Shown: positions 1 to 64,000 of the stretch, piece after piece
Layout of the letters: every line of letters starts with the position of its first letter
Position numbering within the stretch: the first letter of the stretch is position 1
NCBI GenBank assembly: GCA_937124585.1
Contig: CAKZKT010000147.1
Coordinates: 46,104-110,103 of the forward strand
DNA length: 64,000 nucleotides
Origin: an uncultured Anaerolineae bacterium
Lineage (GTDB): Bacteria > Chloroflexota > Anaerolineae > CG2-30-64-16
Direction of reading: 5' to 3'
Notes under the pieces: model-generated
Databases searched by the model: none
The model's input: the letters and a program-made list of their open reading frames with translations, nothing else
What the model was told of the DNA's origin: nothing
Program-made: the position numbers and the translations under genes

Positions 1-985
1 GATCGGCGTGCTTTTCACCGGTTTCTTTGTCCTCGAAGGCTTCGACTACGGGGTCGGCATCTTGCTGCGGATCATCGGGAAGAAGGATGAGGAGCGCCGC
101 CTCATCATCAACACCATCGGGCCGGTGTGGGATGCGAACGAGGTGTGGCTGTTGACTGCCGGCGGCGCGATGTTCGCGGCCTTCCCGAACTGGTACGCCA
201 CGTTGTTCAGCGGCTTCTATCTGGCGCTCTTCCTGATGCTGGCCGCGCTGATCGTGCGCGGGGTGGCCTTCGAGTTCCGCTCAAAGGATGCCGATCCGCG
301 CTGGCGCAACCTTTGGGATTGGGCCATCGCTATCGGCAGCTTTGTGCCGGCATTGCTGTGGGGCGTAGCGATGAGCAACATCGTCCGCGGCGTGCCGATT
401 GACGCGAAAATGCAGTACGTCGGCGGCTTCTTCAACCTGCTGAATCCCTATGCATTGCTGGGCGGGGTGGCCGGGCTGGGCGTCTTCACGTTGCACGGCG
501 CCATCTTCCTCTCGCTGCGCACCGACGGCGAGATCCGCCAGCGAGCCGAGGCGCTGGCAAATCGCCTGTGGCCGGTCGTCCTGGTTGTGGGCGCGGCGAC
601 CGTGATTGCCTCGTATTTCGCGACCGATATCTTCCAGCGACTGGGCGTCAACCCGGGTATCAGCGCGCTGGGCGCGGGCGCGGCCTTCCTCGTGGGCGGC
701 TGGTTCTTGCGCCAGGGCCGCTTCGGCTGGGCCTTCGCCATGACCACGCTGACCATCGCGCTGACGGTGGTGACCACCTTCCGCGGCCTCTATCCGCGCG
801 TGATGGTTTCCAGCCTGAACCCTGACTGGAGCCTGACGGTGACGAACGCGTCGTCGTCTCCGTACACGCTGCAGGTGATGAGCATCGTGGCACTGATCTT
901 CGTGCCCATTGTGTTGCTCTATCAGGGATGGAATTATTGGGTCTTCCGCGCCCGACTCAGCGGGAAGAGTGCGCTGAAGTACTGA
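1..985 (+). CDS. cydB: Cytochrome bd oxidase subunit II (5' truncated by window edge)
   Basis: Motifs LEGFDYGVG, IGPVWDANEVWL and RGVAFEFR, with multiple TM helices. The frame is open from position 2, so the true start lies upstream. Confidence 0.95.
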   Translation, partial: IGVLFTGFFVLEGFDYGVGILLRIIGKKDEERRLIINTIGPVWDANEVWLLTAGGAMFAAFPNWYATLFSGFYLALFLMLAALIVRGVAFEFRSKDADPRWRNLWDWAIAIGSFVPALLWGVAMSNIVRGVPIDAKMQYVGGFFNLLNPYALLGGVAGLGVFTLHGAIFLSLRTDGEIRQRAEALANRLWPVVLVVGAATVIASYFATDIFQRLGVNPGISALGAGAAFLVGGWFLRQGRFGWAFAMTTLTIALTVVTTFRGLYPRVMVSSLNPDWSLTVTNASSSPYTLQVMSIVALIFVPIVLLYQGWNYWVFRARLSGKSALKY

Positions 986-999
986 GCAGTGTCTCAGCG

Positions 1000-1033
1000 A
1001 CGGGCCAGGCACTTTCCGAAGTGCCTGGCCCGT
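1000..1033. repeat. REP-like palindrome, family A (core GCCAGGCAC...GTGCCTGGC)
   Basis: Perfect 15-bp stem ACGGGCCAGGCACTT-TCCG-AAGTGCCTGGCCCGT between cydB and cydDC. Confidence 0.85.
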
Positions 1034-1056
1034 GAACATGTGAACACCCTCAACTC

Positions 1057-4000
1057 ATGCCTCGTTTTTTCGACCGCCGTCTCCTGCGCCAGGCCAGCTC
1101 GGAGCGCCTGCTCCTGGCCCTGACGGTCGGCCTGGGTGCGCTGGCAGGGCTGGCAACGGTAGGGCAGGCCGCCGCGCTGAGCCGAGCGGTCGCCGGCGCG
1201 TTTCTGGGCGGCCTCGACCTGGCCGGTGTCTGGCCCGCGCTTCAGGCGTTGATCGCCTTCACAGCGCTGCGCGCGGCGGCGGTCTGGACGGCAGAGGTCA
1301 CGGCCAGTCAGACGGCAACGCGCATTAAGACCGCGCTGCGCGAGCGACTGCTGGCGCACATCCTGGCTCTCGGTCCGGCCTACACCCGGGGCGAGCGCGC
1401 CGGCGAGCTGGTCAACACCGCATCCGAAGGGATCGAGGCGCTCGACGCTTATTTCGGCCAGTATTTGCCCCAGGTCGCGCTGGCCGCGCTCGTCCCGTTG
1501 ATCTTTCTGGCGCTCGTCTTTCCCGTGGATCCGCTCTCGGGGCTGGTGCTGCTCCTCACCGCGCCCCTCATTCCGGTCTTCATGATCCTGATCGGTGGCC
1601 TGGCCGACGCGCTGACCCGACGTCAATGGGCCGAGCTGAGCCGGATGAGCGCGCACTTCCTCGATGTGCTTCAGGGGCTGACCACGCTCAAGTTGTTCAA
1701 CCGCAGCCGCGAGCAGGTCGCCGTGATCCGACAGATCACGGATCGGCATCGCGATGCCACGCTCCAGGTGCTGCGCGTGGCGTTCCTCTCCGCGCTGGTG
1801 CTGGAGATGGTGGGCACGCTCAGCACGGCTATCGTTGCGGTCGAGATCGGTCTGCGGCTCCTGTACGGTCTGCTGGCGTTTGAGCAGGCGTTTTTCGTGC
1901 TGATCCTGGCGCCGGAATTTTATCTGCCGTTGCGCCTGCTGGGGACGCGCTTTCACGCCGGTATTGCAGGGGTCATGGCGGCGCGGCGCATCTTCGAGGT
2001 GTTGGAGACGGGAAGCGAGAGAGTGGGAGCCGGGGACCGGGAACGAGGGGCTGGGTGTCGGACCGAATCTTTCATCACAGAGTCGCCGGCTTCCAGGTTT
2101 CGGGTCTGTTTCGAGAATGTGAGCTACACCTATCCCGATCGCGAACGGCCGGCACTGGACGGCGTCTCGCTGGAGATCGGGCCCGGCGAAAAGGTGGCGT
2201 TGGTCGGGCCAACCGGTGCGGGCAAGAGCACCATCGCGCATCTGCTCCTCGGCTTCATTCAGCCCACCTCCGGTGTGCTCACATTCGATGGCAGGCCATC
2301 CGATGCGTTCACAGCTCCGCTGCGGCCGACGATCGCCTGGGTGCCACAGCTGCCGCACCTGTTCGATGCGTCAGTGGCCGACAACATTCGGCTCGGCCGG
2401 CCCGATGCCACGTTGGATGAGGTGATCGCAGCGGCGAGGGCCGCGCACGCCGATGCGTTCATCCGCGACCTGCCGCAGGGCTACGCTACGCGCCTCGGTG
2501 AGCGCGGCAACCGGCTCAGCGCGGGCCAGGCGCAACGCATCGCGCTGGCGCGCGCGTTTCTGCTCGCCGCACCGCTGGTGATTTTGGACGAGCCTACGGC
2601 CCATCTCGATCCCCAGACCGAGGCCGACGTGCAGGCCGCGGTCGAACGGCTGCTCCGCGGCCGCAGCGCGCTGATCATCGCCCATCGCCTGCATACCATT
2701 CGCGCGGCCGATCGCATCGTGATGCTGGAGGCCGGCCGCGTCATCGAGACCGGCACCCATGAGGAACTGCTCGGTCGGCGGGGTGCCTACTGGCGGCTGC
2801 TCATGGCTGCGTCGGGCGAGATCGAGGACCATGCCGGGGAGGACCGGGAGAGCTGGCCCCGGGCGCAGCACGAACTCGATCAGCAGGTCCGATCGGCGTC
2901 TCCGGCGATCACAGATCGGCCCGCACACCTGACATCTGAGGTTTCACGTGCGACGCTTCGCTTCTTTCGCCTCACATCTCCGATCGTTCGCCTTTTTTCT
3001 TTTCTAAGGCCCTTCTGGCCCAGGATTGCGCTTGCTGTTTTGCTCGGCTTCCTCACGATTGCCAGCAGCATTGGCTTGTTGGCGACCTCAGCCTGGATCA
3101 TCGCTATGGCTGCGCTTCAGCCATCGGTCGCCGTGCTCCAGGTGGCTATCGTCGGCGTGCGATTCTTCGGTATCGCCCGCGGCCTCGCGCGCTACGGTGA
3201 GCGGCTGGTGTCGCACCAGGTCACGTTTCGCGTGCTGGCGCAGATCCGCACCTGGTTCTATGCCGCCATTGAGCCGCTGGCGCCGGCGCGGCTGGCCGGA
3301 CAGCACAGCGGTGATCTGCTCAGCCGGATTGTGGCCGATACCGCCAGCCTGGAGCATTTTTTCGTGCGAGCTGTCGCGCCGCCACTCGTGGCTCTGCTCG
3401 TGCTGGCATTGATCGCGGTCATCCTGGGCAGTTATCATCTCAGCCTGGTCTGGCCAGCGCTGGGCTTTCTGCTTCTGACCGGCGTGGTCGCGCCCGTGGC
3501 GATACTGCTTGCGGCACGTGCGCCCGGCCGACGTCTGGCCGAGCAGCGCGCCGGCCTGAACGCGCTGTTCGTGGACGGCGTGCAGGGCACGGCCGATGTG
3601 GTCGCCTTCGGGGCCGGCGATCGGATGGTCGCTGCGGCGTGGCGTCTCAGTGCAGCGTTGGGACGCACGCAGGTGCGCCTGGCCGGGCTCTCGGGCCTGA
3701 GCACGGCGTTCAGCCTGAGCTGTACCTGGCTGGCGGTGGTCGCCGTCCTGGTCGTTGCGATCCCGCTGGTGACTGCCGGTCGCCTGGATGGGGTGAGTCT
3801 GGCAGTGCTGGCCCTGGCGACGAGTGCCAGTTTCGAGGCGGTGTCGCCATTGCCGCTGGCCGCGCAGCATCTGGCGAGCAGTCTGGCCGCAGCGCGACGG
3901 CTCTTTGCGCTGACCGATGGCGGGGGAGAGTCGGCCCAAACGGGCCGGCCGGCAACCGGCCAGAAGATGCAGGGGGCTGAAGCCGATCAGGTCGAAGGCC

Positions 4001-4746
4001 GATCGGTGCGAGAGAATTGGCAAACGCACAGTGCGCTTGCATTCGAAGGGGTCACTCTGCGCTATGCAGCCGACGAGCCGCCCGCGCTTGCCGATGTCAC
4101 CTTCGCTGTGCCGGTCGGCAGTACGGTCGCGGTGGTCGGGCCAAGCGGAGCAGGCAAGAGTTCGCTCATTAATGCGCTGCTCTGTTTCTGGGATCACGAA
4201 GCAGGGCAGATCAGGCTGTTTGGCCGCAATGTGCGCGATCTGGACGAGACGGATGTACGGGCGCAGGTCGGTGTGGTGGCGCATGATCCACATTTGTTTA
4301 CTCTGACCGTGGCAGACAATATCCGGTTGGCTCGACCTGCTGCGACGCAGGGAGAGGTTGAAGCGGCGGCGCGCGTGGCCGGCGCGCATGATTTCGTCGT
4401 CAGGCTGCCGCGGGGTTACGATACGTGGCTGGGCGAGGGAGGCACAAAGTTGAGCGGCGGCGAGCGTCAGAAGATCGCGCTCGCGCGCGTGGTGCTGAAG
4501 GATGCGCCGTTGCTGATTTTGGACGAGCCAACTGCGCATTTGGATGCTGAGGCCGAGCGCCAGGTGAGCGAGGCGCTGATGCGCGCGATGCATGGTCGCA
4601 CGACGTTGCTGGTCACGCACCGCCTGCAGCTGGCCCGGTCAGCTGATCGGGTCGTGGTGCTGGTCGGCGGTCGGGTGGTGGATGTGGGGCGACACGAGGA
4701 GTTGTTGGCACGGTGCGCGGTGTATCGGATGCTGAGCGGTGTGTGA
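1057..4746 (+). CDS. cydDC: Fused CydD-CydC thiol reductant ABC exporter (TMD-NBD-TMD-NBD)
   Basis: Two Walker A motifs (GPTGAGKS, GPSGAGKS) and signatures LSAGQAQR and LSGGERQK. CydD motif LAPEFYLPLR and CydC motif RYGERLVSH. Directly follows cydB. Confidence 0.92.
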   Translation: MPRFFDRRLLRQASSERLLLALTVGLGALAGLATVGQAAALSRAVAGAFLGGLDLAGVWPALQALIAFTALRAAAVWTAEVTASQTATRIKTALRERLLAHILALGPAYTRGERAGELVNTASEGIEALDAYFGQYLPQVALAALVPLIFLALVFPVDPLSGLVLLLTAPLIPVFMILIGGLADALTRRQWAELSRMSAHFLDVLQGLTTLKLFNRSREQVAVIRQITDRHRDATLQVLRVAFLSALVLEMVGTLSTAIVAVEIGLRLLYGLLAFEQAFFVLILAPEFYLPLRLLGTRFHAGIAGVMAARRIFEVLETGSERVGAGDRERGAGCRTESFITESPASRFRVCFENVSYTYPDRERPALDGVSLEIGPGEKVALVGPTGAGKSTIAHLLLGFIQPTSGVLTFDGRPSDAFTAPLRPTIAWVPQLPHLFDASVADNIRLGRPDATLDEVIAAARAAHADAFIRDLPQGYATRLGERGNRLSAGQAQRIALARAFLLAAPLVILDEPTAHLDPQTEADVQAAVERLLRGRSALIIAHRLHTIRAADRIVMLEAGRVIETGTHEELLGRRGAYWRLLMAASGEIEDHAGEDRESWPRAQHELDQQVRSASPAITDRPAHLTSEVSRATLRFFRLTSPIVRLFSFLRPFWPRIALAVLLGFLTIASSIGLLATSAWIIAMAALQPSVAVLQVAIVGVRFFGIARGLARYGERLVSHQVTFRVLAQIRTWFYAAIEPLAPARLAGQHSGDLLSRIVADTASLEHFFVRAVAPPLVALLVLALIAVILGSYHLSLVWPALGFLLLTGVVAPVAILLAARAPGRRLAEQRAGLNALFVDGVQGTADVVAFGAGDRMVAAAWRLSAALGRTQVRLAGLSGLSTAFSLSCTWLAVVAVLVVAIPLVTAGRLDGVSLAVLALATSASFEAVSPLPLAAQHLASSLAAARRLFALTDGGGESAQTGRPATGQKMQGAEADQVEGRSVRENWQTHSALAFEGVTLRYAADEPPALADVTFAVPVGSTVAVVGPSGAGKSSLINALLCFWDHEAGQIRLFGRNVRDLDETDVRAQVGVVAHDPHLFTLTVADNIRLARPAATQGEVEAAARVAGAHDFVVRLPRGYDTWLGEGGTKLSGGERQKIALARVVLKDAPLLILDEPTAHLDAEAERQVSEALMRAMHGRTTLLVTHRLQLARSADRVVVLVGGRVVDVGRHEELLARCAVYRMLSGV

Positions 4747-4751
4747 AGGTT

Positions 4752-4945
4752 GCTCGACACGGAGGACACAGATGCCACGGAGCCACGCCCGAGAATCCGT
4801 GGCCTCCGTGATTGTCCGTGTCGAGCGCACGGCCCACCCCTCGCTTCTGCCGGTCGGGGGGCGGAGGTCGCCCGACACGGAGGGCACGGATGCCACGGAG
4901 CCACGCCCGAGAATCCGTGGCATCCGTGATTGTCCGTGTCGGGCG
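4752..4945. repeat. Two copies of a ~75-bp imperfect palindrome, family B (CGACACGGA...TCCGTGTCG)
   Basis: Copies at 4752-4826 and 4869-4945 are near-identical. Arms are built from ~9-bp CACGGA/TCCGTG units. Located between convergent genes. Confidence 0.85.
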
Positions 4946-4951
4946 CGGAGA

Positions 4952-5185
4952 TCAACCGCCTCCGATCGCCGGGTATAACTCTACCCGATCCCCGTCTTCC
5001 ACCATCACCGCCTCGAGCTGGGCCAAACGTCCATTTATGACAACAATGGCTACCTCGCCCGGCGGCACATGCAACTGCTGAAGCAGCGCACTCAGCAGCA
5101 CGGGCGCGGCCAGAGGGACCTCCAGCCACGCCCGTTTGCGGGGATCGTACCAGTTTAGATGACCGCCGAGATGGAGACGCATCAC
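4952..5185 (-). CDS. MoaD/ThiS family sulfur carrier
   Basis: 77 aa ending DGDRVELYPAIGGG (C-terminal di-Gly). Overlaps the AOR stop codon. Confidence 0.9.
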   Translation of the reverse strand: MMRLHLGGHLNWYDPRKRAWLEVPLAAPVLLSALLQQLHVPPGEVAIVVINGRLAQLEAVMVEDGDRVELYPAIGGG

Positions 5186-7083
5186 ACCATCAAATCAGCC
5201 GCCCAGCCGATATTCAAGGCTTCAAGACGCTCGCGGGTAGGCCTGGCGGTCTCGGGATCCCAGCCTTTCACCCGATACAGAGCGGTCAACGCGGTCTCGA
5301 ACTCCTCGCGCGACATGCCCACGCCGGCCAGCGCGCCACTCTCCAGCGGCTGGAACAGACGGTCGGGCAACGTGTCATCTTGTCGCGAAAAGCCTTCCCG
5401 CACATTGAACACACGCGCCAGATTGGTCGCCCGCTCGCCGATCCGCAACAGCTCCTCTTTATCGAAGTCCCAGCCCGAAGCCGCACGCACCGCCTCGACC
5501 ACCTCGTCCACCTGAATCAACGAACGCGGGGCCGGACCGAAATAACAAAAACCGACCACCTTGCCGAAACTGCTCCAGTTCTCCAGCCGGGCATAGGCTT
5601 CAGCTTTGCGCGGGCTGAGCTCGCGTGGAGGCAACGGTTCGGTGATCCCCAGCTCGGCGGCGGCCTTGAAAGTGATCGAAGCGGGATTGGCATACATCGG
5701 ATCGTGGTAGGCCACGAGATGGTCGGCGCCGCCCTCATTGACTGCGTAGCCCAGCCCGACGCCCACCTTGCCGCGCGGCTCATGCATGGGCAGCTCCTGG
5801 CCCTTGACATGCATGGCGAAATAGCGCGCATCTCCGCCGATCACCTCGGCCGCCCGGAGTGAGCCTTCGGCCAGCAGGTCGCCGATGCCCCGGCGATGCG
5901 CGATCCAGTCCACGATCTGCAACATCGCCTCCGCGTTGCCGAAACGCCACTCCGCGCCATTGGTCTGCTCAGGCGTGATCAGCCCGTGCTCGAAGCACTC
6001 CATGGCGAACGCGACGACTGCGCTCGTCGAAATCGAGTCGAGCGTGTAGCGGCCGCACAACTCGTTGGCTTTGGCAATCGCCTGCAGATCGTCAATGCCG
6101 CAGTTCGGGCCGAACCCGCCGATCGTCTCGTACTCCGGGCCGCCGTAGGCATCGCTCACCTGGTAGCGATCATCCACCTTCACCTCGCGCTTGCAGCGGA
6201 TCGCGCACGCATAGCAGCTGCGCCGGGCCGAAAGCAGCTCCTTCTCGTACACCTCCCACTTGATGTTATCCACTCTCTCGAAAGCGCCCTGGCGAAAATT
6301 GCGCGTTGGCAGGATGCCGCCCGCGTTCAGGCCACTCACCAGGCCGGGCGTTCCTTTTTCCTGCAGGTCCCAGCTCTGCGGATGTTCCTTCACGCGTTTA
6401 GCGATCCTTCGGCCGATCTCGGCCACCGCCTGTGGATCATGGGCATAGTCACTGTACTTGCCCGTGCCGCGCACCGCAATGCCCTTCAGGTTCTTCGATC
6501 CCATCACTGCGCCCATGCCGCTGCGGCCGTTGAAATGGCGCAGGTCGTTGATGAGCGCGGCGAAGCGCACCTTGTTCTCGCCGCCGATACCAATCTGCAA
6601 CACGCGCGTCAACCGATCGCCCATCTCCTCGCGCATCGCGGCCTGGGCCTGTTCCGGTTCCAGGCCCCACAGATGTCGCGCATCGCGGATCTCGACCTGG
6701 TCGTTCTTGATGGCGAGATAGACCGGATGCGCGGCGCGACCGGTCAAAATGATCCCCTCCCAGCCGGCCAGCTTGAGTTCTGGCCCCCAAAAACCGCCCG
6801 CCTCCGATTCACCGTACGCGCCGGTCAGGGGCGAGCGGGCTGCCGCGGTGAAACGCGTCGCGGTCGAGATCGGCGCGCCCGTGATCAGACCGTTCACCAG
6901 CACCAGCACGTTCTCCGGGCCGAGCGGATCCACATGGGGCGCGATCTCGCGCAGCAGCAGATAGGCGGCCAGCGCCTTGCCGCCGGGGTAAACACGATAA
7001 AAAGCCTCGTCGAAGCGTTCCACACTCGTCACACCGCGGGTCAAATCAACCCGCAAGAGCTTCCCTGTGCTTCCGTAACCCAT
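5182..7083 (-). CDS. aor: Aldehyde:ferredoxin oxidoreductase family protein (W/Mo-pterin)
   Basis: Motifs RSPLTG, GRSGMGAVMGSKNLK, CYACAIRC, GPEYET and LDSIS. ATG at 7083 has GGGAGG upstream. Confidence 0.92.
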   Translation of the reverse strand: MGYGSTGKLLRVDLTRGVTSVERFDEAFYRVYPGGKALAAYLLLREIAPHVDPLGPENVLVLVNGLITGAPISTATRFTAAARSPLTGAYGESEAGGFWGPELKLAGWEGIILTGRAAHPVYLAIKNDQVEIRDARHLWGLEPEQAQAAMREEMGDRLTRVLQIGIGGENKVRFAALINDLRHFNGRSGMGAVMGSKNLKGIAVRGTGKYSDYAHDPQAVAEIGRRIAKRVKEHPQSWDLQEKGTPGLVSGLNAGGILPTRNFRQGAFERVDNIKWEVYEKELLSARRSCYACAIRCKREVKVDDRYQVSDAYGGPEYETIGGFGPNCGIDDLQAIAKANELCGRYTLDSISTSAVVAFAMECFEHGLITPEQTNGAEWRFGNAEAMLQIVDWIAHRRGIGDLLAEGSLRAAEVIGGDARYFAMHVKGQELPMHEPRGKVGVGLGYAVNEGGADHLVAYHDPMYANPASITFKAAAELGITEPLPPRELSPRKAEAYARLENWSSFGKVVGFCYFGPAPRSLIQVDEVVEAVRAASGWDFDKEELLRIGERATNLARVFNVREGFSRQDDTLPDRLFQPLESGALAGVGMSREEFETALTALYRVKGWDPETARPTRERLEALNIGWAADLMV

Positions 7084-7150
7084 GTCGGCCAAACCCTCCC
7101 TGTGATGTTGCGACGTAGTCTACAGTATTTTGACGAAAACGCCAACCGGA

Positions 7151-7834
7151 TCAACCGCCGACATGCAGATCGGCGGCAAAACGCAGCAGGTTGAACACCC
7201 ACAGCACCACAAACCCAAACGCAGCGACCAGATGCCAGGTCGCGTGATACGCCAGGATGCCAAAATCCACCTGGCGATTGGATGCGGTTGCCAGCAGCAG
7301 GCCCAAAACAAAAACAGCCGTGAGCAAATGCAACGTCGGCCGGGCAGATGCCGGAATGCGCTCGCGGCGGAAGTAGAAGAGGGCTACCACCAGGAAGGCA
7401 TCGGTGATCAAAACGAGCTCGTTCAGGTGAAAGCCACCGAACGCGCCAAAGGAGAGCACATCCTGCCGTGCAATAGCCGGCCCAACGATCAGCTTCCAGG
7501 CTGTGACGCCCAAATTGACCAGCGCCGAGCCTCCGCCGATGATCCAGGCGGTACGCCACGCGTAGTAATCGCCCAAGATGGCGATTTGCAGGAGCCAGGC
7601 GAGCAGCAGGTTCGTCCCCCCGTCAAACACACCGGCGATGAAGGTCTCACCGTAGCCATGATACCACACAGTGGCAACTCCGGTGACGACGAGCCCCACA
7701 TAGACCGCCAGCCAGTGCCGTGGCTGCGGCCGCGTGACTGCGGTCAACGCCAGGCAAAGCAAGCCGGACATCACCGTCGCAAACGCCGTTACCGTGTTCG
7801 CCAGCGCCCAGGGAGGCAACGGATCGGCATTCAT
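7151..7834 (-). CDS. Multi-TM membrane protein, CREST-superfamily (ceramidase-like) putative hydrolase
   Basis: About 7 hydrophobic segments, with ATVWYH and YHATWH His motifs resembling CREST Zn ligands. Confidence 0.55.
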   Translation of the reverse strand: MNADPLPPWALANTVTAFATVMSGLLCLALTAVTRPQPRHWLAVYVGLVVTGVATVWYHGYGETFIAGVFDGGTNLLLAWLLQIAILGDYYAWRTAWIIGGGSALVNLGVTAWKLIVGPAIARQDVLSFGAFGGFHLNELVLITDAFLVVALFYFRRERIPASARPTLHLLTAVFVLGLLLATASNRQVDFGILAYHATWHLVAAFGFVVLWVFNLLRFAADLHVGG

Positions 7835-7873
7835 CTGATTCCTCCACGCGACAAGCCGCGAAAATGCAGCAGC

Positions 7874-8914
7874 TCACTCCGCCAACAGGCGCTCGATGCC
7901 GGGCAGGCGCAGGCTCGTGCGCCTCGTCAGGAGCTGATAGACGTTGCGCAGCACGGGGAACTGGCGGCGCATCATCGCGACAGCCTCCGGCCTCATGCCG
8001 AGGGCCTCGGGTCCGGCCGTCAGTGAAACAGCAACACTGAACAGCCGTTTGCCGCATGCGGCTGCCTCGAACCAATCCAGTTCCTCCGGAGCCGCCCCGG
8101 CCAGGCGTGTATAGCCGGCCAGGATACGCTCGCGCCACGACCAGCCCTCGGCCGCGCCGACCAGCACCAGCGTCCAGGCGAGATCGAAGCGTGGATCAGA
8201 GAGCTCGATCTGCGTCCAGTCAATCACGGTTGCTGATCCGTCGGCTGCCAGGAGCACATTGGCCGGATGAAAATCCCAGTGAACGGGTGCAGGTCGGCGA
8301 CACGGCACGCGATCGCGCCGCGCGGCGAGCCAATCAAGCAGCACATCGGCGTCGGCCAGGCTGAAGCGCGCCGTCGTTGCGCGCACCAACGCCAGCCAGC
8401 CATCCACGAACGCATAGGGGTTGTCGGGATAAGACGCGTGGCCGGGCGGCTCTGCAACAGCGAAGGGCCGCCAATCCAGCCGGTGCAACCGAACGAAAAG
8501 CGCGCAAAACAGATCCAAGAGCCGGCTCTGACGCGGCTCGGCCGACCGGAACAGGTGCGGCCAGAGGCTCTCCCCCGCGACCCGTTCCATGATGACGAAC
8601 GGCTTGCCGAAAGGTGAGGCGTCGCGCTCCAACGCCAGCACGCGCGGCACAGGATAGCCCGCCGCGTGGAGCCGCTGCATCCCGTGAAATTCGCGGCCGG
8701 ATTTGGTACAGGCATCCGCGCCGGGGTAGATGCGCAGGACGAGCGCCTGACGGCGTCGCGCCGCGGCCGGCCCCCATTCCAGATCGAAGGCGTAGACATC
8801 ACTCTCCCAGCCAACGCTGATGCTGACCAGATCGTGCACGACCGCGTCCGGCCGGTCGGGGAACGCGCGACCGATATAGCCCTGTAGCGCAGCGCGCATA
8901 GCGGCATTGGTCAT
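7874..8914 (-). CDS. APH/choline kinase-like phosphotransferase
   Basis: Brenner-type motif HWDFHPANVL, plus VIDW and DPRFDLA. Confidence 0.85.
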   Translation of the reverse strand: MTNAAMRAALQGYIGRAFPDRPDAVVHDLVSISVGWESDVYAFDLEWGPAAARRRQALVLRIYPGADACTKSGREFHGMQRLHAAGYPVPRVLALERDASPFGKPFVIMERVAGESLWPHLFRSAEPRQSRLLDLFCALFVRLHRLDWRPFAVAEPPGHASYPDNPYAFVDGWLALVRATTARFSLADADVLLDWLAARRDRVPCRRPAPVHWDFHPANVLLAADGSATVIDWTQIELSDPRFDLAWTLVLVGAAEGWSWRERILAGYTRLAGAAPEELDWFEAAACGKRLFSVAVSLTAGPEALGMRPEAVAMMRRQFPVLRNVYQLLTRRTSLRLPGIERLLAE

Positions 8915-9897
8915 AGCGGCGCTGCGCGCATCGCATCCAACTGGCGCAATGCATCAGCCGGCAACGGACCGCGCGCCGCGCTGGCCGCTGCCGGCTCCAA
9001 CTGCTGCCGGTCGGAGATGCCCACCAGCGCGGTCGAGATGGTCGGCGCGCTCAGGGCGAAGCGCAGTGCAGCCTCGACCAGGCTGCCGGCATAGCCGGCA
9101 CGCACGAGAAAGTCGAAACGTCGGGCATAGGCGACATCGGCAGCGTAATCGCGGCCAGAGGCGATCGGCTCTACCGCGGCCAGCGCGTTCGGGTGGCGCT
9201 CGGCAAGGCCGCTGAGCGCGCCGCCGGCCAGCACGCGGATGGCGATCACACCCATGCCGCGATCGGTCGCCCGTTCCATCAGCCGCTCATAATCCTGGAA
9301 AGGAAAGTCGGGGCCGACTGCCTGGCCAGCGGACGGGTTGATGAGATTGTAGCAGCACTGGATCGTCTGGGCCGGGATTGCAGCGACCGCCCGCTGCAGG
9401 GCCGCGGTCTCACCCAGGCCATTGATGCCCCAGAAGCGCGCTTTGCCCTGGGCGCACAACTTCTCGAACGCCTCGCCGGCCCGCAGCGCGTCCTCGACGC
9501 TGACCCAACGCCGCTCCGGCCGACGGCGGTCGGCGAGGGGATTGTGCAACTGGATCAGGTCTACCATCTCGCGGCGCAGCCGACGCAGGCTGGCCTCGAC
9601 CGAGGCGATCACGGCGGTTGCAATCGGCTCGTCGTCCGTCGCAGCAAGCTGGACTTTCGTGCCGACCAGCACATCGGCCTTCAATTCGGCCAGCACGCGG
9701 CCCAGGTTCGTCTCAGAGAGGCCGTTGCCGTAGATGGCCGCGGTGTCGAAGTAGTTGATGCCCAGCTCGATGGCGCGAGCAACCGTCGCCGTCATCTCGC
9801 GAGGCTCGCCCTTCACCAGCAGCCCGCCGACCGCGCCGCAGCCGAAGCCGAGAACAGAGACGCGCAGGCCCGTACGGCCCAGAAGACGATATTCCAT
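8911..9897 (-). CDS. Aldo/keto reductase
   Basis: Motifs LGRTGLRVSVLGFG, GINYFDTAAIYG and DLIQLH. ATG at 9897 follows GGAGG. Confidence 0.9.
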   Translation of the reverse strand: MEYRLLGRTGLRVSVLGFGCGAVGGLLVKGEPREMTATVARAIELGINYFDTAAIYGNGLSETNLGRVLAELKADVLVGTKVQLAATDDEPIATAVIASVEASLRRLRREMVDLIQLHNPLADRRRPERRWVSVEDALRAGEAFEKLCAQGKARFWGINGLGETAALQRAVAAIPAQTIQCCYNLINPSAGQAVGPDFPFQDYERLMERATDRGMGVIAIRVLAGGALSGLAERHPNALAAVEPIASGRDYAADVAYARRFDFLVRAGYAGSLVEAALRFALSAPTISTALVGISDRQQLEPAAASAARGPLPADALRQLDAMRAAPL

Positions 9898-9908
9898 GCC
9901 TCCCCCGT

Positions 9909-11099
9909 TCAATCGAAGAAGTCTTCATCTCCAGGCTGGAGATAGGGTCGGGCTTTCTCCGGGTTGAGCTCCACGCCCAGTCCGGGCCGATCCCACACCT
10001 CGATGTGGCTGTCTACGACGATCGGATTTGGCAGGCTCTCGACGATATCGTACCACCATTCAGGCCGGCCGGTCGGATACTCGAAGGCAATGTAGTTGTG
10101 GGGCAGCGTTGCGCAGACCTGCACCAGGGCGGCCAAGCCGATCAAGCCGTCGGCGATGCCATGTGGCGCGATGAGGATGCCGTGCAGGTCGGCGTATTCG
10201 GCGATCCATTTCAGCTCGGCCAGGCCGCCGACGTCGGCCGGGTCGGGTCCGATGATGCGCACGGCCTGCTTTTCGATCAGATCCACAAAGTTGTGACGGA
10301 GATAGATCTGCTCGCCGGTATGAATAGGGGTCGCGGTGGCGCGTGTGACTTCGCTGTAGAGCTGGGCCAGCACGTAGGGGGTGTAGTCCCCGGTGATGAG
10401 GTCTTCCAGCCACATCACGTTCAGCGGTTCCAGCGCCCTCGCCAGACGGATGGCATCGGGCACGGTCCAGCCTGGCCCGCAGTCGAGAGCCAGGCCTACC
10501 TCGTCGCCGAGCACGGCCTTCATCGCTTCGACGCAGGCGATCACGTGCTTCAGCCCGCGCTCGGTGAGGGGACCGCGGTTGGGGTAGAACTGGCCCTCAC
10601 GCACGTCGCTGTAGGTGAAGTCAGGCAGGCGGAGCGGCATCGGACTATGGAAGCCGATCCCCTGTTTGATGATTGAGAACTTTTCAGGCGAGGCCTTCAT
10701 CAGGGCCATGTTCGCCGCGAAATCGTCGGGGGTGTAGCCGGTCATGGGGAAGCGCACCGCGCCATTGTAGACGCGCACCCGGTCGCGCACCTTGCCGCCG
10801 AGCAGCTTGTAGACCGGCAATCCGGACGCCTTGCCGGCAATGTCCCAAAGGGCCATTTCGATGGCGCTCACAGCTGCGCCCCAGGGTTTGAAGCTGCCGA
10901 GCCGACGGATTTTCAGCATCACCCGCTCGACGTTGGTCGGGTCTTCGCCCACGATGAACGGTTTATAGAACAGCACGTGCGGCTTGAGGTAGGGCTTGGG
11001 CCATTCGGCCTGGCCCCAGCCGACGATTCCCTCGTCGGTGACGATGCGCACAACCGGATGCTGGCCAATGATCGCACATTTGAGGTCCGTGATCTGCAT
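9909..11099 (-). CDS. Mandelate racemase/muconate lactonizing enzyme family (acid-sugar dehydratase-like)
   Basis: Motifs SAIEMALWDIAGK, PVYKLLGG, WLED, TGE and RPGLGVE. Confidence 0.88.
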   Translation of the reverse strand: MQITDLKCAIIGQHPVVRIVTDEGIVGWGQAEWPKPYLKPHVLFYKPFIVGEDPTNVERVMLKIRRLGSFKPWGAAVSAIEMALWDIAGKASGLPVYKLLGGKVRDRVRVYNGAVRFPMTGYTPDDFAANMALMKASPEKFSIIKQGIGFHSPMPLRLPDFTYSDVREGQFYPNRGPLTERGLKHVIACVEAMKAVLGDEVGLALDCGPGWTVPDAIRLARALEPLNVMWLEDLITGDYTPYVLAQLYSEVTRATATPIHTGEQIYLRHNFVDLIEKQAVRIIGPDPADVGGLAELKWIAEYADLHGILIAPHGIADGLIGLAALVQVCATLPHNYIAFEYPTGRPEWWYDIVESLPNPIVVDSHIEVWDRPGLGVELNPEKARPYLQPGDEDFFD

Positions 11100-11208
11100 G
11101 GTTGGTCTCCGTTGGATTGGGGTGTGGGTTGTGAGGTGAAACGTGAAATGTCAGGCACCATACACCATACGTCATGCGTCAAATGGCAGATCGATGACGC
11201 CGGACGTT

Positions 11209-11844
11209 CTATGCCTCTCGCTGGCTGTCTTTTTCCCGCGCGACCAGGATGATGATTTGCGCGGCGACTTCGGGATTTACGGCGCCAGTGTTGATTGTCA
11301 GATGGTAGTAGCGAGGGTCTTTCCACTCGGCGTTCGGGTACATGTGACGGATCGCCTGGCGTTTTTCTTCGTCGGAGGCGGCGATGCGGCGACGGGCTTC
11401 GGCCTCGGCGATGTTGTAGCGTTGCATGAGCCGACGGACGCGCACCTCGATCGGCGCGTAGAGATGCACATGCAGCGCAGTAGGCCAGTCGCGCAATGCC
11501 ATCTGTCCGCCGCGGCCGACGATGACCACGTTTCCCTCGGCCGCGACCTGTTCCATGGTCTGGCGCACGATGCGAATGTAGGTCTGGTCGTCTACGGCGC
11601 GCTTGCTGTCGAACGCGGTGGGCTGCTTGCTGTAGAGGCTGAGCATGTCGGAGCTGACCAGCCGGGCGCGCGTGGCAAAGCTGCGTTCCATCGCCAGGAC
11701 TGCTTCGACATCTACACCGGCCTGCCGCGCGATCTCGGACAGCAGCGCTTTGTCCACGCGGCGATAGCCGAGCTCCTGGCATACCAGATCAGCGATGCGA
11801 TCTCCTTCGCTGCCCAGTTCGCGCGAGATGGTGATCACAGCCAT
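11209..11844 (-). CDS. Cytidylate kinase-like family protein
   Basis: Motifs VITISRELGSEG, VIVGRGG and YHLTINT. Confidence 0.85.
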   Translation of the reverse strand: MAVITISRELGSEGDRIADLVCQELGYRRVDKALLSEIARQAGVDVEAVLAMERSFATRARLVSSDMLSLYSKQPTAFDSKRAVDDQTYIRIVRQTMEQVAAEGNVVIVGRGGQMALRDWPTALHVHLYAPIEVRVRRLMQRYNIAEAEARRRIAASDEEKRQAIRHMYPNAEWKDPRYYHLTINTGAVNPEVAAQIIILVAREKDSQREA

Positions 11845-11873
11845 ATGTCCCCCCTCGATCTGCCCGGCGACGC

Positions 11874-12488
11874 TCACACGCCAGCCCGCAGATCGGTGAT
11901 CGTCCGTGAGTCCACTGTGAAGCTAAGGAAATCCACCGTGGTGCCTGGGCCGGTCGGGCATTGCGCCACCAGCCCGACCTGGATCGTGGGAGGCACGACC
12001 AATCGGAACAGGCGCACCATCTGCCAGCCTTTGCCGTCCAACGCGTAGTGCATGCCGAAGACATCGCCAGCACGGAAAAGCTGCAGCCACACATCCGGCG
12101 CGACCAAGTTGACGCCGTTGGCGTCATCGGAGTATTCATTGGTGACGACGCTGACGATGGCACGGGTGCCGAAATCAGTCGCCTCGTAGCAAAGTTTGGC
12201 CCAGTGCAGAGCGTCGTGTCGCGCCATGAGTGCAGCGGCATCGTAGTGAGAAGCGTGGACAGGGCGCACATGGGCCTGTGCGACGAAGTCACCCATGACT
12301 TCGAGCCATAGATAGGGGGCGTTGTCTGGCGTTTGCGTCCCATCGGGAGACCGGAAGTAGTCCGTCTTGGGGCCGACCTGCACGCGCAGGCCGCGACCGG
12401 ACAGCGGCTCCCAGCGCAGCGGCGGATGGGTCCAGCGCAGCGGGCTGGAGGACAGAGTCTGCGGCGTGAGGGCATCCAGCAGGTTCAT
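11874..12488 (-). CDS. DUF1349 / ConA-like fold protein
   Basis: Motifs KTDYF, WAKLCYE, VSVVTNEYSDDAN and QCPTGPG. ATG at 12488 follows GGAGGA. Confidence 0.75.
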   Translation of the reverse strand: MNLLDALTPQTLSSSPLRWTHPPLRWEPLSGRGLRVQVGPKTDYFRSPDGTQTPDNAPYLWLEVMGDFVAQAHVRPVHASHYDAAALMARHDALHWAKLCYEATDFGTRAIVSVVTNEYSDDANGVNLVAPDVWLQLFRAGDVFGMHYALDGKGWQMVRLFRLVVPPTIQVGLVAQCPTGPGTTVDFLSFTVDSRTITDLRAGV

Positions 12489-12529
12489 GGGAATTCCTCC
12501 TCGGCATGGCGATTGGAGATTCAAGAGGA

Positions 12530-12538
12530 AGTATAACA
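12530..12538 (-). promoter_or_regulatory. Extended -10 promoter element (TGtTATACT) for the minus-strand block
   Basis: TGnTATACT about 40 nt upstream of the DUF1349 start. Confidence 0.5.
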
Positions 12539-12596
12539 CAGCAAGCGAATTCGAGAAAAGTTCCGCCGGGGCGAGCAGAAACGAAAGGTTGGCCAT

Positions 12597-12683
12597 GCGC
12601 CCGACACGGACCATCACGAATGCCACGGATCAACGGGCACGCCTCCGTGGCCTCCGTGCCCTCCGTGTCGAGCGACCTCCGCC
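12597..12683. repeat. Third copy of palindrome family B (reverse orientation)
   Basis: Aligns with the reverse complement of 4860-4945, including the flanking ACCTCCGCC. Confidence 0.85.
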
Positions 12684-12692
12684 ACACACCAA

Positions 12693-14708
12693 TCAGAGAC
12701 CACCCTCCCTCACAATCCTCACACCGAACGGCGGAATCTCCACACTATCGCCGACCGCTGCGGCCGCCAACAGGTCAAACCCCGGCCTCGCCAGCGCAAC
12801 CTTGACCGCCGCATCGCTATGGTTTAGATAAAACGCGTATCGCGTTCCACCCCTACTGCGATAACTCACCTCGACGCACTCCGGCAAGTCGGACAGCACC
12901 GCAACGCCAGCTCCCGGCAGCACACCATAACGCAGAAAACCGATCAGACCGGCTGGCTCCATAACCGTCCCGACATAAAAACAACAGCCCTTGCCGTAGG
13001 CATGGCGCACCACTGCCGGCTTCCCTGCATAATAACGACCCTCATAACGATGCGACACCTCCGCGTCCCCCTCCGGCACCAGCACATCGGCCAGGCCATA
13101 CGCGCGGTAAAGATGATTGGCCGGACAGCGCACCCGCATCTCCAGGCCGGGGATCTGTGAGAACGCATCGTACTCCTCGACATAGCAACCCGCGACCTCG
13201 CGCAGAGGGCCAGGCAGCAGCGCGTCCACGATGGCGCCCTCCGACTCCTTCACCCCACTGCGCGGCCCGAGAATCAACGTGCCGCCCGCGCGGACAAACG
13301 CCGCCAGCCGCTCGGCGGTCGCCGGCGGACACACATGGACGCTCGGCGCAATGAGCACCTTGTAGCGCGTCAGATCGGCGTCAATGCTCACCGCATCCGC
13401 CACAACCCCCAGCCGCGCCAGTGCAGCATCCCACCCGTTCGCCATCGCCCGATAATCGAAGCCATCGCCGGTATTTGGCTGCGTCTCCAGCGCCCACAGG
13501 CTATCGTAGTCATAGAGAATGCCCACCTCGGCCGCCACCTCGCTGCCGTCCAGCTCGGTCGAAAGCGCCCGGAACTCCGCGCCAAGCTGCTTCACCTCCT
13601 CGTACCGGCGCTGCGGGATGCCGTGATGATAAAGAATGCCGTGCCAGTACTGCTCGCGACCCCACCGACACGAACGCCAGCGGAAGAAACTGATCATGTC
13701 TGCGCCGCGCGCGACCGCCTGATAGGCCCACAGCCGCATCTGACCCGGTGGCGGCGTAGCGGCATAACTGCCCCAGCCGCCTGGCCCCGATGCCTGCTCC
13801 ATCACCCACACGGGCTTCTGCTTCAGCCCGCGCATCAAATCGTGCGCCAGGGGTGCCGGTGGCCGGTTCGTGTTATTGGCGAGAAACGGATAATTATCCC
13901 ACGAAACGATATCCAGGTCGGTGGCCAACTTGAAATAGTCAATCTGATGGAAAAGCCCCATCAAATTGTGCGTGATCGGCCGGCCAGGCGAATGACGGCG
14001 AATGATCTCCACCTGCTCGCGATTCATCTCGACCTGCACATCGGACGAAAAACGATAAAAATCAAGCACCAGACCTGGATTCTGCCCGTCGTTGGCCGTC
14101 CGATCGGCGGTGTCCATTGGCGGCCAGATCTGATCGAAATCGTCATACTCATGACTCCAGAACACCGTACCCCAGGCCGCGTTCAGCGCCGCGATGTCAT
14201 TGTTGAAGCGCCGGCGCAGCCACGAGCGAAATGCCCGCCCACAATTCGGGCAATGACAGCGCGCAGTGCCGTGACAACCGAACTCGTTATCGGTCTGCCA
14301 GGCGACCACGTGCGGATTCTGGCCCAGCGCGGCCGTCATCTTCTCGACGATGCGCCGCGCATAGGCACGATAGCCGGGATGATTCTTGCACGCATCCTGC
14401 CGCTGACCCCACTCCTTCACCTGGCCGTTGCTTTTCACCTGATGAATATCGGGGTACATCTCATGCAGCCACGCCGGATAAGTGGGCGTGGGCGTGCCGA
14501 GGATCGTCTGGATGCCATAGCGACCGAACAGATTAATGGCCTCCTCCAGCCAGCCGAAATCAAACTGCCCCTCGCGAGGCTCCAGGCGATGCCATGCAAA
14601 CTCCGCCATCCGCACCCGGCTAATGCCGGCCTCTTGCATCAAACGAGCATCGGTCTCCCAACGCTCACGTGGCCAGTGTTCAGGATAATAAGCGACGCCG
14701 AGAATCAT
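12693..14708 (-). CDS. GH42 beta-galactosidase
   Basis: Motifs YYPEHW, AEFAW, WQTDNE (acid/base), WVMEQ (nucleophile), FFRWR and EQYWHG. Confidence 0.93.
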   Translation of the reverse strand: MILGVAYYPEHWPRERWETDARLMQEAGISRVRMAEFAWHRLEPREGQFDFGWLEEAINLFGRYGIQTILGTPTPTYPAWLHEMYPDIHQVKSNGQVKEWGQRQDACKNHPGYRAYARRIVEKMTAALGQNPHVVAWQTDNEFGCHGTARCHCPNCGRAFRSWLRRRFNNDIAALNAAWGTVFWSHEYDDFDQIWPPMDTADRTANDGQNPGLVLDFYRFSSDVQVEMNREQVEIIRRHSPGRPITHNLMGLFHQIDYFKLATDLDIVSWDNYPFLANNTNRPPAPLAHDLMRGLKQKPVWVMEQASGPGGWGSYAATPPPGQMRLWAYQAVARGADMISFFRWRSCRWGREQYWHGILYHHGIPQRRYEEVKQLGAEFRALSTELDGSEVAAEVGILYDYDSLWALETQPNTGDGFDYRAMANGWDAALARLGVVADAVSIDADLTRYKVLIAPSVHVCPPATAERLAAFVRAGGTLILGPRSGVKESEGAIVDALLPGPLREVAGCYVEEYDAFSQIPGLEMRVRCPANHLYRAYGLADVLVPEGDAEVSHRYEGRYYAGKPAVVRHAYGKGCCFYVGTVMEPAGLIGFLRYGVLPGAGVAVLSDLPECVEVSYRSRGGTRYAFYLNHSDAAVKVALARPGFDLLAAAAVGDSVEIPPFGVRIVREGGL

Positions 14709-14738
14709 AGGCTTTGACTCCTTTCTTATTTTGATTTC

Positions 14739-16184
14739 TCAATCCAGTGGAAACATCGGCCGTTGCACGCGGCGAAACTCCATCCGCTCCACCCGACAAT
14801 TGGTACAGCCCGGAGTGAAGGCCAGAATCGAACGCGGCGCGATACGGGCAAACTCCGTAGTCAAATAGCCGCGCTTGAGCACCACAATGCGATAATCGAG
14901 CGGCTCCAGGCCCAACACGCGCAGCTGGAGCGGATCCTCGAAACTGTGCCGCGTAGCAGACAAGACGACATCTATGCCGGCCACATTGAGCACAGCGATG
15001 GGGCCGATCCGCGTGCGGCCCATGGCCTGGCGCAGCCCACCGCGCCAGGCTGCACCATCGAAAAGCGAGCGCACGACACCCGTCACGGCCAGCGGCCGAC
15101 CGTGGCGCACATCGAGCTTGCCGCCGATCTCCAGGCTGATCTCCGCGCCGACACCGGCTGCCAGACAGGCCTCCACCGCATCGCGATCCCACATCCCCGC
15201 ATAAAGCACACTGCTCACCTGGCGTTCGAGCAGCGCGGCCAATAAAGCCGGCACATCGGTCGAGCCGCCGGCGCCGGGATTGTCGCCGGAATCGGAGAGG
15301 AAAACCGTCGGCTCCGCCGCGGCCAGAGCCGTTTCGACCGCCTCCTCCAGATCATACGCTTCGGCGCTGATCGCGAACTCATGGCGCCGGGCCCAAAACT
15401 CGGCCGCGATGCGTTCGGCCTGGGCCTGGGCCAGAGCGGCATCGCCATCGGTCACAACGACCGCGCTGACGCCGATATCGGGCACGTCGGCCCAGCAGTG
15501 ACCGTTCATCAACGACGCCGAGAGGACACCGGGGATGCGTTCGACCTCGGCGACCAGGGCCATCATGGACTTCATCGGGTCCAAACTGGTCTGGGCCATC
15601 TCGCCGGGCAACAGGAACGGGATCTTGGCAAAGCCGATGCAGGGCCGAACGCCCTCGGTCAAAATCTGCAGCAACAGCTGCGCGGCGCGCTGACCGGTCT
15701 CAAACGCGTCATCATGCGGGGCCGTCTTGTACGCGACCAGCGCATCCACGTAGCGCATGGTGTTGCGGATCAGATTGGCGTGCATGTCGAGCGCGACCGT
15801 GATCGGCACATCCTGGCCGACGCGAGCGCGCAGATCGGCCAGCAGGTCGTCCTCGCAATAGTCCAGCCCCTCAGCGCGCATTGCGCCGTGAAGCGCCAAA
15901 CAGACGCCGTCCACATTCTGCGCTGCGGCCAGAATGCCAGCCTTAAACTGCTCATAGGCCGGGCGCGCCACCACCCCGCCGGGCATGGCCCAGGCCGTCA
16001 GCGACGGCACGAGCGCGATGTCGCCGCGCCGGCTCAACGTCTCCACGATGCCGGCAAACGAGCTGCGGCGCAGCGGCATTTGAAGCGTCTCCGCGCCCCA
16101 GCGCACGAAGAAATCATCTGCGGTGGTGAGAAACGGGGTAAATGTGTTCGACTCGTGCCCAAAGGCACCGACCAGGACTCGCAT
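14739..16184 (-). CDS. M81 (MlrC-like) metallohydrolase
   Basis: Motifs HESNTF, LHGAM, DMHAN, YKTAPHDD and DNPGAG. ATG at 16184 preferred over the longer ORF start. Confidence 0.88.
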   Translation of the reverse strand: MRVLVGAFGHESNTFTPFLTTADDFFVRWGAETLQMPLRRSSFAGIVETLSRRGDIALVPSLTAWAMPGGVVARPAYEQFKAGILAAAQNVDGVCLALHGAMRAEGLDYCEDDLLADLRARVGQDVPITVALDMHANLIRNTMRYVDALVAYKTAPHDDAFETGQRAAQLLLQILTEGVRPCIGFAKIPFLLPGEMAQTSLDPMKSMMALVAEVERIPGVLSASLMNGHCWADVPDIGVSAVVVTDGDAALAQAQAERIAAEFWARRHEFAISAEAYDLEEAVETALAAAEPTVFLSDSGDNPGAGGSTDVPALLAALLERQVSSVLYAGMWDRDAVEACLAAGVGAEISLEIGGKLDVRHGRPLAVTGVVRSLFDGAAWRGGLRQAMGRTRIGPIAVLNVAGIDVVLSATRHSFEDPLQLRVLGLEPLDYRIVVLKRGYLTTEFARIAPRSILAFTPGCTNCRVERMEFRRVQRPMFPLD

Positions 16185-16383
16185 GTGCACCTGCCTTGTG
16201 AAGAAATATTCCGGACATGCAAGGCTTCCCAGAGGAATGCCCGCAATATATTGTACCGCGATTTCGGGCCGGATCAACTCTCGGATTGCCCTGTATCGCG
16301 CAGGAAAAGCGCTCCGCAAAGATCTATTCACACGCGTTTTTCTCAGACAAAAGAACGAGTATGCTCAAATTGCCCCGAAAGCA

Positions 16384-16440
16384 TTGACAGTCGTATCATG
16401 TTGTGCTATTGTGAAAAAGCGTTACCGGTAGCGTTTTCAC
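16384..16440 (+). promoter_or_regulatory. Sigma70-type promoter plus probable LacI-family operator
   Basis: TTGACA (16384) - 17 nt - TATTGT (16407) with a TG extension, followed by the inverted repeat GTGAAAAAGCGTTACCGGTAGCGTTTTCAC (16411-16440). Confidence 0.75.
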
Positions 16441-16470
16441 CTCTCTTCCTGCCGCGGCGAGGGCTATCCG

Positions 16471-17496
16471 ATGAGTGTGAGCATCCGCGATGTTGCACAA
16501 CGTGCCGGGGTTTCGATCAGTACGGCCTCGCGCGCGCTGAACAACAAGCCCGATGTGAACAAAGAAGTCCGACAGCGTGTCCTGGCCGCGGCGCGCGAAC
16601 TCAATTATGCGGCAAACGTTCATGCGCGCGTGCTGGGTGGCGGTCGCAGTCGAGCCCTGGGCCTGGTGATCGTGAACAGCGCCGATTTCTTCTTCACGAA
16701 CATCGTGCGCGGCGTCTCCGACACCGCCACGGCGCACGGTTACAGCATCATGGTGTGGAACACAGACGAGACTGTAGAAGGGGAACTGTGGGCCCATCAG
16801 ATGCTGCGGCAACGCCAGGTAGATGGCGCCCTGATCGGATCGGTACAGAGCGGCATGGTGCCCCTGGAGCGACTGATAGCCGAAGGCTTGCCCATCGTCC
16901 TGCTCAATCGTCGGCTCTCCGGTCTCGCGGCCGATCACGTGCTGTCTGACTATCGCTGCGGTGCGTATGATGCCACTCGCTATCTGATCGAACTGGGACA
17001 TCGGCGCATTGCCCACCTGACCTGGCATGATGATCGCTACAGTGTTCAGGAACGCCTGGCAGGCTACCTGGATGCATTGCGGGATGCCGGCATTGAGCCC
17101 CCACCCGATTTCATCATTCGCTGCGCTGTCGGCATGGAAGGCGCCTACCGGGGCATCCTGAATCGTCTGCCCGAACTGCGCCCCAAGCCGACGGCACTTT
17201 TCGTCTACAATGACTATTCCACCATCGGCGTCCTCAAAGCGTTCCATGAACTCGACGTGCGCGTCCCTGATGACATCTCTCTGATGGGCTACGACGATAT
17301 GGAATTCAGCCGGTTCTTGATCCCATCGTTGACCACCATGGCGCAGAACCCCTACGAGATCGGCCGGCAGGGTACCGAACTGTTGATCGAGCGCTTGCGT
17401 GATCGGGATGCGCCCTGGACGCCCCGTCAGATCGTCTTGAGGCCCGAGCTACGCGTGCGGGCCTCTACAACGCCGCCGGGGAGCGATGATGAGTGA
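16471..17496 (+). CDS. LacI family transcriptional regulator
   Basis: HTH SIRDVAQRAGVSISTASRALN and C-terminal VPDDISLMGYDD. Confidence 0.95.
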   Translation: MSVSIRDVAQRAGVSISTASRALNNKPDVNKEVRQRVLAAARELNYAANVHARVLGGGRSRALGLVIVNSADFFFTNIVRGVSDTATAHGYSIMVWNTDETVEGELWAHQMLRQRQVDGALIGSVQSGMVPLERLIAEGLPIVLLNRRLSGLAADHVLSDYRCGAYDATRYLIELGHRRIAHLTWHDDRYSVQERLAGYLDALRDAGIEPPPDFIIRCAVGMEGAYRGILNRLPELRPKPTALFVYNDYSTIGVLKAFHELDVRVPDDISLMGYDDMEFSRFLIPSLTTMAQNPYEIGRQGTELLIERLRDRDAPWTPRQIVLRPELRVRASTTPPGSDDE

Positions 17497-18040
17497 AATC
17501 CCATCCCGGCCGGCTTTCACGAGCGTCTCGCTCTACAATGATCCGAGCGGCCTGCTCTCTTTCTGGTATGCCTCGGAGTGGCACCTCTATGCTGCGCCGA
17601 CTACGCTCCCGGCGATCACCCTGACGCCCGACCCGACCGACCCTCAGACCCATCTCGCGATCACCGTGCGCGATCTGGGCGCGCCACTGGCCGTTCGGGA
17701 ACGGCCTGCGATCGTTGCGGGCATTCGCGAAGGGTTAGCGCAACTGGATGGATGCGTAGTTGAGTCTTTCGCTGAACTGGCCGAGGAAGGCCGTTGGGGG
17801 ATCGAGTGGCGCTGTACCTTCGTGGAAGCCGGTCAACGCTTTCGTCGTCGCGGCCGCATCTTTTTCAGCGACCGCTATCAGTATGCCGTGGCCCTGCAAG
17901 GATCAAGCGAAGAACGCTATGCCTACTGGCAGGGAATGTTCGAATGGACGATGCTCACTGTTGGCACCGCGCCGTTTTCGATCCGGGGATGGCAAGCCGC
18001 CGCAGGAGAGCAGGAAGGAGGTAGGCCACCTGCAGCATGA
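17486..18040 (+). CDS. Hypothetical protein
   Basis: 184-aa ORF overlapping the LacI stop, co-oriented with the operon. No motif recognised. Confidence 0.6.
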   Translation: MMSEIPSRPAFTSVSLYNDPSGLLSFWYASEWHLYAAPTTLPAITLTPDPTDPQTHLAITVRDLGAPLAVRERPAIVAGIREGLAQLDGCVVESFAELAEEGRWGIEWRCTFVEAGQRFRRRGRIFFSDRYQYAVALQGSSEERYAYWQGMFEWTMLTVGTAPFSIRGWQAAAGEQEGGRPPAA

Positions 18041-18124
18041 GCCAGCACATCGTGAAACGGCTGGCCTGTTTAGAGGTCAGCCGCATAAGTAGCCAGTGGA
18101 TCAGTGCTTTTCTGGGAGGAATGC

Positions 18125-20185
18125 ATGTCAAAGCCAATTCGAATGGATCGTAGAACGTTCCTGAAGACGAGCGCGCTGGCCGTCGCGGCGGCGGCTGCCA
18201 CGGCCTGCGCCGGACAACCTGCGCCGGCGCCAGCTGCCCCCACGGCGGCGCCGGCACAGAAACCGGTCGAACCGACCAAGGCCCCTGAACCGACCAAGGC
18301 CCCTGCCGCCCCGGTTGTCGCGCAATTCAACGAAGCGCCGATGCTGGCTGAGCTGGTGAAAGCGGGCAAGCTACCTCCGGTTGAGAAGCGTCTGCCGCCT
18401 GCGCCAGAGGTCGTCAAGCCAATTCAAGAAGTCGGACAGTACGGCGGGACCATGCGCATTGCCATCGGTAACGCCAACGCCCTCTTTGGCGATGGTCAGG
18501 CGGTCATCGGCACCGAGCTTGTACTGCGCATCGCGCGCGACTTCAACAGCATCACCGGCGGCCTCTTCGAGAAGTGGGAATTCAACAACGACGCTACTGA
18601 ACAGACCCTCTACCTGCGCAAAGGGCTGCGCTGGTCAGACGGAGAGCCCATGACCACGCAGGACTGCCTGTTCGACTATGTAGACTGCAAGCTGGACAAG
18701 GAGTTAAGCCCGGCCGGCCCAGGCTCTGCCTGGCGTGCCGGCAAAGACCGTGTGCCGATGGAGATGATCGCGGTAGACGACTATACCCTCAAATTGAAGT
18801 TCGCAGCGCCTAAGCCGCTGGTCATTCTCGACCAGGCATTCTACAGCGGCTGCCAATATGGAGGGATGTTCGCACCGAAACATTATGGCAAGCAGTTCCA
18901 CCCCAAATACGCGGATCCCGCCGCGCTCGACAAAGCGGTCAAAGATGCGAAGTTCGAGAAATGGACGCAGCTCTTCAGCGCCAAGATGTTGGTCGGCTCG
19001 ACCATCCCGGCCGCTGTAGGGCTGCCAGGGATGACGGCCTTCGTGCGCACCGGCGATGACCCCGCCTATCACGTGTATGAACGCAATCCGTACTACTGGA
19101 AGGTAGACACTGCCGGCAATCAGCTGCCCTACATAGACAAGGTGATCGTCAACATCATCGCCGACAAGGAACTGCTCACCACCCGCTTACTGGCCGGTGA
19201 TCTCGACTTCTCGGGCCACAGCACCTATCTGAAGAACATGGAGCTTTACAAGAAGGCCCAGACCGAAAAGAAGGTGAAGATCTACCTGTGGGACTCGACG
19301 CTCGTTTCGGCGGTGGTGATTTTCCCCAACATGACGCCGAAAGACAAGGAGCTGCGGGAATTCTTCCAAAAGAAGAACGTGCGCATTGCCCTGTCCATCG
19401 CCCTGAACCGCAAGGAGATCAACGACGTGGTACACTTCGGCCTGGGCGAGCCGCGCCAGATCGCGTTGTGGCCCACTTCGATCTACTACCAGAAGGGAGA
19501 CGAATCGCACTACGTCGAATACGACCCCAAGAAGGCCAATGAGCTGCTCGACCAAGAGGGCTACACGCAGAGAGACGCTCAGGGCTATCGCCTGTTCCCA
19601 TCCGGCAAGCGCATCGGCTGGATCGGCGAGTTCGATCCGGAGCAGGGCGATATCCCGCCCACGTTGGAGCTATGCATCCAGTACTGGAAGGAGATCGGCA
19701 TCGAGTTCACCATCAAACCGATCAACCGCACTCTGCTTAACCAGCGCTGGGTCGCGAACGAACAGATGATGACCTTCTGGCAAGGCGACATCGGCTCGGA
19801 CATCGTCTTCCCCCTGGCGCCCAAGATCATGCACGGCAACTCCGAAGGCAATGCCCTGGGCTGGAGCCGCGCCTGGGAAGTCTGGATGCGCAACAAAGGC
19901 CAATTCCCCGATCTCGAAGAGGAGCCGCCCGCCTGGGTAAAGGCGCAGTACGAGGACTGGGACAAGCTCCATAGCACGTTGGACGAGAAGGAGCGCGTTA
20001 AGATCATGCGCGGGCTCTTCGATCGCTTCTACGAATACCTGCCCTGCTTCGGCACGGTCGGCGTGCCGCAGGCGGTAATCATGAAGCCGGAGATCACCAA
20101 CGTGCCCGAAAAGGGAGTCTGGGGCTACGGCACCATTCGCGCCGTGCCGGTCAATCCGGAACAGTTCTTCTTCAAACGGGCATAA
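18125..20185 (+). CDS. Family 5 ABC substrate-binding lipoprotein (Tat signal), probably oligosaccharide-binding
   Basis: DRRTFLK twin-Arg motif, lipobox ATAC, Pro/Ala linker, GKLPPVEKRLP, WSDGEP and RNPYYWKVD..GNQLPYID. Confidence 0.92.
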   Translation: MSKPIRMDRRTFLKTSALAVAAAAATACAGQPAPAPAAPTAAPAQKPVEPTKAPEPTKAPAAPVVAQFNEAPMLAELVKAGKLPPVEKRLPPAPEVVKPIQEVGQYGGTMRIAIGNANALFGDGQAVIGTELVLRIARDFNSITGGLFEKWEFNNDATEQTLYLRKGLRWSDGEPMTTQDCLFDYVDCKLDKELSPAGPGSAWRAGKDRVPMEMIAVDDYTLKLKFAAPKPLVILDQAFYSGCQYGGMFAPKHYGKQFHPKYADPAALDKAVKDAKFEKWTQLFSAKMLVGSTIPAAVGLPGMTAFVRTGDDPAYHVYERNPYYWKVDTAGNQLPYIDKVIVNIIADKELLTTRLLAGDLDFSGHSTYLKNMELYKKAQTEKKVKIYLWDSTLVSAVVIFPNMTPKDKELREFFQKKNVRIALSIALNRKEINDVVHFGLGEPRQIALWPTSIYYQKGDESHYVEYDPKKANELLDQEGYTQRDAQGYRLFPSGKRIGWIGEFDPEQGDIPPTLELCIQYWKEIGIEFTIKPINRTLLNQRWVANEQMMTFWQGDIGSDIVFPLAPKIMHGNSEGNALGWSRAWEVWMRNKGQFPDLEEEPPAWVKAQYEDWDKLHSTLDEKERVKIMRGLFDRFYEYLPCFGTVGVPQAVIMKPEITNVPEKGVWGYGTIRAVPVNPEQFFFKRA

Positions 20186-20291
20186 ACCCAGAAGACATAC
20201 CTGGCCCTTGCCAGGCCATTCATCTCATAGCCCGTTTCGTTCCGATCAGGGGACCGATCATCGCAGGCAATGTGACATTGTCCCGCATCCT

Positions 20292-20326
20292 TGCTATCTC
20301 CCGCTCTGGCGGAGCGGGAGATAGCA
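20292..20326 (+). other. Strong intergenic hairpin downstream of the SBP gene
   Basis: Perfect 15-bp stem TGCTATCTCCCGCTC-TGGCG-GAGCGGGAGATAGCA with no U-tract. Confidence 0.7.
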
Positions 20327-20378
20327 GGCGCGTCGCTTTCCGTTCCCCGATGGGAAATGAGAAAATGAGGATGTTTGC

Positions 20379-21545
20379 ATGGCATACAAAAAACCATCTT
20401 TGCGGCCGCTTACCTCCGGGCCGAAATATCATTGGTTTGGCTACTACGATAAACTACAGTTCGATCCCACCGGCCGCTATGTCCTCGGCATGGAGGTGGA
20501 TTTCGAGCATCGCTCACCCCGACCCAATGACGTGATCAAAGTGGGCATGATTGACCTGCGCAATGGTGATCGCTGGATCGAGCTGGGAGAAAGCCGCGCC
20601 TGGTGCTGGCAACAGGGCTGTATGCTCCAGTGGCTGCCTGGCTCTCTCAGCGAGGTCATCTGGAACGATCGCATAGACGATACGTTCGTCTGTCACATCC
20701 TGGACATCTACACCGGCCGCAAACGCACAATCGGCGCGCCGATCTACACCATCAGCCCGGACGGCAAGCGGGCAGTGACGCCAGACTTCCGCCGCATCAA
20801 CGATTGCCGGCCCGGCTACGGTTATGCCGGCGTTCCCGATCCCTATCGTGATCAGCTCGCACCGGAACAGACCGGCATCTGGCATGTTGACCTGATTACA
20901 GGTGTCAGCAAACTGATCATCTCCTTTGCGCAGATCGCCGCCATTCCTTCACGGCTCGGCGATCTCACCATCATGAAGCACTGGTTCAACCATCTGCTGT
21001 GGGGACCAACGAACGACCGTTTCGAGTTTCTCAACCGCTGGCGAGGACCCGGTACGGTGGGGCTTCCCACGCGCATGTTCACGGCCCGCCCCGACGGCAG
21101 CGACATCCGCATCGTGGACGGTTACGGCAAGATGTCGCATTTCATCTGGCGGGACCCCCAACATATCCTGGGCTGGTCGTGGCACCCATCGCACGGCGAT
21201 GCTTTCTATCTCTATACGGATGACGGCAGCGAACAGCCTGCACCGGTCGGCCTGGGGGTGATGACCGAAAATGGCCACTGCACCTACCTGCCGGGCAACA
21301 AGTGGATTCTGAACGACACCTATCCAGATGCGCAGCGGCTGCAGCACCTGTACCTCTACCATGTTCCGACCGGACAAAAGGTGCCCCTGGCCGATCTGTA
21401 CACCGGCCCCGAGTACGTCGGAGAGTGGCGCTGCGACCTTCATCCCCGTTTCAGTCCGGACGGTCGGCTGGTGACGATTGATTCCAATCATGAAGGAAAA
21501 GGGCGTCAGATCTATCTGCTGGATATCAGCGAGATCGTTGGATGA
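20379..21545 (+). CDS. Beta-propeller protein (oligogalacturonate lyase/TolB-like)
   Basis: Motifs HWFGYYD, WFNH, GHCTY and DLHPRFSPDG. No signal peptide. Confidence 0.65.
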   Translation: MAYKKPSLRPLTSGPKYHWFGYYDKLQFDPTGRYVLGMEVDFEHRSPRPNDVIKVGMIDLRNGDRWIELGESRAWCWQQGCMLQWLPGSLSEVIWNDRIDDTFVCHILDIYTGRKRTIGAPIYTISPDGKRAVTPDFRRINDCRPGYGYAGVPDPYRDQLAPEQTGIWHVDLITGVSKLIISFAQIAAIPSRLGDLTIMKHWFNHLLWGPTNDRFEFLNRWRGPGTVGLPTRMFTARPDGSDIRIVDGYGKMSHFIWRDPQHILGWSWHPSHGDAFYLYTDDGSEQPAPVGLGVMTENGHCTYLPGNKWILNDTYPDAQRLQHLYLYHVPTGQKVPLADLYTGPEYVGEWRCDLHPRFSPDGRLVTIDSNHEGKGRQIYLLDISEIVG

Positions 21546-21638
21546 GGCCGACCGGCGCCTTCCACGCATCCGCCGACGGTCATGTGGCAAGCCCGCTCGA
21601 TCCGACCCCGGGCGGGCCGTCCTCTCAGAGGCAGTTCT

Positions 21639-22631
21639 ATGCGCACGTTTGTCCTGAAACGCATTCTCCAAGCCATTCCGATCCTGTTCGGCATCTCGAT
21701 CATTGCATTTGCGATCATCCAGTTGCCGCCAGGCGATTACCTGACAACTTATGTCAATAATTTGCGCTCGCAAGGCGATGTTATCAGCGATGAGCAGGTC
21801 AAGGCGCTCGAAGAACAGTACGGCTTGAATCAGCCGCTCTACCTGCAATACTGGAAATGGATTACCAACTTCGTGCGGGGCGAGATGGGGCAATCATTCT
21901 ATTGGAACAAACCGGTGCGCAGCCTGATCGGGGAACGTATCGCCCTCAGCATGTTGGTCTCCCTCTTCGCCCTGGTGCTCACCTATGCCATTGCCATCCC
22001 GATCGGTCTGATTTCGGCTACCCGCCAGTATTCCTTCGCAGACAATCTTTTCACCGTGTTGGCGTTCATCGGTGTCGGCTTGCCCTCCTTCCTGGTTGCA
22101 CTGGTGTTGATGTACTTCGGCAATCGCTATCTGGGCCTGAGCGCCGGCGGCCTCTTCTCTATCGAATACATGGACGCGCCCTGGAGTCTCGGCCGTGTGC
22201 TTGACCTGCTCAAACACATGATCCTGCCGGCATTGATCATTGGTATCTCCGGGACAGCCGGCACGATCCGCGTGATGCGCGCCACGACCCTGGACGAGTT
22301 GAGCCGGCCTTATGTCGAGGCGGCGCGAGCGCGCGGCCTGCGGGAGATGGTCGCCGTGCTGCGTTATCCGGTGCGCGTGGCGCTTAACCCAATCATGAGC
22401 ACAATCGGCTGGCAGCTGCCGGCGCTCGTCTCCGGCGAGACGCTCGTCTCAATGGTGCTCGGTCTGCCTACCTGCGGCCCGCTCCTCTACACCGCACTGA
22501 TCACTCAGGACATGTATCTCGCGGCCAGTTTTATCATGATTCTGAGCACGCTCACTGTGGCCGGCACCCTGCTTTCAGATATCCTGCTGGCCTGGATTGA
22601 CCCCCGTATCCGGTTCGGAGGCATTCAATAG
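21639..22631 (+). CDS. Opp/Dpp-type ABC permease (B subunit)
   Basis: Motifs LPPGDY, YGLNQP..QYWKW and EAA loop YVEAARARG. Confidence 0.92.
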   Translation: MRTFVLKRILQAIPILFGISIIAFAIIQLPPGDYLTTYVNNLRSQGDVISDEQVKALEEQYGLNQPLYLQYWKWITNFVRGEMGQSFYWNKPVRSLIGERIALSMLVSLFALVLTYAIAIPIGLISATRQYSFADNLFTVLAFIGVGLPSFLVALVLMYFGNRYLGLSAGGLFSIEYMDAPWSLGRVLDLLKHMILPALIIGISGTAGTIRVMRATTLDELSRPYVEAARARGLREMVAVLRYPVRVALNPIMSTIGWQLPALVSGETLVSMVLGLPTCGPLLYTALITQDMYLAASFIMILSTLTVAGTLLSDILLAWIDPRIRFGGIQ

Positions 22632-22632
22632 C

Positions 22633-23817
22633 ATGGAAGTCCCAGCTTCTTCCCCGCAGAACACACCTCCCTCTGCTCCGCCCATGCAGGCGCAAGAGGA
22701 TCAGCTGATCGCCGAAAGCGGCGCCCGTTCGATCCGCCTGCTGTCGCATCGGCAGCTTGTGTTGATGCGCTTTCGCAAGAACCGACTCGCCTTGATCGGA
22801 CTGGCCACCTTGATCCTGCTCTATTTGATGGCGATCTTCTGCGAGTTCATCGCACCCTATGACCCCAACCGACGATTTCAGGGCAATGTCCATGCGCCGC
22901 CGACGCGGCTTCACTTGCGCACCCCAGAAGGCGCCTGGAGCATGCCTTTCTTCTATCGAGTAGAACGCAAAACGGATCCCTCTACTTTCGAGCGCGTCTA
23001 CGCTGAAGACACACGCCAGCGCTATTCGCTCAGGCTTTTTGTGCGCGGTGATCCCTACGAGATGTGGGGCCTGATTCCGCTCGACGTCCATCTTTTCGGA
23101 AGCAGCGACCCAAGCGTGCCGCTTTTCCTGATGGGGGCCGACGCCATGGGACGTGACCTGCTCAGCCGCATCGTGTACGGCAGCCGCATCTCGCTCTCGA
23201 TCGGCCTGGTCGGTGTCTGCACCAGTCTGCTGATCGGTCTGATCCTGGGCGGTGTGTCGGGCTACTACGGAGGTATGGTGGACGACATCGTGCAACGTCT
23301 CATCGAACTGATCCGCTCGATCCCCACGGTGCCCCTCTGGATGGGCCTGGCGGCCGCGCTGCCGCCGAGCTGGCCGCAGCTGCGCGTCTATCTGGGCATC
23401 ACAATCATCCTGTCATTTGTCGGTTGGACCACCCTGGCACGCGTCATCCGAGGGAAATTCCTGGCGCTGCGCGAGGAAGATTATGTGCTGGCCGCGCTGC
23501 AGGCCGGCGCCCAACCCTTTTTCGTCATTCGGGAGCACTTGTTGCCCTCCTTCATGAGCTACATCCTGGTGCACCTGACGCTGGCGATACCGGGCATGAT
23601 CATCGGCGAAACCGGCCTGAGCTTCCTCGGCCTAGGCCTGGTGGCGCCGACGATCAGCTGGGGCGTGTTGCTCAAAGACGCACAAAAGGTGCAAGAGGTC
23701 GCCCTCCACCCGTGGATCCTGATCCCTGCGATCTTTGTACTCATCACCGTAATGGCCTTCAACTTCTTCGGCGATGGGTTGCGGGATGCGGCAGACCCAT
23801 ATAGCCAGCGGACGTGA
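22633..23817 (+). CDS. Opp/Dpp-type ABC permease (C subunit)
   Basis: Motifs GADAMGRDLLSRIVYGSRISL, LSFLGLG and GDGLRDAADP. Confidence 0.92.
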   Translation: MEVPASSPQNTPPSAPPMQAQEDQLIAESGARSIRLLSHRQLVLMRFRKNRLALIGLATLILLYLMAIFCEFIAPYDPNRRFQGNVHAPPTRLHLRTPEGAWSMPFFYRVERKTDPSTFERVYAEDTRQRYSLRLFVRGDPYEMWGLIPLDVHLFGSSDPSVPLFLMGADAMGRDLLSRIVYGSRISLSIGLVGVCTSLLIGLILGGVSGYYGGMVDDIVQRLIELIRSIPTVPLWMGLAAALPPSWPQLRVYLGITIILSFVGWTTLARVIRGKFLALREEDYVLAALQAGAQPFFVIREHLLPSFMSYILVHLTLAIPGMIIGETGLSFLGLGLVAPTISWGVLLKDAQKVQEVALHPWILIPAIFVLITVMAFNFFGDGLRDAADPYSQRT

Positions 23818-23905
23818 AACGTAAAGCGTGATGTGAAAGTCACGCCATCAACCGGCGCAGAGTGGTATTTTCATGAAGTCACGTTTCACGCAGGGTAGTA
23901 ACGAT

Positions 23906-24922
23906 ATGCCGAATAACAACATTCTCATCGAAGTCAAAGAGCTGCGCACCTACTTCTACCTCACTGAGGGGGTGGTGCGGGCGGTAGATGGCGTCAGTTT
24001 CAGCCTGGAGCGTGGTCGGACGCTGGGCGTAGTGGGCGAAAGCGGCTGTGGCAAGAGCGTGACGGCCCGCTCTATCATGAATATGGTGCGCAAACCCGGC
24101 CGTACGGTAGGCGGTGAGGTCCTGTATCATCGCCGGAATGGCGATGATACCACAGAAGAGATCATTGACCTGTTGAAGCTGGAGCCGATGGGCGATGAAA
24201 TGCGGGCGATCCGTGGCGGCGAGTTTGCCATGATCTTCCAGGAACCGCGCGCCTCCCTCAGCCCGGTCCATACCATCGGCACCCAGATCGTGGAGGCGAT
24301 TCGCCTGCACCGGCCGATGACCAAAGCCCAGGCGCGCGAACACGGCATCGAGATGCTGCGCCGCGTGAAGATCCCTCGCCCGGAGCAGATCATTGATGCT
24401 TACCCGCATCAGCTCAGCGGCGGCATGTGCCAGCGCGCCATGATTGCGCTGGCCCTGGCCTGTCAGCCCGCGCTGCTCATCGCCGACGAACCTACCACAG
24501 CGCTGGATGTCACCACCGAAGCCCAGATACTGGAGCTGATGCGAGAGCTCCAGGCGACCTTCGAGACCTCGATCATGTACATCACCCATAACCTGGCCGT
24601 CGTCGCCGAGATCGCGCGTGATGTGATGGTCATGTATATGGGCAAAGATGTCGAATTCGCTCCGGTAGATGCCATCTTCCACGAGCCGAAGCATCCCTAT
24701 ACCATTGCCCTGCTCTCTTCGATCCCTCGAATTGACGTCGAGCGCGACATGTTGGCGACCATGGCCGGGACAGTGCCCGATCCCTACGCGCTGCCGAAGG
24801 GCTGCCCGTTTCATCCGCGCTGTCCGTCGCGTCTGCCGGTGTGCAGCCAAGATATCGAGGTGCCTTACGTGTTTTTCGACAAAGGACATCGGGTGCGTTG
24901 TCATTTGTACACAGCGAAATGA
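23906..24922 (+). CDS. Opp/Dpp-type ABC ATPase (D subunit)
   Basis: Motifs GESGCGKS, LSGGMCQR, DEPTTALD and C-terminal CPFHPRC. Confidence 0.93.
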   Translation: MPNNNILIEVKELRTYFYLTEGVVRAVDGVSFSLERGRTLGVVGESGCGKSVTARSIMNMVRKPGRTVGGEVLYHRRNGDDTTEEIIDLLKLEPMGDEMRAIRGGEFAMIFQEPRASLSPVHTIGTQIVEAIRLHRPMTKAQAREHGIEMLRRVKIPRPEQIIDAYPHQLSGGMCQRAMIALALACQPALLIADEPTTALDVTTEAQILELMRELQATFETSIMYITHNLAVVAEIARDVMVMYMGKDVEFAPVDAIFHEPKHPYTIALLSSIPRIDVERDMLATMAGTVPDPYALPKGCPFHPRCPSRLPVCSQDIEVPYVFFDKGHRVRCHLYTAK

Positions 24923-25020
24923 GCAAATCGGCAAATCAACAGGCAACCAGATGAGCATGCCGTATAGTTCACGTTGCACGTTTCATATTGTGTCCATCTC
25001 CTTTCCAGGGAGCTGAGTGC

Positions 25021-26070
25021 ATGACCCAGGCATCAATTGAGGCGAGTGCCAGCGCGCCATTGCTTGAAGTGCGCAATCTCAAGAAACACTTCCCCATCAC
25101 GAAAGGGCTGTTCTCGGCCGTGCATGGCTACGTCAAAGCGGTAGACGGCGTGAGTTTCGCTATCCCACGCGGCCAAGTCTTGGGCCTGGTGGGCGAGAGC
25201 GGCTGCGGCAAGACGACGGTGGGCCGGCTGATCATGCGCCTGTACCGGCCCACGGCAGGCCAGATCCTGGTGCGGCTGGGCAAAGACAACGAGCCGGCCA
25301 CCGATATCGCCAATTTGGACCACACCGCATTGATGCCCTATCGCCGTCAGATGCAGATGATCTTTCAGGACCCCTACACGTCGCTCAACCCCCGTAAAAC
25401 GATCCTGGAAATCGTCAGCGAGCCGCTGCGTATTCACGGCATCGCTTCCGGCAAAGCGTTGCAGAGCCGGGTAGAGGAGCTGCTGGAGCTGGTCGGGCTG
25501 CGCGCCGAGTACGTCATGCGCTATCCGCACGCATTCAGCGGCGGACAACGCCAGCGCATCGGGATCGCGCGTGCCCTGGCGCTCAACCCACAGTTCATCG
25601 TCGCCGATGAACCGGTCTCGGCGTTAGATGTGTCAGTTCAGGCCCAAGTGCTCAACCTGATGCGTTCGTTGCAACGCAAATTCGGCCTGACCTATCTGTT
25701 CATCTCGCATGACCTGAGCGTAGTCAAGCACATTAGCGACCGCATCGCTGTGATGTATGTCGGTAATCTGGTCGAGACGGCCAGCACGAAGGAGCTCTTC
25801 GTCAGGCCGCTCCACCCGTACACCGAGGCGTTGCTTTCATCAGTCCCGAAGCCCGATCCCAGGCTGCAGCGACGACGCAAGATTCCGCAGGGCGAGGTGG
25901 CTGATCCAGCGCATCCACCGCCCGGCTGTCGCTTCCACCCACGTTGCCCGTATGCGCAAACTCGTTGCGCCCAGGAAGAACCGGTGCTACGCGAGTTCCC
26001 TGGCGGTCGCACCGTGGCATGTCATTACGCCGAGCAACTGACGCTGACCGGAGCGCTGGAGGCCGCATGA
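25021..26070 (+). CDS. Opp/Dpp-type ABC ATPase (F subunit)
   Basis: Motifs [24 protein letters not shown] and CRFHPRC. Confidence 0.93.
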
Positions 26071-26137
26071 TACTGGCCCCACATCCCAGCCGCATTCGGG
26101 TGTGTCTGATATAAAAATACACATCGAGGTGCATCCT

Positions 26138-27205
26138 GTGAATCCTCGTGAGCGTGTCATCACTGCCCTTTCGCGCCGCGTCCCTGACCGTGTGCCCAAA
26201 ACCATGACTTTATGCCCCAGCCAACTGGCGCGCTTTCGGCAGGAAACTGGCTGCACTGACCCGTTGGCGTACTTCAACATCGAAGTGCGGACAGTGGATC
26301 CGCTGCCGGCATACAATCCGGCCGACTTCGGCCGTTACCTGGGGGACATCCCGGCCGACGCCCGAATAGATGAGTGGGGTATCGCCTGGATGCGCGGTGA
26401 CTTCCACTTCGAGCGAATGATCCACCCGCTGCGAAATGCGACGACCGTTCAGGATGTCCTGACCTATCCCTATCCCGATCTGGTCGCCGAGGAGCGCTTT
26501 ATCGGCTACGCCGAACGCATCGCTGAAGTACGCCGGCAGGGTTACGCCGTGATTGCCAACTGCATGGGGGTCGGCGGAACTGTCTTCTGGCCGGCATACA
26601 AGTTGCGCGGCATGGAGGCGCTCCTGGTTGACTTGATTGCCAACCCCGACTTCACGGCTACTCTGCTCGATATCGTGACCGAGATGATGGCGGGATCGGC
26701 GCACAGGCTGGCACACTACGACATAGATGTGCTTTGGTTAGCCGACGATTTCGGGACACAGCGCGGCCTGATGATGCGGCCAAAAACATGGCGCACCTGG
26801 TTCAAACAGCGACTGCGAACCGTCATTGCTGCAGCGAAAGCAGTTCGTCCGAATTTGCTGATCGCGTTCCATTCGGACGGCAAAATTGACGAGATCATCC
26901 CTGATTTGATCGAGATCGGGGTGGACGTGCTCAATCCGCTCCAGCCCGAGGTCATGGATCTCTCTGCCATCAAGCGCGAATTTGGCAAGCATCTGGCTTT
27001 TTGGGGCGGCCTCGGCACCCAGACCACCTTGCCTTTCGGCTCGCCGGCCAAAGTACGTCAAACCGTGCGCGATCTCATCACGACCGTTGGCGTGGATGGC
27101 GGCTTCCTCATCGCGCCCACCCACGTCGTCGAGCCCGAAGTACCGTGGGAAGACATCATCGCTTTCGTCGAAGCGGTAGAGGAGTTCGGCCAATACGAAA
27201 CATGA
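26138..27205 (+). CDS. Uroporphyrinogen decarboxylase/MtaA-like family protein
   Basis: Motifs PDRVP, DEWG, DDFGTQ, FHSDG, LNPLQPE and APTH. GTG at 26138 follows GAGGTG. Confidence 0.85.
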   Translation: MNPRERVITALSRRVPDRVPKTMTLCPSQLARFRQETGCTDPLAYFNIEVRTVDPLPAYNPADFGRYLGDIPADARIDEWGIAWMRGDFHFERMIHPLRNATTVQDVLTYPYPDLVAEERFIGYAERIAEVRRQGYAVIANCMGVGGTVFWPAYKLRGMEALLVDLIANPDFTATLLDIVTEMMAGSAHRLAHYDIDVLWLADDFGTQRGLMMRPKTWRTWFKQRLRTVIAAAKAVRPNLLIAFHSDGKIDEIIPDLIEIGVDVLNPLQPEVMDLSAIKREFGKHLAFWGGLGTQTTLPFGSPAKVRQTVRDLITTVGVDGGFLIAPTHVVEPEVPWEDIIAFVEAVEEFGQYET

Positions 27206-27267
27206 AGACATTTATCAACCACCCCATTAACCGATTTACCCAATGCCCATACCCGGAGGTCTGACTC

Positions 27268-28644
27268 ATGCGCGGTCCCAAAATCACCGTCATCGGCGCC
27301 GGCAGCTTCTTCTTCGGCAAGCCGGTGATCCACAAAATGGCCACCAGCCCGATCATGGCTGGCGGCACGCTGGCACTGGTGGACACCAACCCACACGTGC
27401 TCCAGACCATGATCCGGCTGGCCCAGCGCGCCTTTGCGTACACCGGCTGCGATGTCAAGGTCGTCGGCTCAACCGAACGCCGCGCTGTGCTCGGCGACTC
27501 GGATTTCGTCGTGCTTACCTTCGCAGAACGCAACGCATACTATCGCGGCGTAGACACCCGGATCGCAGCCAAACACGGCATCCGCATGTGCAGCTCGGAT
27601 ACCATCGGGCCGGGCGGCATCTTCCGTGCCCTGCGTGAGGCCCCCCATGCCCTGGCCATGGCAAAGGACACACACGAGCTGGCCCCCAACGCCTGGCTCA
27701 TCAACTTCGTCAACCCGACCACCGTGCTCGGCATCGTCCTCATGCGTTATGCGCCGGAAGTGAAGAACTTCGCCCTCTGCGACGGCCAGCATGAGCCGTA
27801 CTGCACCCTCAACTGGTGCAAAACCGCAGGCATCCTGCCGCCAGAGGCCCAAACCATCCCGCCCGATGTCCAGGCACGCCTCGATCTGGCCATCGGCGGC
27901 GTCAACCATTGCACCTTCATCCTGCGCTTCCGCTACGACGGCAAAGACATGCTGCCGGTGCTGCGCGAAACGGTGGCACGACGAGCAGCCATGGAACGCA
28001 ACAATCCCCAGGAGCATTCCAAATCGCGCTTCAACGCCACCTACGCGCTCCAATTGTTCGACCTGTACGGCATCTATCCGACTGCGATCGCGCACACGAA
28101 GGAATACGTGCCGTTCTATCAGGGCTACGGCGTCGCGGCCGTAGACCCGGAGCCACTGCGCCTCTTCGACGCAGAGGCGCGGGCCAGAGAGATGGACGCG
28201 GCATGGGAGATCACCGAGCAGTATGCGAATGGCCACATCCCGATGGAAGAATTCTTCCAGACCGTCCGCGATGACCACGCCACCGACATCATCGAATCCA
28301 TGTGGGGCGGACTGGGCAAGCCGTTTTTCATCAACACGACCAACCGCGGCGCGATCCCAAACCTGCCGGACGACGCGTATCTCGAACTGCGCTGCCACGT
28401 GGACATGAACGGCCCGCAGCCGTTGCCGGTCGGTCCCTTCCCGCGCGGCGCGCTGGCACTGCAACACCAGGTGCTCGATACCCACGAACTGACCGCCGAG
28501 GCCGCGATCACCGGCGACCGGGCCATCCTGCGCCGCGCCATGCTCACCGATCCCATCTGCAACAACATTGCCGACGCCGACAACTGCATCGCCGACCTGC
28601 TGGAGGCAGAGCGCGAGGCGCTGCCGGCATACTGGTATCGGTAA
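27268..28644 (+). CDS. GH4 NAD-dependent glycoside hydrolase
   Basis: Motifs KITVIGAGS, DTIGPGGIFRALR, INFVNP, ALCD and GVNH. Confidence 0.9.
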   Translation: MRGPKITVIGAGSFFFGKPVIHKMATSPIMAGGTLALVDTNPHVLQTMIRLAQRAFAYTGCDVKVVGSTERRAVLGDSDFVVLTFAERNAYYRGVDTRIAAKHGIRMCSSDTIGPGGIFRALREAPHALAMAKDTHELAPNAWLINFVNPTTVLGIVLMRYAPEVKNFALCDGQHEPYCTLNWCKTAGILPPEAQTIPPDVQARLDLAIGGVNHCTFILRFRYDGKDMLPVLRETVARRAAMERNNPQEHSKSRFNATYALQLFDLYGIYPTAIAHTKEYVPFYQGYGVAAVDPEPLRLFDAEARAREMDAAWEITEQYANGHIPMEEFFQTVRDDHATDIIESMWGGLGKPFFINTTNRGAIPNLPDDAYLELRCHVDMNGPQPLPVGPFPRGALALQHQVLDTHELTAEAAITGDRAILRRAMLTDPICNNIADADNCIADLLEAEREALPAYWYR

Positions 28645-28673
28645 GTCAAGGCACCCGTGAAAGGAGACCCGCC

Positions 28674-30668
28674 ATGCGTCCCATTCTCGCCCGTCAGGTT
28701 CACCTGGACTTCCACACCTCCGAACATATCCCGGACGTCGGCGCGCGATTCGACAAGCGGCAGTGGCAAGAGGCGCTCAAGCTCGGCCGCGTCAACTGGA
28801 TCAACATCTTCGCCAAATGTCACCACGGCTGGAGCTACTACCCCACCCGGGTCGGCGCGATGCACCCGACCCTCACGTTCGACCTGCTCGGCGCGCAGCT
28901 CGAAGCGTGCCACGAGATCGGCGTGCGCGCGCCCATCTACTACACCGTCGGCTGGTCGGTACACGATGCCGTGACGCATCCCGAATGGTGCGTGCGTCGG
29001 CCCGATGGCGGCATCGCCGCCACCAACTGGGACGACAACGCCCGGCCCGAAGATCGCAAACCGTATTTCTCCTGGCAGTTCATGTGCCCCAGCGGCGGCT
29101 ACCTCGACCTGATGTTGCGCCAGACCGAAGAGATCTGCCAACGCTATCCGGTAGATGGCCTCTGGTACGACATCACCGGCGGCCCATCCTGCTACTGTGA
29201 GAACTGCCGTCGCGGGATGATGGACGGCGGCTACGATGTGGGCGATCCCGAAGCGGTCTTCCAGTACGGCATCGCCAAATGGCGTCACTTCATGGCCGAA
29301 TGCAAGAAGATCCTCTATCGCTATCATCCCGAGGCAACGGTCTTCTTCAACGGCACCACAATCCTGCATCCCGACGCGCGCGGCCGCAACGTCAGGGCCC
29401 GGCTTTTCGACGCCAACACGCAACAGGAGCTCGAAGACCTGCCCACTACCTGGGGCGGCTACGACAAACTGCCCCTGCGCGCCAAATTCTTCCACAACAC
29501 GGGCAAACCGCTGATCGCCATGAGCGGCAAATTCCACACCAGTTGGGGCGAATTCGGCGGCTTCAAACACCCCGACGCGCTCCACTTCGAGGCCGCCGCG
29601 ATGCTGGCGTTCGGCGCAGCGTGCAACTTCGGCGACCAGCTCCATCCCTCCGGCCAGATGGACATGACGACCTATGCCAACATCGGCCACGCGTTCGCTT
29701 ATGTCGAGCAGATCGAGACATATTGCCTCAACGCAGTGCCGGTGGCCAACCTGGGACTGTGGTTCTCCAATTCCCAGGCCGATGACGAGGGCGTTGCGCT
29801 CATGCTGCTGGAGACACAGACCGATTTCCGCGTGGTGGATCCGGCCCAAACGCTGAGCGACTACGCGGCCATCATCCTGCCGGGCGCGTCCTGTCTGAGC
29901 GCGGACGAAGCAGCAAAACTGAACGCCTACGTCGCCGCGGGCGGCAGCCTGCTTGTGCTCGGCGAAAGCGCGCTGGACGAAACGCGCACGCGCTTCCTTC
30001 TCGACGTAGCCGCGGACTACCTGGGCCCGGCGAACTACGACGATGATTTCACCGTCGTCGGCGACGCGCTACAGCCCAGCCTGCCCGCCAGCCCCTTCCT
30101 GAACTACGAGGCGGCGCTGCGCGTCCAGCCTCGCGCCAGCGCCGAGATCCTGGCGACAATCCGCGAGCCCTATTTCAACCGCACCTACGGCCGCTTCTGT
30201 TCGCACCAGAACACCCCCTACCGGCTAGAACCCGCCGCGCACCCGGCGGGCCTGCGCGCCGGCCGCGTCGTCTTCTTGCCGCATCGCCTGGGCCGGCTCT
30301 ACCACCAGCACGGCGCGCGCGTCCACCGCGATCTCTTCGCCAACGCCCTGCGCCTGATCTACGACCGCCCCCTGGTGCAGACCCAGCTGCCCAGCGCCGG
30401 CCGCGTCAGCCTGATGTGCCAGCCCGATCACCACCGGTACATCGCGCACCTGCTCTACGGCCCGCCGCTCCAGCGCGGCCGCTGCCTGGTGATCGAGGAT
30501 CTGCCGACGCTCTACGACGTGCCGCTGACCGTCCGGCTGCCACAGCCAGTCAGGGCCGCCTATCTGATTCCGGGCCAGCATCCGCTGTCGCTGACGCACA
30601 CCGGCGACGCGGTCAGCGTGACCGTGCCGCAGGTGCAGGGACACCAGGCAGTCGTGTTTGAGGTCTGA
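28674..30668 (+). CDS. Putative alpha-L-fucosidase-like glycoside hydrolase (GH151-like) with trimerization-type C-terminal domain
   Basis: Motifs RQVHLDFHTS, FAKCHHGWSYYPT, DGLWYDI, LEDLPT.WGGY, GKFHTSWGEFGG and GDQLHP. ATG at 28674 follows AAGGAG. Confidence 0.75.
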   Translation: MRPILARQVHLDFHTSEHIPDVGARFDKRQWQEALKLGRVNWINIFAKCHHGWSYYPTRVGAMHPTLTFDLLGAQLEACHEIGVRAPIYYTVGWSVHDAVTHPEWCVRRPDGGIAATNWDDNARPEDRKPYFSWQFMCPSGGYLDLMLRQTEEICQRYPVDGLWYDITGGPSCYCENCRRGMMDGGYDVGDPEAVFQYGIAKWRHFMAECKKILYRYHPEATVFFNGTTILHPDARGRNVRARLFDANTQQELEDLPTTWGGYDKLPLRAKFFHNTGKPLIAMSGKFHTSWGEFGGFKHPDALHFEAAAMLAFGAACNFGDQLHPSGQMDMTTYANIGHAFAYVEQIETYCLNAVPVANLGLWFSNSQADDEGVALMLLETQTDFRVVDPAQTLSDYAAIILPGASCLSADEAAKLNAYVAAGGSLLVLGESALDETRTRFLLDVAADYLGPANYDDDFTVVGDALQPSLPASPFLNYEAALRVQPRASAEILATIREPYFNRTYGRFCSHQNTPYRLEPAAHPAGLRAGRVVFLPHRLGRLYHQHGARVHRDLFANALRLIYDRPLVQTQLPSAGRVSLMCQPDHHRYIAHLLYGPPLQRGRCLVIEDLPTLYDVPLTVRLPQPVRAAYLIPGQHPLSLTHTGDAVSVTVPQVQGHQAVVFEV

Positions 30669-30701
30669 ACCGACCTCTTGTGTTCAGAGGATGCCCGCGT
30701 G

Positions 30702-31472
30702 ATGCTGCTTCGGATCGTCTCCTGGAACTGCAACATGGCCTTGCATCAGAAGTTCGAGCGATTGCTGGCGCTCCAGCCCGACATCGCCGTAATCCAGGAG
30801 TGCGCCAGCCCGGAGCGCGACGCGGCCCGAGGCCGGCAGCTGGCGTGCAGCGACCGCGACTGGATCGGCTTCAACGCGGACAAAGGTCTGGGGATCTTCA
30901 CATTCGGGGACTTGCGGCTGCGCAGGGCCAGCGCCTTCTCCGAGGCGTTCGCGCTGGCCCTGCCGGTGGAAGTCATCGGCCGCTGTCGGCTCAACCTGCT
31001 GGGCATATGGAAGACCGACGGCCGTCGCCTGCCGGCCGGCACCACCAACGACCTGCTGGCGGCATTCAGATACTACCATCGTTTCATCAGCGCGCCGGCA
31101 ACGATCGTCGCCGGCGATTTCAACCTGCTGCCGCAGCAGATGTCCCGCCGCGCAGATCAGGGGCGGGGCGATTCGATCATCGAGTTGCTCGGCCGCGCCG
31201 GCCTGCAGGATGCCGATACGCTGCGGCAAACCGACCTATCTACAGAAACCCTGCGCCGCACCTACTATCAACAGCGCCGACCCGGCCGCGGCTTCGTCGT
31301 GGACTACATTTTCGCGCCTCGATGCGAAGCCGACCGACTCACCCGCTTCGACGTCGGCGCACCGCGCACATGGCTGCCCTGGAGCGACCATGTCCCGCTG
31401 CTCGTCGAATTCGCGCTGACCGCGGACAACGTTTTCATGCGCCAGGCTGCCGCGCCGCCGATCACATCGTAG
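30702..31472 (+). CDS. Endonuclease/exonuclease/phosphatase family protein
   Basis: Motifs SWN, DIAVIQE, AGDFN, DYIF and SDHVP. Confidence 0.88.
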   Translation: MLLRIVSWNCNMALHQKFERLLALQPDIAVIQECASPERDAARGRQLACSDRDWIGFNADKGLGIFTFGDLRLRRASAFSEAFALALPVEVIGRCRLNLLGIWKTDGRRLPAGTTNDLLAAFRYYHRFISAPATIVAGDFNLLPQQMSRRADQGRGDSIIELLGRAGLQDADTLRQTDLSTETLRRTYYQQRRPGRGFVVDYIFAPRCEADRLTRFDVGAPRTWLPWSDHVPLLVEFALTADNVFMRQAAAPPITS

Positions 31473-31513
31473 GGCAAGATGTCCCCGGCCACCCGCCCCC
31501 ACGCGCCGCGGCC

Positions 31514-32824
31514 CTATGCCAGCTGCCCGAACACCTCATGGGCGGCCTCCAGCGTCGCCGCGATCTCGGCCTCGCCGTGCGCGCTGCTGACGAAAGCCGC
31601 CTCGAACTGGCTCGGCGCGAAATAGACCCCACGCGCCAGCATGGCATGGAAAAAGCGGCCATAGCGGGCTGTATCCGCGTGCGCCCTGGCGCTGGCATAG
31701 TCGGTGATGACCGCGCCGGACTCATTCAGGAAATAGAAGCCGAACATCGTGCCGACGTGTCCGACCTGGATGGGCAGACCGTGCGCCGCAGCCGCAGCCT
31801 CGATGCCCGCCACCAGCCTGGCAGTGCTCGCAACGATATGATCGAAGAGTGAGCCCTCGCCGTATCTGCTCCGTAGCGCGCGCAGCGTGACCAGACCGGC
31901 CGTCATCGCCAGCGGATTGCCGGACAACGTGCCCGCCTGATACATCGGCCCGGCCGGCGCCACCTGCTCCATGATCTGACGCTTGCCCGCATAGGCACCT
32001 ACCGGCAGCCCACCGCCGATCACCTTGCCCAGACAGGTCAGGTCGGGGTCGAGTCTCCAAAGTGCCTGACAACCGCCCAGCGCGGCGCGAAAACCGGTCA
32101 TCACCTCGTCCAGGATGAAGAGCGCGCCGGCCTGCCGACACAGCGCCTGAAGACCGGCCAGGAAGCCCGGCGCCGGCAATACAAAGCCGATGTTCGCCGC
32201 AATCGGCTCCACGATCACGGCCGCGATCTGATCGGGATAGGCGGCAAAAAGCGCCCGCACCGCCTCCAGATCGTTATACGGCGCGATCAGCGTGTCGCCG
32301 GCCGTCGCGCGCGGCACGCCCGGCGAATCGGGCAGGCCCAACGTGGCGACACCGCTGCCCGCCTGCACCAGCAGCATATCGGCATGGCCATGATAGCAGC
32401 CGCTGAATTTGACGATCTTGTCGCGGCCGGTATACGCGCGCGCCAGGCGCAGCGCGCTCATCGTGGCCTCGGTGCCGCTGTTGACGAAGCGGATCATCTC
32501 GATGCCGGGCATCAGTTCGATCACCGTCTGCGCCAGCTCCACCTCGAGCGCGGTCGGCGCGCCGAAGCTGGTGCCGCGGCGCGCTGCGTCCTGCAGCGCC
32601 GCCACCACATCGGGGTGCGCATGGCCCAGGATCAACGGCCCCCACGAGAGGACGTAGTCAATGTAGCGATTGCCGTCTACATCCCAAACCAACGGCCCCT
32701 GCCCGGCCGCGATGAAACGCGGCACGCCGCCCACGCTGCGAAAGGCGCGCACCGGACTGTTCACGCCGCCGGGAATGACCTGCCGGGCAGCGACAAAAAG
32801 CGCCTCGGAACGGGTGATATTCAT
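31514..32824 (-). CDS. hemL: Glutamate-1-semialdehyde 2,1-aminomutase
   Basis: Motifs [36 protein letters not shown] and [10 protein letters not shown]. Confidence 0.96.
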
Positions 32825-32855
32825 GGTTGTTTCGCTTCTCCTGTTCACTTTCTCA

Positions 32856-32950
32856 GTCCACGTGCCAGGCACCCCTGCAGGTGCCTGGCACGGCTGACGA
32901 CGCGTCCACGTGCCAGGCACCCCTGCAGGTGCCTGGCACGACTGGCGACG
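32856..32950. repeat. Two tandem family A palindromes (48-bp period)
   Basis: GTCCACGTGCCAGGCACCCCTGCAGGTGCCTGGCACG at 32856 and 32904, between hemB and hemL. Confidence 0.9.
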
Positions 32951-32954
32951 ATTT

Positions 32955-33977
32955 TCAGGTGAGCCAGCGCGCCGCGTCTTTGGCAAAATACGTTAGGATG
33001 ATGTTCGCGCCGGCCCGCTTGATGGCCACCAGGCTCTCCAGGGCGCAGCGACGCAGATCGAGCCAGCCGTTGGCCGCGGCCGCCTGTAACATCGCGTACT
33101 CGCCGCTGACCTGATAGGCGGCGACCGGCAGGGTGAACGCCTGGCGCACCGCGCTGAGCACATCCAGATAGGGCAACGCAGGTTTGACCATCAGGATATC
33201 GGCGCCTTCAGCCACATCGAGCGCCGCCTCCCGCAGCGCCTCGGTACGATTGGCCGGATCCATCTGATACTGACTGCGGTCGCCGAACCGCGGCGGGCTC
33301 TCGGCCGCCTCGCGAAAGGGGCCGTAGAATCCGCTGGCGTACTTCACCGCATAGCTCATGATCGCCACGTGTGCATAGCCCGCGGCGTCCAGCGCCCGAC
33401 GAATTGCGCCCACCATGCCATCCAGCATCCCCGACGGCGCGATCAGATCAGCGCCGGCCTGCGCATGAACCACCGAAGCTCGCGCGAGGAGCTCCAGCGT
33501 CGGGTCGTTGAGCAGATAACCTTCGGGCAGCGTGGGCGTGTAGTGCGGCTGGCCCGGCTGATTGATCAAACCGCAATGGCCGTGATCGGTATATTCGCAA
33601 AAACACATGTCGGAGATCACGAGCAGCTCGGGCACGGCATCCTTGATCGCCCGGATCGCTTGCGGCACGATGCCGTCCGGCGCATAGTTGTCGCTCCCCA
33701 CAGCATCTTTGTGTTCAGGGATGCCGAACAGGATCACCGCGGGGATGCCCAGGCGGGCGACCTCACGCGCCTCGACGGCCAGGTGATCCACGGTCAGCTG
33801 TGCGACGCCCGGCATGGATCGTACCGGCACGCGCAGATCCCGACCGTGGCGGACGAACAGCGGATAGACGAAATCCGCCGGGCTGAGCATCGTCTCGCGC
33901 ACCATGCGCCGCACACCCTCGGTCAGGCGCAGGCGTCGCGGCCGATGTGCCAAGTCGGCGACAGTCTGATTCATCAT
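32955..33977 (-). CDS. hemB: Porphobilinogen synthase
   Basis: Motifs [18 protein letters not shown] (Zn site), FYGPFR, YQMDP and MVKPA. Confidence 0.97.
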
Positions 33978-34807
33978 GGCTTCCTCTCATGAACGCTGCC
34001 ATGAGCAGCGAAATGACACGCCAGCGCCTCCACGAGCACTTCTATCGTCTGGGTCGTGGGGAGCACATGCACCGGCAGGCCGAGCTGCCGCGCGGCAGCC
34101 GCGGTCACCGGGCCCAGGCAGGCGATGCAGACGCCGCTCAGGTCGGCCAACCGGCCGCCTTCGGCCTCCAGTCGCCGCGCCAGATTGTGCACCGTGGAAG
34201 GGCTGGTGAACGTGATCGCATCCACCGCGCCTGTCGCCAGCCGTTCACTGAGCCGGATGCCGCCGCTGCCGATGACCGTCCGGTAGGCGACGACCGTCGT
34301 CACGGCCCAGCCGGCCGTCCGCAGCGTCTCGGCCAGCGTCGGTCGGGCCAAATCGGCCTGGCACAGGAGGATGCGACCGTTGGCCGGCCCCCGCTCGATC
34401 AGCGCGGCGGTCAGCGCCTCGGCGACCGACTCCGGCGGCGTGAGCGCGACGGCCAGGCCGAGCGCCTGCTCGACTGCGCGCGCGGTCGCTGCGCCCACCG
34501 CGGCGATCGCCGTCGCGCGCAGGGCAGACGGCTCGATCTGTAACGCGGCCAGGCGCTCGGCCAGCGCCGTCACCGCGTTGCTGCTGGTGAGCGCCAGCCA
34601 GTCGAACGCGCCGGCGGCCGCGGCCCGCAGCGCCGCATCGAACGGGCCGGTATCATCGGGCGGAGCAAAGGCGATACAGGGATAGGGCAACGGGATTGCA
34701 CCCTCGCGGCGCAACAACTCGTCCAGCGCGTCGGCCTGAGTCGCGGCGCGAGTCACAACAACTCGTTTACCGGCCAACCCCGAAAGAGAGGGCGCATGCT
34801 CGATCAC
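33974..34807 (-). CDS. hemD: Uroporphyrinogen-III synthase
   Basis: Motifs [29 protein letters not shown] and GPVTA. Lies between hemC and hemB. Confidence 0.9.
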
Positions 34808-35739
34808 GGCGTGCTGCTCCGCAGGATGTCGGCGGCACCCCGGGCCAATGCCTCGACTGCCAGTTGCCGCCCCAGGGCTTCAGCCTCATTCGCCGGGCCG
34901 GTCAGGCGCACATCAATCTGTCGGTGGCCGTCCAGCGCGGTCACACGGCCGCGCACGTGCAGCCGATCTCCCTCCGCGACCGCGTGCGCGGCGATGGGCA
35001 CCGCGCAACCACCGCCCAACCCCACCAGGAACGCGCGCTCGGCCGTCACGGCTTGCCGCGTCGGCGGGTGATCCAGCCGCACCAGTCGGGCCAGCAGCGC
35101 GGGCTCTGCGCGCGCCTGGACGCCCAGCGCGCCCTGGCCGGGTGCCGGCAACATCACGTCCAACGGCAGCACCTGCGTAATGAAGCCGGCCAGGCCCAGC
35201 CGCGCCAGGCCGGCATGGGCCAGCACCAGCGCATCGTAGGGGCCGTCTTCGGCCAGCGCCTTGCGCAGCCGCGTGTCCACATTGCCCCGCACATCCAGAA
35301 TACGCAGGTCGGCACGATAATATCGCAGCTGCGCCGCGCGGCGACAGCTGCTGGTGCCGACAGTCGCTGTCCACGGCAACGTCTCCAGCGTGTAGCCGGC
35401 ACGGCTTACCAGCACATCGCCGACCTCCCCGCGCGCCGGAATTGCGGCGAGCGCCAAATCGGGGGCCAGTTGTACGGGCAGGTCCTTCAGGCTGTGCACG
35501 GCCAGGTCTATCTCGCCGCGACGCAACGCGGCCTCCAGCTCGGCCGTGAACGCGCCTTTGCCGCCCAGGGAAGGCAACGGCGCATCGAGCACGCGATCGC
35601 CCTGAGTGTGCACCACGATCACCTCGCAGGCCAGGTCGGGCCAGGCGCTCGCCAGCAGGCCGACCACATGCTCGGTCTGCCAGCGGGCCAGGGCCGAGCC
35701 GCGCGTGCCCAATCGCAAAAGACGGAAAGCTTTGTTCAC
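34804..35739 (-). CDS. hemC: Hydroxymethylbilane synthase
   Basis: Motifs GTRGSALARWQ, AVHSLKDLP, RGNVDTRL and GGGCAVP. GTG at 35739 has GAGGT upstream. Confidence 0.95.
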   Translation of the reverse strand: MNKAFRLLRLGTRGSALARWQTEHVVGLLASAWPDLACEVIVVHTQGDRVLDAPLPSLGGKGAFTAELEAALRRGEIDLAVHSLKDLPVQLAPDLALAAIPARGEVGDVLVSRAGYTLETLPWTATVGTSSCRRAAQLRYYRADLRILDVRGNVDTRLRKALAEDGPYDALVLAHAGLARLGLAGFITQVLPLDVMLPAPGQGALGVQARAEPALLARLVRLDHPPTRQAVTAERAFLVGLGGGCAVPIAAHAVAEGDRLHVRGRVTALDGHRQIDVRLTGPANEAEALGRQLAVEALARGAADILRSSTP

Positions 35740-35764
35740 CGACGATACCTCTGTGCCCAGGTTG

Positions 35765-35773
35765 TGATATAAT
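35765..35773 (+). promoter_or_regulatory. Extended -10 promoter (TGaTATAAT) for glyA-gcvT
   Basis: Consensus TGnTATAAT 37 nt upstream of the ATG, in the divergent hemC/glyA spacer. Confidence 0.65.
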
Positions 35774-35810
35774 ACTGCCATCAGGCCCATTTTAGCAAAG
35801 AGGGGATTCC

Positions 35811-38800
35811 ATGCTCGATTTCTTCCAAGCGCCGCTCGCCGCGCTCGACCCTGCCATTTCCGCCCTGATCGGCTACGAGGAAGAGCGTCAGGCGCGCAAA
35901 CTGATCTTGATTCCATCCGAAAGTCAGGCGCCGGCAGCCGTGCGCGAGGCGCTCGGCTCGGTATTCCAAAACATCTACGCGGAAGGCTATCCCGACCCGG
36001 CCATGCACGGGCTGACCGAAGCCCAAATCCTGGACTACGAGGTCCAGCTGGCCGTCTATCGGCGCAACTCCGATGCGCGTTACTACAAAGGAGTCGAGTA
36101 TGTGGACGTGCTGGAAGCGTTGGCCCGGCGTCGCGCGGCCGAGGCGTTTGCGGCCAACGGCGTCGGCCCGGAGGCGATCTACGCCAACGTGCAGCCCCTC
36201 TCCGGTTCGCCGGCCAACAGCGCGGTCTACAGCGCGCTGGTGGCGCCCGGCGACACGATCATGGGCATGAGCTTGCTTCACGGCGGCCATCTGACGCACG
36301 GGAGCCCGGCCAATCGTTCCGGCAAGCTTTACACGGTCGTGTCCTACGGCATTGATGCGCGCACCGAGCGGCTGAACTACGACGAGATCGAGGCGCTGGC
36401 CAAACAGCATCGGCCGAAGATCATCATCGCCGGCTACACCTCCTATCCGTGGATGCCGGATTGGGCGCGTTTCCGTCAGATTGCCGAGGCGGTCGGTGCG
36501 TACCTGCTGGCCGACATCTCGCATATCGCGGGCATGGTGGCGGCCGGCGTCGTGCCCAGCCCGATCGGTCACGCGCATGTCATCAGCTTCACCACACACA
36601 AAACCCTCTACGGGCCGCGCGGGGCGTGCATCCTGACGACAGACAAGAAGCTCGCCGCGAAGATCGACGCGGCCGTCTTTCCCGGCGAGCAGGGCGGCCC
36701 GCATGTGAACACCATCGCCGGCATGGCGGTCGCGTTCAAACTGGCCCGCACGCCGGAGTTCATCCAGCTCCAGCGCCAGGTGGTGGACAACGCGGCGCTG
36801 CTGGCCGCTGCATTGCAGCGTCATGGCCTGCGCGTGCCCTACGGCGGCACCGACACGCACATGCTGCTCGTGGACTGCAAGACGGTGCGCGCGGCCACCG
36901 GCATCAGCCCGGATGGCCTGAAGGGCACGCCGCTCATGGGCGACCCGGCCGCGCGCATCCTCGACCTGGCCGGCATCGTGCTCAACCGCAACACCATCCC
37001 CGGCGACAAAAGCGCACGCGCGGCATCGGGCATCCGTCTTGGCACGCCGTGGCTCACCCAACGCGGTTTCGGCCCCACAGAGATCGAGCGATTGGCCGAG
37101 ATCATCGCGCGCGTGCTCAAAGCCTGCCGGCCGGTCGCCTATGCCGGCCGGCATGGGCCGATCTACCACGCGCAGATTGATTTCGATCTGCTCGAACAGG
37201 CCAAATGGGACGTGGTGAACCTGGCCTGTTGCGCCGACCTGCGGCCAGACTACCAGCCGAGCGGCTATCCGCATCACTATTTCATGCACAAGCCGACCAC
37301 CGATCCCAGCCCAGACTGGGATGTGATCGAGATCGAGGGCACGCACGCCCGCGGCTTCTGCAACGTGGCGATGACCAACGATGCTTATCTCCTCAAGCCG
37401 GGAGAGTGTCAGCCGACCTGGCTGCTGGAGCCCAACGGCCGGTTGATGGCGCCGGGAGTGCTCAAACGACCTGGACCCGAAAGCACGCGCTTCCAGCTGC
37501 TGATCGCCAAAGAAGCGGAGACACGCGTCGTCCACTGGCTCCGCAATCTTTCCGATGGCTTCATGCGCATAGATCCGGACGATCCCTATGTCAAAGTGCC
37601 CGGCCCGGTGGTCGTGCGCCGTCTACCGCACGAAACCGCGTACGACTGGGAGATGAAACCGCCGGCGGTCGAGGACTTCGAGAAAGACACGGTCGGCTGG
37701 GCGCTCCACAAATCGTACTGGATCGGCCAAAAGGCACGCGCCGATGTGCCCGGCGGCCTGCAGCCGTTGCCGGCCTTCACCTGGACGCCGGCCGTCAACC
37801 CGCTGCTGCGCCGCACGCGGCTGTATGAGCAGCATCGCAAGCTGGGCGCGAAGATGGCATCCTTCGCCGGCTACGAAATGCCGATCCAGTACACGTCGGT
37901 GCTGGAAGAGCATCAGGCCGTACGCAATCGGGCCGGCCTGTTCGATGTGAGCCACATGGGCCTCTTCGAGTTCAGCGGCGAAAACGTGCACCTGTTCCTG
38001 AACAACGTCGCCACGAACGACATCTCGGCCCTGAAAGTGGGGGGGTCACACTACTCGTACCTGCTGGCGCCCGACGGCAGCGTCATAGACGACGTCTGGG
38101 TCTATCGCCTGGAGCGCGAGCGCTATTGGATGGTCGTCAACGCGGCGAACAACGACAAGGACTGGGCCTGGCTGAACGCTGTCCGCGAGGCGCGCGTGTG
38201 CATTGACCCGGCCCGGCCCTGGTCGCGCGCGTTAGGCTGCGAATCGGTGGTGATTCGCGACCTGCGCGATCCGCAGTGGGGCGACAAACAACGAGCGCAG
38301 CTGGCGCTGCAAGGCCCACGTTCGCGCGACATCCTGCTGGCATTGGCCGGCGAGGACGATGCCGCCATGTGCGAACGGCTGCTCGACATGCAGCGCAGCG
38401 AGATCATCGGCGGCGTGCTGGGAGGCTATGACCTCTGGCTGGCGCGCACCGGCTATACCGGCGAGCCGATGGCGTTCGAACTGTTCGTCCATCCCGACGA
38501 CTTGCCTGCGCTCTGGCGCGATCTGCTACGTGTGGGCGCAGGGTTTGGCCTGAAGCCATGCGGCCTGGCCGCCCGCGACAGCCTGCGCATCGAAGCCGGG
38601 TTGCCGCTCTATGGCCACGAGCTGGCCGGACCGCTGAATCTTAACCCGGCCGATGCCGGTTTCGCGCCCTACGTCAAGCTGTCCAAGCCATTCTTCATCG
38701 GCAAGGCCGCGTACATCGCGCACGAGGCCAACCGCCAGGCGCGACTGGCCCGCTTCCAGACCGATGAAGAGCATGGCCCCATGCTCGGTCAGGGCGATGT

Positions 38801-39044
38801 GGTCGTCAATCCGAAGGGCCGCGTGGTCGGCTGGGTGACGAGCTGCTCGATTGACACGAATGGTCGCCAGACCGGCCTGTGTTATGTTCAGGATCCGCAC
38901 TGGCAACGCGGCACCAGGCTGGGCGTCTATCGCGTCGGCAAAGCGGTTTGGGAAAGCCGGCCGCTCGATCAGCTGCAGCCCGGCGACCGCATCCAGCTGC
39001 CAGAGGGAATCACGATCATCGAACGGTTCTTGAACAAGGCGTAG
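35811..39044 (+). CDS. glyA-gcvT: Serine hydroxymethyltransferase fused to glycine-cleavage T (aminomethyltransferase)
   Basis: N-terminal part: YAEGYP, GGHLTHG, TTHKTL.GPR, FPGEQGGP and SGIRLGT. C-terminal part: EEHQAVR, GLFDVSHMG, RTGYTGE and GLAARDSLRIEAG. Confidence 0.93.
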   Translation: MLDFFQAPLAALDPAISALIGYEEERQARKLILIPSESQAPAAVREALGSVFQNIYAEGYPDPAMHGLTEAQILDYEVQLAVYRRNSDARYYKGVEYVDVLEALARRRAAEAFAANGVGPEAIYANVQPLSGSPANSAVYSALVAPGDTIMGMSLLHGGHLTHGSPANRSGKLYTVVSYGIDARTERLNYDEIEALAKQHRPKIIIAGYTSYPWMPDWARFRQIAEAVGAYLLADISHIAGMVAAGVVPSPIGHAHVISFTTHKTLYGPRGACILTTDKKLAAKIDAAVFPGEQGGPHVNTIAGMAVAFKLARTPEFIQLQRQVVDNAALLAAALQRHGLRVPYGGTDTHMLLVDCKTVRAATGISPDGLKGTPLMGDPAARILDLAGIVLNRNTIPGDKSARAASGIRLGTPWLTQRGFGPTEIERLAEIIARVLKACRPVAYAGRHGPIYHAQIDFDLLEQAKWDVVNLACCADLRPDYQPSGYPHHYFMHKPTTDPSPDWDVIEIEGTHARGFCNVAMTNDAYLLKPGECQPTWLLEPNGRLMAPGVLKRPGPESTRFQLLIAKEAETRVVHWLRNLSDGFMRIDPDDPYVKVPGPVVVRRLPHETAYDWEMKPPAVEDFEKDTVGWALHKSYWIGQKARADVPGGLQPLPAFTWTPAVNPLLRRTRLYEQHRKLGAKMASFAGYEMPIQYTSVLEEHQAVRNRAGLFDVSHMGLFEFSGENVHLFLNNVATNDISALKVGGSHYSYLLAPDGSVIDDVWVYRLERERYWMVVNAANNDKDWAWLNAVREARVCIDPARPWSRALGCESVVIRDLRDPQWGDKQRAQLALQGPRSRDILLALAGEDDAAMCERLLDMQRSEIIGGVLGGYDLWLARTGYTGEPMAFELFVHPDDLPALWRDLLRVGAGFGLKPCGLAARDSLRIEAGLPLYGHELAGPLNLNPADAGFAPYVKLSKPFFIGKAAYIAHEANRQARLARFQTDEEHGPMLGQGDVVVNPKGRVVGWVTSCSIDTNGRQTGLCYVQDPHWQRGTRLGVYRVGKAVWESRPLDQLQPGDRIQLPEGITIIERFLNKA

Positions 39045-39047
39045 GAT

Positions 39048-39083
39048 CACATGCCAGGCGCCTGGAAGAGCGCCTGGCATGTG
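39048..39083. repeat. Family A palindrome variant
   Basis: CACATGCCAGGCGC-CTGGAAGA-GCGCCTGGCATGTG, a 14-bp stem right after the glyA-gcvT stop. Confidence 0.8.
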
Positions 39084-39115
39084 CGGGCGGAAACAGAAGA
39101 CGAACAAGCCGCAAC

Positions 39116-40054
39116 ATGCCCAAAAGCAAAACTCTGTGGACTCTGTGCTGTGTCGGCCTGGTCTATAGCCTGGCATTGGCGCCGGGCAGGGCCACCGCCC
39201 AGGCGCCGACAGCAACGCCTGCCGCGCGCGCCTATTTGCCGCTGGTCATCAAGTCGGTCGCGACGCCCGTGTTCATCTGTCCGACCGAGTCGCAGAACAG
39301 CTACGCCCAAGGCCCTGCATATCAGTATGATCTGGACGATCCGGTGCGGCCGGCGGCTGATCACGCGGACAAGAACCTGGCGCTGCGCGGCTACACGACA
39401 AACACCGATGCCGGCCTGCGTCGCGAGTTGGTGGACTACGGCACCGACGATCCAATCCAACCGCCGCAGTTTGCCACCCTGTTCGCGCCGCCGCGTGTGC
39501 CGGCATTGCGTGGCTTCTATCGCGTGCACGATTGGATCTGGGCGCCCTCGCCTGAACCCGGCCGGCGCGGGGCCGCGCTGACGACCTGGCCGGTGACCGC
39601 GCTGGGCCTGGCCGTGACGCCTGGCGAAACGCTGCATGTGCCGATATCAGGCTATGCGATCGGCCAGGGCCACGCGGTGATCGTCCTCTACGCGGACGAG
39701 CAGCGCGTGGCTCTGCGCTATGCGCGCGAGGACAGTGCCGGCGCCCCGGGCTACACAGTGCACGTGGACGACCTGTGCACCGACCCGAACTTGCTGGCGC
39801 TCTACAGGCAGCTCGACGCCGCGACCGGCCCGCGCTACGTCTATCGGCCGCCGGAGCAGCGGCCCTACACCTATGCGCTGCCCGTGCTGCCGGCCGGACA
39901 GCCGATCGGGGTGGCGCGCAGCGCCGAGGTGATCGTCGCCATCGTGGACACCGGCAGCTTTATGGACCCGCGTTCCTGCGACGAATGGTGGCAGGTCCGG
40001 CCTGACTATGCCGGCACGTGCCCACCCCATGAGGATGGATCAATATCGCCATGA
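39116..40054 (+). CDS. Secreted hypothetical protein with YLPLVIK motif
   Basis: Signal-like N-terminus, Ala/Pro/Thr linker, YLPLVIK and four Cys in the mature part. Stop overlaps the nadC start. Confidence 0.7.
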   Translation: MPKSKTLWTLCCVGLVYSLALAPGRATAQAPTATPAARAYLPLVIKSVATPVFICPTESQNSYAQGPAYQYDLDDPVRPAADHADKNLALRGYTTNTDAGLRRELVDYGTDDPIQPPQFATLFAPPRVPALRGFYRVHDWIWAPSPEPGRRGAALTTWPVTALGLAVTPGETLHVPISGYAIGQGHAVIVLYADEQRVALRYAREDSAGAPGYTVHVDDLCTDPNLLALYRQLDAATGPRYVYRPPEQRPYTYALPVLPAGQPIGVARSAEVIVAIVDTGSFMDPRSCDEWWQVRPDYAGTCPPHEDGSISP

Positions 40055-40920
40055 CAGCTTCAGAAACTCTTTCACCGGAAATCATCGCCTGCATCCAACG
40101 CGCCCTGGCCGAGGACATCGGATCGGGAGACGTGACGACCGACAGCATCGTGCCGGCCGACGCGGTCGCCGCCGGCCAGATCATCGCCAAACAGGCCGGC
40201 ATCGTGGCCGGGCTGGATGTGGCCGCGGCGACCTTCCGCCTGGTGGATGAGCGCGTGCAGTTCACGGCGCTCGTCGCCGAGGGTGCGGCCGTGACGGCAC
40301 ATCAGCCGCTGGCCACAGTCACCGGCCCGGCGCGCGCCCTGCTCACCGCAGAGCGCACCGCGCTGAACTTCCTGGGCCGCATGTCGGGCATCGCCACCCA
40401 TACCCGGCGCTTCGTGGACGAGATCGCCGGCACGGCCGCGGTGATCCTGGACACGCGCAAGACCGCGCCCGGCCTGCGCCTGCTGGACAAGCTGGCCGTG
40501 CAGCGCGGCGGCGGCCAAAACCACCGCATCGGCCTGTACGACATGATCCTGATCAAAGACAACCACATTGACTTCGCCGGCTCGCTGGCCGAGGCCGTGC
40601 AGCGTGCGCGCGCCGCCCACGCCGACCTGGAGATCGAGGTGGAGGCACGCACGCTGAGCGACGTGTACGAGGCGCTCAAGCTGGGCGTGAAGCGTATCCT
40701 GCTCGACAACATGACGCTGCCCGAGCTCCGCTCGGCGGTCACGATGGCCGGCGGCCGTGCCCGCCTGGAGGCCTCGGGCAACGTCACGCTGCGCAACGTG
40801 CGCGCCATCGCCGAGACCGGCGTGGACTTCATCTCCAGCGGCAGCCTGACCCATTCGGCGCCGGTGTTTGACGCGAGTTTCGATTTGCAACCGCATCGGC
40901 CGGAGGGAGAACGCGCCTGA
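40051..40920 (+). CDS. nadC: Quinolinate phosphoribosyltransferase
   Basis: Motifs ERTALN, DTRKT.PG, NHR.GL.D, IKDNH, LLDN and EASG. Confidence 0.97.
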   Translation: MTASETLSPEIIACIQRALAEDIGSGDVTTDSIVPADAVAAGQIIAKQAGIVAGLDVAAATFRLVDERVQFTALVAEGAAVTAHQPLATVTGPARALLTAERTALNFLGRMSGIATHTRRFVDEIAGTAAVILDTRKTAPGLRLLDKLAVQRGGGQNHRIGLYDMILIKDNHIDFAGSLAEAVQRARAAHADLEIEVEARTLSDVYEALKLGVKRILLDNMTLPELRSAVTMAGGRARLEASGNVTLRNVRAIAETGVDFISSGSLTHSAPVFDASFDLQPHRPEGERA

Positions 40921-41912
40921 TGCCCCAGATCCATCTCGACACCGATCTCGGCGGCGATATAGATGATCTCTGCGCGCTGGCGCTCGTGCTGAGCTGGCCC
41001 GGCGCCGGGCTGGTCGGCGTGACGACCAATCAGGACAACGGAGGCCGACGGGCAGGGTATGTCCAGTATGCCCTGCGACTCGTCGGCCGTGACGACGTGC
41101 CGGTTGCCGCCGGCGCCGATGCGTCTCTCCCCTGCTTCCGCGTCTATCCTGGGCTGCCGGATGAGGCCGCCTACTGGCCGGAACCGATCCCACCGGTGCC
41201 ATCGTCTCTCGATACGGCGCTCGCTCTGCTCGAGCGCAGCATCCGGCAGGGCGCCACGATTGCGGCGATCGGGACATACACCAACCTGGCGCTGCTGGAA
41301 GCGCGCTCGCCCGGCATCCTGCGCAAAGCCCGGCTCGTGCTCATGGGCGGCTTCATCTTCCCGCCCAGGCCCGGCTTCCCGGCGTGGACGCATGAGATGG
41401 ACTGGAACATCCAGAACGACGTGGAGGCGGCGCTGTGCGTCATCCGGCACAGCGACCCGCTGTTCGTGCCGCTGACGGTTACCGTCGAGACCGCACTGCG
41501 GCAGGCCGATCTGTCGGCGCTGCGCCGCGGCGGGCCGCTGGCGCAGCTCATCGCGGGGCAGGCCGAGGCGTTCGCCCGTGATGAAGGATATGCGCCGCGC
41601 TACGGCCAGACGTGCGCTGGCCTGCCCGACGACCTGATCAACTTTCAGCACGATCCGTTGACCTGCGCCATCGCGCTGGGCTGGCGTGAAGGCGTGGAGA
41701 TCAGCGTCTTGCCGGTGCACACCGAGATCCGGGACGGCTGGCTGCGCCAGACTGTAGATCCGGCCGGCATTCCCACCCGCGTCGTGACGCGCATTGACGG
41801 CACGAAATTCAGTGCTTTCTGGCTGCGGATGATCACCGGGACGCTCGATGAGCGCCTCGAACCGAATGACGTGCCAGGCATCTTGCAGAGTGCCTGGCAC
41901 GTGAGCGCATGA
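40920..41912 (+). CDS. Nucleoside hydrolase (IU-NH family)
   Basis: Motifs DTDLGGDIDD, TNLA, LMGG, WNI..D and HDPL. The last codons are supplied by unit 1 of the repeat array. Confidence 0.85.
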   Translation: MPQIHLDTDLGGDIDDLCALALVLSWPGAGLVGVTTNQDNGGRRAGYVQYALRLVGRDDVPVAAGADASLPCFRVYPGLPDEAAYWPEPIPPVPSSLDTALALLERSIRQGATIAAIGTYTNLALLEARSPGILRKARLVLMGGFIFPPRPGFPAWTHEMDWNIQNDVEAALCVIRHSDPLFVPLTVTVETALRQADLSALRRGGPLAQLIAGQAEAFARDEGYAPRYGQTCAGLPDDLINFQHDPLTCAIALGWREGVEISVLPVHTEIRDGWLRQTVDPAGIPTRVVTRIDGTKFSAFWLRMITGTLDERLEPNDVPGILQSAWHVSA

Positions 41913-42181
41913 TGACGTGCCAGGTATCTTGCAGAGTGCCTGGCACGTGAGTCCAGGATGACGTGCCAGGCATCTTGCAGAGTGCCTGGCACGTGAGCGC
42001 ATGATGACGTGCCAGGCATCTTGCAGAGTGCCTGGCACGTGAGCGCATGATGACGTGCCAGGTATCTTGCAGAGTGCCTGGCACGTGAGTCCAGGATGAC
42101 GTGCCAGGCATCTTGCAGAGTGCCTGGCACGTGAGTCCAGGATGACGTGCCAGGCATCTTGCAGAGTGCCTGGCACGTGAG
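41866..42181. repeat. Tandem array of seven family A palindromes (46-bp period)
   Basis: 40-bp unit ATGACGTGCCAGG(C/T)ATCTTGCAGAGTGCCTGGCACGTGAG plus a 6-bp linker (CGCATG or TCCAGG). Units start at 41866, 41912, 41958, 42004, 42050, 42096 and 42142. Confidence 0.97.
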
Positions 42182-42216
42182 TGCGAAAGAATCTGTTTAT
42201 GGAGGTTGTTGGGACT

Positions 42217-43293
42217 ATGGATGAGACCACCGTCGAAGGACTGTATCTCAAACTCAAACGCATGATCGGCGACTATACGCCCGATTTCGAGCTGCGCTAT
42301 AAAGCCGAACTGGCCGCCGAGATCATCCGGCTGAAGGCGGAGAAAAACGCCGTAATCCTCGGCCACAACTACATGGAGCCGGCGCTGTATCACACGATTC
42401 CGGACTTCGTCGGCGACTCGCTGGAGCTGAGCCGCAAGGCCGCCCGCACCGACAAGGACATCATCGTCTTCTGCGGCGTAAAATTCATGGCCGAGACGGC
42501 AAAGATCCTCAACCCGACGAAGACCGTGCTGTTGCCGTCGGAGAAGGCCGGCTGTTCGCTGGCCGCCAGCATTACTGCCGAAGATGTGCGCGCGCTCAAA
42601 GCGCGCTTCCCCGGCGTGCCGGTGGTCAGCTACGTCAACACCTACGCGGACGTCAAAGCCGAATCAGACATCTGCTGCACGTCGAGCAACGCGGCAAAAG
42701 TCGTCAAATCACTCTCATCCGACACGGTCATCTTCCTGCCCGACGAGTATCTGGCGCGCAACGTGGCGCGTGAGACCGGCAAGCGCATCATCTTCCCATC
42801 GCTGCTCGAACCGGGCATTTCGGCCCAGCCAACGGAAACGGGACAGGCTGCGGAAGACGCCGGTTATGCCGGCACCATGATCGGCTGGCGTGGCCGCTGT
42901 GAGGTGCACGAGAAGTTCACGGTGGACGATATCCGCCGCGTGCGGCAACAGTTCCCCGACGTGGTGATCCTGGCACACCCGGAATGCAGCCCGGAGGTCA
43001 CTGCCGCGGCTGATTTCTCCGGCAGCACCGCCGCGATGATTCGCTACGTCGAGCAGACGGCCGCGCCGCGCTACCTGCTGCTGACCGAATGCGCGATGGG
43101 CGAGAACATCGCCGCGGCCAACCCGGATAAGGAAATGCTGCGGCTCTGCTCGGTGCGCTGCCCGCACATGAACCAGATCACCCTGGAAGATACTCTCAAG
43201 GCGCTCCAGCTCAATCGTTACGTGATCGAGGTGCCGGAAGAAATCCGCGTCCGGGCTGTGCAGGCGGTGGAGCGAATGATCGCGATCGGATAG
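42217..43293 (+). CDS. nadA: Quinolinate synthase
   Basis: Motifs ILGHNY, GDSLELS, FCGVKFMAE, GCSLA, YVNT, CEVH, HPEC and CPHM. Start could be 42199 or 42217. Confidence 0.96.
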   Translation: MDETTVEGLYLKLKRMIGDYTPDFELRYKAELAAEIIRLKAEKNAVILGHNYMEPALYHTIPDFVGDSLELSRKAARTDKDIIVFCGVKFMAETAKILNPTKTVLLPSEKAGCSLAASITAEDVRALKARFPGVPVVSYVNTYADVKAESDICCTSSNAAKVVKSLSSDTVIFLPDEYLARNVARETGKRIIFPSLLEPGISAQPTETGQAAEDAGYAGTMIGWRGRCEVHEKFTVDDIRRVRQQFPDVVILAHPECSPEVTAAADFSGSTAAMIRYVEQTAAPRYLLLTECAMGENIAAANPDKEMLRLCSVRCPHMNQITLEDTLKALQLNRYVIEVPEEIRVRAVQAVERMIAIG

Positions 43294-43299
43294 GAAACC

Positions 43300-44907
43300 A
43301 TGATCCAGACCGAAGTCCTCATCATTGGCTGCGGGATCGCCGGCGCTACGACTGCGTTGCGGCTGGCGCGCAACCCACAGCGGCGCATCGTCGTGCTGAC
43401 GCGCGCCCACGATCCCATCGAATCGAACACCCGTTACGCGCAGGGCGGCATCGTCTCCCGTGGCCCGGACGACACTGCCGATCTGTGCGTTGCCGATATC
43501 CTGGCTGCCGGCGCAGGCGCCAGTTCGCCCAGGGCCGCGCGCATCCTGGCCGAAGAGGGCCCCACAGTAGTACGCGAGGTTCTGATCGAAACCGCCAACG
43601 TGCCTTTCGACCGGGATGCGAACGGCGACCTGGCCTGGGGCAAGGAAGCCGCCCACTCGCGGCGGCGCATCCTCCACGTCGGCGACGGCACCGGCCAGGC
43701 CATCATGCAGGGACTCGTCGCCGCGCTGCGCCGCTGCCCCAACGTGACCATCCTGCCCCACTCGACTGCGGTGGACCTGCTCACCTTCCCGCATCATTCG
43801 CGCAATCCGCTGGACGCCTATCGGCCGATCACCTGCTACGGCGCCTACGTTTTCGATCGCGAGGAGCGCACAGTGCACCGCTATATCGCGGCCGCCACCG
43901 TGCTGGCCACCGGCGGGCTGGGACGCATCTACCGTAACACGACCAATCCACCCGGCGCGCGTGGCGATGGACTGGCACTGGCGCATCGGGCCGGCGCGCG
44001 CATCATCAACGCCGAGTACATCCAGTTCCACCCCACCGCGCTGGCTGCCCCGGGCGCCGAGGGCTTCCTGATCAGCGAAGCCGTGCGCGGCGAGGGCGGC
44101 GTGCTGCTCTCGCCGGACGGCCGGCCGTTTATGGCCAAATACTCGCCGGACTGGAAGGACCTGGCCCCGCGCGATGTGGTCGCGCGGGCCATCCATCACG
44201 AGATGGAGACCCACGGCTATTCTCATGTCTTGCTCGACATCGCCTCGCACATGCCCGCCGCCGAAATCCAGAGCCGGTTCCCGAACATCTACGCCAAATG
44301 CCTCGGGGTCGGCATTGACATTACCCGAGAGCCGATTCCGGTGGTGCCGGCCGCTCACTATTCGTGCGGCGGCGTTTGGGTGGACGAGTGGGGCCGCACG
44401 ACCATCGCCAACCTCTACGCGGTCGGCGAGGTGAGCTGTACGGGCCTGCACGGCGCCAATCGCCTGGCCTCCACCTCGCTGCTGGAAGGACTCGTCTGGG
44501 GCAACCGCGCCGCGCAACACATCGAGGCATGGCTGAACGCCGAGCCGGGCCTCAAACTGCCTGGCCGCGACCAGACCCCGCCCTGGGATGAGAGCGGCCT
44601 GATCGCCGAGGCCGACCCGGCGCTGATCCAGGGCGACATGCAGGTCATCCAGAACATCATGTGGCACTACGTCGGCCTGGTACGCAGCGCCGATCGCCTC
44701 TCGCGTGCCATCCGCGAACTGCGTCACCTGTGGAACGAAATCGAGACCTTCTACCGCATGACCAAACTGAGCGACGGCCTGATCGGCCTGCGCAACGCCG
44801 TCGAAGTGGCGCTGATCATCGCACAGGCGGCACGACACAATCGCCAGAGCCGCGGCTGCCACTACCGCTCCGATTCGGTATCGCTCGAAGGGGATCGCCT
44901 GTTGTGA
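43300..44907 (+). CDS. nadB: L-aspartate oxidase
   Basis: Motifs GCGIAG, AQGGI, QFHPT, LISEAVRGEG, LAPRDVV, HGANRLASTSL and SRGCHYR. Confidence 0.95.
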   Translation: MIQTEVLIIGCGIAGATTALRLARNPQRRIVVLTRAHDPIESNTRYAQGGIVSRGPDDTADLCVADILAAGAGASSPRAARILAEEGPTVVREVLIETANVPFDRDANGDLAWGKEAAHSRRRILHVGDGTGQAIMQGLVAALRRCPNVTILPHSTAVDLLTFPHHSRNPLDAYRPITCYGAYVFDREERTVHRYIAAATVLATGGLGRIYRNTTNPPGARGDGLALAHRAGARIINAEYIQFHPTALAAPGAEGFLISEAVRGEGGVLLSPDGRPFMAKYSPDWKDLAPRDVVARAIHHEMETHGYSHVLLDIASHMPAAEIQSRFPNIYAKCLGVGIDITREPIPVVPAAHYSCGGVWVDEWGRTTIANLYAVGEVSCTGLHGANRLASTSLLEGLVWGNRAAQHIEAWLNAEPGLKLPGRDQTPPWDESGLIAEADPALIQGDMQVIQNIMWHYVGLVRSADRLSRAIRELRHLWNEIETFYRMTKLSDGLIGLRNAVEVALIIAQAARHNRQSRGCHYRSDSVSLEGDRLL

Positions 44908-44985
44908 GGAACCCCCATAGACGAAAACGCATGGCTTGAGCCCCGCACCTGGGCCGTCGAACCACTCGCTCGCGATGCCGCCGAG

Positions 44986-45780
44986 GTGAGAGCGCGACAT
45001 CAGGACAATCGCCGCGCCTGGAACGAGGGCGCGGCCAGCTACACCGCCGGGCTAGAGGAGGCCATCGCCTTCATCCGCAGCGGCCGCAGCAGCCTGCACC
45101 CCATCGAACGCGCCAACCTGGGCGACCTGCGGCCGTGGTGTGACGTGGCGATCCATCTCCAATGCGCGTCGGGCCGGGACACGCTGTCGCTCTGGAACGA
45201 GGGCGCGGCACGAGTGGTGGGCGTGGACATCTCCGACGTGCACATCGCCAACGCGCGACGCCTGGCGGAGGCGGTCGCCGCGCCGGCCACGTGGTATTGC
45301 TGCGACGTGCTGGACACACCGCACGAACTGAACGGCACGGCCGACCTGGTCTATACCGGCCGGGGCGCGCTCTGCTGGTTGCACGACCTGGACGGCTGGG
45401 CTGCGGTGATCTACCGGCTGCTCAAGCCGGGCGGCATCGTGCACGTGTTCGACGGCCACCCGGCCGCGTGGCTGTTCGATGCCGAAGCGGAAACATTGGT
45501 GGCATCCGGCGCGGATTACTTCAGCCACGCGGAGTGGAACCAGGGCTGGCCCACGACCTACATTGGCGATCTCGGCCGGCCGGTCGTCGAGCTGGCACGC
45601 AAACACGAACGGCTGTGGCCGCTGGCCGCCGTCTTCATGGCGCTGCGCCGCGCCGGCCTGACCGTCGAACTGTTCGGCGAATACCCCGAGGACTTTTGGG
45701 ACAGCTTTCCCCGGCTCCGGCCGGAGCTGCGCGGACGGATTCCCATGACATTCGCGATGCTAGCGCGCCGGCCGACGTAG
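44986..45780 (+). CDS. Class I SAM-dependent methyltransferase
   Basis: Motifs HLQCASGRD, GVDIS, DLVYTGRGALCWL and LKPGG. Start uncertain (see the ATA finding). Confidence 0.85.
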   Translation: MRARHQDNRRAWNEGAASYTAGLEEAIAFIRSGRSSLHPIERANLGDLRPWCDVAIHLQCASGRDTLSLWNEGAARVVGVDISDVHIANARRLAEAVAAPATWYCCDVLDTPHELNGTADLVYTGRGALCWLHDLDGWAAVIYRLLKPGGIVHVFDGHPAAWLFDAEAETLVASGADYFSHAEWNQGWPTTYIGDLGRPVVELARKHERLWPLAAVFMALRRAGLTVELFGEYPEDFWDSFPRLRPELRGRIPMTFAMLARRPT

Positions 45781-45810
45781 CCCCGCTGCAACGAGGCACG
45801 CCGGCCGCGC

Positions 45811-46911
45811 TCAGGCCGCCAGCGCCGCCATTGCCGCGCGGAAATCGCGGCGACCCAATCCCAGGCGAAAATGATCGCCGGCGACCTCGAACACATCGCC
45901 CGGCAAGATCATCGTATCGTACTGCTCCAGGGCGCGGCGACAGAACTCGGCGACCGGGGAGCCGGCGATGAACTGCGGAAAGGCGACCGGCCCGGCCTGC
46001 GGCGGCAGCCAGCGAAAACGGTCGGGGTGGCCGGCGAAGAACTGCTCGGCCAGCGTCAGATTCGCGCGGATGATGGCCAGGTTGCGCGCCGTGATCTGCT
46101 CGGCGCGACGCAGCGCCATGAGGCCCAGGATCTCGGCCGGCGCGCTGTTGCAGATCGTGGTGTAATCCCGAAACGCCTGCGCGCGCGCCAGGAACGACCG
46201 ATCGTGGGTGGCCAGCCAGCCGATGCGCAGGCCGGGCAGGCCGAACGCCTTCGACAGGCCCCCCAGCGCAATGCCCCGCTCGTACACGTCGGCGACCGAG
46301 GGCAGTCGACGCCCGGGATCGTACTCCAGCAGACGATACATCTCGTCTGCAAAGACGACCAGGTTGTGTTGCCGCGCCAGGTCAAGGATGGTGTTCAGCT
46401 CATCGCGGCCGGGCAGATAGCCCGTCGGATTGTGCGGGAAGTTAATCACGAGCAGCCGCGTGGCCGGGGTGATATGCTGCTCCAGCGCTGCCAGGTCGAG
46501 CCGCCAGCCCGACGCGTCGGGCTGCAGCGTCCAGCGTGTCGTCCGCGCGCCGAGCGCGCTTGCCACCTCGTACAGCGACTGATAGCCCGGAAAGGTGACG
46601 ATGACTCCGTCGCCCGGCGCCACCAGCACGTTCATGGCGATGAAGATCAGCTCTTCGGGCGCAGCGATCAGCACCTCGTCGGCTGCGATGCCCTCGTAGA
46701 GCGCGGCTGCCGCGCTGCGCAGCAACGGATGCCCTGCCGACTCCGTGTAGCCCAGCTTCAGATCGCGCCACAATGCCAGCGACTCATCATCTGCCAGCGC
46801 CAGCAGCTCTGCCAGCGTCAGCGCCTCGCAATCGGAGGCGCTGAGCAGATAGCGCGCGCTGAACTCATGGGCGGCGAAAAAGCGTTCGAGCTTGAACTCG
46901 CGCAGCTGCAT
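45811..46911 (-). CDS. Class I/II PLP-dependent aminotransferase
   Basis: Motifs NFPHNPTG, DEMYR and SKAFGLPGLRIGW. Confidence 0.9.
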   Translation of the reverse strand: MQLREFKLERFFAAHEFSARYLLSASDCEALTLAELLALADDESLALWRDLKLGYTESAGHPLLRSAAAALYEGIAADEVLIAAPEELIFIAMNVLVAPGDGVIVTFPGYQSLYEVASALGARTTRWTLQPDASGWRLDLAALEQHITPATRLLVINFPHNPTGYLPGRDELNTILDLARQHNLVVFADEMYRLLEYDPGRRLPSVADVYERGIALGGLSKAFGLPGLRIGWLATHDRSFLARAQAFRDYTTICNSAPAEILGLMALRRAEQITARNLAIIRANLTLAEQFFAGHPDRFRWLPPQAGPVAFPQFIAGSPVAEFCRRALEQYDTMILPGDVFEVAGDHFRLGLGRRDFRAAMAALAA

Positions 46912-46916
46912 CGGCC

Positions 46917-48956
46917 CTACTGACCCAACATGGCTTTGATCGTCTGGTCAAACTGCTCGAAAGGCAGCGCGCCCGAGATGGGCCGGGTGGTCAGCGTTCT
47001 GCCCTGAGCATCCACTCGATTCAGGAAGAAGGCCGGGGTGCCTCGCACGCCCAGTTTTGTCCCCTCTTCCAGGTCCTGACGAATGCGCGCGTCCGTGCGG
47101 GCATCTTTCACGCACGCGTCGTACCTGCCGGCGTCCACGCCGAGGGACAGCGCGTGCTGCCGGAACCGCTCGGCAGCGTCGCCGGCGTTGGCCCAGCTGC
47201 TCTGGTTGGCGAACAGCCAGTCGTGCATGACCCAGAACAGCCTGGGCGCCTGCAGGCCGGCACAATAGGACGCCCTGGCCGCAGGCATGGCATTCGGATG
47301 GTTACTCAACGGAAAATGCCGAAAGATCGTGACCACCTTGCCGGTAACTCCGTACGCTTCATCCAGAAGCGGGCCCGTCTGCAGCTCATGACGGGCACAG
47401 AACGGTCACTGGAAATCCGAGAACACGACCAGCCGGATCGGCGCCCGCGGATCACCGCGATAGAAGTTGCCCTCCATGTCCACACCGACCGGCTGATCGG
47501 CACGCTGGACGGCCACGGCAGCCGGCGTGGGCTGGCCGGCTGCGCCGGGCGCGGCCGACTGAGGTTTCTGCAGATCCTGGATCACCTTCTCGAACTGCTC
47601 TACCGCGATCAGGCCCGGCACACGCAGGCCGGACTGCGCGCTGGGATTCAGCACCAGGAAGTACGGGACCTGCGACACCTGGATCTGCTCGGCCAGCGCC
47701 ATGTCGGCATCGAGCTGTTCCTGGCCGACGGCGTCGGCCACGCAGGTCTCAAATCTGACCACATCCAGGCCCAGGACTTTGGCGTAGTCGGCCATGGCCG
47801 CACGGTCCCCCTCTTGCCACCGGCCCTGATTAGCCGTCAAGCTGTCGGCGAACTCCCAAAACTTGTCCTGATCGCCCGCGCAGAAAGCTGCTAGCGCCGT
47901 CTGGGGCGCGGAAACCGCCAGATATTTGTAAATGAGACGCACCTGGCCGGTTTTGACGTATTTGTCCTGCAACACAGGCTGCACTGTCCTGGCGAATTCA
48001 ACGCACGCCTCACAGCCGAAATCGCTGAACACGAAGATGAGGATCGGCGCCTGCCTCTCGCCCAGCGAAGGGCTGCCGTCATACGTGAAGCCCGGCCGGT
48101 TCGGATTGGCATCGTAGGGCTGGACGTTCGGGGGCAGCGGCGTTGGGGTCGGCGGCGGTCGGAGGCCCTGATCGGCCTTCGCGATGAGCTTCTGAAACTC
48201 GGCGAACGGGTAGGCCCCGGCCAGGAACCAGTCGTTGATGAAGAAGGCTGGTGTGCCCTGGACGCCCAGCTTCATGCCGTCCTCCAGATCGCGCGCAATG
48301 CGCGCTTCGGTCTGCGGATCGCGCACACAGGCATCATAGCGGGCGGCATCTGCGCCGAAGGAGAGAGCCGTCTGGCGAAAACGCGTCGCCGCATCCGCGG
48401 CGTTCGACCAGGAGGTCTGGTTGGCGAAAAGCCACTGGTGCATGGCCCAGAAGAGGCGCGGGGCCTGTTGGCCGGCGCAATAGGCCGCTTTGCTGGCCGG
48501 CAGCGCGTTTGGATGAAGCTGTTGCAGCGGAAAGTGCCGGAAATAGGCCACGACTTTGCCGGTAGCGATGTAGGTCTCTTCCAGGAGCGGGCCTGTCTGC
48601 AGGACGTGGCGCGCGCAGAACGGGCACTGGAAATCGGAGAACTCCACCAGCTTGATCGCCGCGTTCGGGTTGCCGCGGTAGAAATTTCCGTCGGCATCCA
48701 CCCCCACGGGAATGTTGGAGACCATCTCCGTCTGGGCCGCGGCCGTGGGCGCGGCCGGGCCGAGCGGGACGAGCGCCGTCGGCGAGGCGGTCGGCACAGG
48801 TTGAATGGCTGTTGCCCCCGCAGTCGGTGCAGGTGAGACGCGGCGAGGGCCAACCGGCAGGCCCGAAAAACATGCCGCGGCGATCAGCGCCACAAGCAGC
48901 AACGTCAGGCCCGCGACGGCGCTTCGGGGGCTGACACCCGAACGGATTTGCTTCAT
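46917..48956 (-). CDS. Three-domain DsbA-like lipoprotein with probable selenocysteine (UPFC), 679 aa if the TGA at 47406-47408 is read through
   Basis: ORFs 47406-48956 and 46917-47336 are in the same frame, separated only by this TGA. Domain 1 reads FSDFQCPFCARH, domain 2 FSDFGCEAC and domain 3 FSDFQ*PFCARH. GTPAFF cis-Pro loops; lipobox IAAAC. Confidence 0.88.
47355..47396 (-). promoter_or_regulatory. Candidate bacterial SECIS element
   Basis: On the mRNA, 9 nt after UGA: GCCCGUC-AUGAGCUGCA-GACGGGC (7-bp stem), then CGCUUC-UGGAU-GAAGCG. Absent from the Cys-containing domain 1. Confidence 0.65.
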
Positions 48957-48987
48957 GAATGAGCCTCCTCAGCAAAAATTGCGGAGC

Positions 48988-49353
48988 CTAGCGCCGCGCG
49001 GATTGCTGCAAAAATGTCTCCATCAGGCCGAAGATGACGCCGATCGTAATGGCAGCCAGCCAGCTGAATGCGGCGATCAGCCGCAAGCCGATACAGATCG
49101 CCGCCCACAGGCCGATCCACATGGCCACGCGGAGCGCCACGGCCGGATACTCTCCGACGAGCGGCGCTCTCAGGCGACGGGCCGCCACCCACACCCACGG
49201 CGCGGCCGTCATCGTCAACGCCAGGGCCAACATCGGCAGCACCAGGATCAGGCCGGTGAGCGAAAAAGGCAGCGCGCCGGTCAGAAAAACGACGCCGGCC
49301 CAGCCCAGCAACGCCAGCGGCACACTCAAAAGCCACAGGGTACGCGCAGACAT
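48988..49353 (-). CDS. Small 4-TM membrane protein
   Basis: 121 aa with four hydrophobic segments, co-oriented with its neighbours. Confidence 0.7.
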   Translation of the reverse strand: MSARTLWLLSVPLALLGWAGVVFLTGALPFSLTGLILVLPMLALALTMTAAPWVWVAARRLRAPLVGEYPAVALRVAMWIGLWAAICIGLRLIAAFSWLAAITIGVIFGLMETFLQQSARR

Positions 49354-49367
49354 GGCACGACGCCCCT

Positions 49368-50624
49368 TCAACGCGACGCGTCGGCCGCCCGCGCCGCGTT
49401 ATCGGCCTCATCGCCAGCAGTGAACGGCAGAGCCTCCAGCGCCTGCTCGACGCGCGCCTTGAGCAACACGCCATTAGGGCGCTGGCCGAGGCCCCACAAT
49501 GAGGATATAATTGTAGCAGTGAACCGCTCGGTCATCTGTTTGAGCGCTTCCGGTTTGATCCGTTCGCCGTGCTCAAACCAGAGCGCGGCTGCATGTCCCA
49601 TCACGATGGTGGTCGAGCTGGCGATTGCCGCCGAGAGCAGCCAGCCCGGCACGCCGCCCAGCTTGCTCAGCTCCTGGAACAATGTGCGGCCAGCAAAGCC
49701 CAGCCCGAACGTGGCTGCCAGTTCTTTGGCCATGGACAGGCTGATCGGCCGGCCATAGATGCGGCTGATGCCGACGACCATGATGGCCTGCGTCGTCACC
49801 AGCGGGACAAAATCCACGATCGGCAACGGTGCGAGCGCGATCACGGCCGCCAGGCTGGCCGCGGTGATGGTCGAACGGCGGGCGAGCTCCCGGCGATAGG
49901 CCGGCATGGCGCTGCCCAACGCGGCCACCAGCTCCGGCTCGGAGATGGCGATGGCCATCAAGATCGGGAGAAGGTTGGTGCCATCTTTGGCCGAGATGGG
50001 GATGACCTGTTCCGGCTTGAGACCAAGGCTGGCGGCAGCTTCCTGGGTCACGGCCGCCAGGTCGCGCTTCACCAGATCGCTCTTGTTCAGGACGACGACA
50101 TATGGCTTGCCCAGGCCGACCAGCCCGGTGAAGACCTCCAGCTCGTTGCGTCGGATGCCCTGACCCGCGTCGAACACGATGATCAGGAAATCAGCCGCGC
50201 GCGCGGCATCCAGCCCGCGCTGACATTCCAACGCGCCGTATGCGCCGGCCGCGTCGGCGCCGGGGGTGTCCACGACGATGAACAGCCCCGCCTCGGCCTC
50301 CTGCGGCAGGCGCGTGGTGCCCGGCAGAGGACTCACGGCCGCAGCCGCCTGCGGTTCCTGGATGAACTGATTGTAGAGAGTGGACTTCCCGACGTTGGTC
50401 GGGCCGACGATGGCCACTCGCTGCTTGCGGCCAAATGCCGTCTTGACATGGGCAGCCGCCATGCCCACCAGCAGCCGCAGCAGCTGCCGCTCTGAGGGCA
50501 CGCCGCGCAGGATGCTCAGCAACGCCTCACGCTCATCCGGAGAGAGCGCCGCCCAGGTTGCAGCCAGCTGACGCTGAGTCGTCGGCGGCAATGATTCCAG
50601 GAGTTCGTTGATCGAAAGTTGCAT
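49368..50624 (-). CDS. Era/MMR_HSR1-like GTPase with C-terminal DUF697/YcjF-like membrane domain
   Basis: G1 GPTNVGKS, G2 PGTT, G3 DTPG and G4 NKSD, followed by a hydrophobic PLPIVD..Q..MV..I..IYG region. Confidence 0.82.
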   Translation of the reverse strand: MQLSINELLESLPPTTQRQLAATWAALSPDEREALLSILRGVPSERQLLRLLVGMAAAHVKTAFGRKQRVAIVGPTNVGKSTLYNQFIQEPQAAAAVSPLPGTTRLPQEAEAGLFIVVDTPGADAAGAYGALECQRGLDAARAADFLIIVFDAGQGIRRNELEVFTGLVGLGKPYVVVLNKSDLVKRDLAAVTQEAAASLGLKPEQVIPISAKDGTNLLPILMAIAISEPELVAALGSAMPAYRRELARRSTITAASLAAVIALAPLPIVDFVPLVTTQAIMVVGISRIYGRPISLSMAKELAATFGLGFAGRTLFQELSKLGGVPGWLLSAAIASSTTIVMGHAAALWFEHGERIKPEALKQMTERFTATIISSLWGLGQRPNGVLLKARVEQALEALPFTAGDEADNAARAADASR

Positions 50625-50643
50625 GTTCGCTCGCTGCAATGAT

Positions 50644-51093
50644 TTACGCCGGCCGATCCCAGCCGGACTCCAGGCCTTCGGGGTCATAGTCGCCCCATTT
50701 CACGTCAACCGTCAGCGCCAGGCGCACCGCATCGTCCAGATTGGCCTGGCTGACCGCTCTCTGGACCGTGGCGGCGCGCACAGCCGCCAGGTCGGCCGAT
50801 GGCATGCGCCGGCCGGGTTCGATCGCCACGATGCGCACAGCCGTCACATCGGCCTGCGCGTACGGGATGGTGGTGCCCGCGGGCTGGCCGAGGATCACGC
50901 GCGCCAGAGCCGCACCTGCGCCCAGAAAGCCATGAGCAAAATCGGCCTGCGCATCGGGGACGATGTCGAAGGCCATCTGCTCCAGGCTGCCGTCCTCACC
51001 GATCAGCTCGACCACTACCCGGCTGCCGATGGCAACACGCGGAACAGCCGCGCGCAGGACAATTTCCGGTTGATCAGAGACTGTATCTGCCAT
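50644..51093 (-). CDS. GreA/GreB C-terminal-domain-like protein
   Basis: Motifs VAIGSRVVVE, FDIV...AD...G and LARVILG. No N-terminal coiled coil. Confidence 0.6.
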   Translation of the reverse strand: MADTVSDQPEIVLRAAVPRVAIGSRVVVELIGEDGSLEQMAFDIVPDAQADFAHGFLGAGAALARVILGQPAGTTIPYAQADVTAVRIVAIEPGRRMPSADLAAVRAATVQRAVSQANLDDAVRLALTVDVKWGDYDPEGLESGWDRPA

Positions 51094-51309
51094 GATCGCG
51101 TCCCTCTAGAAGATTTCTCCGGGCATGCCAGGCCTCTTCGGGAGTGCCTGGGACACGAACGGGCACGGTCGGAGACCGGCCCGAGCGACCCGGGAACAGA
51201 GCCGGGCATGGTGACGTCTCCGCATTGCCGGGCAATGAACAAAGCAGGTCGGATGACTGTCTTATTATTTTACGCCCCGGCGCAATCGCTGTCAAAACAA
51301 CCACACGGT

Positions 51310-51338
51310 TTGGCAGCTGGGCCATTCGCGTGTAGAAT
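51310..51338 (+). promoter_or_regulatory. Sigma70-type promoter for the wzz/cpsD/rfbB genes
   Basis: TTGGCA (51310) - 17 nt - TAGAAT (51333). Confidence 0.55.
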
Positions 51339-51395
51339 GCACATAATCAACTGATTTGCCGTCAAGTGTTTATCCCTGCGGCAGGAGGCCGTGCC

Positions 51396-52124
51396 ATGGA
51401 CCTACATGCCTATTTCGACATTGTGCGGCGGCGAGGCTGGATCATCGTCGTGGTTGCGGTAATCGCAGTGGTCGCCGCGCTCGGTATCAGCCTGGTGCAG
51501 ACGAAGATCTATCGCGCCACCGCGCGCATCAGCGCGGTGCCGGCCCGGCCCGACTGGGGCCTCGGCAACAGCGCCAAAGATCTGCTGCGTAACTTCGTCA
51601 ACAACATCAACACCCACGACATGGCGAACCGGGTGATCGCCCGGGCACAGCTCGACATGAACTCGTACGACCTGTTGGCGAAGATCACCGTCAGCGCCGA
51701 GCCGGAGAACTTCATCATCCGCATAGACGCCAAAGACCGCGATCCGGAGATCGCCAAACGGATCGCCAAGACGATGGCCGACCTGTTCGTGGATGATCGA
51801 GTCGCTTATTATAACACGCAGGACAAAAACAACCGCATCGAGGTGAAGCTGGTGGACAGCGTCATTGATGCGCCGCTCTACCAGCCGAAGCCGCTGATGA
51901 ATGCTGCGGCAGGGGGCGTGCTGGGCGCGCTGATCGGCGCGCTGATCGTATTGGCGCTCGAATGGATGGCGGCCGATATTCTCGCCGCCCCTGCGGCGGT
52001 CGAACGCACGACCGGCCTGCCGGTGCTGGGCGTGATTCCAGCGCTCGGGCCGCGGCCGGTCGCGTCACAACGCAAGCAGCCCGCGGCGATGCAAACCAGC
52101 AAAATCCCAGGAGGCGCGCGATGA
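51396..52124 (+). CDS. Wzz/CapA-like polysaccharide co-polymerase
   Basis: N-terminal TM after RRRGW, Y.ATA motif, P..PKP, a second TM and GLPVLGVIP. Confidence 0.85.
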   Translation: MDLHAYFDIVRRRGWIIVVVAVIAVVAALGISLVQTKIYRATARISAVPARPDWGLGNSAKDLLRNFVNNINTHDMANRVIARAQLDMNSYDLLAKITVSAEPENFIIRIDAKDRDPEIAKRIAKTMADLFVDDRVAYYNTQDKNNRIEVKLVDSVIDAPLYQPKPLMNAAAGGVLGALIGALIVLALEWMAADILAAPAAVERTTGLPVLGVIPALGPRPVASQRKQPAAMQTSKIPGGAR

Positions 52125-52750
52125 CTCCCGACCTCGTCACTCTGACCGATCCCGCCTCACCGATGGCCGAGGCCTATCGCCGCCTGCGGGTCAACCTGAG
52201 CGCGCTCGGCAAGAAGCACGCGCTGCGCACGCTGCTGGTGGTCGCAGCCGCGCCGGATGACCATAAAGCCCAGACGGTGGCCAATCTGGCTGTCTCGTTC
52301 GCCCGCATCGGCAGCCGGGTGATCCTGGCAGACTGTGACCTGCGGCATCCGATGCAGCACCTGCTGTTCGGCTTGGAGAACGCGGCCGGCGTGACGACTG
52401 CACTGGCCGCGCCGACCGCGCCCCTGCCGCTGCAGGCCACAGCCGTCGCCAATCTGCGCCTGCTGACCAGCGGCCCCGGCCTGGATGCGCCTGCCGACGC
52501 GCTGGCATCGCCCGCCATGGCCGATCTGCTCGGCCGCCTGGGCACCGAGGCCGACATCGTGCTGCTCGACGCAGCGCCCGTCACCCAGGCCACCGACGCG
52601 GTCGAGCTGGCGACACGCGTAGACGGCGTCCTGCTGACCATTCACGCCGGTCACACCAGGCGTGGAGACGCGCAACGGGCTGCCGAGCAGCTGGCGCAGG
52701 TGGGCGCCAATGTGCTCGGCGCGGTTCTGGTGAACGCGGCCGAGGCGTAG
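52121..52750 (+). CDS. CpsD/CapB-like BY-kinase homologue with degenerate Walker A
   Basis: Motifs SPMAEAYRRLRVN, ILADCDLRHP and VLLDAAP. P-loop reads APDDHKA; no Tyr cluster. Confidence 0.8.
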   Translation: MTPDLVTLTDPASPMAEAYRRLRVNLSALGKKHALRTLLVVAAAPDDHKAQTVANLAVSFARIGSRVILADCDLRHPMQHLLFGLENAAGVTTALAAPTAPLPLQATAVANLRLLTSGPGLDAPADALASPAMADLLGRLGTEADIVLLDAAPVTQATDAVELATRVDGVLLTIHAGHTRRGDAQRAAEQLAQVGANVLGAVLVNAAEA

Positions 52751-52777
52751 CATTTCCGAGAAAAGGCGACGCAAACG

Positions 52778-53803
52778 ATGAAGCACATCATGGTCACAGG
52801 CGGGGCGGGATTCATCGGCTCCAACTTCGTGCGCTACATGCTCCAAAAATACCCGGAATACTCGATCCTGGTCTACGACAAGCTGACCTATGCCGGCAAT
52901 CTCGATAACCTGCTGGACGTGAAGGACGACTCGCGCTACCACTTCGTACAGGGCGACATCTGCGATGCCGCCGCAGTCGCCGAAGCCATTAAAACTTACC
53001 GGATAGACACCATCGTCAACTTTGCGGCCGAGACGCACGTGGATCGCTCGATCATAGATCCGGATGCCTTCATCCGGACGGATGTCTACGGCACGTATGT
53101 GCTGCTCGAAGCAGCGCGCCAGTTCGGGTTGGAGCGCTTTCACCAGATCAGCACCGACGAGGTCTACGGCCACGTCCACGGCGACCATCGCTCGTTGGAG
53201 ACCGACCCGGTCGCGCCGCGCAGCCCCTATGCGGCCAGCAAGACCAGCGCCGACCTGATGACCATCGCCTACCACGTCACCTACGGCCTGCCCGTGACGA
53301 TCACGCGCGGGGCCAACAACATCGGCCCCTACCAGTATCCCGAAAAAGTCGTGCCGCTCTTCGTGACTAACGCCATTGACGACCAGCCGCTGCCGGTTTA
53401 TGGCGATGGCCGGCAACGTCGCGACTATCAGTACGTGCTCGACCACTGCGAAGGCATTGACGTGGTGCTGCACAAAGGCCGGATCGGCGAGATCTACAAC
53501 GTGGGCACGGGCTCCGAGATGGAGAACCTGGCCATGGTGGAAATCCTGCTCGACGAATTGGGCAAGCCGGCCAGCCTGATCCGACACGTCGAAGATCGCC
53601 CTGGCCACGACCGGCGCTATTGCCTGAACGTGGACAAGCTCAAGGCGCTGGGCTGGCAGCCGCGACATACACACGAAGAGGCGATCCGTCTGACCGTGCG
53701 CTGGTACATGGCGAACGAATGGTGGTGGCGCAAGATCAAATCGGGCGAATTCAAAGAATACTACCGCAAGCTCTACGGCCAACGCCGCATCATCCAGCCA
53801 TGA
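52778..53803 (+). CDS. rfbB: dTDP-glucose 4,6-dehydratase
   Basis: Motifs TGGAGFIGSNFV, DKLTYAGN, AAETHVDRSI, STDEVYG, YAASK and DRPGHDRRY. Confidence 0.95.
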   Translation: MKHIMVTGGAGFIGSNFVRYMLQKYPEYSILVYDKLTYAGNLDNLLDVKDDSRYHFVQGDICDAAAVAEAIKTYRIDTIVNFAAETHVDRSIIDPDAFIRTDVYGTYVLLEAARQFGLERFHQISTDEVYGHVHGDHRSLETDPVAPRSPYAASKTSADLMTIAYHVTYGLPVTITRGANNIGPYQYPEKVVPLFVTNAIDDQPLPVYGDGRQRRDYQYVLDHCEGIDVVLHKGRIGEIYNVGTGSEMENLAMVEILLDELGKPASLIRHVEDRPGHDRRYCLNVDKLKALGWQPRHTHEEAIRLTVRWYMANEWWWRKIKSGEFKEYYRKLYGQRRIIQP

Positions 53804-53845
53804 CGCATCCTGACACCTGATGTTTCACATTTCACGAGACCTTGC

Positions 53846-56824
<2,979 letters not shown>

Positions 56825-56876
56825 CGCTGATGCGCGCCATGGCGAGGAAACGGCCTGAGATCACGGAGCAATAAGC

Positions 56877-58256
56877 ATGCCCCATCCTGCCCTGCCCGAA
56901 ACCCGTACTCCTTCCCGCCGGTCCGACCTGGCAACCATGCTCGCCGCGGTGCGCGACATGCATTGCATCTCCGTCGTCGGCGTCAGCAACCTGGGCAAAT
57001 CGAGCCTGCTGCGCGCCCTGGCCGAGACCATCTCGCAGCGCGACCGCGACGATGACGGGACCGCCTGCTATCTGCCCGTCTACATTGACTTCAACCGCAT
57101 GCTCGACATGACCGAGCAGGCATTCTACGAGCTGATCCTGCGCTGCGCCCTGGATGCCCTGGACGCCGCGACGACTGACGAGGTCGCGGCCAGGGTGCGC
57201 GCGGCGTACAACGTCCTGATTAAACCAAACAGCAGCTTCGAAGTGCCACTCAGCTTCGCCCAGGCCATGGCCACCATCGGCGACCTGCTGCCCCAGAAAG
57301 TGGTGTTCCTGTTCGACGAGCTGGATGGGCCGCTGACGGGCATTGACGGCCGCGTCTTCCTCAACCTGCGCGCCTTGAAAGACAAACACTGGCAGGGCCT
57401 GACGTATGTCACCGCCACCAACCGCCGGCTGGAGCAAATCAACCGAGACAGCAACGTGGCCGAGTTCGCCGAGCTGTTCGCGCGCTACCTCCTCTATGTC
57501 TCGCCGCTGGACGAAGAGGAGACCGCGCGCTTCGCCGCCGAATTTGCCGCCAAAGAAGACGTCACCTTCAGCGAGCAGGACGTGGCATTTCTCCGGCTAT
57601 GGACCGGCGGCCATCCCGGCCTGCTGGAAACGGTCTGCCATCTGTTGGGCGCGCTGACGGGTCGGCCGCTGCGCGATCCGACGCAGGACTGGATCATTCA
57701 CCGTCGCGCGGCCGAGCTCATCCCCCTGGAGCCGAGCATCCAGATCGAATGTCGCCGCATCTGGGACGACCTGACCCCACAGGAGCAGGATGCGCTGCTC
57801 TCGCTCTATCGTTCGCCCGCCGAAAAGGACCCACCGGGCATGGATGCCGTCATCGCGCAATACCTGGTGATCGGCCAGGGCCCGGAACGCCGCATTTTCG
57901 CCCACGCCTTTGCCGATTTCGTGCAGCGTCAGCACATCACCCGCCGGTCTGGCCCGCACGTGGGCCTGCACGTGGACGCCGACAGCGGCGAGGTCTGGGT
58001 CAACGGTGTGCAGGCGCCGACCCTCACCAACCTGGAATACCGCCTGCTGCTCCTGCTCTATGGCCGGCTCGGTAAAATCGTCACCAAATACGACGTGGTC
58101 GAGGCGGTCTGGGGCGAAGACTACATAGACGACGTAGACGACGCGCGCATCGAGAAGCTCATCAGCCGGTTACGCCAGAAGATCGAACCGGACGTCGCCA
58201 ATCCGCGCTACCTCATCACCGTGCGCGGCCGCGGCTACAAACTCGTGAACGCTTAA
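56877..58256 (+). CDS. STAND-like P-loop ATPase fused to an OmpR-type winged-helix DNA-binding domain
   Basis: Walker A GVSNLGKSS, Walker B VFLFDELD and GGHP. C-terminus LT..EY.LL...ISRLRQKIE.D...PRYLITVRGRGYKL. No receiver domain. Confidence 0.85.
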   Translation: MPHPALPETRTPSRRSDLATMLAAVRDMHCISVVGVSNLGKSSLLRALAETISQRDRDDDGTACYLPVYIDFNRMLDMTEQAFYELILRCALDALDAATTDEVAARVRAAYNVLIKPNSSFEVPLSFAQAMATIGDLLPQKVVFLFDELDGPLTGIDGRVFLNLRALKDKHWQGLTYVTATNRRLEQINRDSNVAEFAELFARYLLYVSPLDEEETARFAAEFAAKEDVTFSEQDVAFLRLWTGGHPGLLETVCHLLGALTGRPLRDPTQDWIIHRRAAELIPLEPSIQIECRRIWDDLTPQEQDALLSLYRSPAEKDPPGMDAVIAQYLVIGQGPERRIFAHAFADFVQRQHITRRSGPHVGLHVDADSGEVWVNGVQAPTLTNLEYRLLLLLYGRLGKIVTKYDVVEAVWGEDYIDDVDDARIEKLISRLRQKIEPDVANPRYLITVRGRGYKLVNA

Positions 58257-58258
58257 TC

Positions 58259-58314
58259 CTGTCAGTTCACCGTCGGCTGTCTGTCAAGCGACCACACAGC
58301 GGTCGTGCTAATAT
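58259..58314 (+). promoter_or_regulatory. Three 11-bp-periodic direct repeats plus an extended -10 upstream of pspA1
   Basis: CTGTCA (58259), CCGTCG (58270) and CTGTCA (58281); TGcTAATAT at 58306-58314. Confidence 0.6.
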
Positions 58315-58394
58315 CTGGTCGTCGAAGCCCAAAACCCTGCCGGACCGCGAATCCCCCAGGGTTTGCCACTCATCATCTGTTCAGGAGGACACTC

Positions 58395-59081
58395 ATGGCA
58401 TCCTTGCTCGACAAGGTCAATACCCTGATTTCGGCGAATCTGCACTGGCTGGTAGACCAGGCGCTGAAACAAAACTCACTGGCTGTCATCCAGCAATACA
58501 TCCGCGAAGTCGAAGACAACCTGGCCGATCTGACCGATGCCGTGGCGACTGTCGGCGGCAACGTCAAGACGATCCGGCGCAAGCGCGACGAACTGCAAGC
58601 CAAAGCGGACGAACTCGACCGCAACATTGACATCTTCCTGCGCGAGAGCCGGGATGACCTGGCCGCGGCCGCGCAGAGCAAGCTCAACTCCACGCAGCGG
58701 CTGCTCGAGACCTACAATCAGCAACTGGAGCAGATGCAGCGGGAGTACCAGAGCCTGATGGACGCGCGGCTCAAACTCGAAGCCAAGCTCACCACCATCA
58801 AACAGGAGCGCGAGGAACTGGAGGCACTGCTCGAGCTGGCGAAGTCGAAAGAGCTGACGGCCAAGGCCATCAAGTCGCTGGACGACCTGTCGGGCGTCGG
58901 CGATGCAGATGTGGCCCGCATCGCGGACTCGATTCGCGCCCGGCTGGACAAGGCCTCGGCGCAGACCGAGATGCGCGCGCAGACCCTCGATCGGCAGATG
59001 GACGAAATCCTCAACAAGCAGGAGCTGGACGCCCAGCTGGCCGCCCGCAAGGCCCGGCTGGGGCTGACGGCCCGCCAGTAG
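58395..59081 (+). CDS. PspA/IM30 (bacterial ESCRT-III) family protein 1
   Basis: Amphipathic N-terminus MASLLDKVNTLISANLHWLVD, long coiled coil, DDLAAAA hinge and C-terminal ELDAQLAARKARLG. ATG follows AGGAGG. Confidence 0.88.
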   Translation: MASLLDKVNTLISANLHWLVDQALKQNSLAVIQQYIREVEDNLADLTDAVATVGGNVKTIRRKRDELQAKADELDRNIDIFLRESRDDLAAAAQSKLNSTQRLLETYNQQLEQMQREYQSLMDARLKLEAKLTTIKQEREELEALLELAKSKELTAKAIKSLDDLSGVGDADVARIADSIRARLDKASAQTEMRAQTLDRQMDEILNKQELDAQLAARKARLGLTARQ

Positions 59082-59141
59082 CGAGGACGACATCCGCCGA
59101 GGGTGGGCGATCCCGCAGATCAGACACACCGGAGGCGTCCC

Positions 59142-59822
59142 ATGACATCCCTGTTGGAAAAGGTTCAGACCCTGATTGCGGCCGATCTGAACCGGCTCGT
59201 AGACCGCGCCCTGCAATCGAATGAGCCGGCGCTCTTCCAGCATCACCTGCGCGAACTGCAGCGCATCCAGGCCGAAGTCAATGAAGAGATGCTCAGCGCG
59301 CAGGTCGAGCTGAACCGGCTGCGCAAGCGGAGCGAGGAGCAGCTGGCCCTGGTGGCCAAACAAGACGCGGAAGTGGACCAGCTATTGCAGGCCGGCCTGC
59401 ATGAAGACGCACTGGCCGCCCAGGAACGCGTGAACAATTCCCGCATGATCGCCGCGCAGCTGGCCGAGCAAACGGCCCGACTGGAGGCCGAATATGCGCG
59501 CGTCGCGGAGACGAAGGCCCAACTCGACGCGCGGCTCGCCCTCATGATCCAGAGCGAGCCACGGGTGCAGGCAGCGAGCGGCCTGGCGCGCGCCAAGGAA
59601 CTGACGGCCCAGGCGCTGCGCTCGCTGGAAGACCTGGAAAGCGCCGGCGATCCCGATGTCGCGCACACGATCGGCGCGATTCGCGCACGGCTGGCCGAAG
59701 CCGAGGCGCAACTGGCGCAGCTCGAGGCACGCGGCCTGGCTCGCGGCGAAACCCCAGAGGCACTGAAACGCAAGGAGCTCGAGGCGCAACTGGAAGCACG
59801 CAAGGCACGGCTGGGGCTATAG
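59142..59822 (+). CDS. PspA/IM30 family protein 2
   Basis: Paralogue of the preceding gene: MTSLLEKVQTLIAADLNRLVD...ELEAQLEARKARLGL. ATG follows GGAGG. Confidence 0.82.
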   Translation: MTSLLEKVQTLIAADLNRLVDRALQSNEPALFQHHLRELQRIQAEVNEEMLSAQVELNRLRKRSEEQLALVAKQDAEVDQLLQAGLHEDALAAQERVNNSRMIAAQLAEQTARLEAEYARVAETKAQLDARLALMIQSEPRVQAASGLARAKELTAQALRSLEDLESAGDPDVAHTIGAIRARLAEAEAQLAQLEARGLARGETPEALKRKELEAQLEARKARLGL

Positions 59823-59889
59823 CCACGTCGGCGTTCGGTGCTGCGTTCCATTGAAGCGTTGCAACGTGCAAACGTAGAAGGAGAAAGGC

Positions 59890-61236
59890 ATGAACCTGGC
59901 TCCGATTCTCGTGACGCTGGGGGGCGGGCTGTTGGCGCTCATCCTGGCGATCTATTTCTGGATGTCCGCCAGCCGCGGCGGCCGGCGGACGCAGGCCGTC
60001 TTCTTCACCATCCTCGCCGTCGTCCTGTTGATCGTCGCGGCCGGGCTCGGCTGGCAGCGGCTGGGCCCCAATGCCTCGTCGCAGCAACTGGTCGTCGTCC
60101 CGCGCGGGCCGGTGCAGGTGCGCGTACTTGTGGCCCTGCCCGTCGAGCCGTGGGTGCGCGAGGCCGCGCGACAGTTCAACGAAAAGGGCCTGCGCCAGGA
60201 CGGTCAGCCGATCGAAGTGCAGGTGACGGCCATGGACGGTCTGGCCGCGTTGGGCAAGTTCGACCGCAACGAGTTCGGCGCGCTGACCGCCAACCAGACG
60301 CGCGATCAGCTCTCGGCGCAGGAGCGCCAAAAGCTCGAAACCACCTTCCCGACCGTCTGGATCCCGGACAGCCGCTACCTGGTCGAACTGGCCAACGCTC
60401 TCTACAAAGAGCGCCTCAGCCGCGATGTATTCCTGACCGACGGCGAGTATCGCGCCCGGCCAATTGCCGTCTCCCTCTTCACGTGGGGGCTCTACAGCAG
60501 CCGCGCTGCCGCGCTGGAGAAGAAGTTCGGCAAAATTGACTGGCAGGTGATCCACGATGCAGCCATCGCCAAAGGCGGCTGGCCCGAGCTGGGCGGCGAC
60601 CCGGCGTGGGGCTTCTTCAAGCTCGTTGTGCCCAACCCGCGACGCAACGTCGGCGGCCTGGCTGCCATGATCGCCGCGGCGGGCGAATACTACGACAAGC
60701 CCAACATCTCGGTCGCCGAAGTGACCGACCCGCAATTCCAGAAGTGGCTGAAGGAGCTGATGGGCGCACTGACCGATGTCGGCGGCGCCAGCGCCTACAC
60801 CGCTGAAGACTTTGCCCTGTTCGGCTACTCGGTTGGCGACGGCGGCCAGCTGCTGGAGAGCGACCTGCTGAACAACATGGCCGGCATCCAGAAACGCTGG
60901 GCCGATCCGCTGGTGATCCGCTACCCGAAATACGTCACCTGGTTCGACTTCCCGTTCTCGATCTGGATGGGGCCCGAGACAACCGCTGCGGAGAAGAACG
61001 CCGCGCTCCAGTTCGAACAGTTCCTGCTCTCAACCGAGATGCAGAAACTGGCGGTGGCGCAGGGCCTGCGGCCGGTCAACAATCAGGTCAGCATCACGGC
61101 AGGCGACAATCTGTTCGTGCAATGGCAGTCCCAGGGCATCGAGGCGGTCGTGCCGCGCACAACGCGCATGGCAACCCCCAGCCGCGATGTGTTGCAGGCG
61201 TTGCTGCGCTGGTTTGATCTGAATGTGGGGAAATGA
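59890..61236 (+). CDS. Membrane-anchored (2 TM) solute-binding-fold protein
   Basis: Two N-terminal TMs; PTVWIPDS, ..QGLRP and other motifs shared with the SBP part of the next gene. Confidence 0.75.
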   Translation: MNLAPILVTLGGGLLALILAIYFWMSASRGGRRTQAVFFTILAVVLLIVAAGLGWQRLGPNASSQQLVVVPRGPVQVRVLVALPVEPWVREAARQFNEKGLRQDGQPIEVQVTAMDGLAALGKFDRNEFGALTANQTRDQLSAQERQKLETTFPTVWIPDSRYLVELANALYKERLSRDVFLTDGEYRARPIAVSLFTWGLYSSRAAALEKKFGKIDWQVIHDAAIAKGGWPELGGDPAWGFFKLVVPNPRRNVGGLAAMIAAAGEYYDKPNISVAEVTDPQFQKWLKELMGALTDVGGASAYTAEDFALFGYSVGDGGQLLESDLLNNMAGIQKRWADPLVIRYPKYVTWFDFPFSIWMGPETTAAEKNAALQFEQFLLSTEMQKLAVAQGLRPVNNQVSITAGDNLFVQWQSQGIEAVVPRTTRMATPSRDVLQALLRWFDLNVGK

Positions 61237-61257
61237 GGCCGGGAGAAGGAGTGGGCG

Positions 61258-62991
61258 ATGAGCAGGCGAAAGAAGAACCAGCAGCAGGTCGCTACCAGGC
61301 TCCTCGTGGGGATCCTCGGCATACTTCTGGTCATGTGCGTTGTGCTGGGGATCACGGGCATCTCGGTACTGATCGAATCGTTCCGACAACCAGGTCAGCC
61401 CGCGGCCAGCCCTGAGGTCAACACACACAATGCCACGCTGACGATTGCCGTCTCGCCGGAGAAGGCTGTGCTGCTCAAGAACCTGGCCGACAAATTCAAC
61501 GCCAGAAATCTGCGCACGCCCGATCGCCAGCCGATGCGCATCGAGCTGATCGAACTCAAACCGGACGAGATGGTCGAAAAAGCATTGGCCGGCCAGGCCC
61601 CCTTCCAGGCGCTCACGCCGGACTCGTCGCTGTGGCTCGACCAGCTCAACTACCGGTATGCCCAGGCGCAGCAGACAGAGCCCGGTGCGATTCCGCCCCG
61701 CCTCACCGGCGATGGCGTGCGCTACGCCGTGACGCCCATCGTCATCGCGGCCTGGGAAAACAGCGCCCGCAGCCTCGGCTGGCCGGACAAAGCCGTCGGG
61801 TGGACGGCTCTGCAAACGCGCGCACAGCAAGACGCCAACTTCAAATGGAACCATCCTAGCACCGCACACGCCAGCGGCTTGCTGGCGACGCTGGCCGAAT
61901 TCTACGCGGGCGCCGGCGTCCAGCGCGGGCTGACGGCCGAAATGGCCCAAGACCCCAAAACGCTCGAATTCGTCAGCAGCATCGAGAAGACGGTGCGCTA
62001 CTACGGCGAGGGCGAACTGACCGTCATCCAGCGAGCCGCGCAAGAGGGGCCGAAGTATCTGGACGCCTTTGTCACGCCCGAACAGTTGCTGGTGGCCTTC
62101 AACACCGGCGTGTTCGGCAAACCGCCTGCCCGTCTCATCGCCCTCTATCCGGCCGAAGGCACGCTCTGGGCCGATCACCCGCTGGCGCTGCTAGAGATGC
62201 CCGAGCCGACCGCCAACCAGCGGCGCACGTTCCAGGCATTTCGGGAATATCTCGCTTCGGCCGAGGTCCAAAAGGAGATCCTGCGCGCCGGCTATCGGCC
62301 CGCCGACCTGAGCCTTTCCCTGACCGGGCCCGACTCGCCGCTTACGGCGGCCAACGGCGTGGACCCGATGCAGCCGAAGACGACGCTACAGCTGCCATCA
62401 CCGGATGTCGTCGTGGTGGTACAAAACGCATGGGCGGTAACCAAGCGCCGGGCCAATGTCATGCTGGTGGTGGACACCTCCGGTTCGATGCGCGGCGAAA
62501 AACTGGCCAACATGCAGATCGCCCTGCGCACCTTCCTGACGCAGATCCCCAGCGACCAGGAACGGATCGGCCTTGTCGAGTTCAACACCACGGTGACGAG
62601 CATCATCGAGCTGGATACCCTGGCGAAGAACCGCGGCGCGCTGCTGCGCGAGATTGACGGCCTGCAGGCAAACGGCAACACGGCGTTCCTGGATGCCGTA
62701 CGCACCGCCTACCGCCGGCTGCAGCAGAGCAGCGACGGCGAACGCATCAACGCCATCGTGGCGATGACCGATGGCCGCGAAAATGCCTCGGTCATCACCC
62801 TCCAGCAGCTCGTCGCCGAGATACGTGCCGGCAATCAGAAGACGCCGGTGATCATCTTCTCGGTCGCCTACGGCAGCGACGCGGACATGAAAATACTGGA
62901 GGCGCTCGCCGAAGCCAGTGGCGGCCAGGTCCGCATCGGCACACCGGAGACGATTCGGGAGCTGTATAAGATCTTGTCGAGTTACTTCTGA
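61258..62991 (+). CDS. Membrane-anchored solute-binding domain plus vWA domain protein
   Basis: N-terminal TM; SBP motifs PDSSLW, YPAEGTLWADHP and GYRP; intact MIDAS DTSGS...T...TDG. Confidence 0.88.
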   Translation: MSRRKKNQQQVATRLLVGILGILLVMCVVLGITGISVLIESFRQPGQPAASPEVNTHNATLTIAVSPEKAVLLKNLADKFNARNLRTPDRQPMRIELIELKPDEMVEKALAGQAPFQALTPDSSLWLDQLNYRYAQAQQTEPGAIPPRLTGDGVRYAVTPIVIAAWENSARSLGWPDKAVGWTALQTRAQQDANFKWNHPSTAHASGLLATLAEFYAGAGVQRGLTAEMAQDPKTLEFVSSIEKTVRYYGEGELTVIQRAAQEGPKYLDAFVTPEQLLVAFNTGVFGKPPARLIALYPAEGTLWADHPLALLEMPEPTANQRRTFQAFREYLASAEVQKEILRAGYRPADLSLSLTGPDSPLTAANGVDPMQPKTTLQLPSPDVVVVVQNAWAVTKRRANVMLVVDTSGSMRGEKLANMQIALRTFLTQIPSDQERIGLVEFNTTVTSIIELDTLAKNRGALLREIDGLQANGNTAFLDAVRTAYRRLQQSSDGERINAIVAMTDGRENASVITLQQLVAEIRAGNQKTPVIIFSVAYGSDADMKILEALAEASGGQVRIGTPETIRELYKILSSYF

Positions 62992-63065
62992 GCATCACAC
63001 GAAATCGTGATGCGCTAAACGCCAGGTGTCTGACCCACCACGGTTCACGCTTTACACACAATCAT

Positions 63066-63947
63066 ATGCCAAACACCGATTCCATCCTCGATCGCATTAG
63101 ACAGGAAGCCGAGCGGGCACTGCTCATGAACGCCGTTTTCCGCTGGGAAAGCGCCGTAGTCATCGGCGGCACCGTGCTGCTGAGCATCTTCTTCAACGAA
63201 TGGCTGCCCGGCTGGCCGGTGTGGGCATGGCCGCTCATCGGTGTGATCGCCGAGGCCGCCGTGATCATCTCCAGCCTCACCGACAAAGGCGAAATGCAGA
63301 AGGTGATGGAGTCGCTCTTTCGCGAGAAATACAACACGGTCGGCATCCGTGACCGCGAGCTGCGCGCCAAGCTCGAAGAGGCCGAGGAATATCGCCGGCG
63401 CATCCAGGAAGTGGTGACCCAGCAGAAAAGCGGCGTCTTGCGCGACCGCCTGGTCGCCACCACCGCCCAGGTTTACGACTGGATCGCCAATATGGTCACC
63501 CTGGCACGGCGCATTGACACCTACCGGGCCGACACGATCATCCGCCGCGATCAGGCCGGCGTGCCGAAGGAGATCGGCGAGCTGGAACGGCGTTTGGCGA
63601 ACGAACGGAACCCGCAGGTGCGCGCCCAGATCGCCACCACGCTGGAATCGAAGCGCCAGTTTGCCGCCAACTTGCAGGAGCTAGCCGACCGCATGGTGCG
63701 CGCCGATCTCCAGCTCGACCATTCTCTGGCTGCGCTGGGCACCGTCTACTCGCAGCTGCTACTCATCGGCAGCAAAGACGTGGACTCGGATCGGGCCGAT
63801 CGCCTGCGCGAAGACATCCGCGGCGAAGTGCTGGCGCTGCAGGACCTGATGGAATCGCTGAACGAGGTCTACGGCATCGCCGTCGAAGGCGAACCATTCG
63901 CGCGCTCCACGGCCACCCAGCGCCAGCGCGCCGCGGCCCGACGCTAG
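63066..63947 (+). CDS. 2-TM membrane protein with long coiled coil
   Basis: Two hydrophobic helices at about aa 28-70, then a charged helical region. Confidence 0.75.
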   Translation: MPNTDSILDRIRQEAERALLMNAVFRWESAVVIGGTVLLSIFFNEWLPGWPVWAWPLIGVIAEAAVIISSLTDKGEMQKVMESLFREKYNTVGIRDRELRAKLEEAEEYRRRIQEVVTQQKSGVLRDRLVATTAQVYDWIANMVTLARRIDTYRADTIIRRDQAGVPKEIGELERRLANERNPQVRAQIATTLESKRQFAANLQELADRMVRADLQLDHSLAALGTVYSQLLLIGSKDVDSDRADRLREDIRGEVLALQDLMESLNEVYGIAVEGEPFARSTATQRQRAAARR

Positions 63948-63990
63948 GGCCCTGCCTGTCCAGCGGGCCAAACAACCATCGAGGTGTGTC

Positions 63991-64000
63991 ATGAAGTATC
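63991..64000 (+). CDS. Start of a further operon gene (truncated by window)
   Basis: GAGGTG RBS followed by ATG AAG TAT. Confidence 0.45.

Follow-up and report, generated by a model that had tools for sequence, protein, structure and literature searches.

Two open reading frames on the minus strand of the window, by which the whole analysed stretch of 64,000 nucleotides is meant, meet at a single TGA, raising the question of whether they represent an interrupted gene, two separate genes or one gene in which UGA is decoded as selenocysteine (Sec). Translation of the minus strand of 46917-48956 yields 679 residues, interrupted by a single stop, the TGA at 47406-47408, while the gene terminator is a TAG (46917-46919); beyond the single TGA, no further stop or frameshift is present. 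The codon takes the place of the first Cys in the third CxxC motif (context FSDFQ*PFC), for which the counterparts are FSDFQCPFC in domain 1, with the codon TGC at 48624-48626, and FSDFGCEAC in domain 2. This retranslation (679 codons, one TGA) agrees with the first-pass annotation, in which both ORFs had been read as one frame across a TGA at the first Cys of a CxxC motif. The following features define the gene:

46917..48956, minus strand: whole gene, 679 codons plus the TAG stop, with one in-frame UGA read as Sec (U517)
47406..47408, minus strand: UGA codon for selenocysteine U517, based on translation and on comparison of TGA and Cys codons across 30 loci
48964..48970, minus strand: GAGGAGG resembling a Shine-Dalgarno sequence, with the ATG (48954-48956) following 7 nt downstream, read from the sequence

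With translation table 11, two ORFs are called instead of one frame, a 516-aa ORF (47406-48956) and a 139-aa ORF starting with GTG (46917-47336). That gene calling would cut at the UGA had been foreseen and is also evident from the public protein collection, where the window's own product is entered with 516 aa and the nearest relatives with 500-518 or 376-400 aa. Taken literally, both ORFs listed under table 11 could be genes of their own, one encoding a two-domain lipoprotein (47406-48956) and the other a 139-aa protein initiated at GTG 47336. However, PFCARHELQTGPLLDEAYGVTGK, the peptide specified by the 70 nt between TGA and GTG, is retained as protein sequence by every orthologue, and a protein starting from 47336 would be devoid of the first strand of the DsbA fold, the active-site motif and a signal peptide. 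Moreover, the 14 copies of domain 3 can be aligned over the entire domain and group into a single clade. A two-gene arrangement is therefore extremely improbable.

Of 30 related loci fetched, 21 have TGA at this position of the motif, in 27 domain copies altogether, versus TGC or TGT in 17 type-A domain copies, and with this recurrence its placement at the motif is not due to chance. The alternation between TGA and Cys codons that had been suggested as a check on relatives was thus observed. At least one Sec copy occurs in 19 of the 25 genomes of the window's family. In 8 of 15 three-domain relatives, domain 1 bears Cys and Sec follows later in the chain, whereas domain 1 is a Sec form as well in 6 of the 15, resulting in two UGA-coded sites at one locus; the domain-1 motif of one relative lies in a masked stretch, is unreadable and was counted as unknown. 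Four further loci (L040, L041, L045 and L048) have Sec in the first of apparently two domains. With 57-73% protein identity, the related genomes are not near-copies of one another. In 11 of 11 orthologue comparisons, the sequence following the UGA shows dN/dS values of 0.17-0.31 at dS of 0.8-1.6. Judged from these rates, purifying selection acts on the part that follows the TGA, and the downstream decay which had been named as a sign against Sec decoding was not seen.

These data also bear on whether a nonsense mutation or a sequencing error has hit an all-Cys three-domain gene, of which only the 516-aa part would be made. Indeed, public collections contain many three-domain relatives of 640-690 aa with Cys throughout (e.g., P0009 with 665 aa, 53% identity and 97% coverage), and the 516-aa ORF is what table-11 calling yields. 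Such an accident is nevertheless exceedingly unlikely when considering the identical TGA position in 27 copies from 21 genomes that are not near-copies, the low dN/dS values without any other stop or frameshift, and the conservation of RNA hairpins specific to the TGA copies (see below). A contig of a public DNA run carries the same letters, with zero differences over 47391-47575, but this agreement is not independent support since the run may be the source sample. Among public runs, this DNA run and no RNA run contains the stretch; its contigs leave parts of the gene (about 47597-48208) uncovered, and neither result has a bearing on expression.

A search for the Sec machinery, likewise proposed at first reading, was successful. 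In the 99.82% complete genome, a tRNA-Sec (74.8 bits, anticodon tca), selA (577 bits), selB (309 bits) and two selD genes were found, each of the latter with one in-frame TGA; the Sec site was located in one of the two selD loci (L020). Furthermore, of 41 relatives searched, 39 have selA, among them every one of the 25 genomes belonging to the window's family. An open frame alone cannot tell which residue is inserted, and UGA might be read through as a residue other than Sec, either by near-cognate insertion of Trp or Cys or after a lineage-wide reassignment of TGA. Nothing specific speaks for this, and it is very improbable given that TGA closes most genes here, ending 52 of the window's 68 long open frames as well as the two neighbouring genes supported by Pfam, that the only sense codons it aligns with are those for Cys, at a redox-active site, that the Sec pathway is complete and that a SECIS-like structure follows the codon. 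In several orthologues, TGA also serves as terminator just past the conserved C-terminus.

Directly 3' of the UGA, where a SECIS stem-loop is to be expected, two hairpins are found within 54 nt, the first beginning 9 nt past the codon:

47373..47396, minus strand: SECIS hairpin 1, 7-bp stem GCCCGUC / GACGGGC with 2-3 inner pairs, based on folds and covariation
47355..47371, minus strand: SECIS hairpin 2, 6-bp stem CGCUUC / GAAGCG with loop UGGAU, based on conservation and RNAalifold

SECIS elements have a usual spacing from the UGA and follow a loop-G rule; hairpin 1 lies at the usual spacing. The structural case rests on comparison, since an Rfam scan of 46800-49100 (E up to 10) gave only four chance-level matches (E 0.78-3.6), none of them at the hairpins and hence of no help in naming the SECIS, and since single-sequence folds are weak, with the first 49 nt not better than shuffles (z -0.69) and 69 nt modestly better (z -1.97). 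Across the 27 Sec copies, which as related sequences are not independent of one another, 6 of the 10 pairs of hairpin 1 are changed on both sides, and both hairpins together comprise 8 pairs with compensatory changes versus a shuffled mean of 1.4; the observed covariation score was reached by 0 of 500 shuffles. Paired cells in the hairpins amount to 88.5%, compared with 33-41% when partners are slid. The copies at L045 and L048 keep the stem of hairpin 1 in an entirely different sequence, and the domain-1 Cys copy is unable to form it. Hairpin 2, with UGGAU or UGUAU as loop, is matched exactly by 25 of the 27 Sec copies but by none of the 17 Cys copies, and both hairpins are absent from Cys copies. 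RNAalifold recovered hairpin 2 unaided and, of hairpin 1, the core. At codons +1 to +17, synonymous codon identity amounts to 0.82 versus 0.53 further downstream, with about 1.0 at codons +12 to +16 corresponding to hairpin 2. Each hairpin is a candidate for the element bound by SelB. On the comparative evidence, UGA 47406-47408 is established as a Sec codon at the position of the attacking Cys, marked by hairpins within the downstream coding region.

A role of hairpin 2 as a genome-wide SelB tag was considered and dropped. Within the window's genome, this gene is the sole exact match to the hairpin-2 sequence; allowing up to two mismatches, 43 matches were obtained versus 24 for the reversed control, and neither the two one-mismatch matches nor the one two-mismatch match examined is preceded by an in-frame TGA, one of them lying in a ribosomal-protein-like frame. 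The sequence is not common to other genes of the genome and is therefore not a general SelB tag. Across 401 genomes sampled evenly from the phylum, the TGH plus hairpin-2 pattern matched only G000 and G001, with which the window's family is represented in the sample by just these two, and the module was not found in the other 399 genomes, representing 96 other families.

In a tree of the domains, the clade of 14 domain-3 copies consists of Sec forms throughout (14 of 14). From the tree and the selA search, at least five Sec/Cys switches can be deduced among close relatives, all of which keep selA; as the bootstrap is unsettled (correlation 0.979), rooting was by midpoint only and the short domain-3 row of L036 was left out, no direction of change is assigned beyond this minimum number. 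A search of genome contigs for related loci gave four, too few for a census, namely, one Sec form identical in sequence to that of G001 and three Cys forms from other phyla.

Turning to the encoded protein, an exported triple-DsbA lipoprotein with CPFC, CEAC and UPFC sites had been proposed, and this architecture is well reflected by Pfam stretches and motifs, with the lipobox read by eye and anchoring being probable:

48870..48956, minus strand: signal peptide with lipobox, residues 1-29, ending ...LIAAAC, with Cys29 as predicted lipidation site
48180..48689, minus strand: domain 1, type-A Cys form, residues 90-259 (best Pfam stretch 90-259), CPFC at 48615-48626
47571..48074, minus strand: domain 2, divergent type-B, about residues 295-462 (Pfam Thioredoxin_2 stretch 305-458), CEAC at 48003-48014
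46920..47471, minus strand: domain 3, type-A Sec form, about residues 496-679, UPFC at 47397-47408

Domains 1 and 3 are 73% identical over 161 residues, domains 2 and 3 only 34%. Three Thioredoxin_4/DSBA stretches are found with Pfam models (PF13462, E 2.8e-74, 249 bits; PF01323, E 1.8e-33, 116 bits). The domain HMM, the CxxC-type motifs and the cis-Pro loop all identify a DsbA-like thioredoxin fold. In an alignment of 49 sequences, the Cys pairs C160/C210, C359/C405 and C565/C615 as well as the cis-Pro loops T235-P236, P431 and T640-P641 are invariant, and C29 is nearly so. All 13 N-termini of relatives inspected by eye are of the lipoprotein type, with a basic n-region, a hydrophobic run and a small-small-Cys end, and lgt and lspA are both present in the genome, as is a VKOR homologue (87.8 bits) at G000 C144:36465-36848. 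The product is probably an exported, lipid-anchored, three-domain DsbA-like protein.

The closest described group is the NCBIfam family NF041057, 'Rcas_1661 family thioredoxin-like (seleno)lipoprotein', to which the whole protein scores 425 bits (cut-off 190) in three stretches, while domain 3 alone reaches 135.8 bits and stays below the cut-off. Shared with this family, listed elsewhere as DsbG-like, are UxxC, the lipoprotein N-terminus (by eye), the DsbA/Thioredoxin_4 fold and Sec/Cys alternation. In contrast, the model's 247 positions cover a single-domain architecture, a signal peptide plus one domain, whereas the window's protein has 679 residues in three tandem domains, an A-B-A' arrangement deduced from its matching the 247-position model in three stretches. 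The three-domain chain is an architectural variant of the family and not a failure of homology. In the part of a 2026 review dealing with the family (PMC13188914), it is listed as 'DsbG-like protein' selenoprotein with reference to Kryukov & Gladyshev 2004, with functions that 'remain largely uncharacterized' and one Sec per protein; in contrast to that entry, six relatives found here have two UGA-coded sites.

The DsbA-like selenoprotein form 1 (PF01323 / COG2761, UxxC), first obtained from Sargasso Sea metagenomes, is described in PMC1088965 with the same DsbA-type domain, Sec first in UxxC and a SECIS directly after the UGA. It represents a different subfamily, as the best model for the window's protein is PF13462 (249 bits) and not PF01323 (116 bits), and the form 1 entries of that paper mention neither lipoprotein nor tandem architecture. 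The same architecture of 640-690 aa is shown by all-Cys three-domain proteins from Anaerolineae and other Chloroflexota, annotated as 'thioredoxin domain-containing protein' or 'DsbA family protein', which are 32-54% identical to the query across 86-99% of its length and likewise have the invariant Cys pairs. They differ in having Cys at all three active sites, and consequently neither UGA nor SECIS. The best solved relatives of domain 3 are of the DsbA type, by depositor names PDB 4pwp/4pwo 'DsbA', 7unn, 3f4r and 3eu3 BdbD; the alignment of residues 16-193 to 4pwp_A (E 1.9e-14) spans both the F-S-D-F-x-C-P-F-C motif and the G-T-P-A-F cis-Pro loop. These are single-domain Cys enzymes of distant likeness, compared by sequence only. 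Membership in E. coli-type DsbG or DsbC was rejected because scores with both equivalog models are below the cut-offs (NF008657, 42.9 versus 124 bits; NF008129, 27.4 versus 215 bits), and 'DsbG-like' is a historical label only. Presumably, the xPYC/xPFC-type active-site dipeptide resembles that of E. coli DsbG, and some relatives have, in their type-B domains, a CGYC similar to that of E. coli DsbC.

Altogether, the locus is with high confidence one selenoprotein gene, depending on Sec decoding and encoding an exported lipoprotein with A-B-A' thiol-disulfide oxidoreductase modules that is a three-domain member of NF041057. SelB together with Sec-tRNA(Sec) would decode UGA517, and selenium incorporation as well as the full-length product are predicted from the gene sequence. 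A Sec-type lipoprotein signal would export the product, with lipidation likely at Cys29, and a Pro/Ala-rich linker of about 60 residues would tether it outside the cytoplasmic membrane. With a CxxC-type site and a cis-Pro loop in each, the three A-B-A' modules of DsbA-like thioredoxin fold would act as extracytoplasmic thiol-disulfide oxidoreductase, conceivably in the oxidase, reductase or isomerase direction, while the second invariant Cys pair per module probably forms a structural disulfide. In module A', the nucleophile would be a selenolate (UPFC), possibly for faster exchange, and the VKOR homologue encoded in the genome is a candidate redox partner.

Compatible with the selenoprotein reading, termination at UGA517 under selenium shortage might also, as suggested at first reading, result in a functional two-domain Cys-only lipoprotein and, hence, in a putative selenium-dependent isoform switch. 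Domains 1 (CPFC) and 2 (CEAC) are complete in the 516-residue product, which keeps the lipobox, and the order of Cys then Sec is common to 8 of the 15 three-domain relatives. Some termination at UGA, however, is a general by-product of Sec decoding, and in the six relatives with Sec also in domain 1, termination there leaves no folded domain, so that the design with a truncated product that can still be used is not conserved. The same applies against a switch for L040, L041, L045 and L048 with Sec in the first of apparently two domains; moreover, no regulatory feature was found. Such a switch is therefore unlikely. The same low likelihood is given to a putative selenium-tuned enzyme with two isoforms, in which the full A-B-A' chain would be made with selenium and a stable basal A-B form without it, the SECIS setting the ratio. 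In such an enzyme, the Sec module would supply a fast nucleophile beside two Cys modules, and the full chain might imitate the two-headed DsbC/DsbG dimers within one polypeptide.

Not sustained is the novelty initially ascribed to an exported Sec-containing DsbA-type protein, as the family is curated (NF041057) and listed in the literature as DsbG-like selenoprotein; a full-text literature search for 'Rcas_1661' gave no match. Modestly new are the three-domain chain, the relatives with Sec in two domains and the lineage-specific two-hairpin SECIS, and three-domain or double-Sec members from Chloroflexota may already be contained in the supplementary lists of PMC1794560, PMC5029168 and PMC13188914. 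The established picture of Sec decoding and of DsbA-like selenoproteins is unchanged. The case illustrates how a true selenoprotein, truncated by ordinary gene calling, can be retrieved by reading the raw sequence, and it adds to a little-studied family a three-domain architecture uniting Cys and Sec paralogues in one chain as well as a well-defined two-hairpin SECIS with covariation. With at least five Sec/Cys switches, the relatives form a natural series and a ready-made system for addressing what Sec buys a DsbA-type site.

Translation of the studied gene (window 46917-48956, minus strand) gives a single frame of 679 residues closed by a terminal TAG, in which the TGA at 47406-47408 (UGA517) is the sole internal stop. 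This codon lies in the context FSDFQ*PFC, the counterparts being FSDFQCPFC with a TGC codon in domain 1 and FSDFGCEAC in domain 2. Hence, the claim of the first-pass annotation that one frame runs across a single TGA at the first Cys position of a CxxC motif is confirmed as written, and the predicted splitting by standard annotation is indeed seen: the ORF listing cuts the frame into ORFs of 516 and 139 aa, and Sec-bearing relatives are found in public collections as truncated pieces. A GAGGAGG motif is located 7 nt upstream of the ATG, and Pfam assigns three Thioredoxin_4/DSBA stretches to the protein (PF13462, E 2.8e-74; PF01323, E 1.8e-33), while the flanking genes, encoding a GTPase and an aminotransferase (Pfam), are unrelated to it. 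Two nearby ORFs lack a Pfam match, one of 173 aa (window 48953-49474, minus strand) ending in an ATGA overlap with the start codon of the studied gene and one of 761 aa (window 42715-45000, minus strand) downstream past the aminotransferase gene; in a genome of 64% G+C, these are possible rather than certain genes. The sole public run holding the stretch bears the label hot springs metagenome.

The complete set of selenocysteine components searched for is encoded in the window's genome (4.83 Mb on 164 contigs, with a completeness of 99.82%), comprising tRNA-Sec (74.8 bits; ARAGORN call tRNA-SeC, anticodon tca), selA (577 bits), selB (309 bits; 350 with the C-terminal part) and two selD genes (377 and 363 bits). 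Both selD genes are probably selenoprotein genes themselves, since each has one in-frame TGA, the U position having been read in the second of them alone:

G000 (window's genome) C137:32079-33008, full-length selD (L019), one in-frame TGA
G000 C89:3094-4026, full-length selD (L020), one in-frame TGA, U in ...AAGUAAK...

A reassignment of TGA is ruled out, as this codon closes 52 of the 68 open frames of at least 300 codons in the window, both Pfam-supported neighboring genes included, and ends several orthologues of the studied gene directly after the conserved C-terminus.

When 41 genomes (the window's own plus two from its genus, 22 from its family and 16 from its class) were searched with a 197-aa domain-3 query, 39 gave a match. 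A motif scan of 30 loci, the best match of one genome each, resulted in 58 hits, bearing TGA (27) or TGC/TGT (31) at the first Cys position. Among the type-A domains (xSDFQ-x-P-F/Y-C, like domains 1 and 3), the codon alternates in the manner that the first-pass annotation had proposed to look for, with 27 Sec versus 17 Cys copies. One or more Sec copies occur at 21 of the 30 loci; within the window's family, this holds for 19 of 25 genomes. The three-domain form is found at 15 loci, where domain 3 is of the Sec form in all except one (L036 in genome G017, Cys), and domain 1 has Sec in six, Cys in eight (own genome included) and an unreadable, masked stretch in one. Of the six loci with two Sec sites, L029 has them in different reading frames; a split gene, a frameshift or an error of assembly could account for this, and the genome (G023) is only 77% complete. 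As selA is kept in 39 of the 41 genomes, among them all 25 of the family, a lost Sec trait does not account for the Cys forms. Decay downstream of the codon, which had been named as counter-evidence, is not seen: dN/dS past the UGA amounts to 0.17-0.31 (dS 0.83-1.60) against 11 orthologues, and this part is therefore translated and constrained. Overall, the call as a selenoprotein gene is correct and well supported.

More distant DsbA-like matches (36-43% identity) with one TGA each, for example at G002:C117:396-887, G001:C69:477-932, G020:C12:141174-141665 and three places in G018, may represent further single-domain selenoprotein members. Besides, a contig titled Marine Group I thaumarchaeote (L055, match 2501-2884) encodes a single-domain Cys-form DsbA-like protein with 45% identity to domain 3 over 128 residues; as many bacterial copies from the same class are less similar, this may be due to horizontal transfer or to misbinning of the contig.

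Directly 3' of the UGA, two candidate SECIS stem-loops are predicted by folding:

Hairpin 1, 7-bp stem GCCCGUC/GACGGGC, starting 9 nt 3' of the UGA
Hairpin 2, 6-bp stem, CGCUUC-UGGAU-GAAGCG, directly after hairpin 1

The statistics of the single-sequence folds are weak (49 nt, z -0.69; 69 nt, z -1.97), and the argument for a SECIS is therefore comparative. In alignment A1 of the 27 Sec copies, standard pairs occupy 88.5% of the pair cells versus 33-41% with partners slid by 1-3 columns, two-sided changes occur in 8 of 16 pairs versus a shuffled mean of 1.4, and the observed covariation score was reached by 0 of 500 shuffles, a count that is not a probability because the Sec copies are related. 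RNAalifold, with the structure not supplied, recovers hairpin 2 and the hairpin-1 core. By this comparison, hairpin 1 is maintained by structure and hairpin 2 by sequence: the hairpin-1 arms of L045 and L048 are entirely different in sequence but still pair, and an exact hairpin 2 is carried by 25 of 27 Sec copies and by none of the 17 Cys copies. Codon identity at same-amino-acid positions of the 14 domain-3 orthologues is 0.82 at +1 to +17, reaching about 1.0 at codons +12 to +16, with values of 0.53 at +18 to +150 and 0.69 in the 30 upstream codons. In the domain-1 Cys paralogue of the studied gene, synonymous differences abolish hairpin 1. L036, bearing TGC in both type-A domains, has nearly intact hairpins, hairpin 2 deviating by one mismatch in each domain, and looks like a recent Sec-to-Cys change in a genome still possessing selA. 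Since L048 is without hairpin 2, yet keeps the UGA and a strong hairpin 1, and since hairpin 1 would fit the usual UGA-to-loop spacing rule of bacterial SECIS, hairpin 1 is more likely the essential element, either hairpin being a candidate for SelB binding. Sec-form type-A copies bearing the same hairpins also occur in two other families of the class. The hairpin-2 sequence was not found after a UGA elsewhere in the window's genome in a genome-wide search, nor was the UGA-plus-hairpin-2 module in a sample of 399 other genomes of the phylum.

In a maximum-likelihood tree of 44 type-A domains (Sec/Cys residue masked; the short L036 domain 3 left out), the 14 domain-3 copies included, each with Sec, group in a single clade (support 90/99), indicating that the duplication is older than these genera and that domains 1 and 3 have not been wholesale homogenized. 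The domain-1-type copies alternate between Sec and Cys, requiring seven label changes on the tree, at least five of which are forced by well-supported branches; the direction of change is withheld, as the tree is midpoint-rooted only and the bootstrap unsettled. The distribution of Sec also bears on the proposed selenium-dependent length switch, by which termination at UGA517 would give a usable shorter product. This is conceivable for the window's genome, where such a product would retain two Cys domains in full together with the lipobox. However, Sec is also used in domain 1 by 6 of 15 relatives of the three-domain form, and in the first domain by several relatives with apparently two domains (L040, L041, L045 and L048), so that a usable truncated product is not a conserved feature; as a regulatory feature for a switch was not found either, this idea appears quite improbable.

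The N-terminus of the studied protein shows basic residues, a hydrophobic run and then ...AAAC, without a twin-arginine motif in the translation. A Cys after small residues is present in all 13 N-termini of relatives printed and nearly invariant in a 49-sequence alignment, and the window's genome encodes lgt and lspA, from which we infer a Sec-exported lipoprotein. In the same alignment, a CxxC-type site is seen in every domain, accompanied by an invariant Pro in the position of the cis-Pro loop (T235-P236, P431, T640-P641) and by a second Cys pair that is likewise invariant (C160/C210, C359/C405, C565/C615), a pattern compatible with extracytoplasmic DsbA-type modules bearing a structural disulfide. 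The middle module of the relative L037 (G006) is probably redox-inactive, as its domain 2 is without the CxxC motif. Among proteins of solved structure, DsbA-type oxidoreductases are nearest in sequence (4pwp, E 1.9e-14; also BdbD, 3eu3). A homologue of VKOR, the usual DsbB substitute in such lineages, is encoded elsewhere in the genome:

G000:C144:36465-36848, VKOR homologue (L058), within a 376-codon open frame

This frame is much longer than the 134-position VKOR model and may reflect a fusion of VKOR with a further domain; such a fusion would be relevant to a role as redox partner. With a UGA conserved at the catalytic position, hairpins after it and the Sec machinery present, as the comparison shows, Sec would be inserted at UGA517 in a SelB-dependent manner, the protein exported and then lipidated, and the third module would catalyze thiol-disulfide exchange with a selenolate nucleophile; sequence does not discriminate between an oxidase, reductase or isomerase role.

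The family is known since 2004 and curated in NCBIfam. The Sargasso Sea paper (PMC1088965) gives UxxC selenoproteins that are DsbA-like (COG2761, 9 sequences) or DsbG-like (COG1651, 1 sequence), and for sequenced bacteria PMC1794560 gives four DsbA-like and two DsbG-like selenoproteins. Against the equivalog NF041057, the studied protein in its full length reaches 425 bits (cut-off 190); the 247 positions of this model, named 'Rcas_1661 family thioredoxin-like (seleno)lipoprotein', cover one domain plus signal peptide, and the studied protein matches it in three stretches. This name was not among the 120 matches listed from public collections, only about a quarter of which are named at all. 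Membership of E. coli DsbG proper (42.9 vs 124 bits) and DsbC proper (27.4 vs 215 bits) is rejected. All-Cys three-domain proteins of 640-690 aa with the same architecture are common in Chloroflexota, with many among the matches listed. The unusualness claimed in the first-pass annotation does not extend to the (seleno)lipoprotein family as such; new, if modestly so, are the union of Cys and Sec paralogues in one three-domain chain, the double-Sec relatives and the lineage-specific, covarying two-hairpin SECIS.

Follow-up and report, generated by a model that had tools for sequence, protein, structure and literature searches.

A conserved Anaerolineae gene cluster, probably a Psp-type envelope-maintenance operon, joins PspA to a STAND-wHTH regulator and exported solute-binding-fold proteins

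To our knowledge, little is understood of how PspA is recruited and regulated outside the Proteobacteria, Bacillota and mycobacteria. At the 3′ end of the window (here the whole 64,000-nucleotide stretch of Anaerolineae DNA that was analysed), pspA genes stand beside genes for a putative regulator, two solute-binding proteins (SBPs) and a membrane protein, and the question is whether these form one system and of what kind. The six closely spaced, co-oriented genes and the seventh at the window edge that were described in the initial annotation agree in coordinates with the list of open reading frames: six, all on the plus strand, lie within 56877-63947, and the seventh opens at 63991. The features are as follows.

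53846-56824, plus strand: secA (SecA_DEAD, P-loop_SecA, SecA_SW and SEC-C domains), a context neighbour for which operon membership is not claimed.
56877-58256, plus strand: STAND-wHTH regulator, 459 aa (Trans_reg_C, nSTAND1; Pfam).
58259-58290, plus strand: operator, three GTC-core direct repeats with an 11-bp period (intergenic pattern and PWM).
58309-58314, plus strand: -10-like hexamer TAATAT of the predicted pspA1 promoter (read in the sequence).
58395-59081, plus strand (ORF from 58305): PspA1, 228 aa from its likely start (PF04012).
59142-59822, plus strand (ORF from 59103): PspA2, 226 aa from its likely start (38% identity to PspA1).
59890-61236, plus strand: orphan SBP, membrane-anchored, 448 aa (AlphaFold2/Foldseek fold, Pfam matches of orthologues).
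61258-62991, plus strand: SBP-vWA, membrane-anchored, 577 aa (SBP_bac_11 and VWA; Pfam).
63066-63947, plus strand: 2-TM helical-bundle protein, 293 aa (AlphaFold2; family outside Pfam).
63991-64000, plus strand, running on past the window: start of a LivJ-like SBP, lipoprotein-type Peripla_BP_6 (LLAGC lipobox, orthologues).

The gaps between the cluster genes are short, and no terminator-like sites were found between them on the plus strand; a single sequencing run, of DNA, contains the stretch. The order is [secA] - STAND-wHTH - pspA (doubled in the family of the window) - SBP - SBP-vWA - 2-TM (- LivJ-like SBP), with secA upstream of the other genes in 27 of the 48 loci whose flank suffices and, within the window's own family, in 10 of the 11 loci fetched. 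All six genes occur in this order in 11/11 fetched loci of that family, PspA-SBP-SBPvWA-2TM in 8/8 loci from other families of the class, and the same order in most of 80 further loci from Anaerolineae, Caldilineae and Ardenticatenia. Among the eligible loci of the latter set, which spans several orders, PspA is present in 63/63, the SBP in 71/72 and the 2-TM protein in 67/68, although the loci are mutually related and the counts overstate their independence. As the order repeats in 11/11 family loci and most of the 80 others, the arrangement is, on sequence comparison, far beyond chance, and gene order and content mark the cluster as a conserved, vertically inherited unit. Conservation of the gene neighbourhood across Chloroflexota had been proposed as the first check on the cluster, and the genes are indeed co-conserved. 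The relatives are filamentous Anaerolineae of sludge, sediments and hot springs. On balance, the cluster is probably an Anaerolineae Psp (PspA/ESCRT-III) envelope-maintenance operon, in a form not found in the searchable Psp literature.

The product of 56877-58256 has the P-loop, Walker A and B motifs and C-terminal Trans_reg_C domain of a STAND NTPase transcription regulator. Trans_reg_C is matched at 67.7 bits (cut-off 26.2) and nSTAND1 marginally at 28.2 (cut-off 27.1), with AAA_16 at 30.0 under its cut-off of 32.6 and NACHT also sub-threshold. The Walker A residues G35, N38 and G40-K41-S42 and the Walker B pair D147-E148 are invariant in 12/12 regulator sequences, and the C-terminal wHTH is kept across the same alignment; no repeat sensor domain was detected in the protein. 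A two-component response regulator of the OmpR/PhoB type was rejected, as there is no Response_reg match and only the C-terminal 75-95 residues fit such models.

PspA and Vipp1 are the bacterial homologues of ESCRT-III. PspA1 belongs to the PspA_IM30 family (PF04012, 58.0 bits against a cut-off of 33.9) and is the sole PF04012 match in the whole genome. Its most likely start is the ATG at 58395, which is preceded by AGGAGG at 58383-58388; the orthologues open with MASLL.. and are 225-231 aa long. PspA2, for which 59142 is the most likely start, gave no match in a Pfam scan (59103-59822), and it is 38% identical to PspA1 with phmmer cross-matches of 1e-33 to 1e-45. Its orthologues match PF04012 weakly at 21-37.5 bits, two of them above the cut-off (37.5 and 34.0), and its presence in 17 of 59 eligible loci makes it lineage-specific. 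The set of ATPase-wHTH protein, twin PspA, SBP and SBP-vWA that had been recognised from the letters is thus borne out by Pfam and by the identity between PspA1 and PspA2.

The stand-alone SBP (59890-61236) matches SBP_bac_8 weakly, whilst SBP_bac_11 is matched by 12/18 of its orthologues. Its AlphaFold2 model (pLDDT 86.8) matches 171 PDB chains at E<=0.001, the best in Foldseek being the sulfate-binding protein 1sbp (E 1.2e-9, TM 0.67), followed by 5um2 and 6ddn, and the sequence profile matches 6ddn at 1.9e-5. N-terminal TM helices are predicted, with the class-II PBP domain extracytoplasmic. SBP-vWA matches SBP_bac_11 at 45.9 bits (cut-off 25) and VWA at 71 bits in Pfam, and its metal-ion-dependent adhesion site (MIDAS) is complete (D406-x-S408-G-S410, T475, D505), all residues being invariant in 22/22 aligned homologues, of which nine show a lipobox-like signal instead of the TM anchor. 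Homologues at 65-90% identity are abundant. Both proteins classify as class-II periplasmic binding proteins.

Orphan SBP genes that serve distant permeases exist, and the two SBPs together with the LivJ-like protein could be ordinary importer subunits of that kind, for instance of an oxyanion ABC system, with PspA buffering the membrane or being incidental; SBP_bac_11 membership and the sulfate-binding proteins as closest structures by both profile and fold point that way. We regard such an importer as improbable. An ORF with Walker A and LSGGQ was found in 1 of the 80 loci, at a distance of 6.9 kb, so that the absence of a permease or ATPase for the SBPs, stated in the initial annotation for the window, extends to the relatives. 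The window has a single ABC transporter, of the Opp type and complete in itself with a family-5 SBP, 31 kb off (18104-26070). Moreover, the MIDAS vWA fusion, the invariant SBP/SBP-vWA pair and the dedicated 2-TM partner are atypical of importer SBPs. A normal transporter might have been encoded past 64000, and the next gene there is another orphan SBP (LivJ-like). It is interrupted by the contig end 545 nt beyond the window, leaving a 185-aa open frame with the LLAGC lipobox, and clusters with orthologues of 386 aa (median) found in 44/62 eligible loci, one of which (L076:10980-12185) matches Peripla_BP_6 at 8e-53. Membership of an ABC importer was rejected on these grounds: 79/80 loci are without permease or ATPase, and the genes 3′ of the cluster in relatives encode the LivJ-like SBP, a small protein of unknown function and PIG-L. 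SBP and SBP-vWA would sit on the outer face of the membrane, held by TM anchors or lipoboxes, and may form a module for contact with ligands or the wall at the cell surface rather than being transporter subunits.

The last of the six proteins had been taken for a transmembrane coiled-coil protein. Its two TM segments stand, whereas a plain coiled coil does not, since AlphaFold2 gives a compact helical bundle (pLDDT 86.9, pTM 0.76), with the ~220-aa bundle cytoplasmic. No PDB fold match to the model was found at E<=0.001, and the family comprises 1732 representative clusters (50% identity) at E<=1e-3. The only Pfam family that touches the protein is XpaC/Halogen_Hydrol (PF10112), at 24.9 bits against 29.8 and over residues 32-129, the TM region; it is matched by 4/18 and 2/150 relatives at E<=0.01. 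An XpaC identity was rejected because this match is sub-threshold and a genome search finds no PF10112. TelA (PF05816), without a match genome-wide at E<=0.01 or among 18 aligned family members, and PspM (PF25587), without a match at the window gene at E<=1 or in any of 150 family representatives, were rejected likewise, and the protein has no detectable homology to PspM, XpaC, TelA or PspA. The named cluster closest to the 2-TM protein in the ESM Atlas is that of the Rv2743c (PspM) family, at a score of 0.91 and with 202 of 256 features shared.

The phyletic pattern shows how closely SBP, SBP-vWA and the 2-TM protein (the triad) travel with PspA. Among 61 relatives, 46 have both SBP-vWA and PspA, none has SBP-vWA without PspA, 11 have neither and four have PspA without SBP-vWA; three of these four carry a different, canonical, high-scoring PspA. 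The cluster-type PspA forms a distinct, low-scoring clade that occurs only alongside the triad in the 61 genomes searched. Outside these relatives, other Chloroflexota classes have the triad without PspA, and an actinomycete (Miltoncostaea) has SBP-vWA with an adjacent 2-TM member: beside SBP-vWA, on a plasmid, lies a gene of the 2-TM family (E 3.7e-13). The gene next to SBP-vWA in Thiodictyon encodes a second SBP. In the initial annotation, the SBPs were suggested to be surface sensors or scaffolds that would couple through the 2-TM protein to a PspA polymer. The triad is no dedicated PspA sensor: as it occurs without PspA, its function can do without PspA, and it is an older, independent module.

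The triad could be co-transcribed with pspA yet functionally separate, an autonomous surface module for ligand sensing, adhesion or wall contact that shares with pspA only promoter and synteny. The occurrences without PspA, the SBP-vWA/2-TM neighbours on the actinomycete plasmid, the histidine kinase and CheY-like gene that follow the triad in 6 of 20 distant loci and the fusions of the 2-TM domain to Ser/Thr kinases in 3/150 representatives all fit such a module. We consider it rather unlikely in Anaerolineae, where strict order and adjacency with pspA in 63/63 eligible loci of several orders, the 46 to 0 co-occurrence and the confinement of the cluster-type PspA clade to triad-bearing genomes argue for a functional tie. 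In the operon reading that we prefer, the 2-TM protein would be the part of this older triad that spans the membrane; it would probably partner PspA there, physically coupled to it and in a role like that of PspM, LiaI or PspB/C.

The intergenic region between regulator and pspA1 contains an operator, which, with its link between the ATPase-wHTH gene and the pspA promoter, is absent from the initial annotation. Its GTC cores lie at 58261, 58272 and 58283 (consensus nTGTCAGnnnnnnGTCnGnnGnnnGTCAnGCn), and the triple-GTC pattern is present in 35/37 STAND-to-pspA intergenic regions as compared with a mean of 0.03/37 in 500 shuffles. In the 4.83-Mb genome, the operator is the sole high-scoring PWM site (37-38 bits; next best 15-16), and it scores 37.0 bits (next best 15.6) when the window is left out of training. 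With a PWM trained on regulator-positive loci, 40 of the 42 loci that have the regulator gene show the operator, as does 1 of the 19 that lack it. Counted from the G of the third GTC, a TAnnnT hexamer follows at a distance of 26 nt in 23 of the 35 sites and of 25-27 nt in 28 of them, and this spacing to a -10-like element places the third repeat over the -35 position. The aligned intergenic regions thus show an operator over the putative -35 of the pspA1 promoter that co-varies with the STAND-wHTH gene.

STAND-wHTH is therefore predicted to be a dedicated activator of the pspA promoter. On a trigger, the STAND NTPase would oligomerise and bring tandem OmpR-type winged helices onto the three repeats, activating the operon, in which case it would be a functional analogue of PspF and not a homologue. 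In E. coli, PspA holds the activator PspF by partner switching. Because the regulator is without a sensor repeat domain, partner switching may be the likeliest trigger here too, with PspA keeping the regulator inactive until PspA is itself drawn to a damaged membrane, a model that we infer from the likeness to PspF. The regulator is replaceable, since its gene is present in 34/52 eligible loci and absent from 18/52, and a multi-GAF histidine kinase lies upstream of pspA instead in 15/80 loci.

The marginal nSTAND1 match could point to an anti-phage or conflict system of the kind that combines STAND and vWA, with PspA as membrane effector or protector, and so could one 2-TM family member that is joined to a kinase and to TCAD9, whose name refers to ternary conflict systems. 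This we hold to be very improbable, as PADLOC gave no match for five of the six proteins and for PspA1 only coiled-coil noise (SMC-like JetC, LmuB), the cluster is present in 33/36 genomes of the window's family with a stable secA synteny unlike that of defence islands, the vWA domain is exported rather than cytoplasmic, and the single operator implies one housekeeping-style regulon. Earlier suggestions of a toxin response, a phage response or vesicle formation accordingly find no support in PADLOC.

A bolder version of the operon reading, which we put forward only tentatively and think unlikely as a whole, is that the triad is a transmembrane module for signalling or anchoring, widespread and so far undescribed, that in Anaerolineae serves as the membrane arm of the sole ESCRT-III/PspA system, with the 2-TM protein as a remote counterpart of PspM and STAND-wHTH as a PspA-checked, non-homologous replacement of PspF. 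If true, partners of the PspM type would also occur outside Actinobacteria. As an operon, the cluster would give a major environmental lineage a Psp variant that is well defined and strongly conserved, and it would be the second instance, independent of the first, in which pspA has an NTPase-type activator to itself. It offers a testable regulator-operator pair (the STAND NTPase-wHTH and a triple repeat of 32 bp that occurs nowhere else in the genome) and links PspA to an uncharacterised exported SBP-vWA family and to a large 2-TM family without a Pfam model.

The combination had not been recognised as a described system, and no characterised Psp or TelA-type operon matches it (the genome is without TelA and XpaC, and PF25587 is unmatched). 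Neither of two Psp surveys that were consulted describes the combination; their main text does not mention vWA, TelA or XpaC, and in one of them the single mention of Chloroflexi is unrelated and concerns PspA-PspAA fusions. The lack of pspB, pspC, pspF and liaRS-type partners, noted at the outset, is upheld for the six cluster proteins by Pfam and NCBIfam. A classical PspF-PspABC system was rejected, there being no Sigma54_activat, PspB or PspC match in the six proteins; two PspC-domain genes lie on other contigs of the genome (C149, C124). The Lia system (LiaIH-LiaFSR) was also rejected, as the six proteins are without LiaI, LiaF-TM, Toastrack or LiaRS matches, the regulator has no receiver domain, and the LiaH model gives a match only at the coiled-coil level (17.8 bits against a cut-off of 380).

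As in E. coli PspF-PspABC, in the available portion of PMC11237479, a PspA/IM30 effector stands beside a dedicated NTPase-containing activator and small membrane partner(s). In contrast to E. coli, the regulator here is a STAND protein with an OmpR-type wHTH at triple repeats over the -35 and not an NtrC-type AAA+ sigma-54 activator, and the cluster, which is without PspB/PspC, has two additional exported proteins of the SBP fold, of which one carries vWA. The mycobacterial ClgR-PspA-PspM-PspN operon (Rv2745c-Rv2742c) likewise encodes a 2-TM protein after pspA, alike in architecture and position, whereas its regulator ClgR is a cro-like HTH protein in place of STAND-wHTH; the available portion of PMC11237479 describes no SBP or vWA genes for that operon and states that discernible homologues of PspM are lacking outside Actinobacteria. 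With the XpaC/TelA envelope-stress genes of Bacillota, of which xpaC-telA is tied to daptomycin resistance in E. faecium (PMC6811118, available in part), the likeness is the sub-threshold PF10112 contact over the TM region of the 2-TM protein. The 'substrate-binding and VWA domain-containing proteins' of Actinomycetota, Pseudomonadota and Bacillota, for which no published function was found, share the SBP_bac_11 and VWA architecture, whereas neither PspA nor STAND-wHTH adjoins them in the three records examined. Finally, the PspA/Snf7 operons outlined in the accessible part of PMC11237479 (AAA+ ATPase, ABC ATPase, permease and a PBPb-OmpA solute-binding protein) also tie PspA to an NTPase and a solute-binding-fold protein at the envelope; as described there, their transporter is complete and their AAA+ ATPase of the classical kind, whereas the present cluster, without permease or ABC ATPase, has a DNA-binding STAND protein as its NTPase and an SBP fused to vWA.

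ORF reading of the window recovers six closely spaced ORFs in one orientation with a seventh gene starting at 63991, in agreement with the gene cluster that the initial annotation had placed at 56877–64000. The window spans 46104–110103 of contig C147 in genome G000, and this contig terminates 545 nt beyond the window end. Among sequencing runs, one DNA run and no RNA run covers the window. The features of the cluster are as follows.

56877–58256, plus strand: STAND-wHTH regulator; nSTAND1 at 28.2 bits (cut-off 27.1) and a C-terminal OmpR/PhoB-type Trans_reg_C at 67.7 bits
58259–58290: operator; GTC at 58261, 58272 and 58283
58309–58314: -10-like hexamer TAATAT
58305–59081 (ORF), plus strand: PspA1; PspA_IM30 at 58 bits, likely start ATG 58395
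59103–59822 (ORF), plus strand: PspA2, a PspA paralogue; likely start 59142
59890–61236, plus strand: SBP, a solute-binding protein with a weak SBP match in Pfam
61258–62991, plus strand: SBP-vWA; SBP_bac_11 and VWA in Pfam
63066–63947, plus strand: 2-TM protein; Halogen_Hydrol/XpaC at sub-threshold level only (24.9 versus 29.8 bits)
63991 to past the window end, plus strand: seventh gene, a lipoprotein-type LivJ-like SBP; Peripla_BP_6

The AAA_16 and NACHT matches of STAND-wHTH fall below the Pfam cut-off, and no receiver domain was found in this protein with Pfam and NCBIfam. An AGGAGG lies 7 nt 5′ of the ATG at 58395, and PspA1 orthologues open with MASLL and are 225–231 aa long; thus, 58395 is likely to be the true start of PspA1. 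PspA2 has no family match of its own in Pfam and NCBIfam, and at 38% identity to PspA1, with phmmer cross-matches of 1e-33 to 1e-45, it is by sequence clearly a PspA1 paralogue.

The cluster was compared with 40 regions from coded genomes and with 80 named loci, the genomes of which partly overlap. The 80 loci are all from Chloroflexota (Anaerolineae/Anaerolineales, Caldilineae, Ardenticatenia and Candidatus Amarolinea), and locus ORFs were scored by HMMs made from the cluster's own proteins. Homologues of SBP-vWA at 65–90% identity are abundant. The protein is found in 33/36 genomes of the window's own family and in 46/61 relatives, and in only 31/201 genomes sampled across the phylum. The six genes stand in the same order in all 11 fetched loci of the family, 10 of which have secA upstream, and the order PspA-SBP-SBPvWA-2TM is present in 8/8 loci that belong to the class but not to this family, six of them with the regulator. 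Among the eligible loci of the 80, i.e. those with enough flank, PspA is present in 63/63, SBP in 71/72, the 2-TM protein in 67/68, STAND-wHTH in 34/52, PspA2 in 17/59 and the LivJ-like SBP in 44/62, with SecA upstream in 27/48. An ORF with an ABC-ATPase signature occurs in only 1 of the 80 loci. On these counts, the co-conservation check proposed by the initial annotation was passed, as the genes are kept together and no transporter follows downstream.

The same annotation had seen no ABC partner for the binding proteins in the window. This holds beside the cluster's SBPs, but the window does contain an Opp-type system with its own family-5 SBP. This complete Opp/Dpp-type ABC transporter (18104–26070) lies 31 kb from the cluster, to which it is unrelated. 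Its genes encode SBP_bac_5, a pair of permeases and a pair of ATPases that carry oligo_HPY, and behind them come URO-D-like and family-4 glycosidase genes. Directly upstream of the cluster and in the same orientation lies secA (53846–56824), a synteny that is also seen in loci with another regulator between these two landmarks, secA and pspA. In Escherichia coli, secretion stress is linked to PspA. At the other end, the LivJ-like SBP (63991–64000; L001:2492–3046) is retained after the 2-TM gene with no adjoining permease or ATPase, and constitutes a third orphan SBP. In several loci, the LivJ-like gene is followed on its 3′ side by a conserved protein of ∼130–145 aa with no Pfam match and then by a PIG-L family deacetylase (e.g. 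L079:8276–9941). The SBP-vWA matches of four less complete family genomes (genome and contig: G227:C18, G229:C6, G233:C28 and G203:C3) are broken by in-frame TGA codons or split into pieces, which may reflect pseudogenes, frameshifts or errors of assembly.

Profile searches of the 99.8%-complete source genome (G000) return PspA1 as the sole PF04012 match, and no match to TelA or XpaC. Two PspC-domain genes are located on other contigs (G000:C149:10412–10582 and G000:C124:37769–37933), away from this only PspA. Of the 61 relatives, 46 have both SBP-vWA and PspA, none has SBP-vWA with PspA absent, four have PspA with SBP-vWA absent, and 11 lack both; because the genomes are mutually related, these counts describe a pattern and should not be read as a statistic. 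Three of the four genomes with PspA alone carry a different PspA (Pfam E of about 1e-47 to 1e-50), the cluster-type PspA matching far more weakly (1e-15 to 1e-22), and the fourth is a 76%-complete family member. Canonical PspA at 160–170 bits in Pfam is found in some class relatives (genomes G245, G247, G255 and G253), and in G253 it is present together with a low-scoring cluster-type PspA. This distribution suggests two distinct PspA clades within the class.

When the intergenic regions that separate the regulator gene from pspA1 were aligned, an operator emerged that consists of three GTC-core direct repeats with an exact 11-bp period (consensus nTGTCAGnnnnnnGTCnGnnGnnnGTCAnGCn). The pattern is found in 35/37 of these regions, versus a mean of 0.03/37 in 500 shuffles. 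A -10-like TAnnnT lies 26 nt past the third GTC in 23 of the 35 sites (25–27 nt in 28/35), a spacing that places the third repeat over the -35 position. Winged-helix proteins of the OmpR/PhoB type classically bind to tandem direct repeats that are spaced by about one helical turn and overlap the -35, and the pho box consists of TGTCA repeats with an 11-bp period. With a weight matrix trained without the window site, that site scores 37.0 bits, and no other position in the 4.83-Mb genome, both strands included, exceeds 15.6 bits. When the 80 loci were scanned at a threshold of 18 bits, a site was present 5′ of pspA1 in 40/42 loci that carry the regulator versus 1/19 that do not; as the matrix was trained on 35 regulator-positive loci, the near-absence from regulator-negative loci is the informative part of this comparison. 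The contig of the single operator-positive locus without a regulator ends 1.4 kb upstream, and no further operator site was found in any of the 80 loci. All 12 aligned regulators share invariant Walker A and Walker B motifs and an invariant wHTH. We conclude that STAND-wHTH is the probable dedicated activator of this operon. Since no repeat-type sensor domain was found in STAND-wHTH, we infer, by analogy with PspA–PspF, that PspA itself would keep the regulator inactive. In the Caldilineales locus L147, AT-rich short tandem repeats are found instead of the operator 5′ of pspA1 (about 1900–2072), with the regulator gene present.

A large multi-GAF histidine kinase, with or without PAS, is encoded upstream of pspA1 in 15/80 loci, in most cases between secA and pspA1 and chiefly where STAND-wHTH is absent; the operator is missing from 18/19 loci without STAND-wHTH. 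In two relatives' loci the kinase replaces the STAND-wHTH gene (L106:987–5633 and L120:3147–6302), and in a third it stands alongside it (L081:885–3740). Other Chloroflexota classes have the SBP and SBP-vWA genes grouped with a distant relative of the 2-TM gene (together, the triad) and with no PspA. In 6 of 20 such distant loci, genes for a histidine kinase, checked by Pfam in one case, and a CheY-like protein come after the triad. The loci concerned, L034–L038 and L040 (e.g. L036:6141–8055), are from one family of another class; the kinase is a membrane protein of 479 aa and the CheY-like product has 119 aa. The SBP_bac_11 plus VWA architecture is also found in Actinomycetota, Pseudomonadota and Bacillota. 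A Miltoncostaea plasmid has a 2-TM family member next to the SBP-vWA gene (E 3.7e-13), Thiodictyon has a second SBP next to the SBP-vWA gene, and a Streptomyces SBP-vWA is annotated ‘substrate-binding and VWA domain-containing protein’. The triad is older than its union with PspA. Given the PspA-less triads elsewhere and the multi-GAF kinases upstream of pspA1, the union of PspA with the triad is lineage-specific, and the regulators that serve it are interchangeable.

The N-terminus of SBP-vWA carries positive charge and one TM helix, the latter being replaced by a lipobox-like signal in 9 of 22 aligned homologues, and the MIDAS residues D406, S408, S410, T475 and D505 are invariant in 22/22 sequences. 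The SBP domain of SBP-vWA and the stand-alone SBP are paralogues. In Foldseek, the AlphaFold2 model of the stand-alone SBP (pLDDT 86.8) finds its closest matches among class-II binding proteins, and sulfate-binding proteins lead the list (1sbp, E 1.2e-9, TM 0.67; then 5um2 and 6ddn). The sequence profile agrees with this fold (6ddn, 1.9e-5; 1sbp, 5.6e-4).

The AlphaFold2 model of the 2-TM protein (pLDDT 86.9, pTM 0.76) has two TM helices, which are preceded by a short N-terminal helix and connected on the outer side by a short loop rich in W and P; a helical bundle of ∼220 residues lies in the cytoplasm. Foldseek returned no PDB fold for this model at E ≤ 0.001, and the family profile gave only coiled-coil noise against PDB sequences (E ≥ 0.18). 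The family comprises 1732 representative clusters at E ≤ 1e-3 and 878 at E ≤ 1e-10. In 3 of 150 representatives the domain is fused to Ser/Thr kinases, of which it forms the C-terminal part, one also with TCAD9; it is found once behind BTAD and once behind pentapeptide repeats (fusions in P0183, P0237, P0238, P0143 and P0233). These fusions suggest that the 2-TM domain is a membrane-proximal signalling or docking module. Kinship of the family with PspA was rejected (hhalign probability 0.35%), XpaC matches were sub-threshold and limited to 4/18 and 2/150 members, and membership of TelA failed. As for PspM, PF25587 has no match at the gene at E ≤ 1 and none among the 150 representatives (0/150); the nearest annotated cluster in the ESM Atlas is the Rv2743c (PspM) family (score 0.91), which provides a lead to PspM kinship. 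PMC11237479 describes PspM as a 2-TM partner encoded after mycobacterial pspA, with no known homologues outside Actinobacteria. A predicted complex of the 2-TM protein with PspA1, run without controls, scored 0.00 and speaks neither for nor against binding.

No defence family in PADLOC is matched by the cluster, and no account of it was found in the literature on PspA, XpaC/TelA and SBP-vWA proteins. The main text of PMC11237479 does not mention vWA, TelA, XpaC, NTPase, OmpR or SecA contexts, and that of PMC9239133 does not mention Chloroflexi, VWA or substrate-binding; the supplements of both may list such neighbourhoods. The cluster is genuine: a conserved unit associated with Psp, for which we found no prior description. 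That part of the initial interpretation stands, whereas the relay it proposed, from the SBPs through the 2-TM protein to a PspA polymer, is something that we only infer. The nearest context in the main text of PMC11237479 combines PspA/Snf7 with an AAA+ ATPase, an ABC transporter and a PBPb-OmpA protein; the pairing of a triple-repeat operator with STAND-wHTH is new here.
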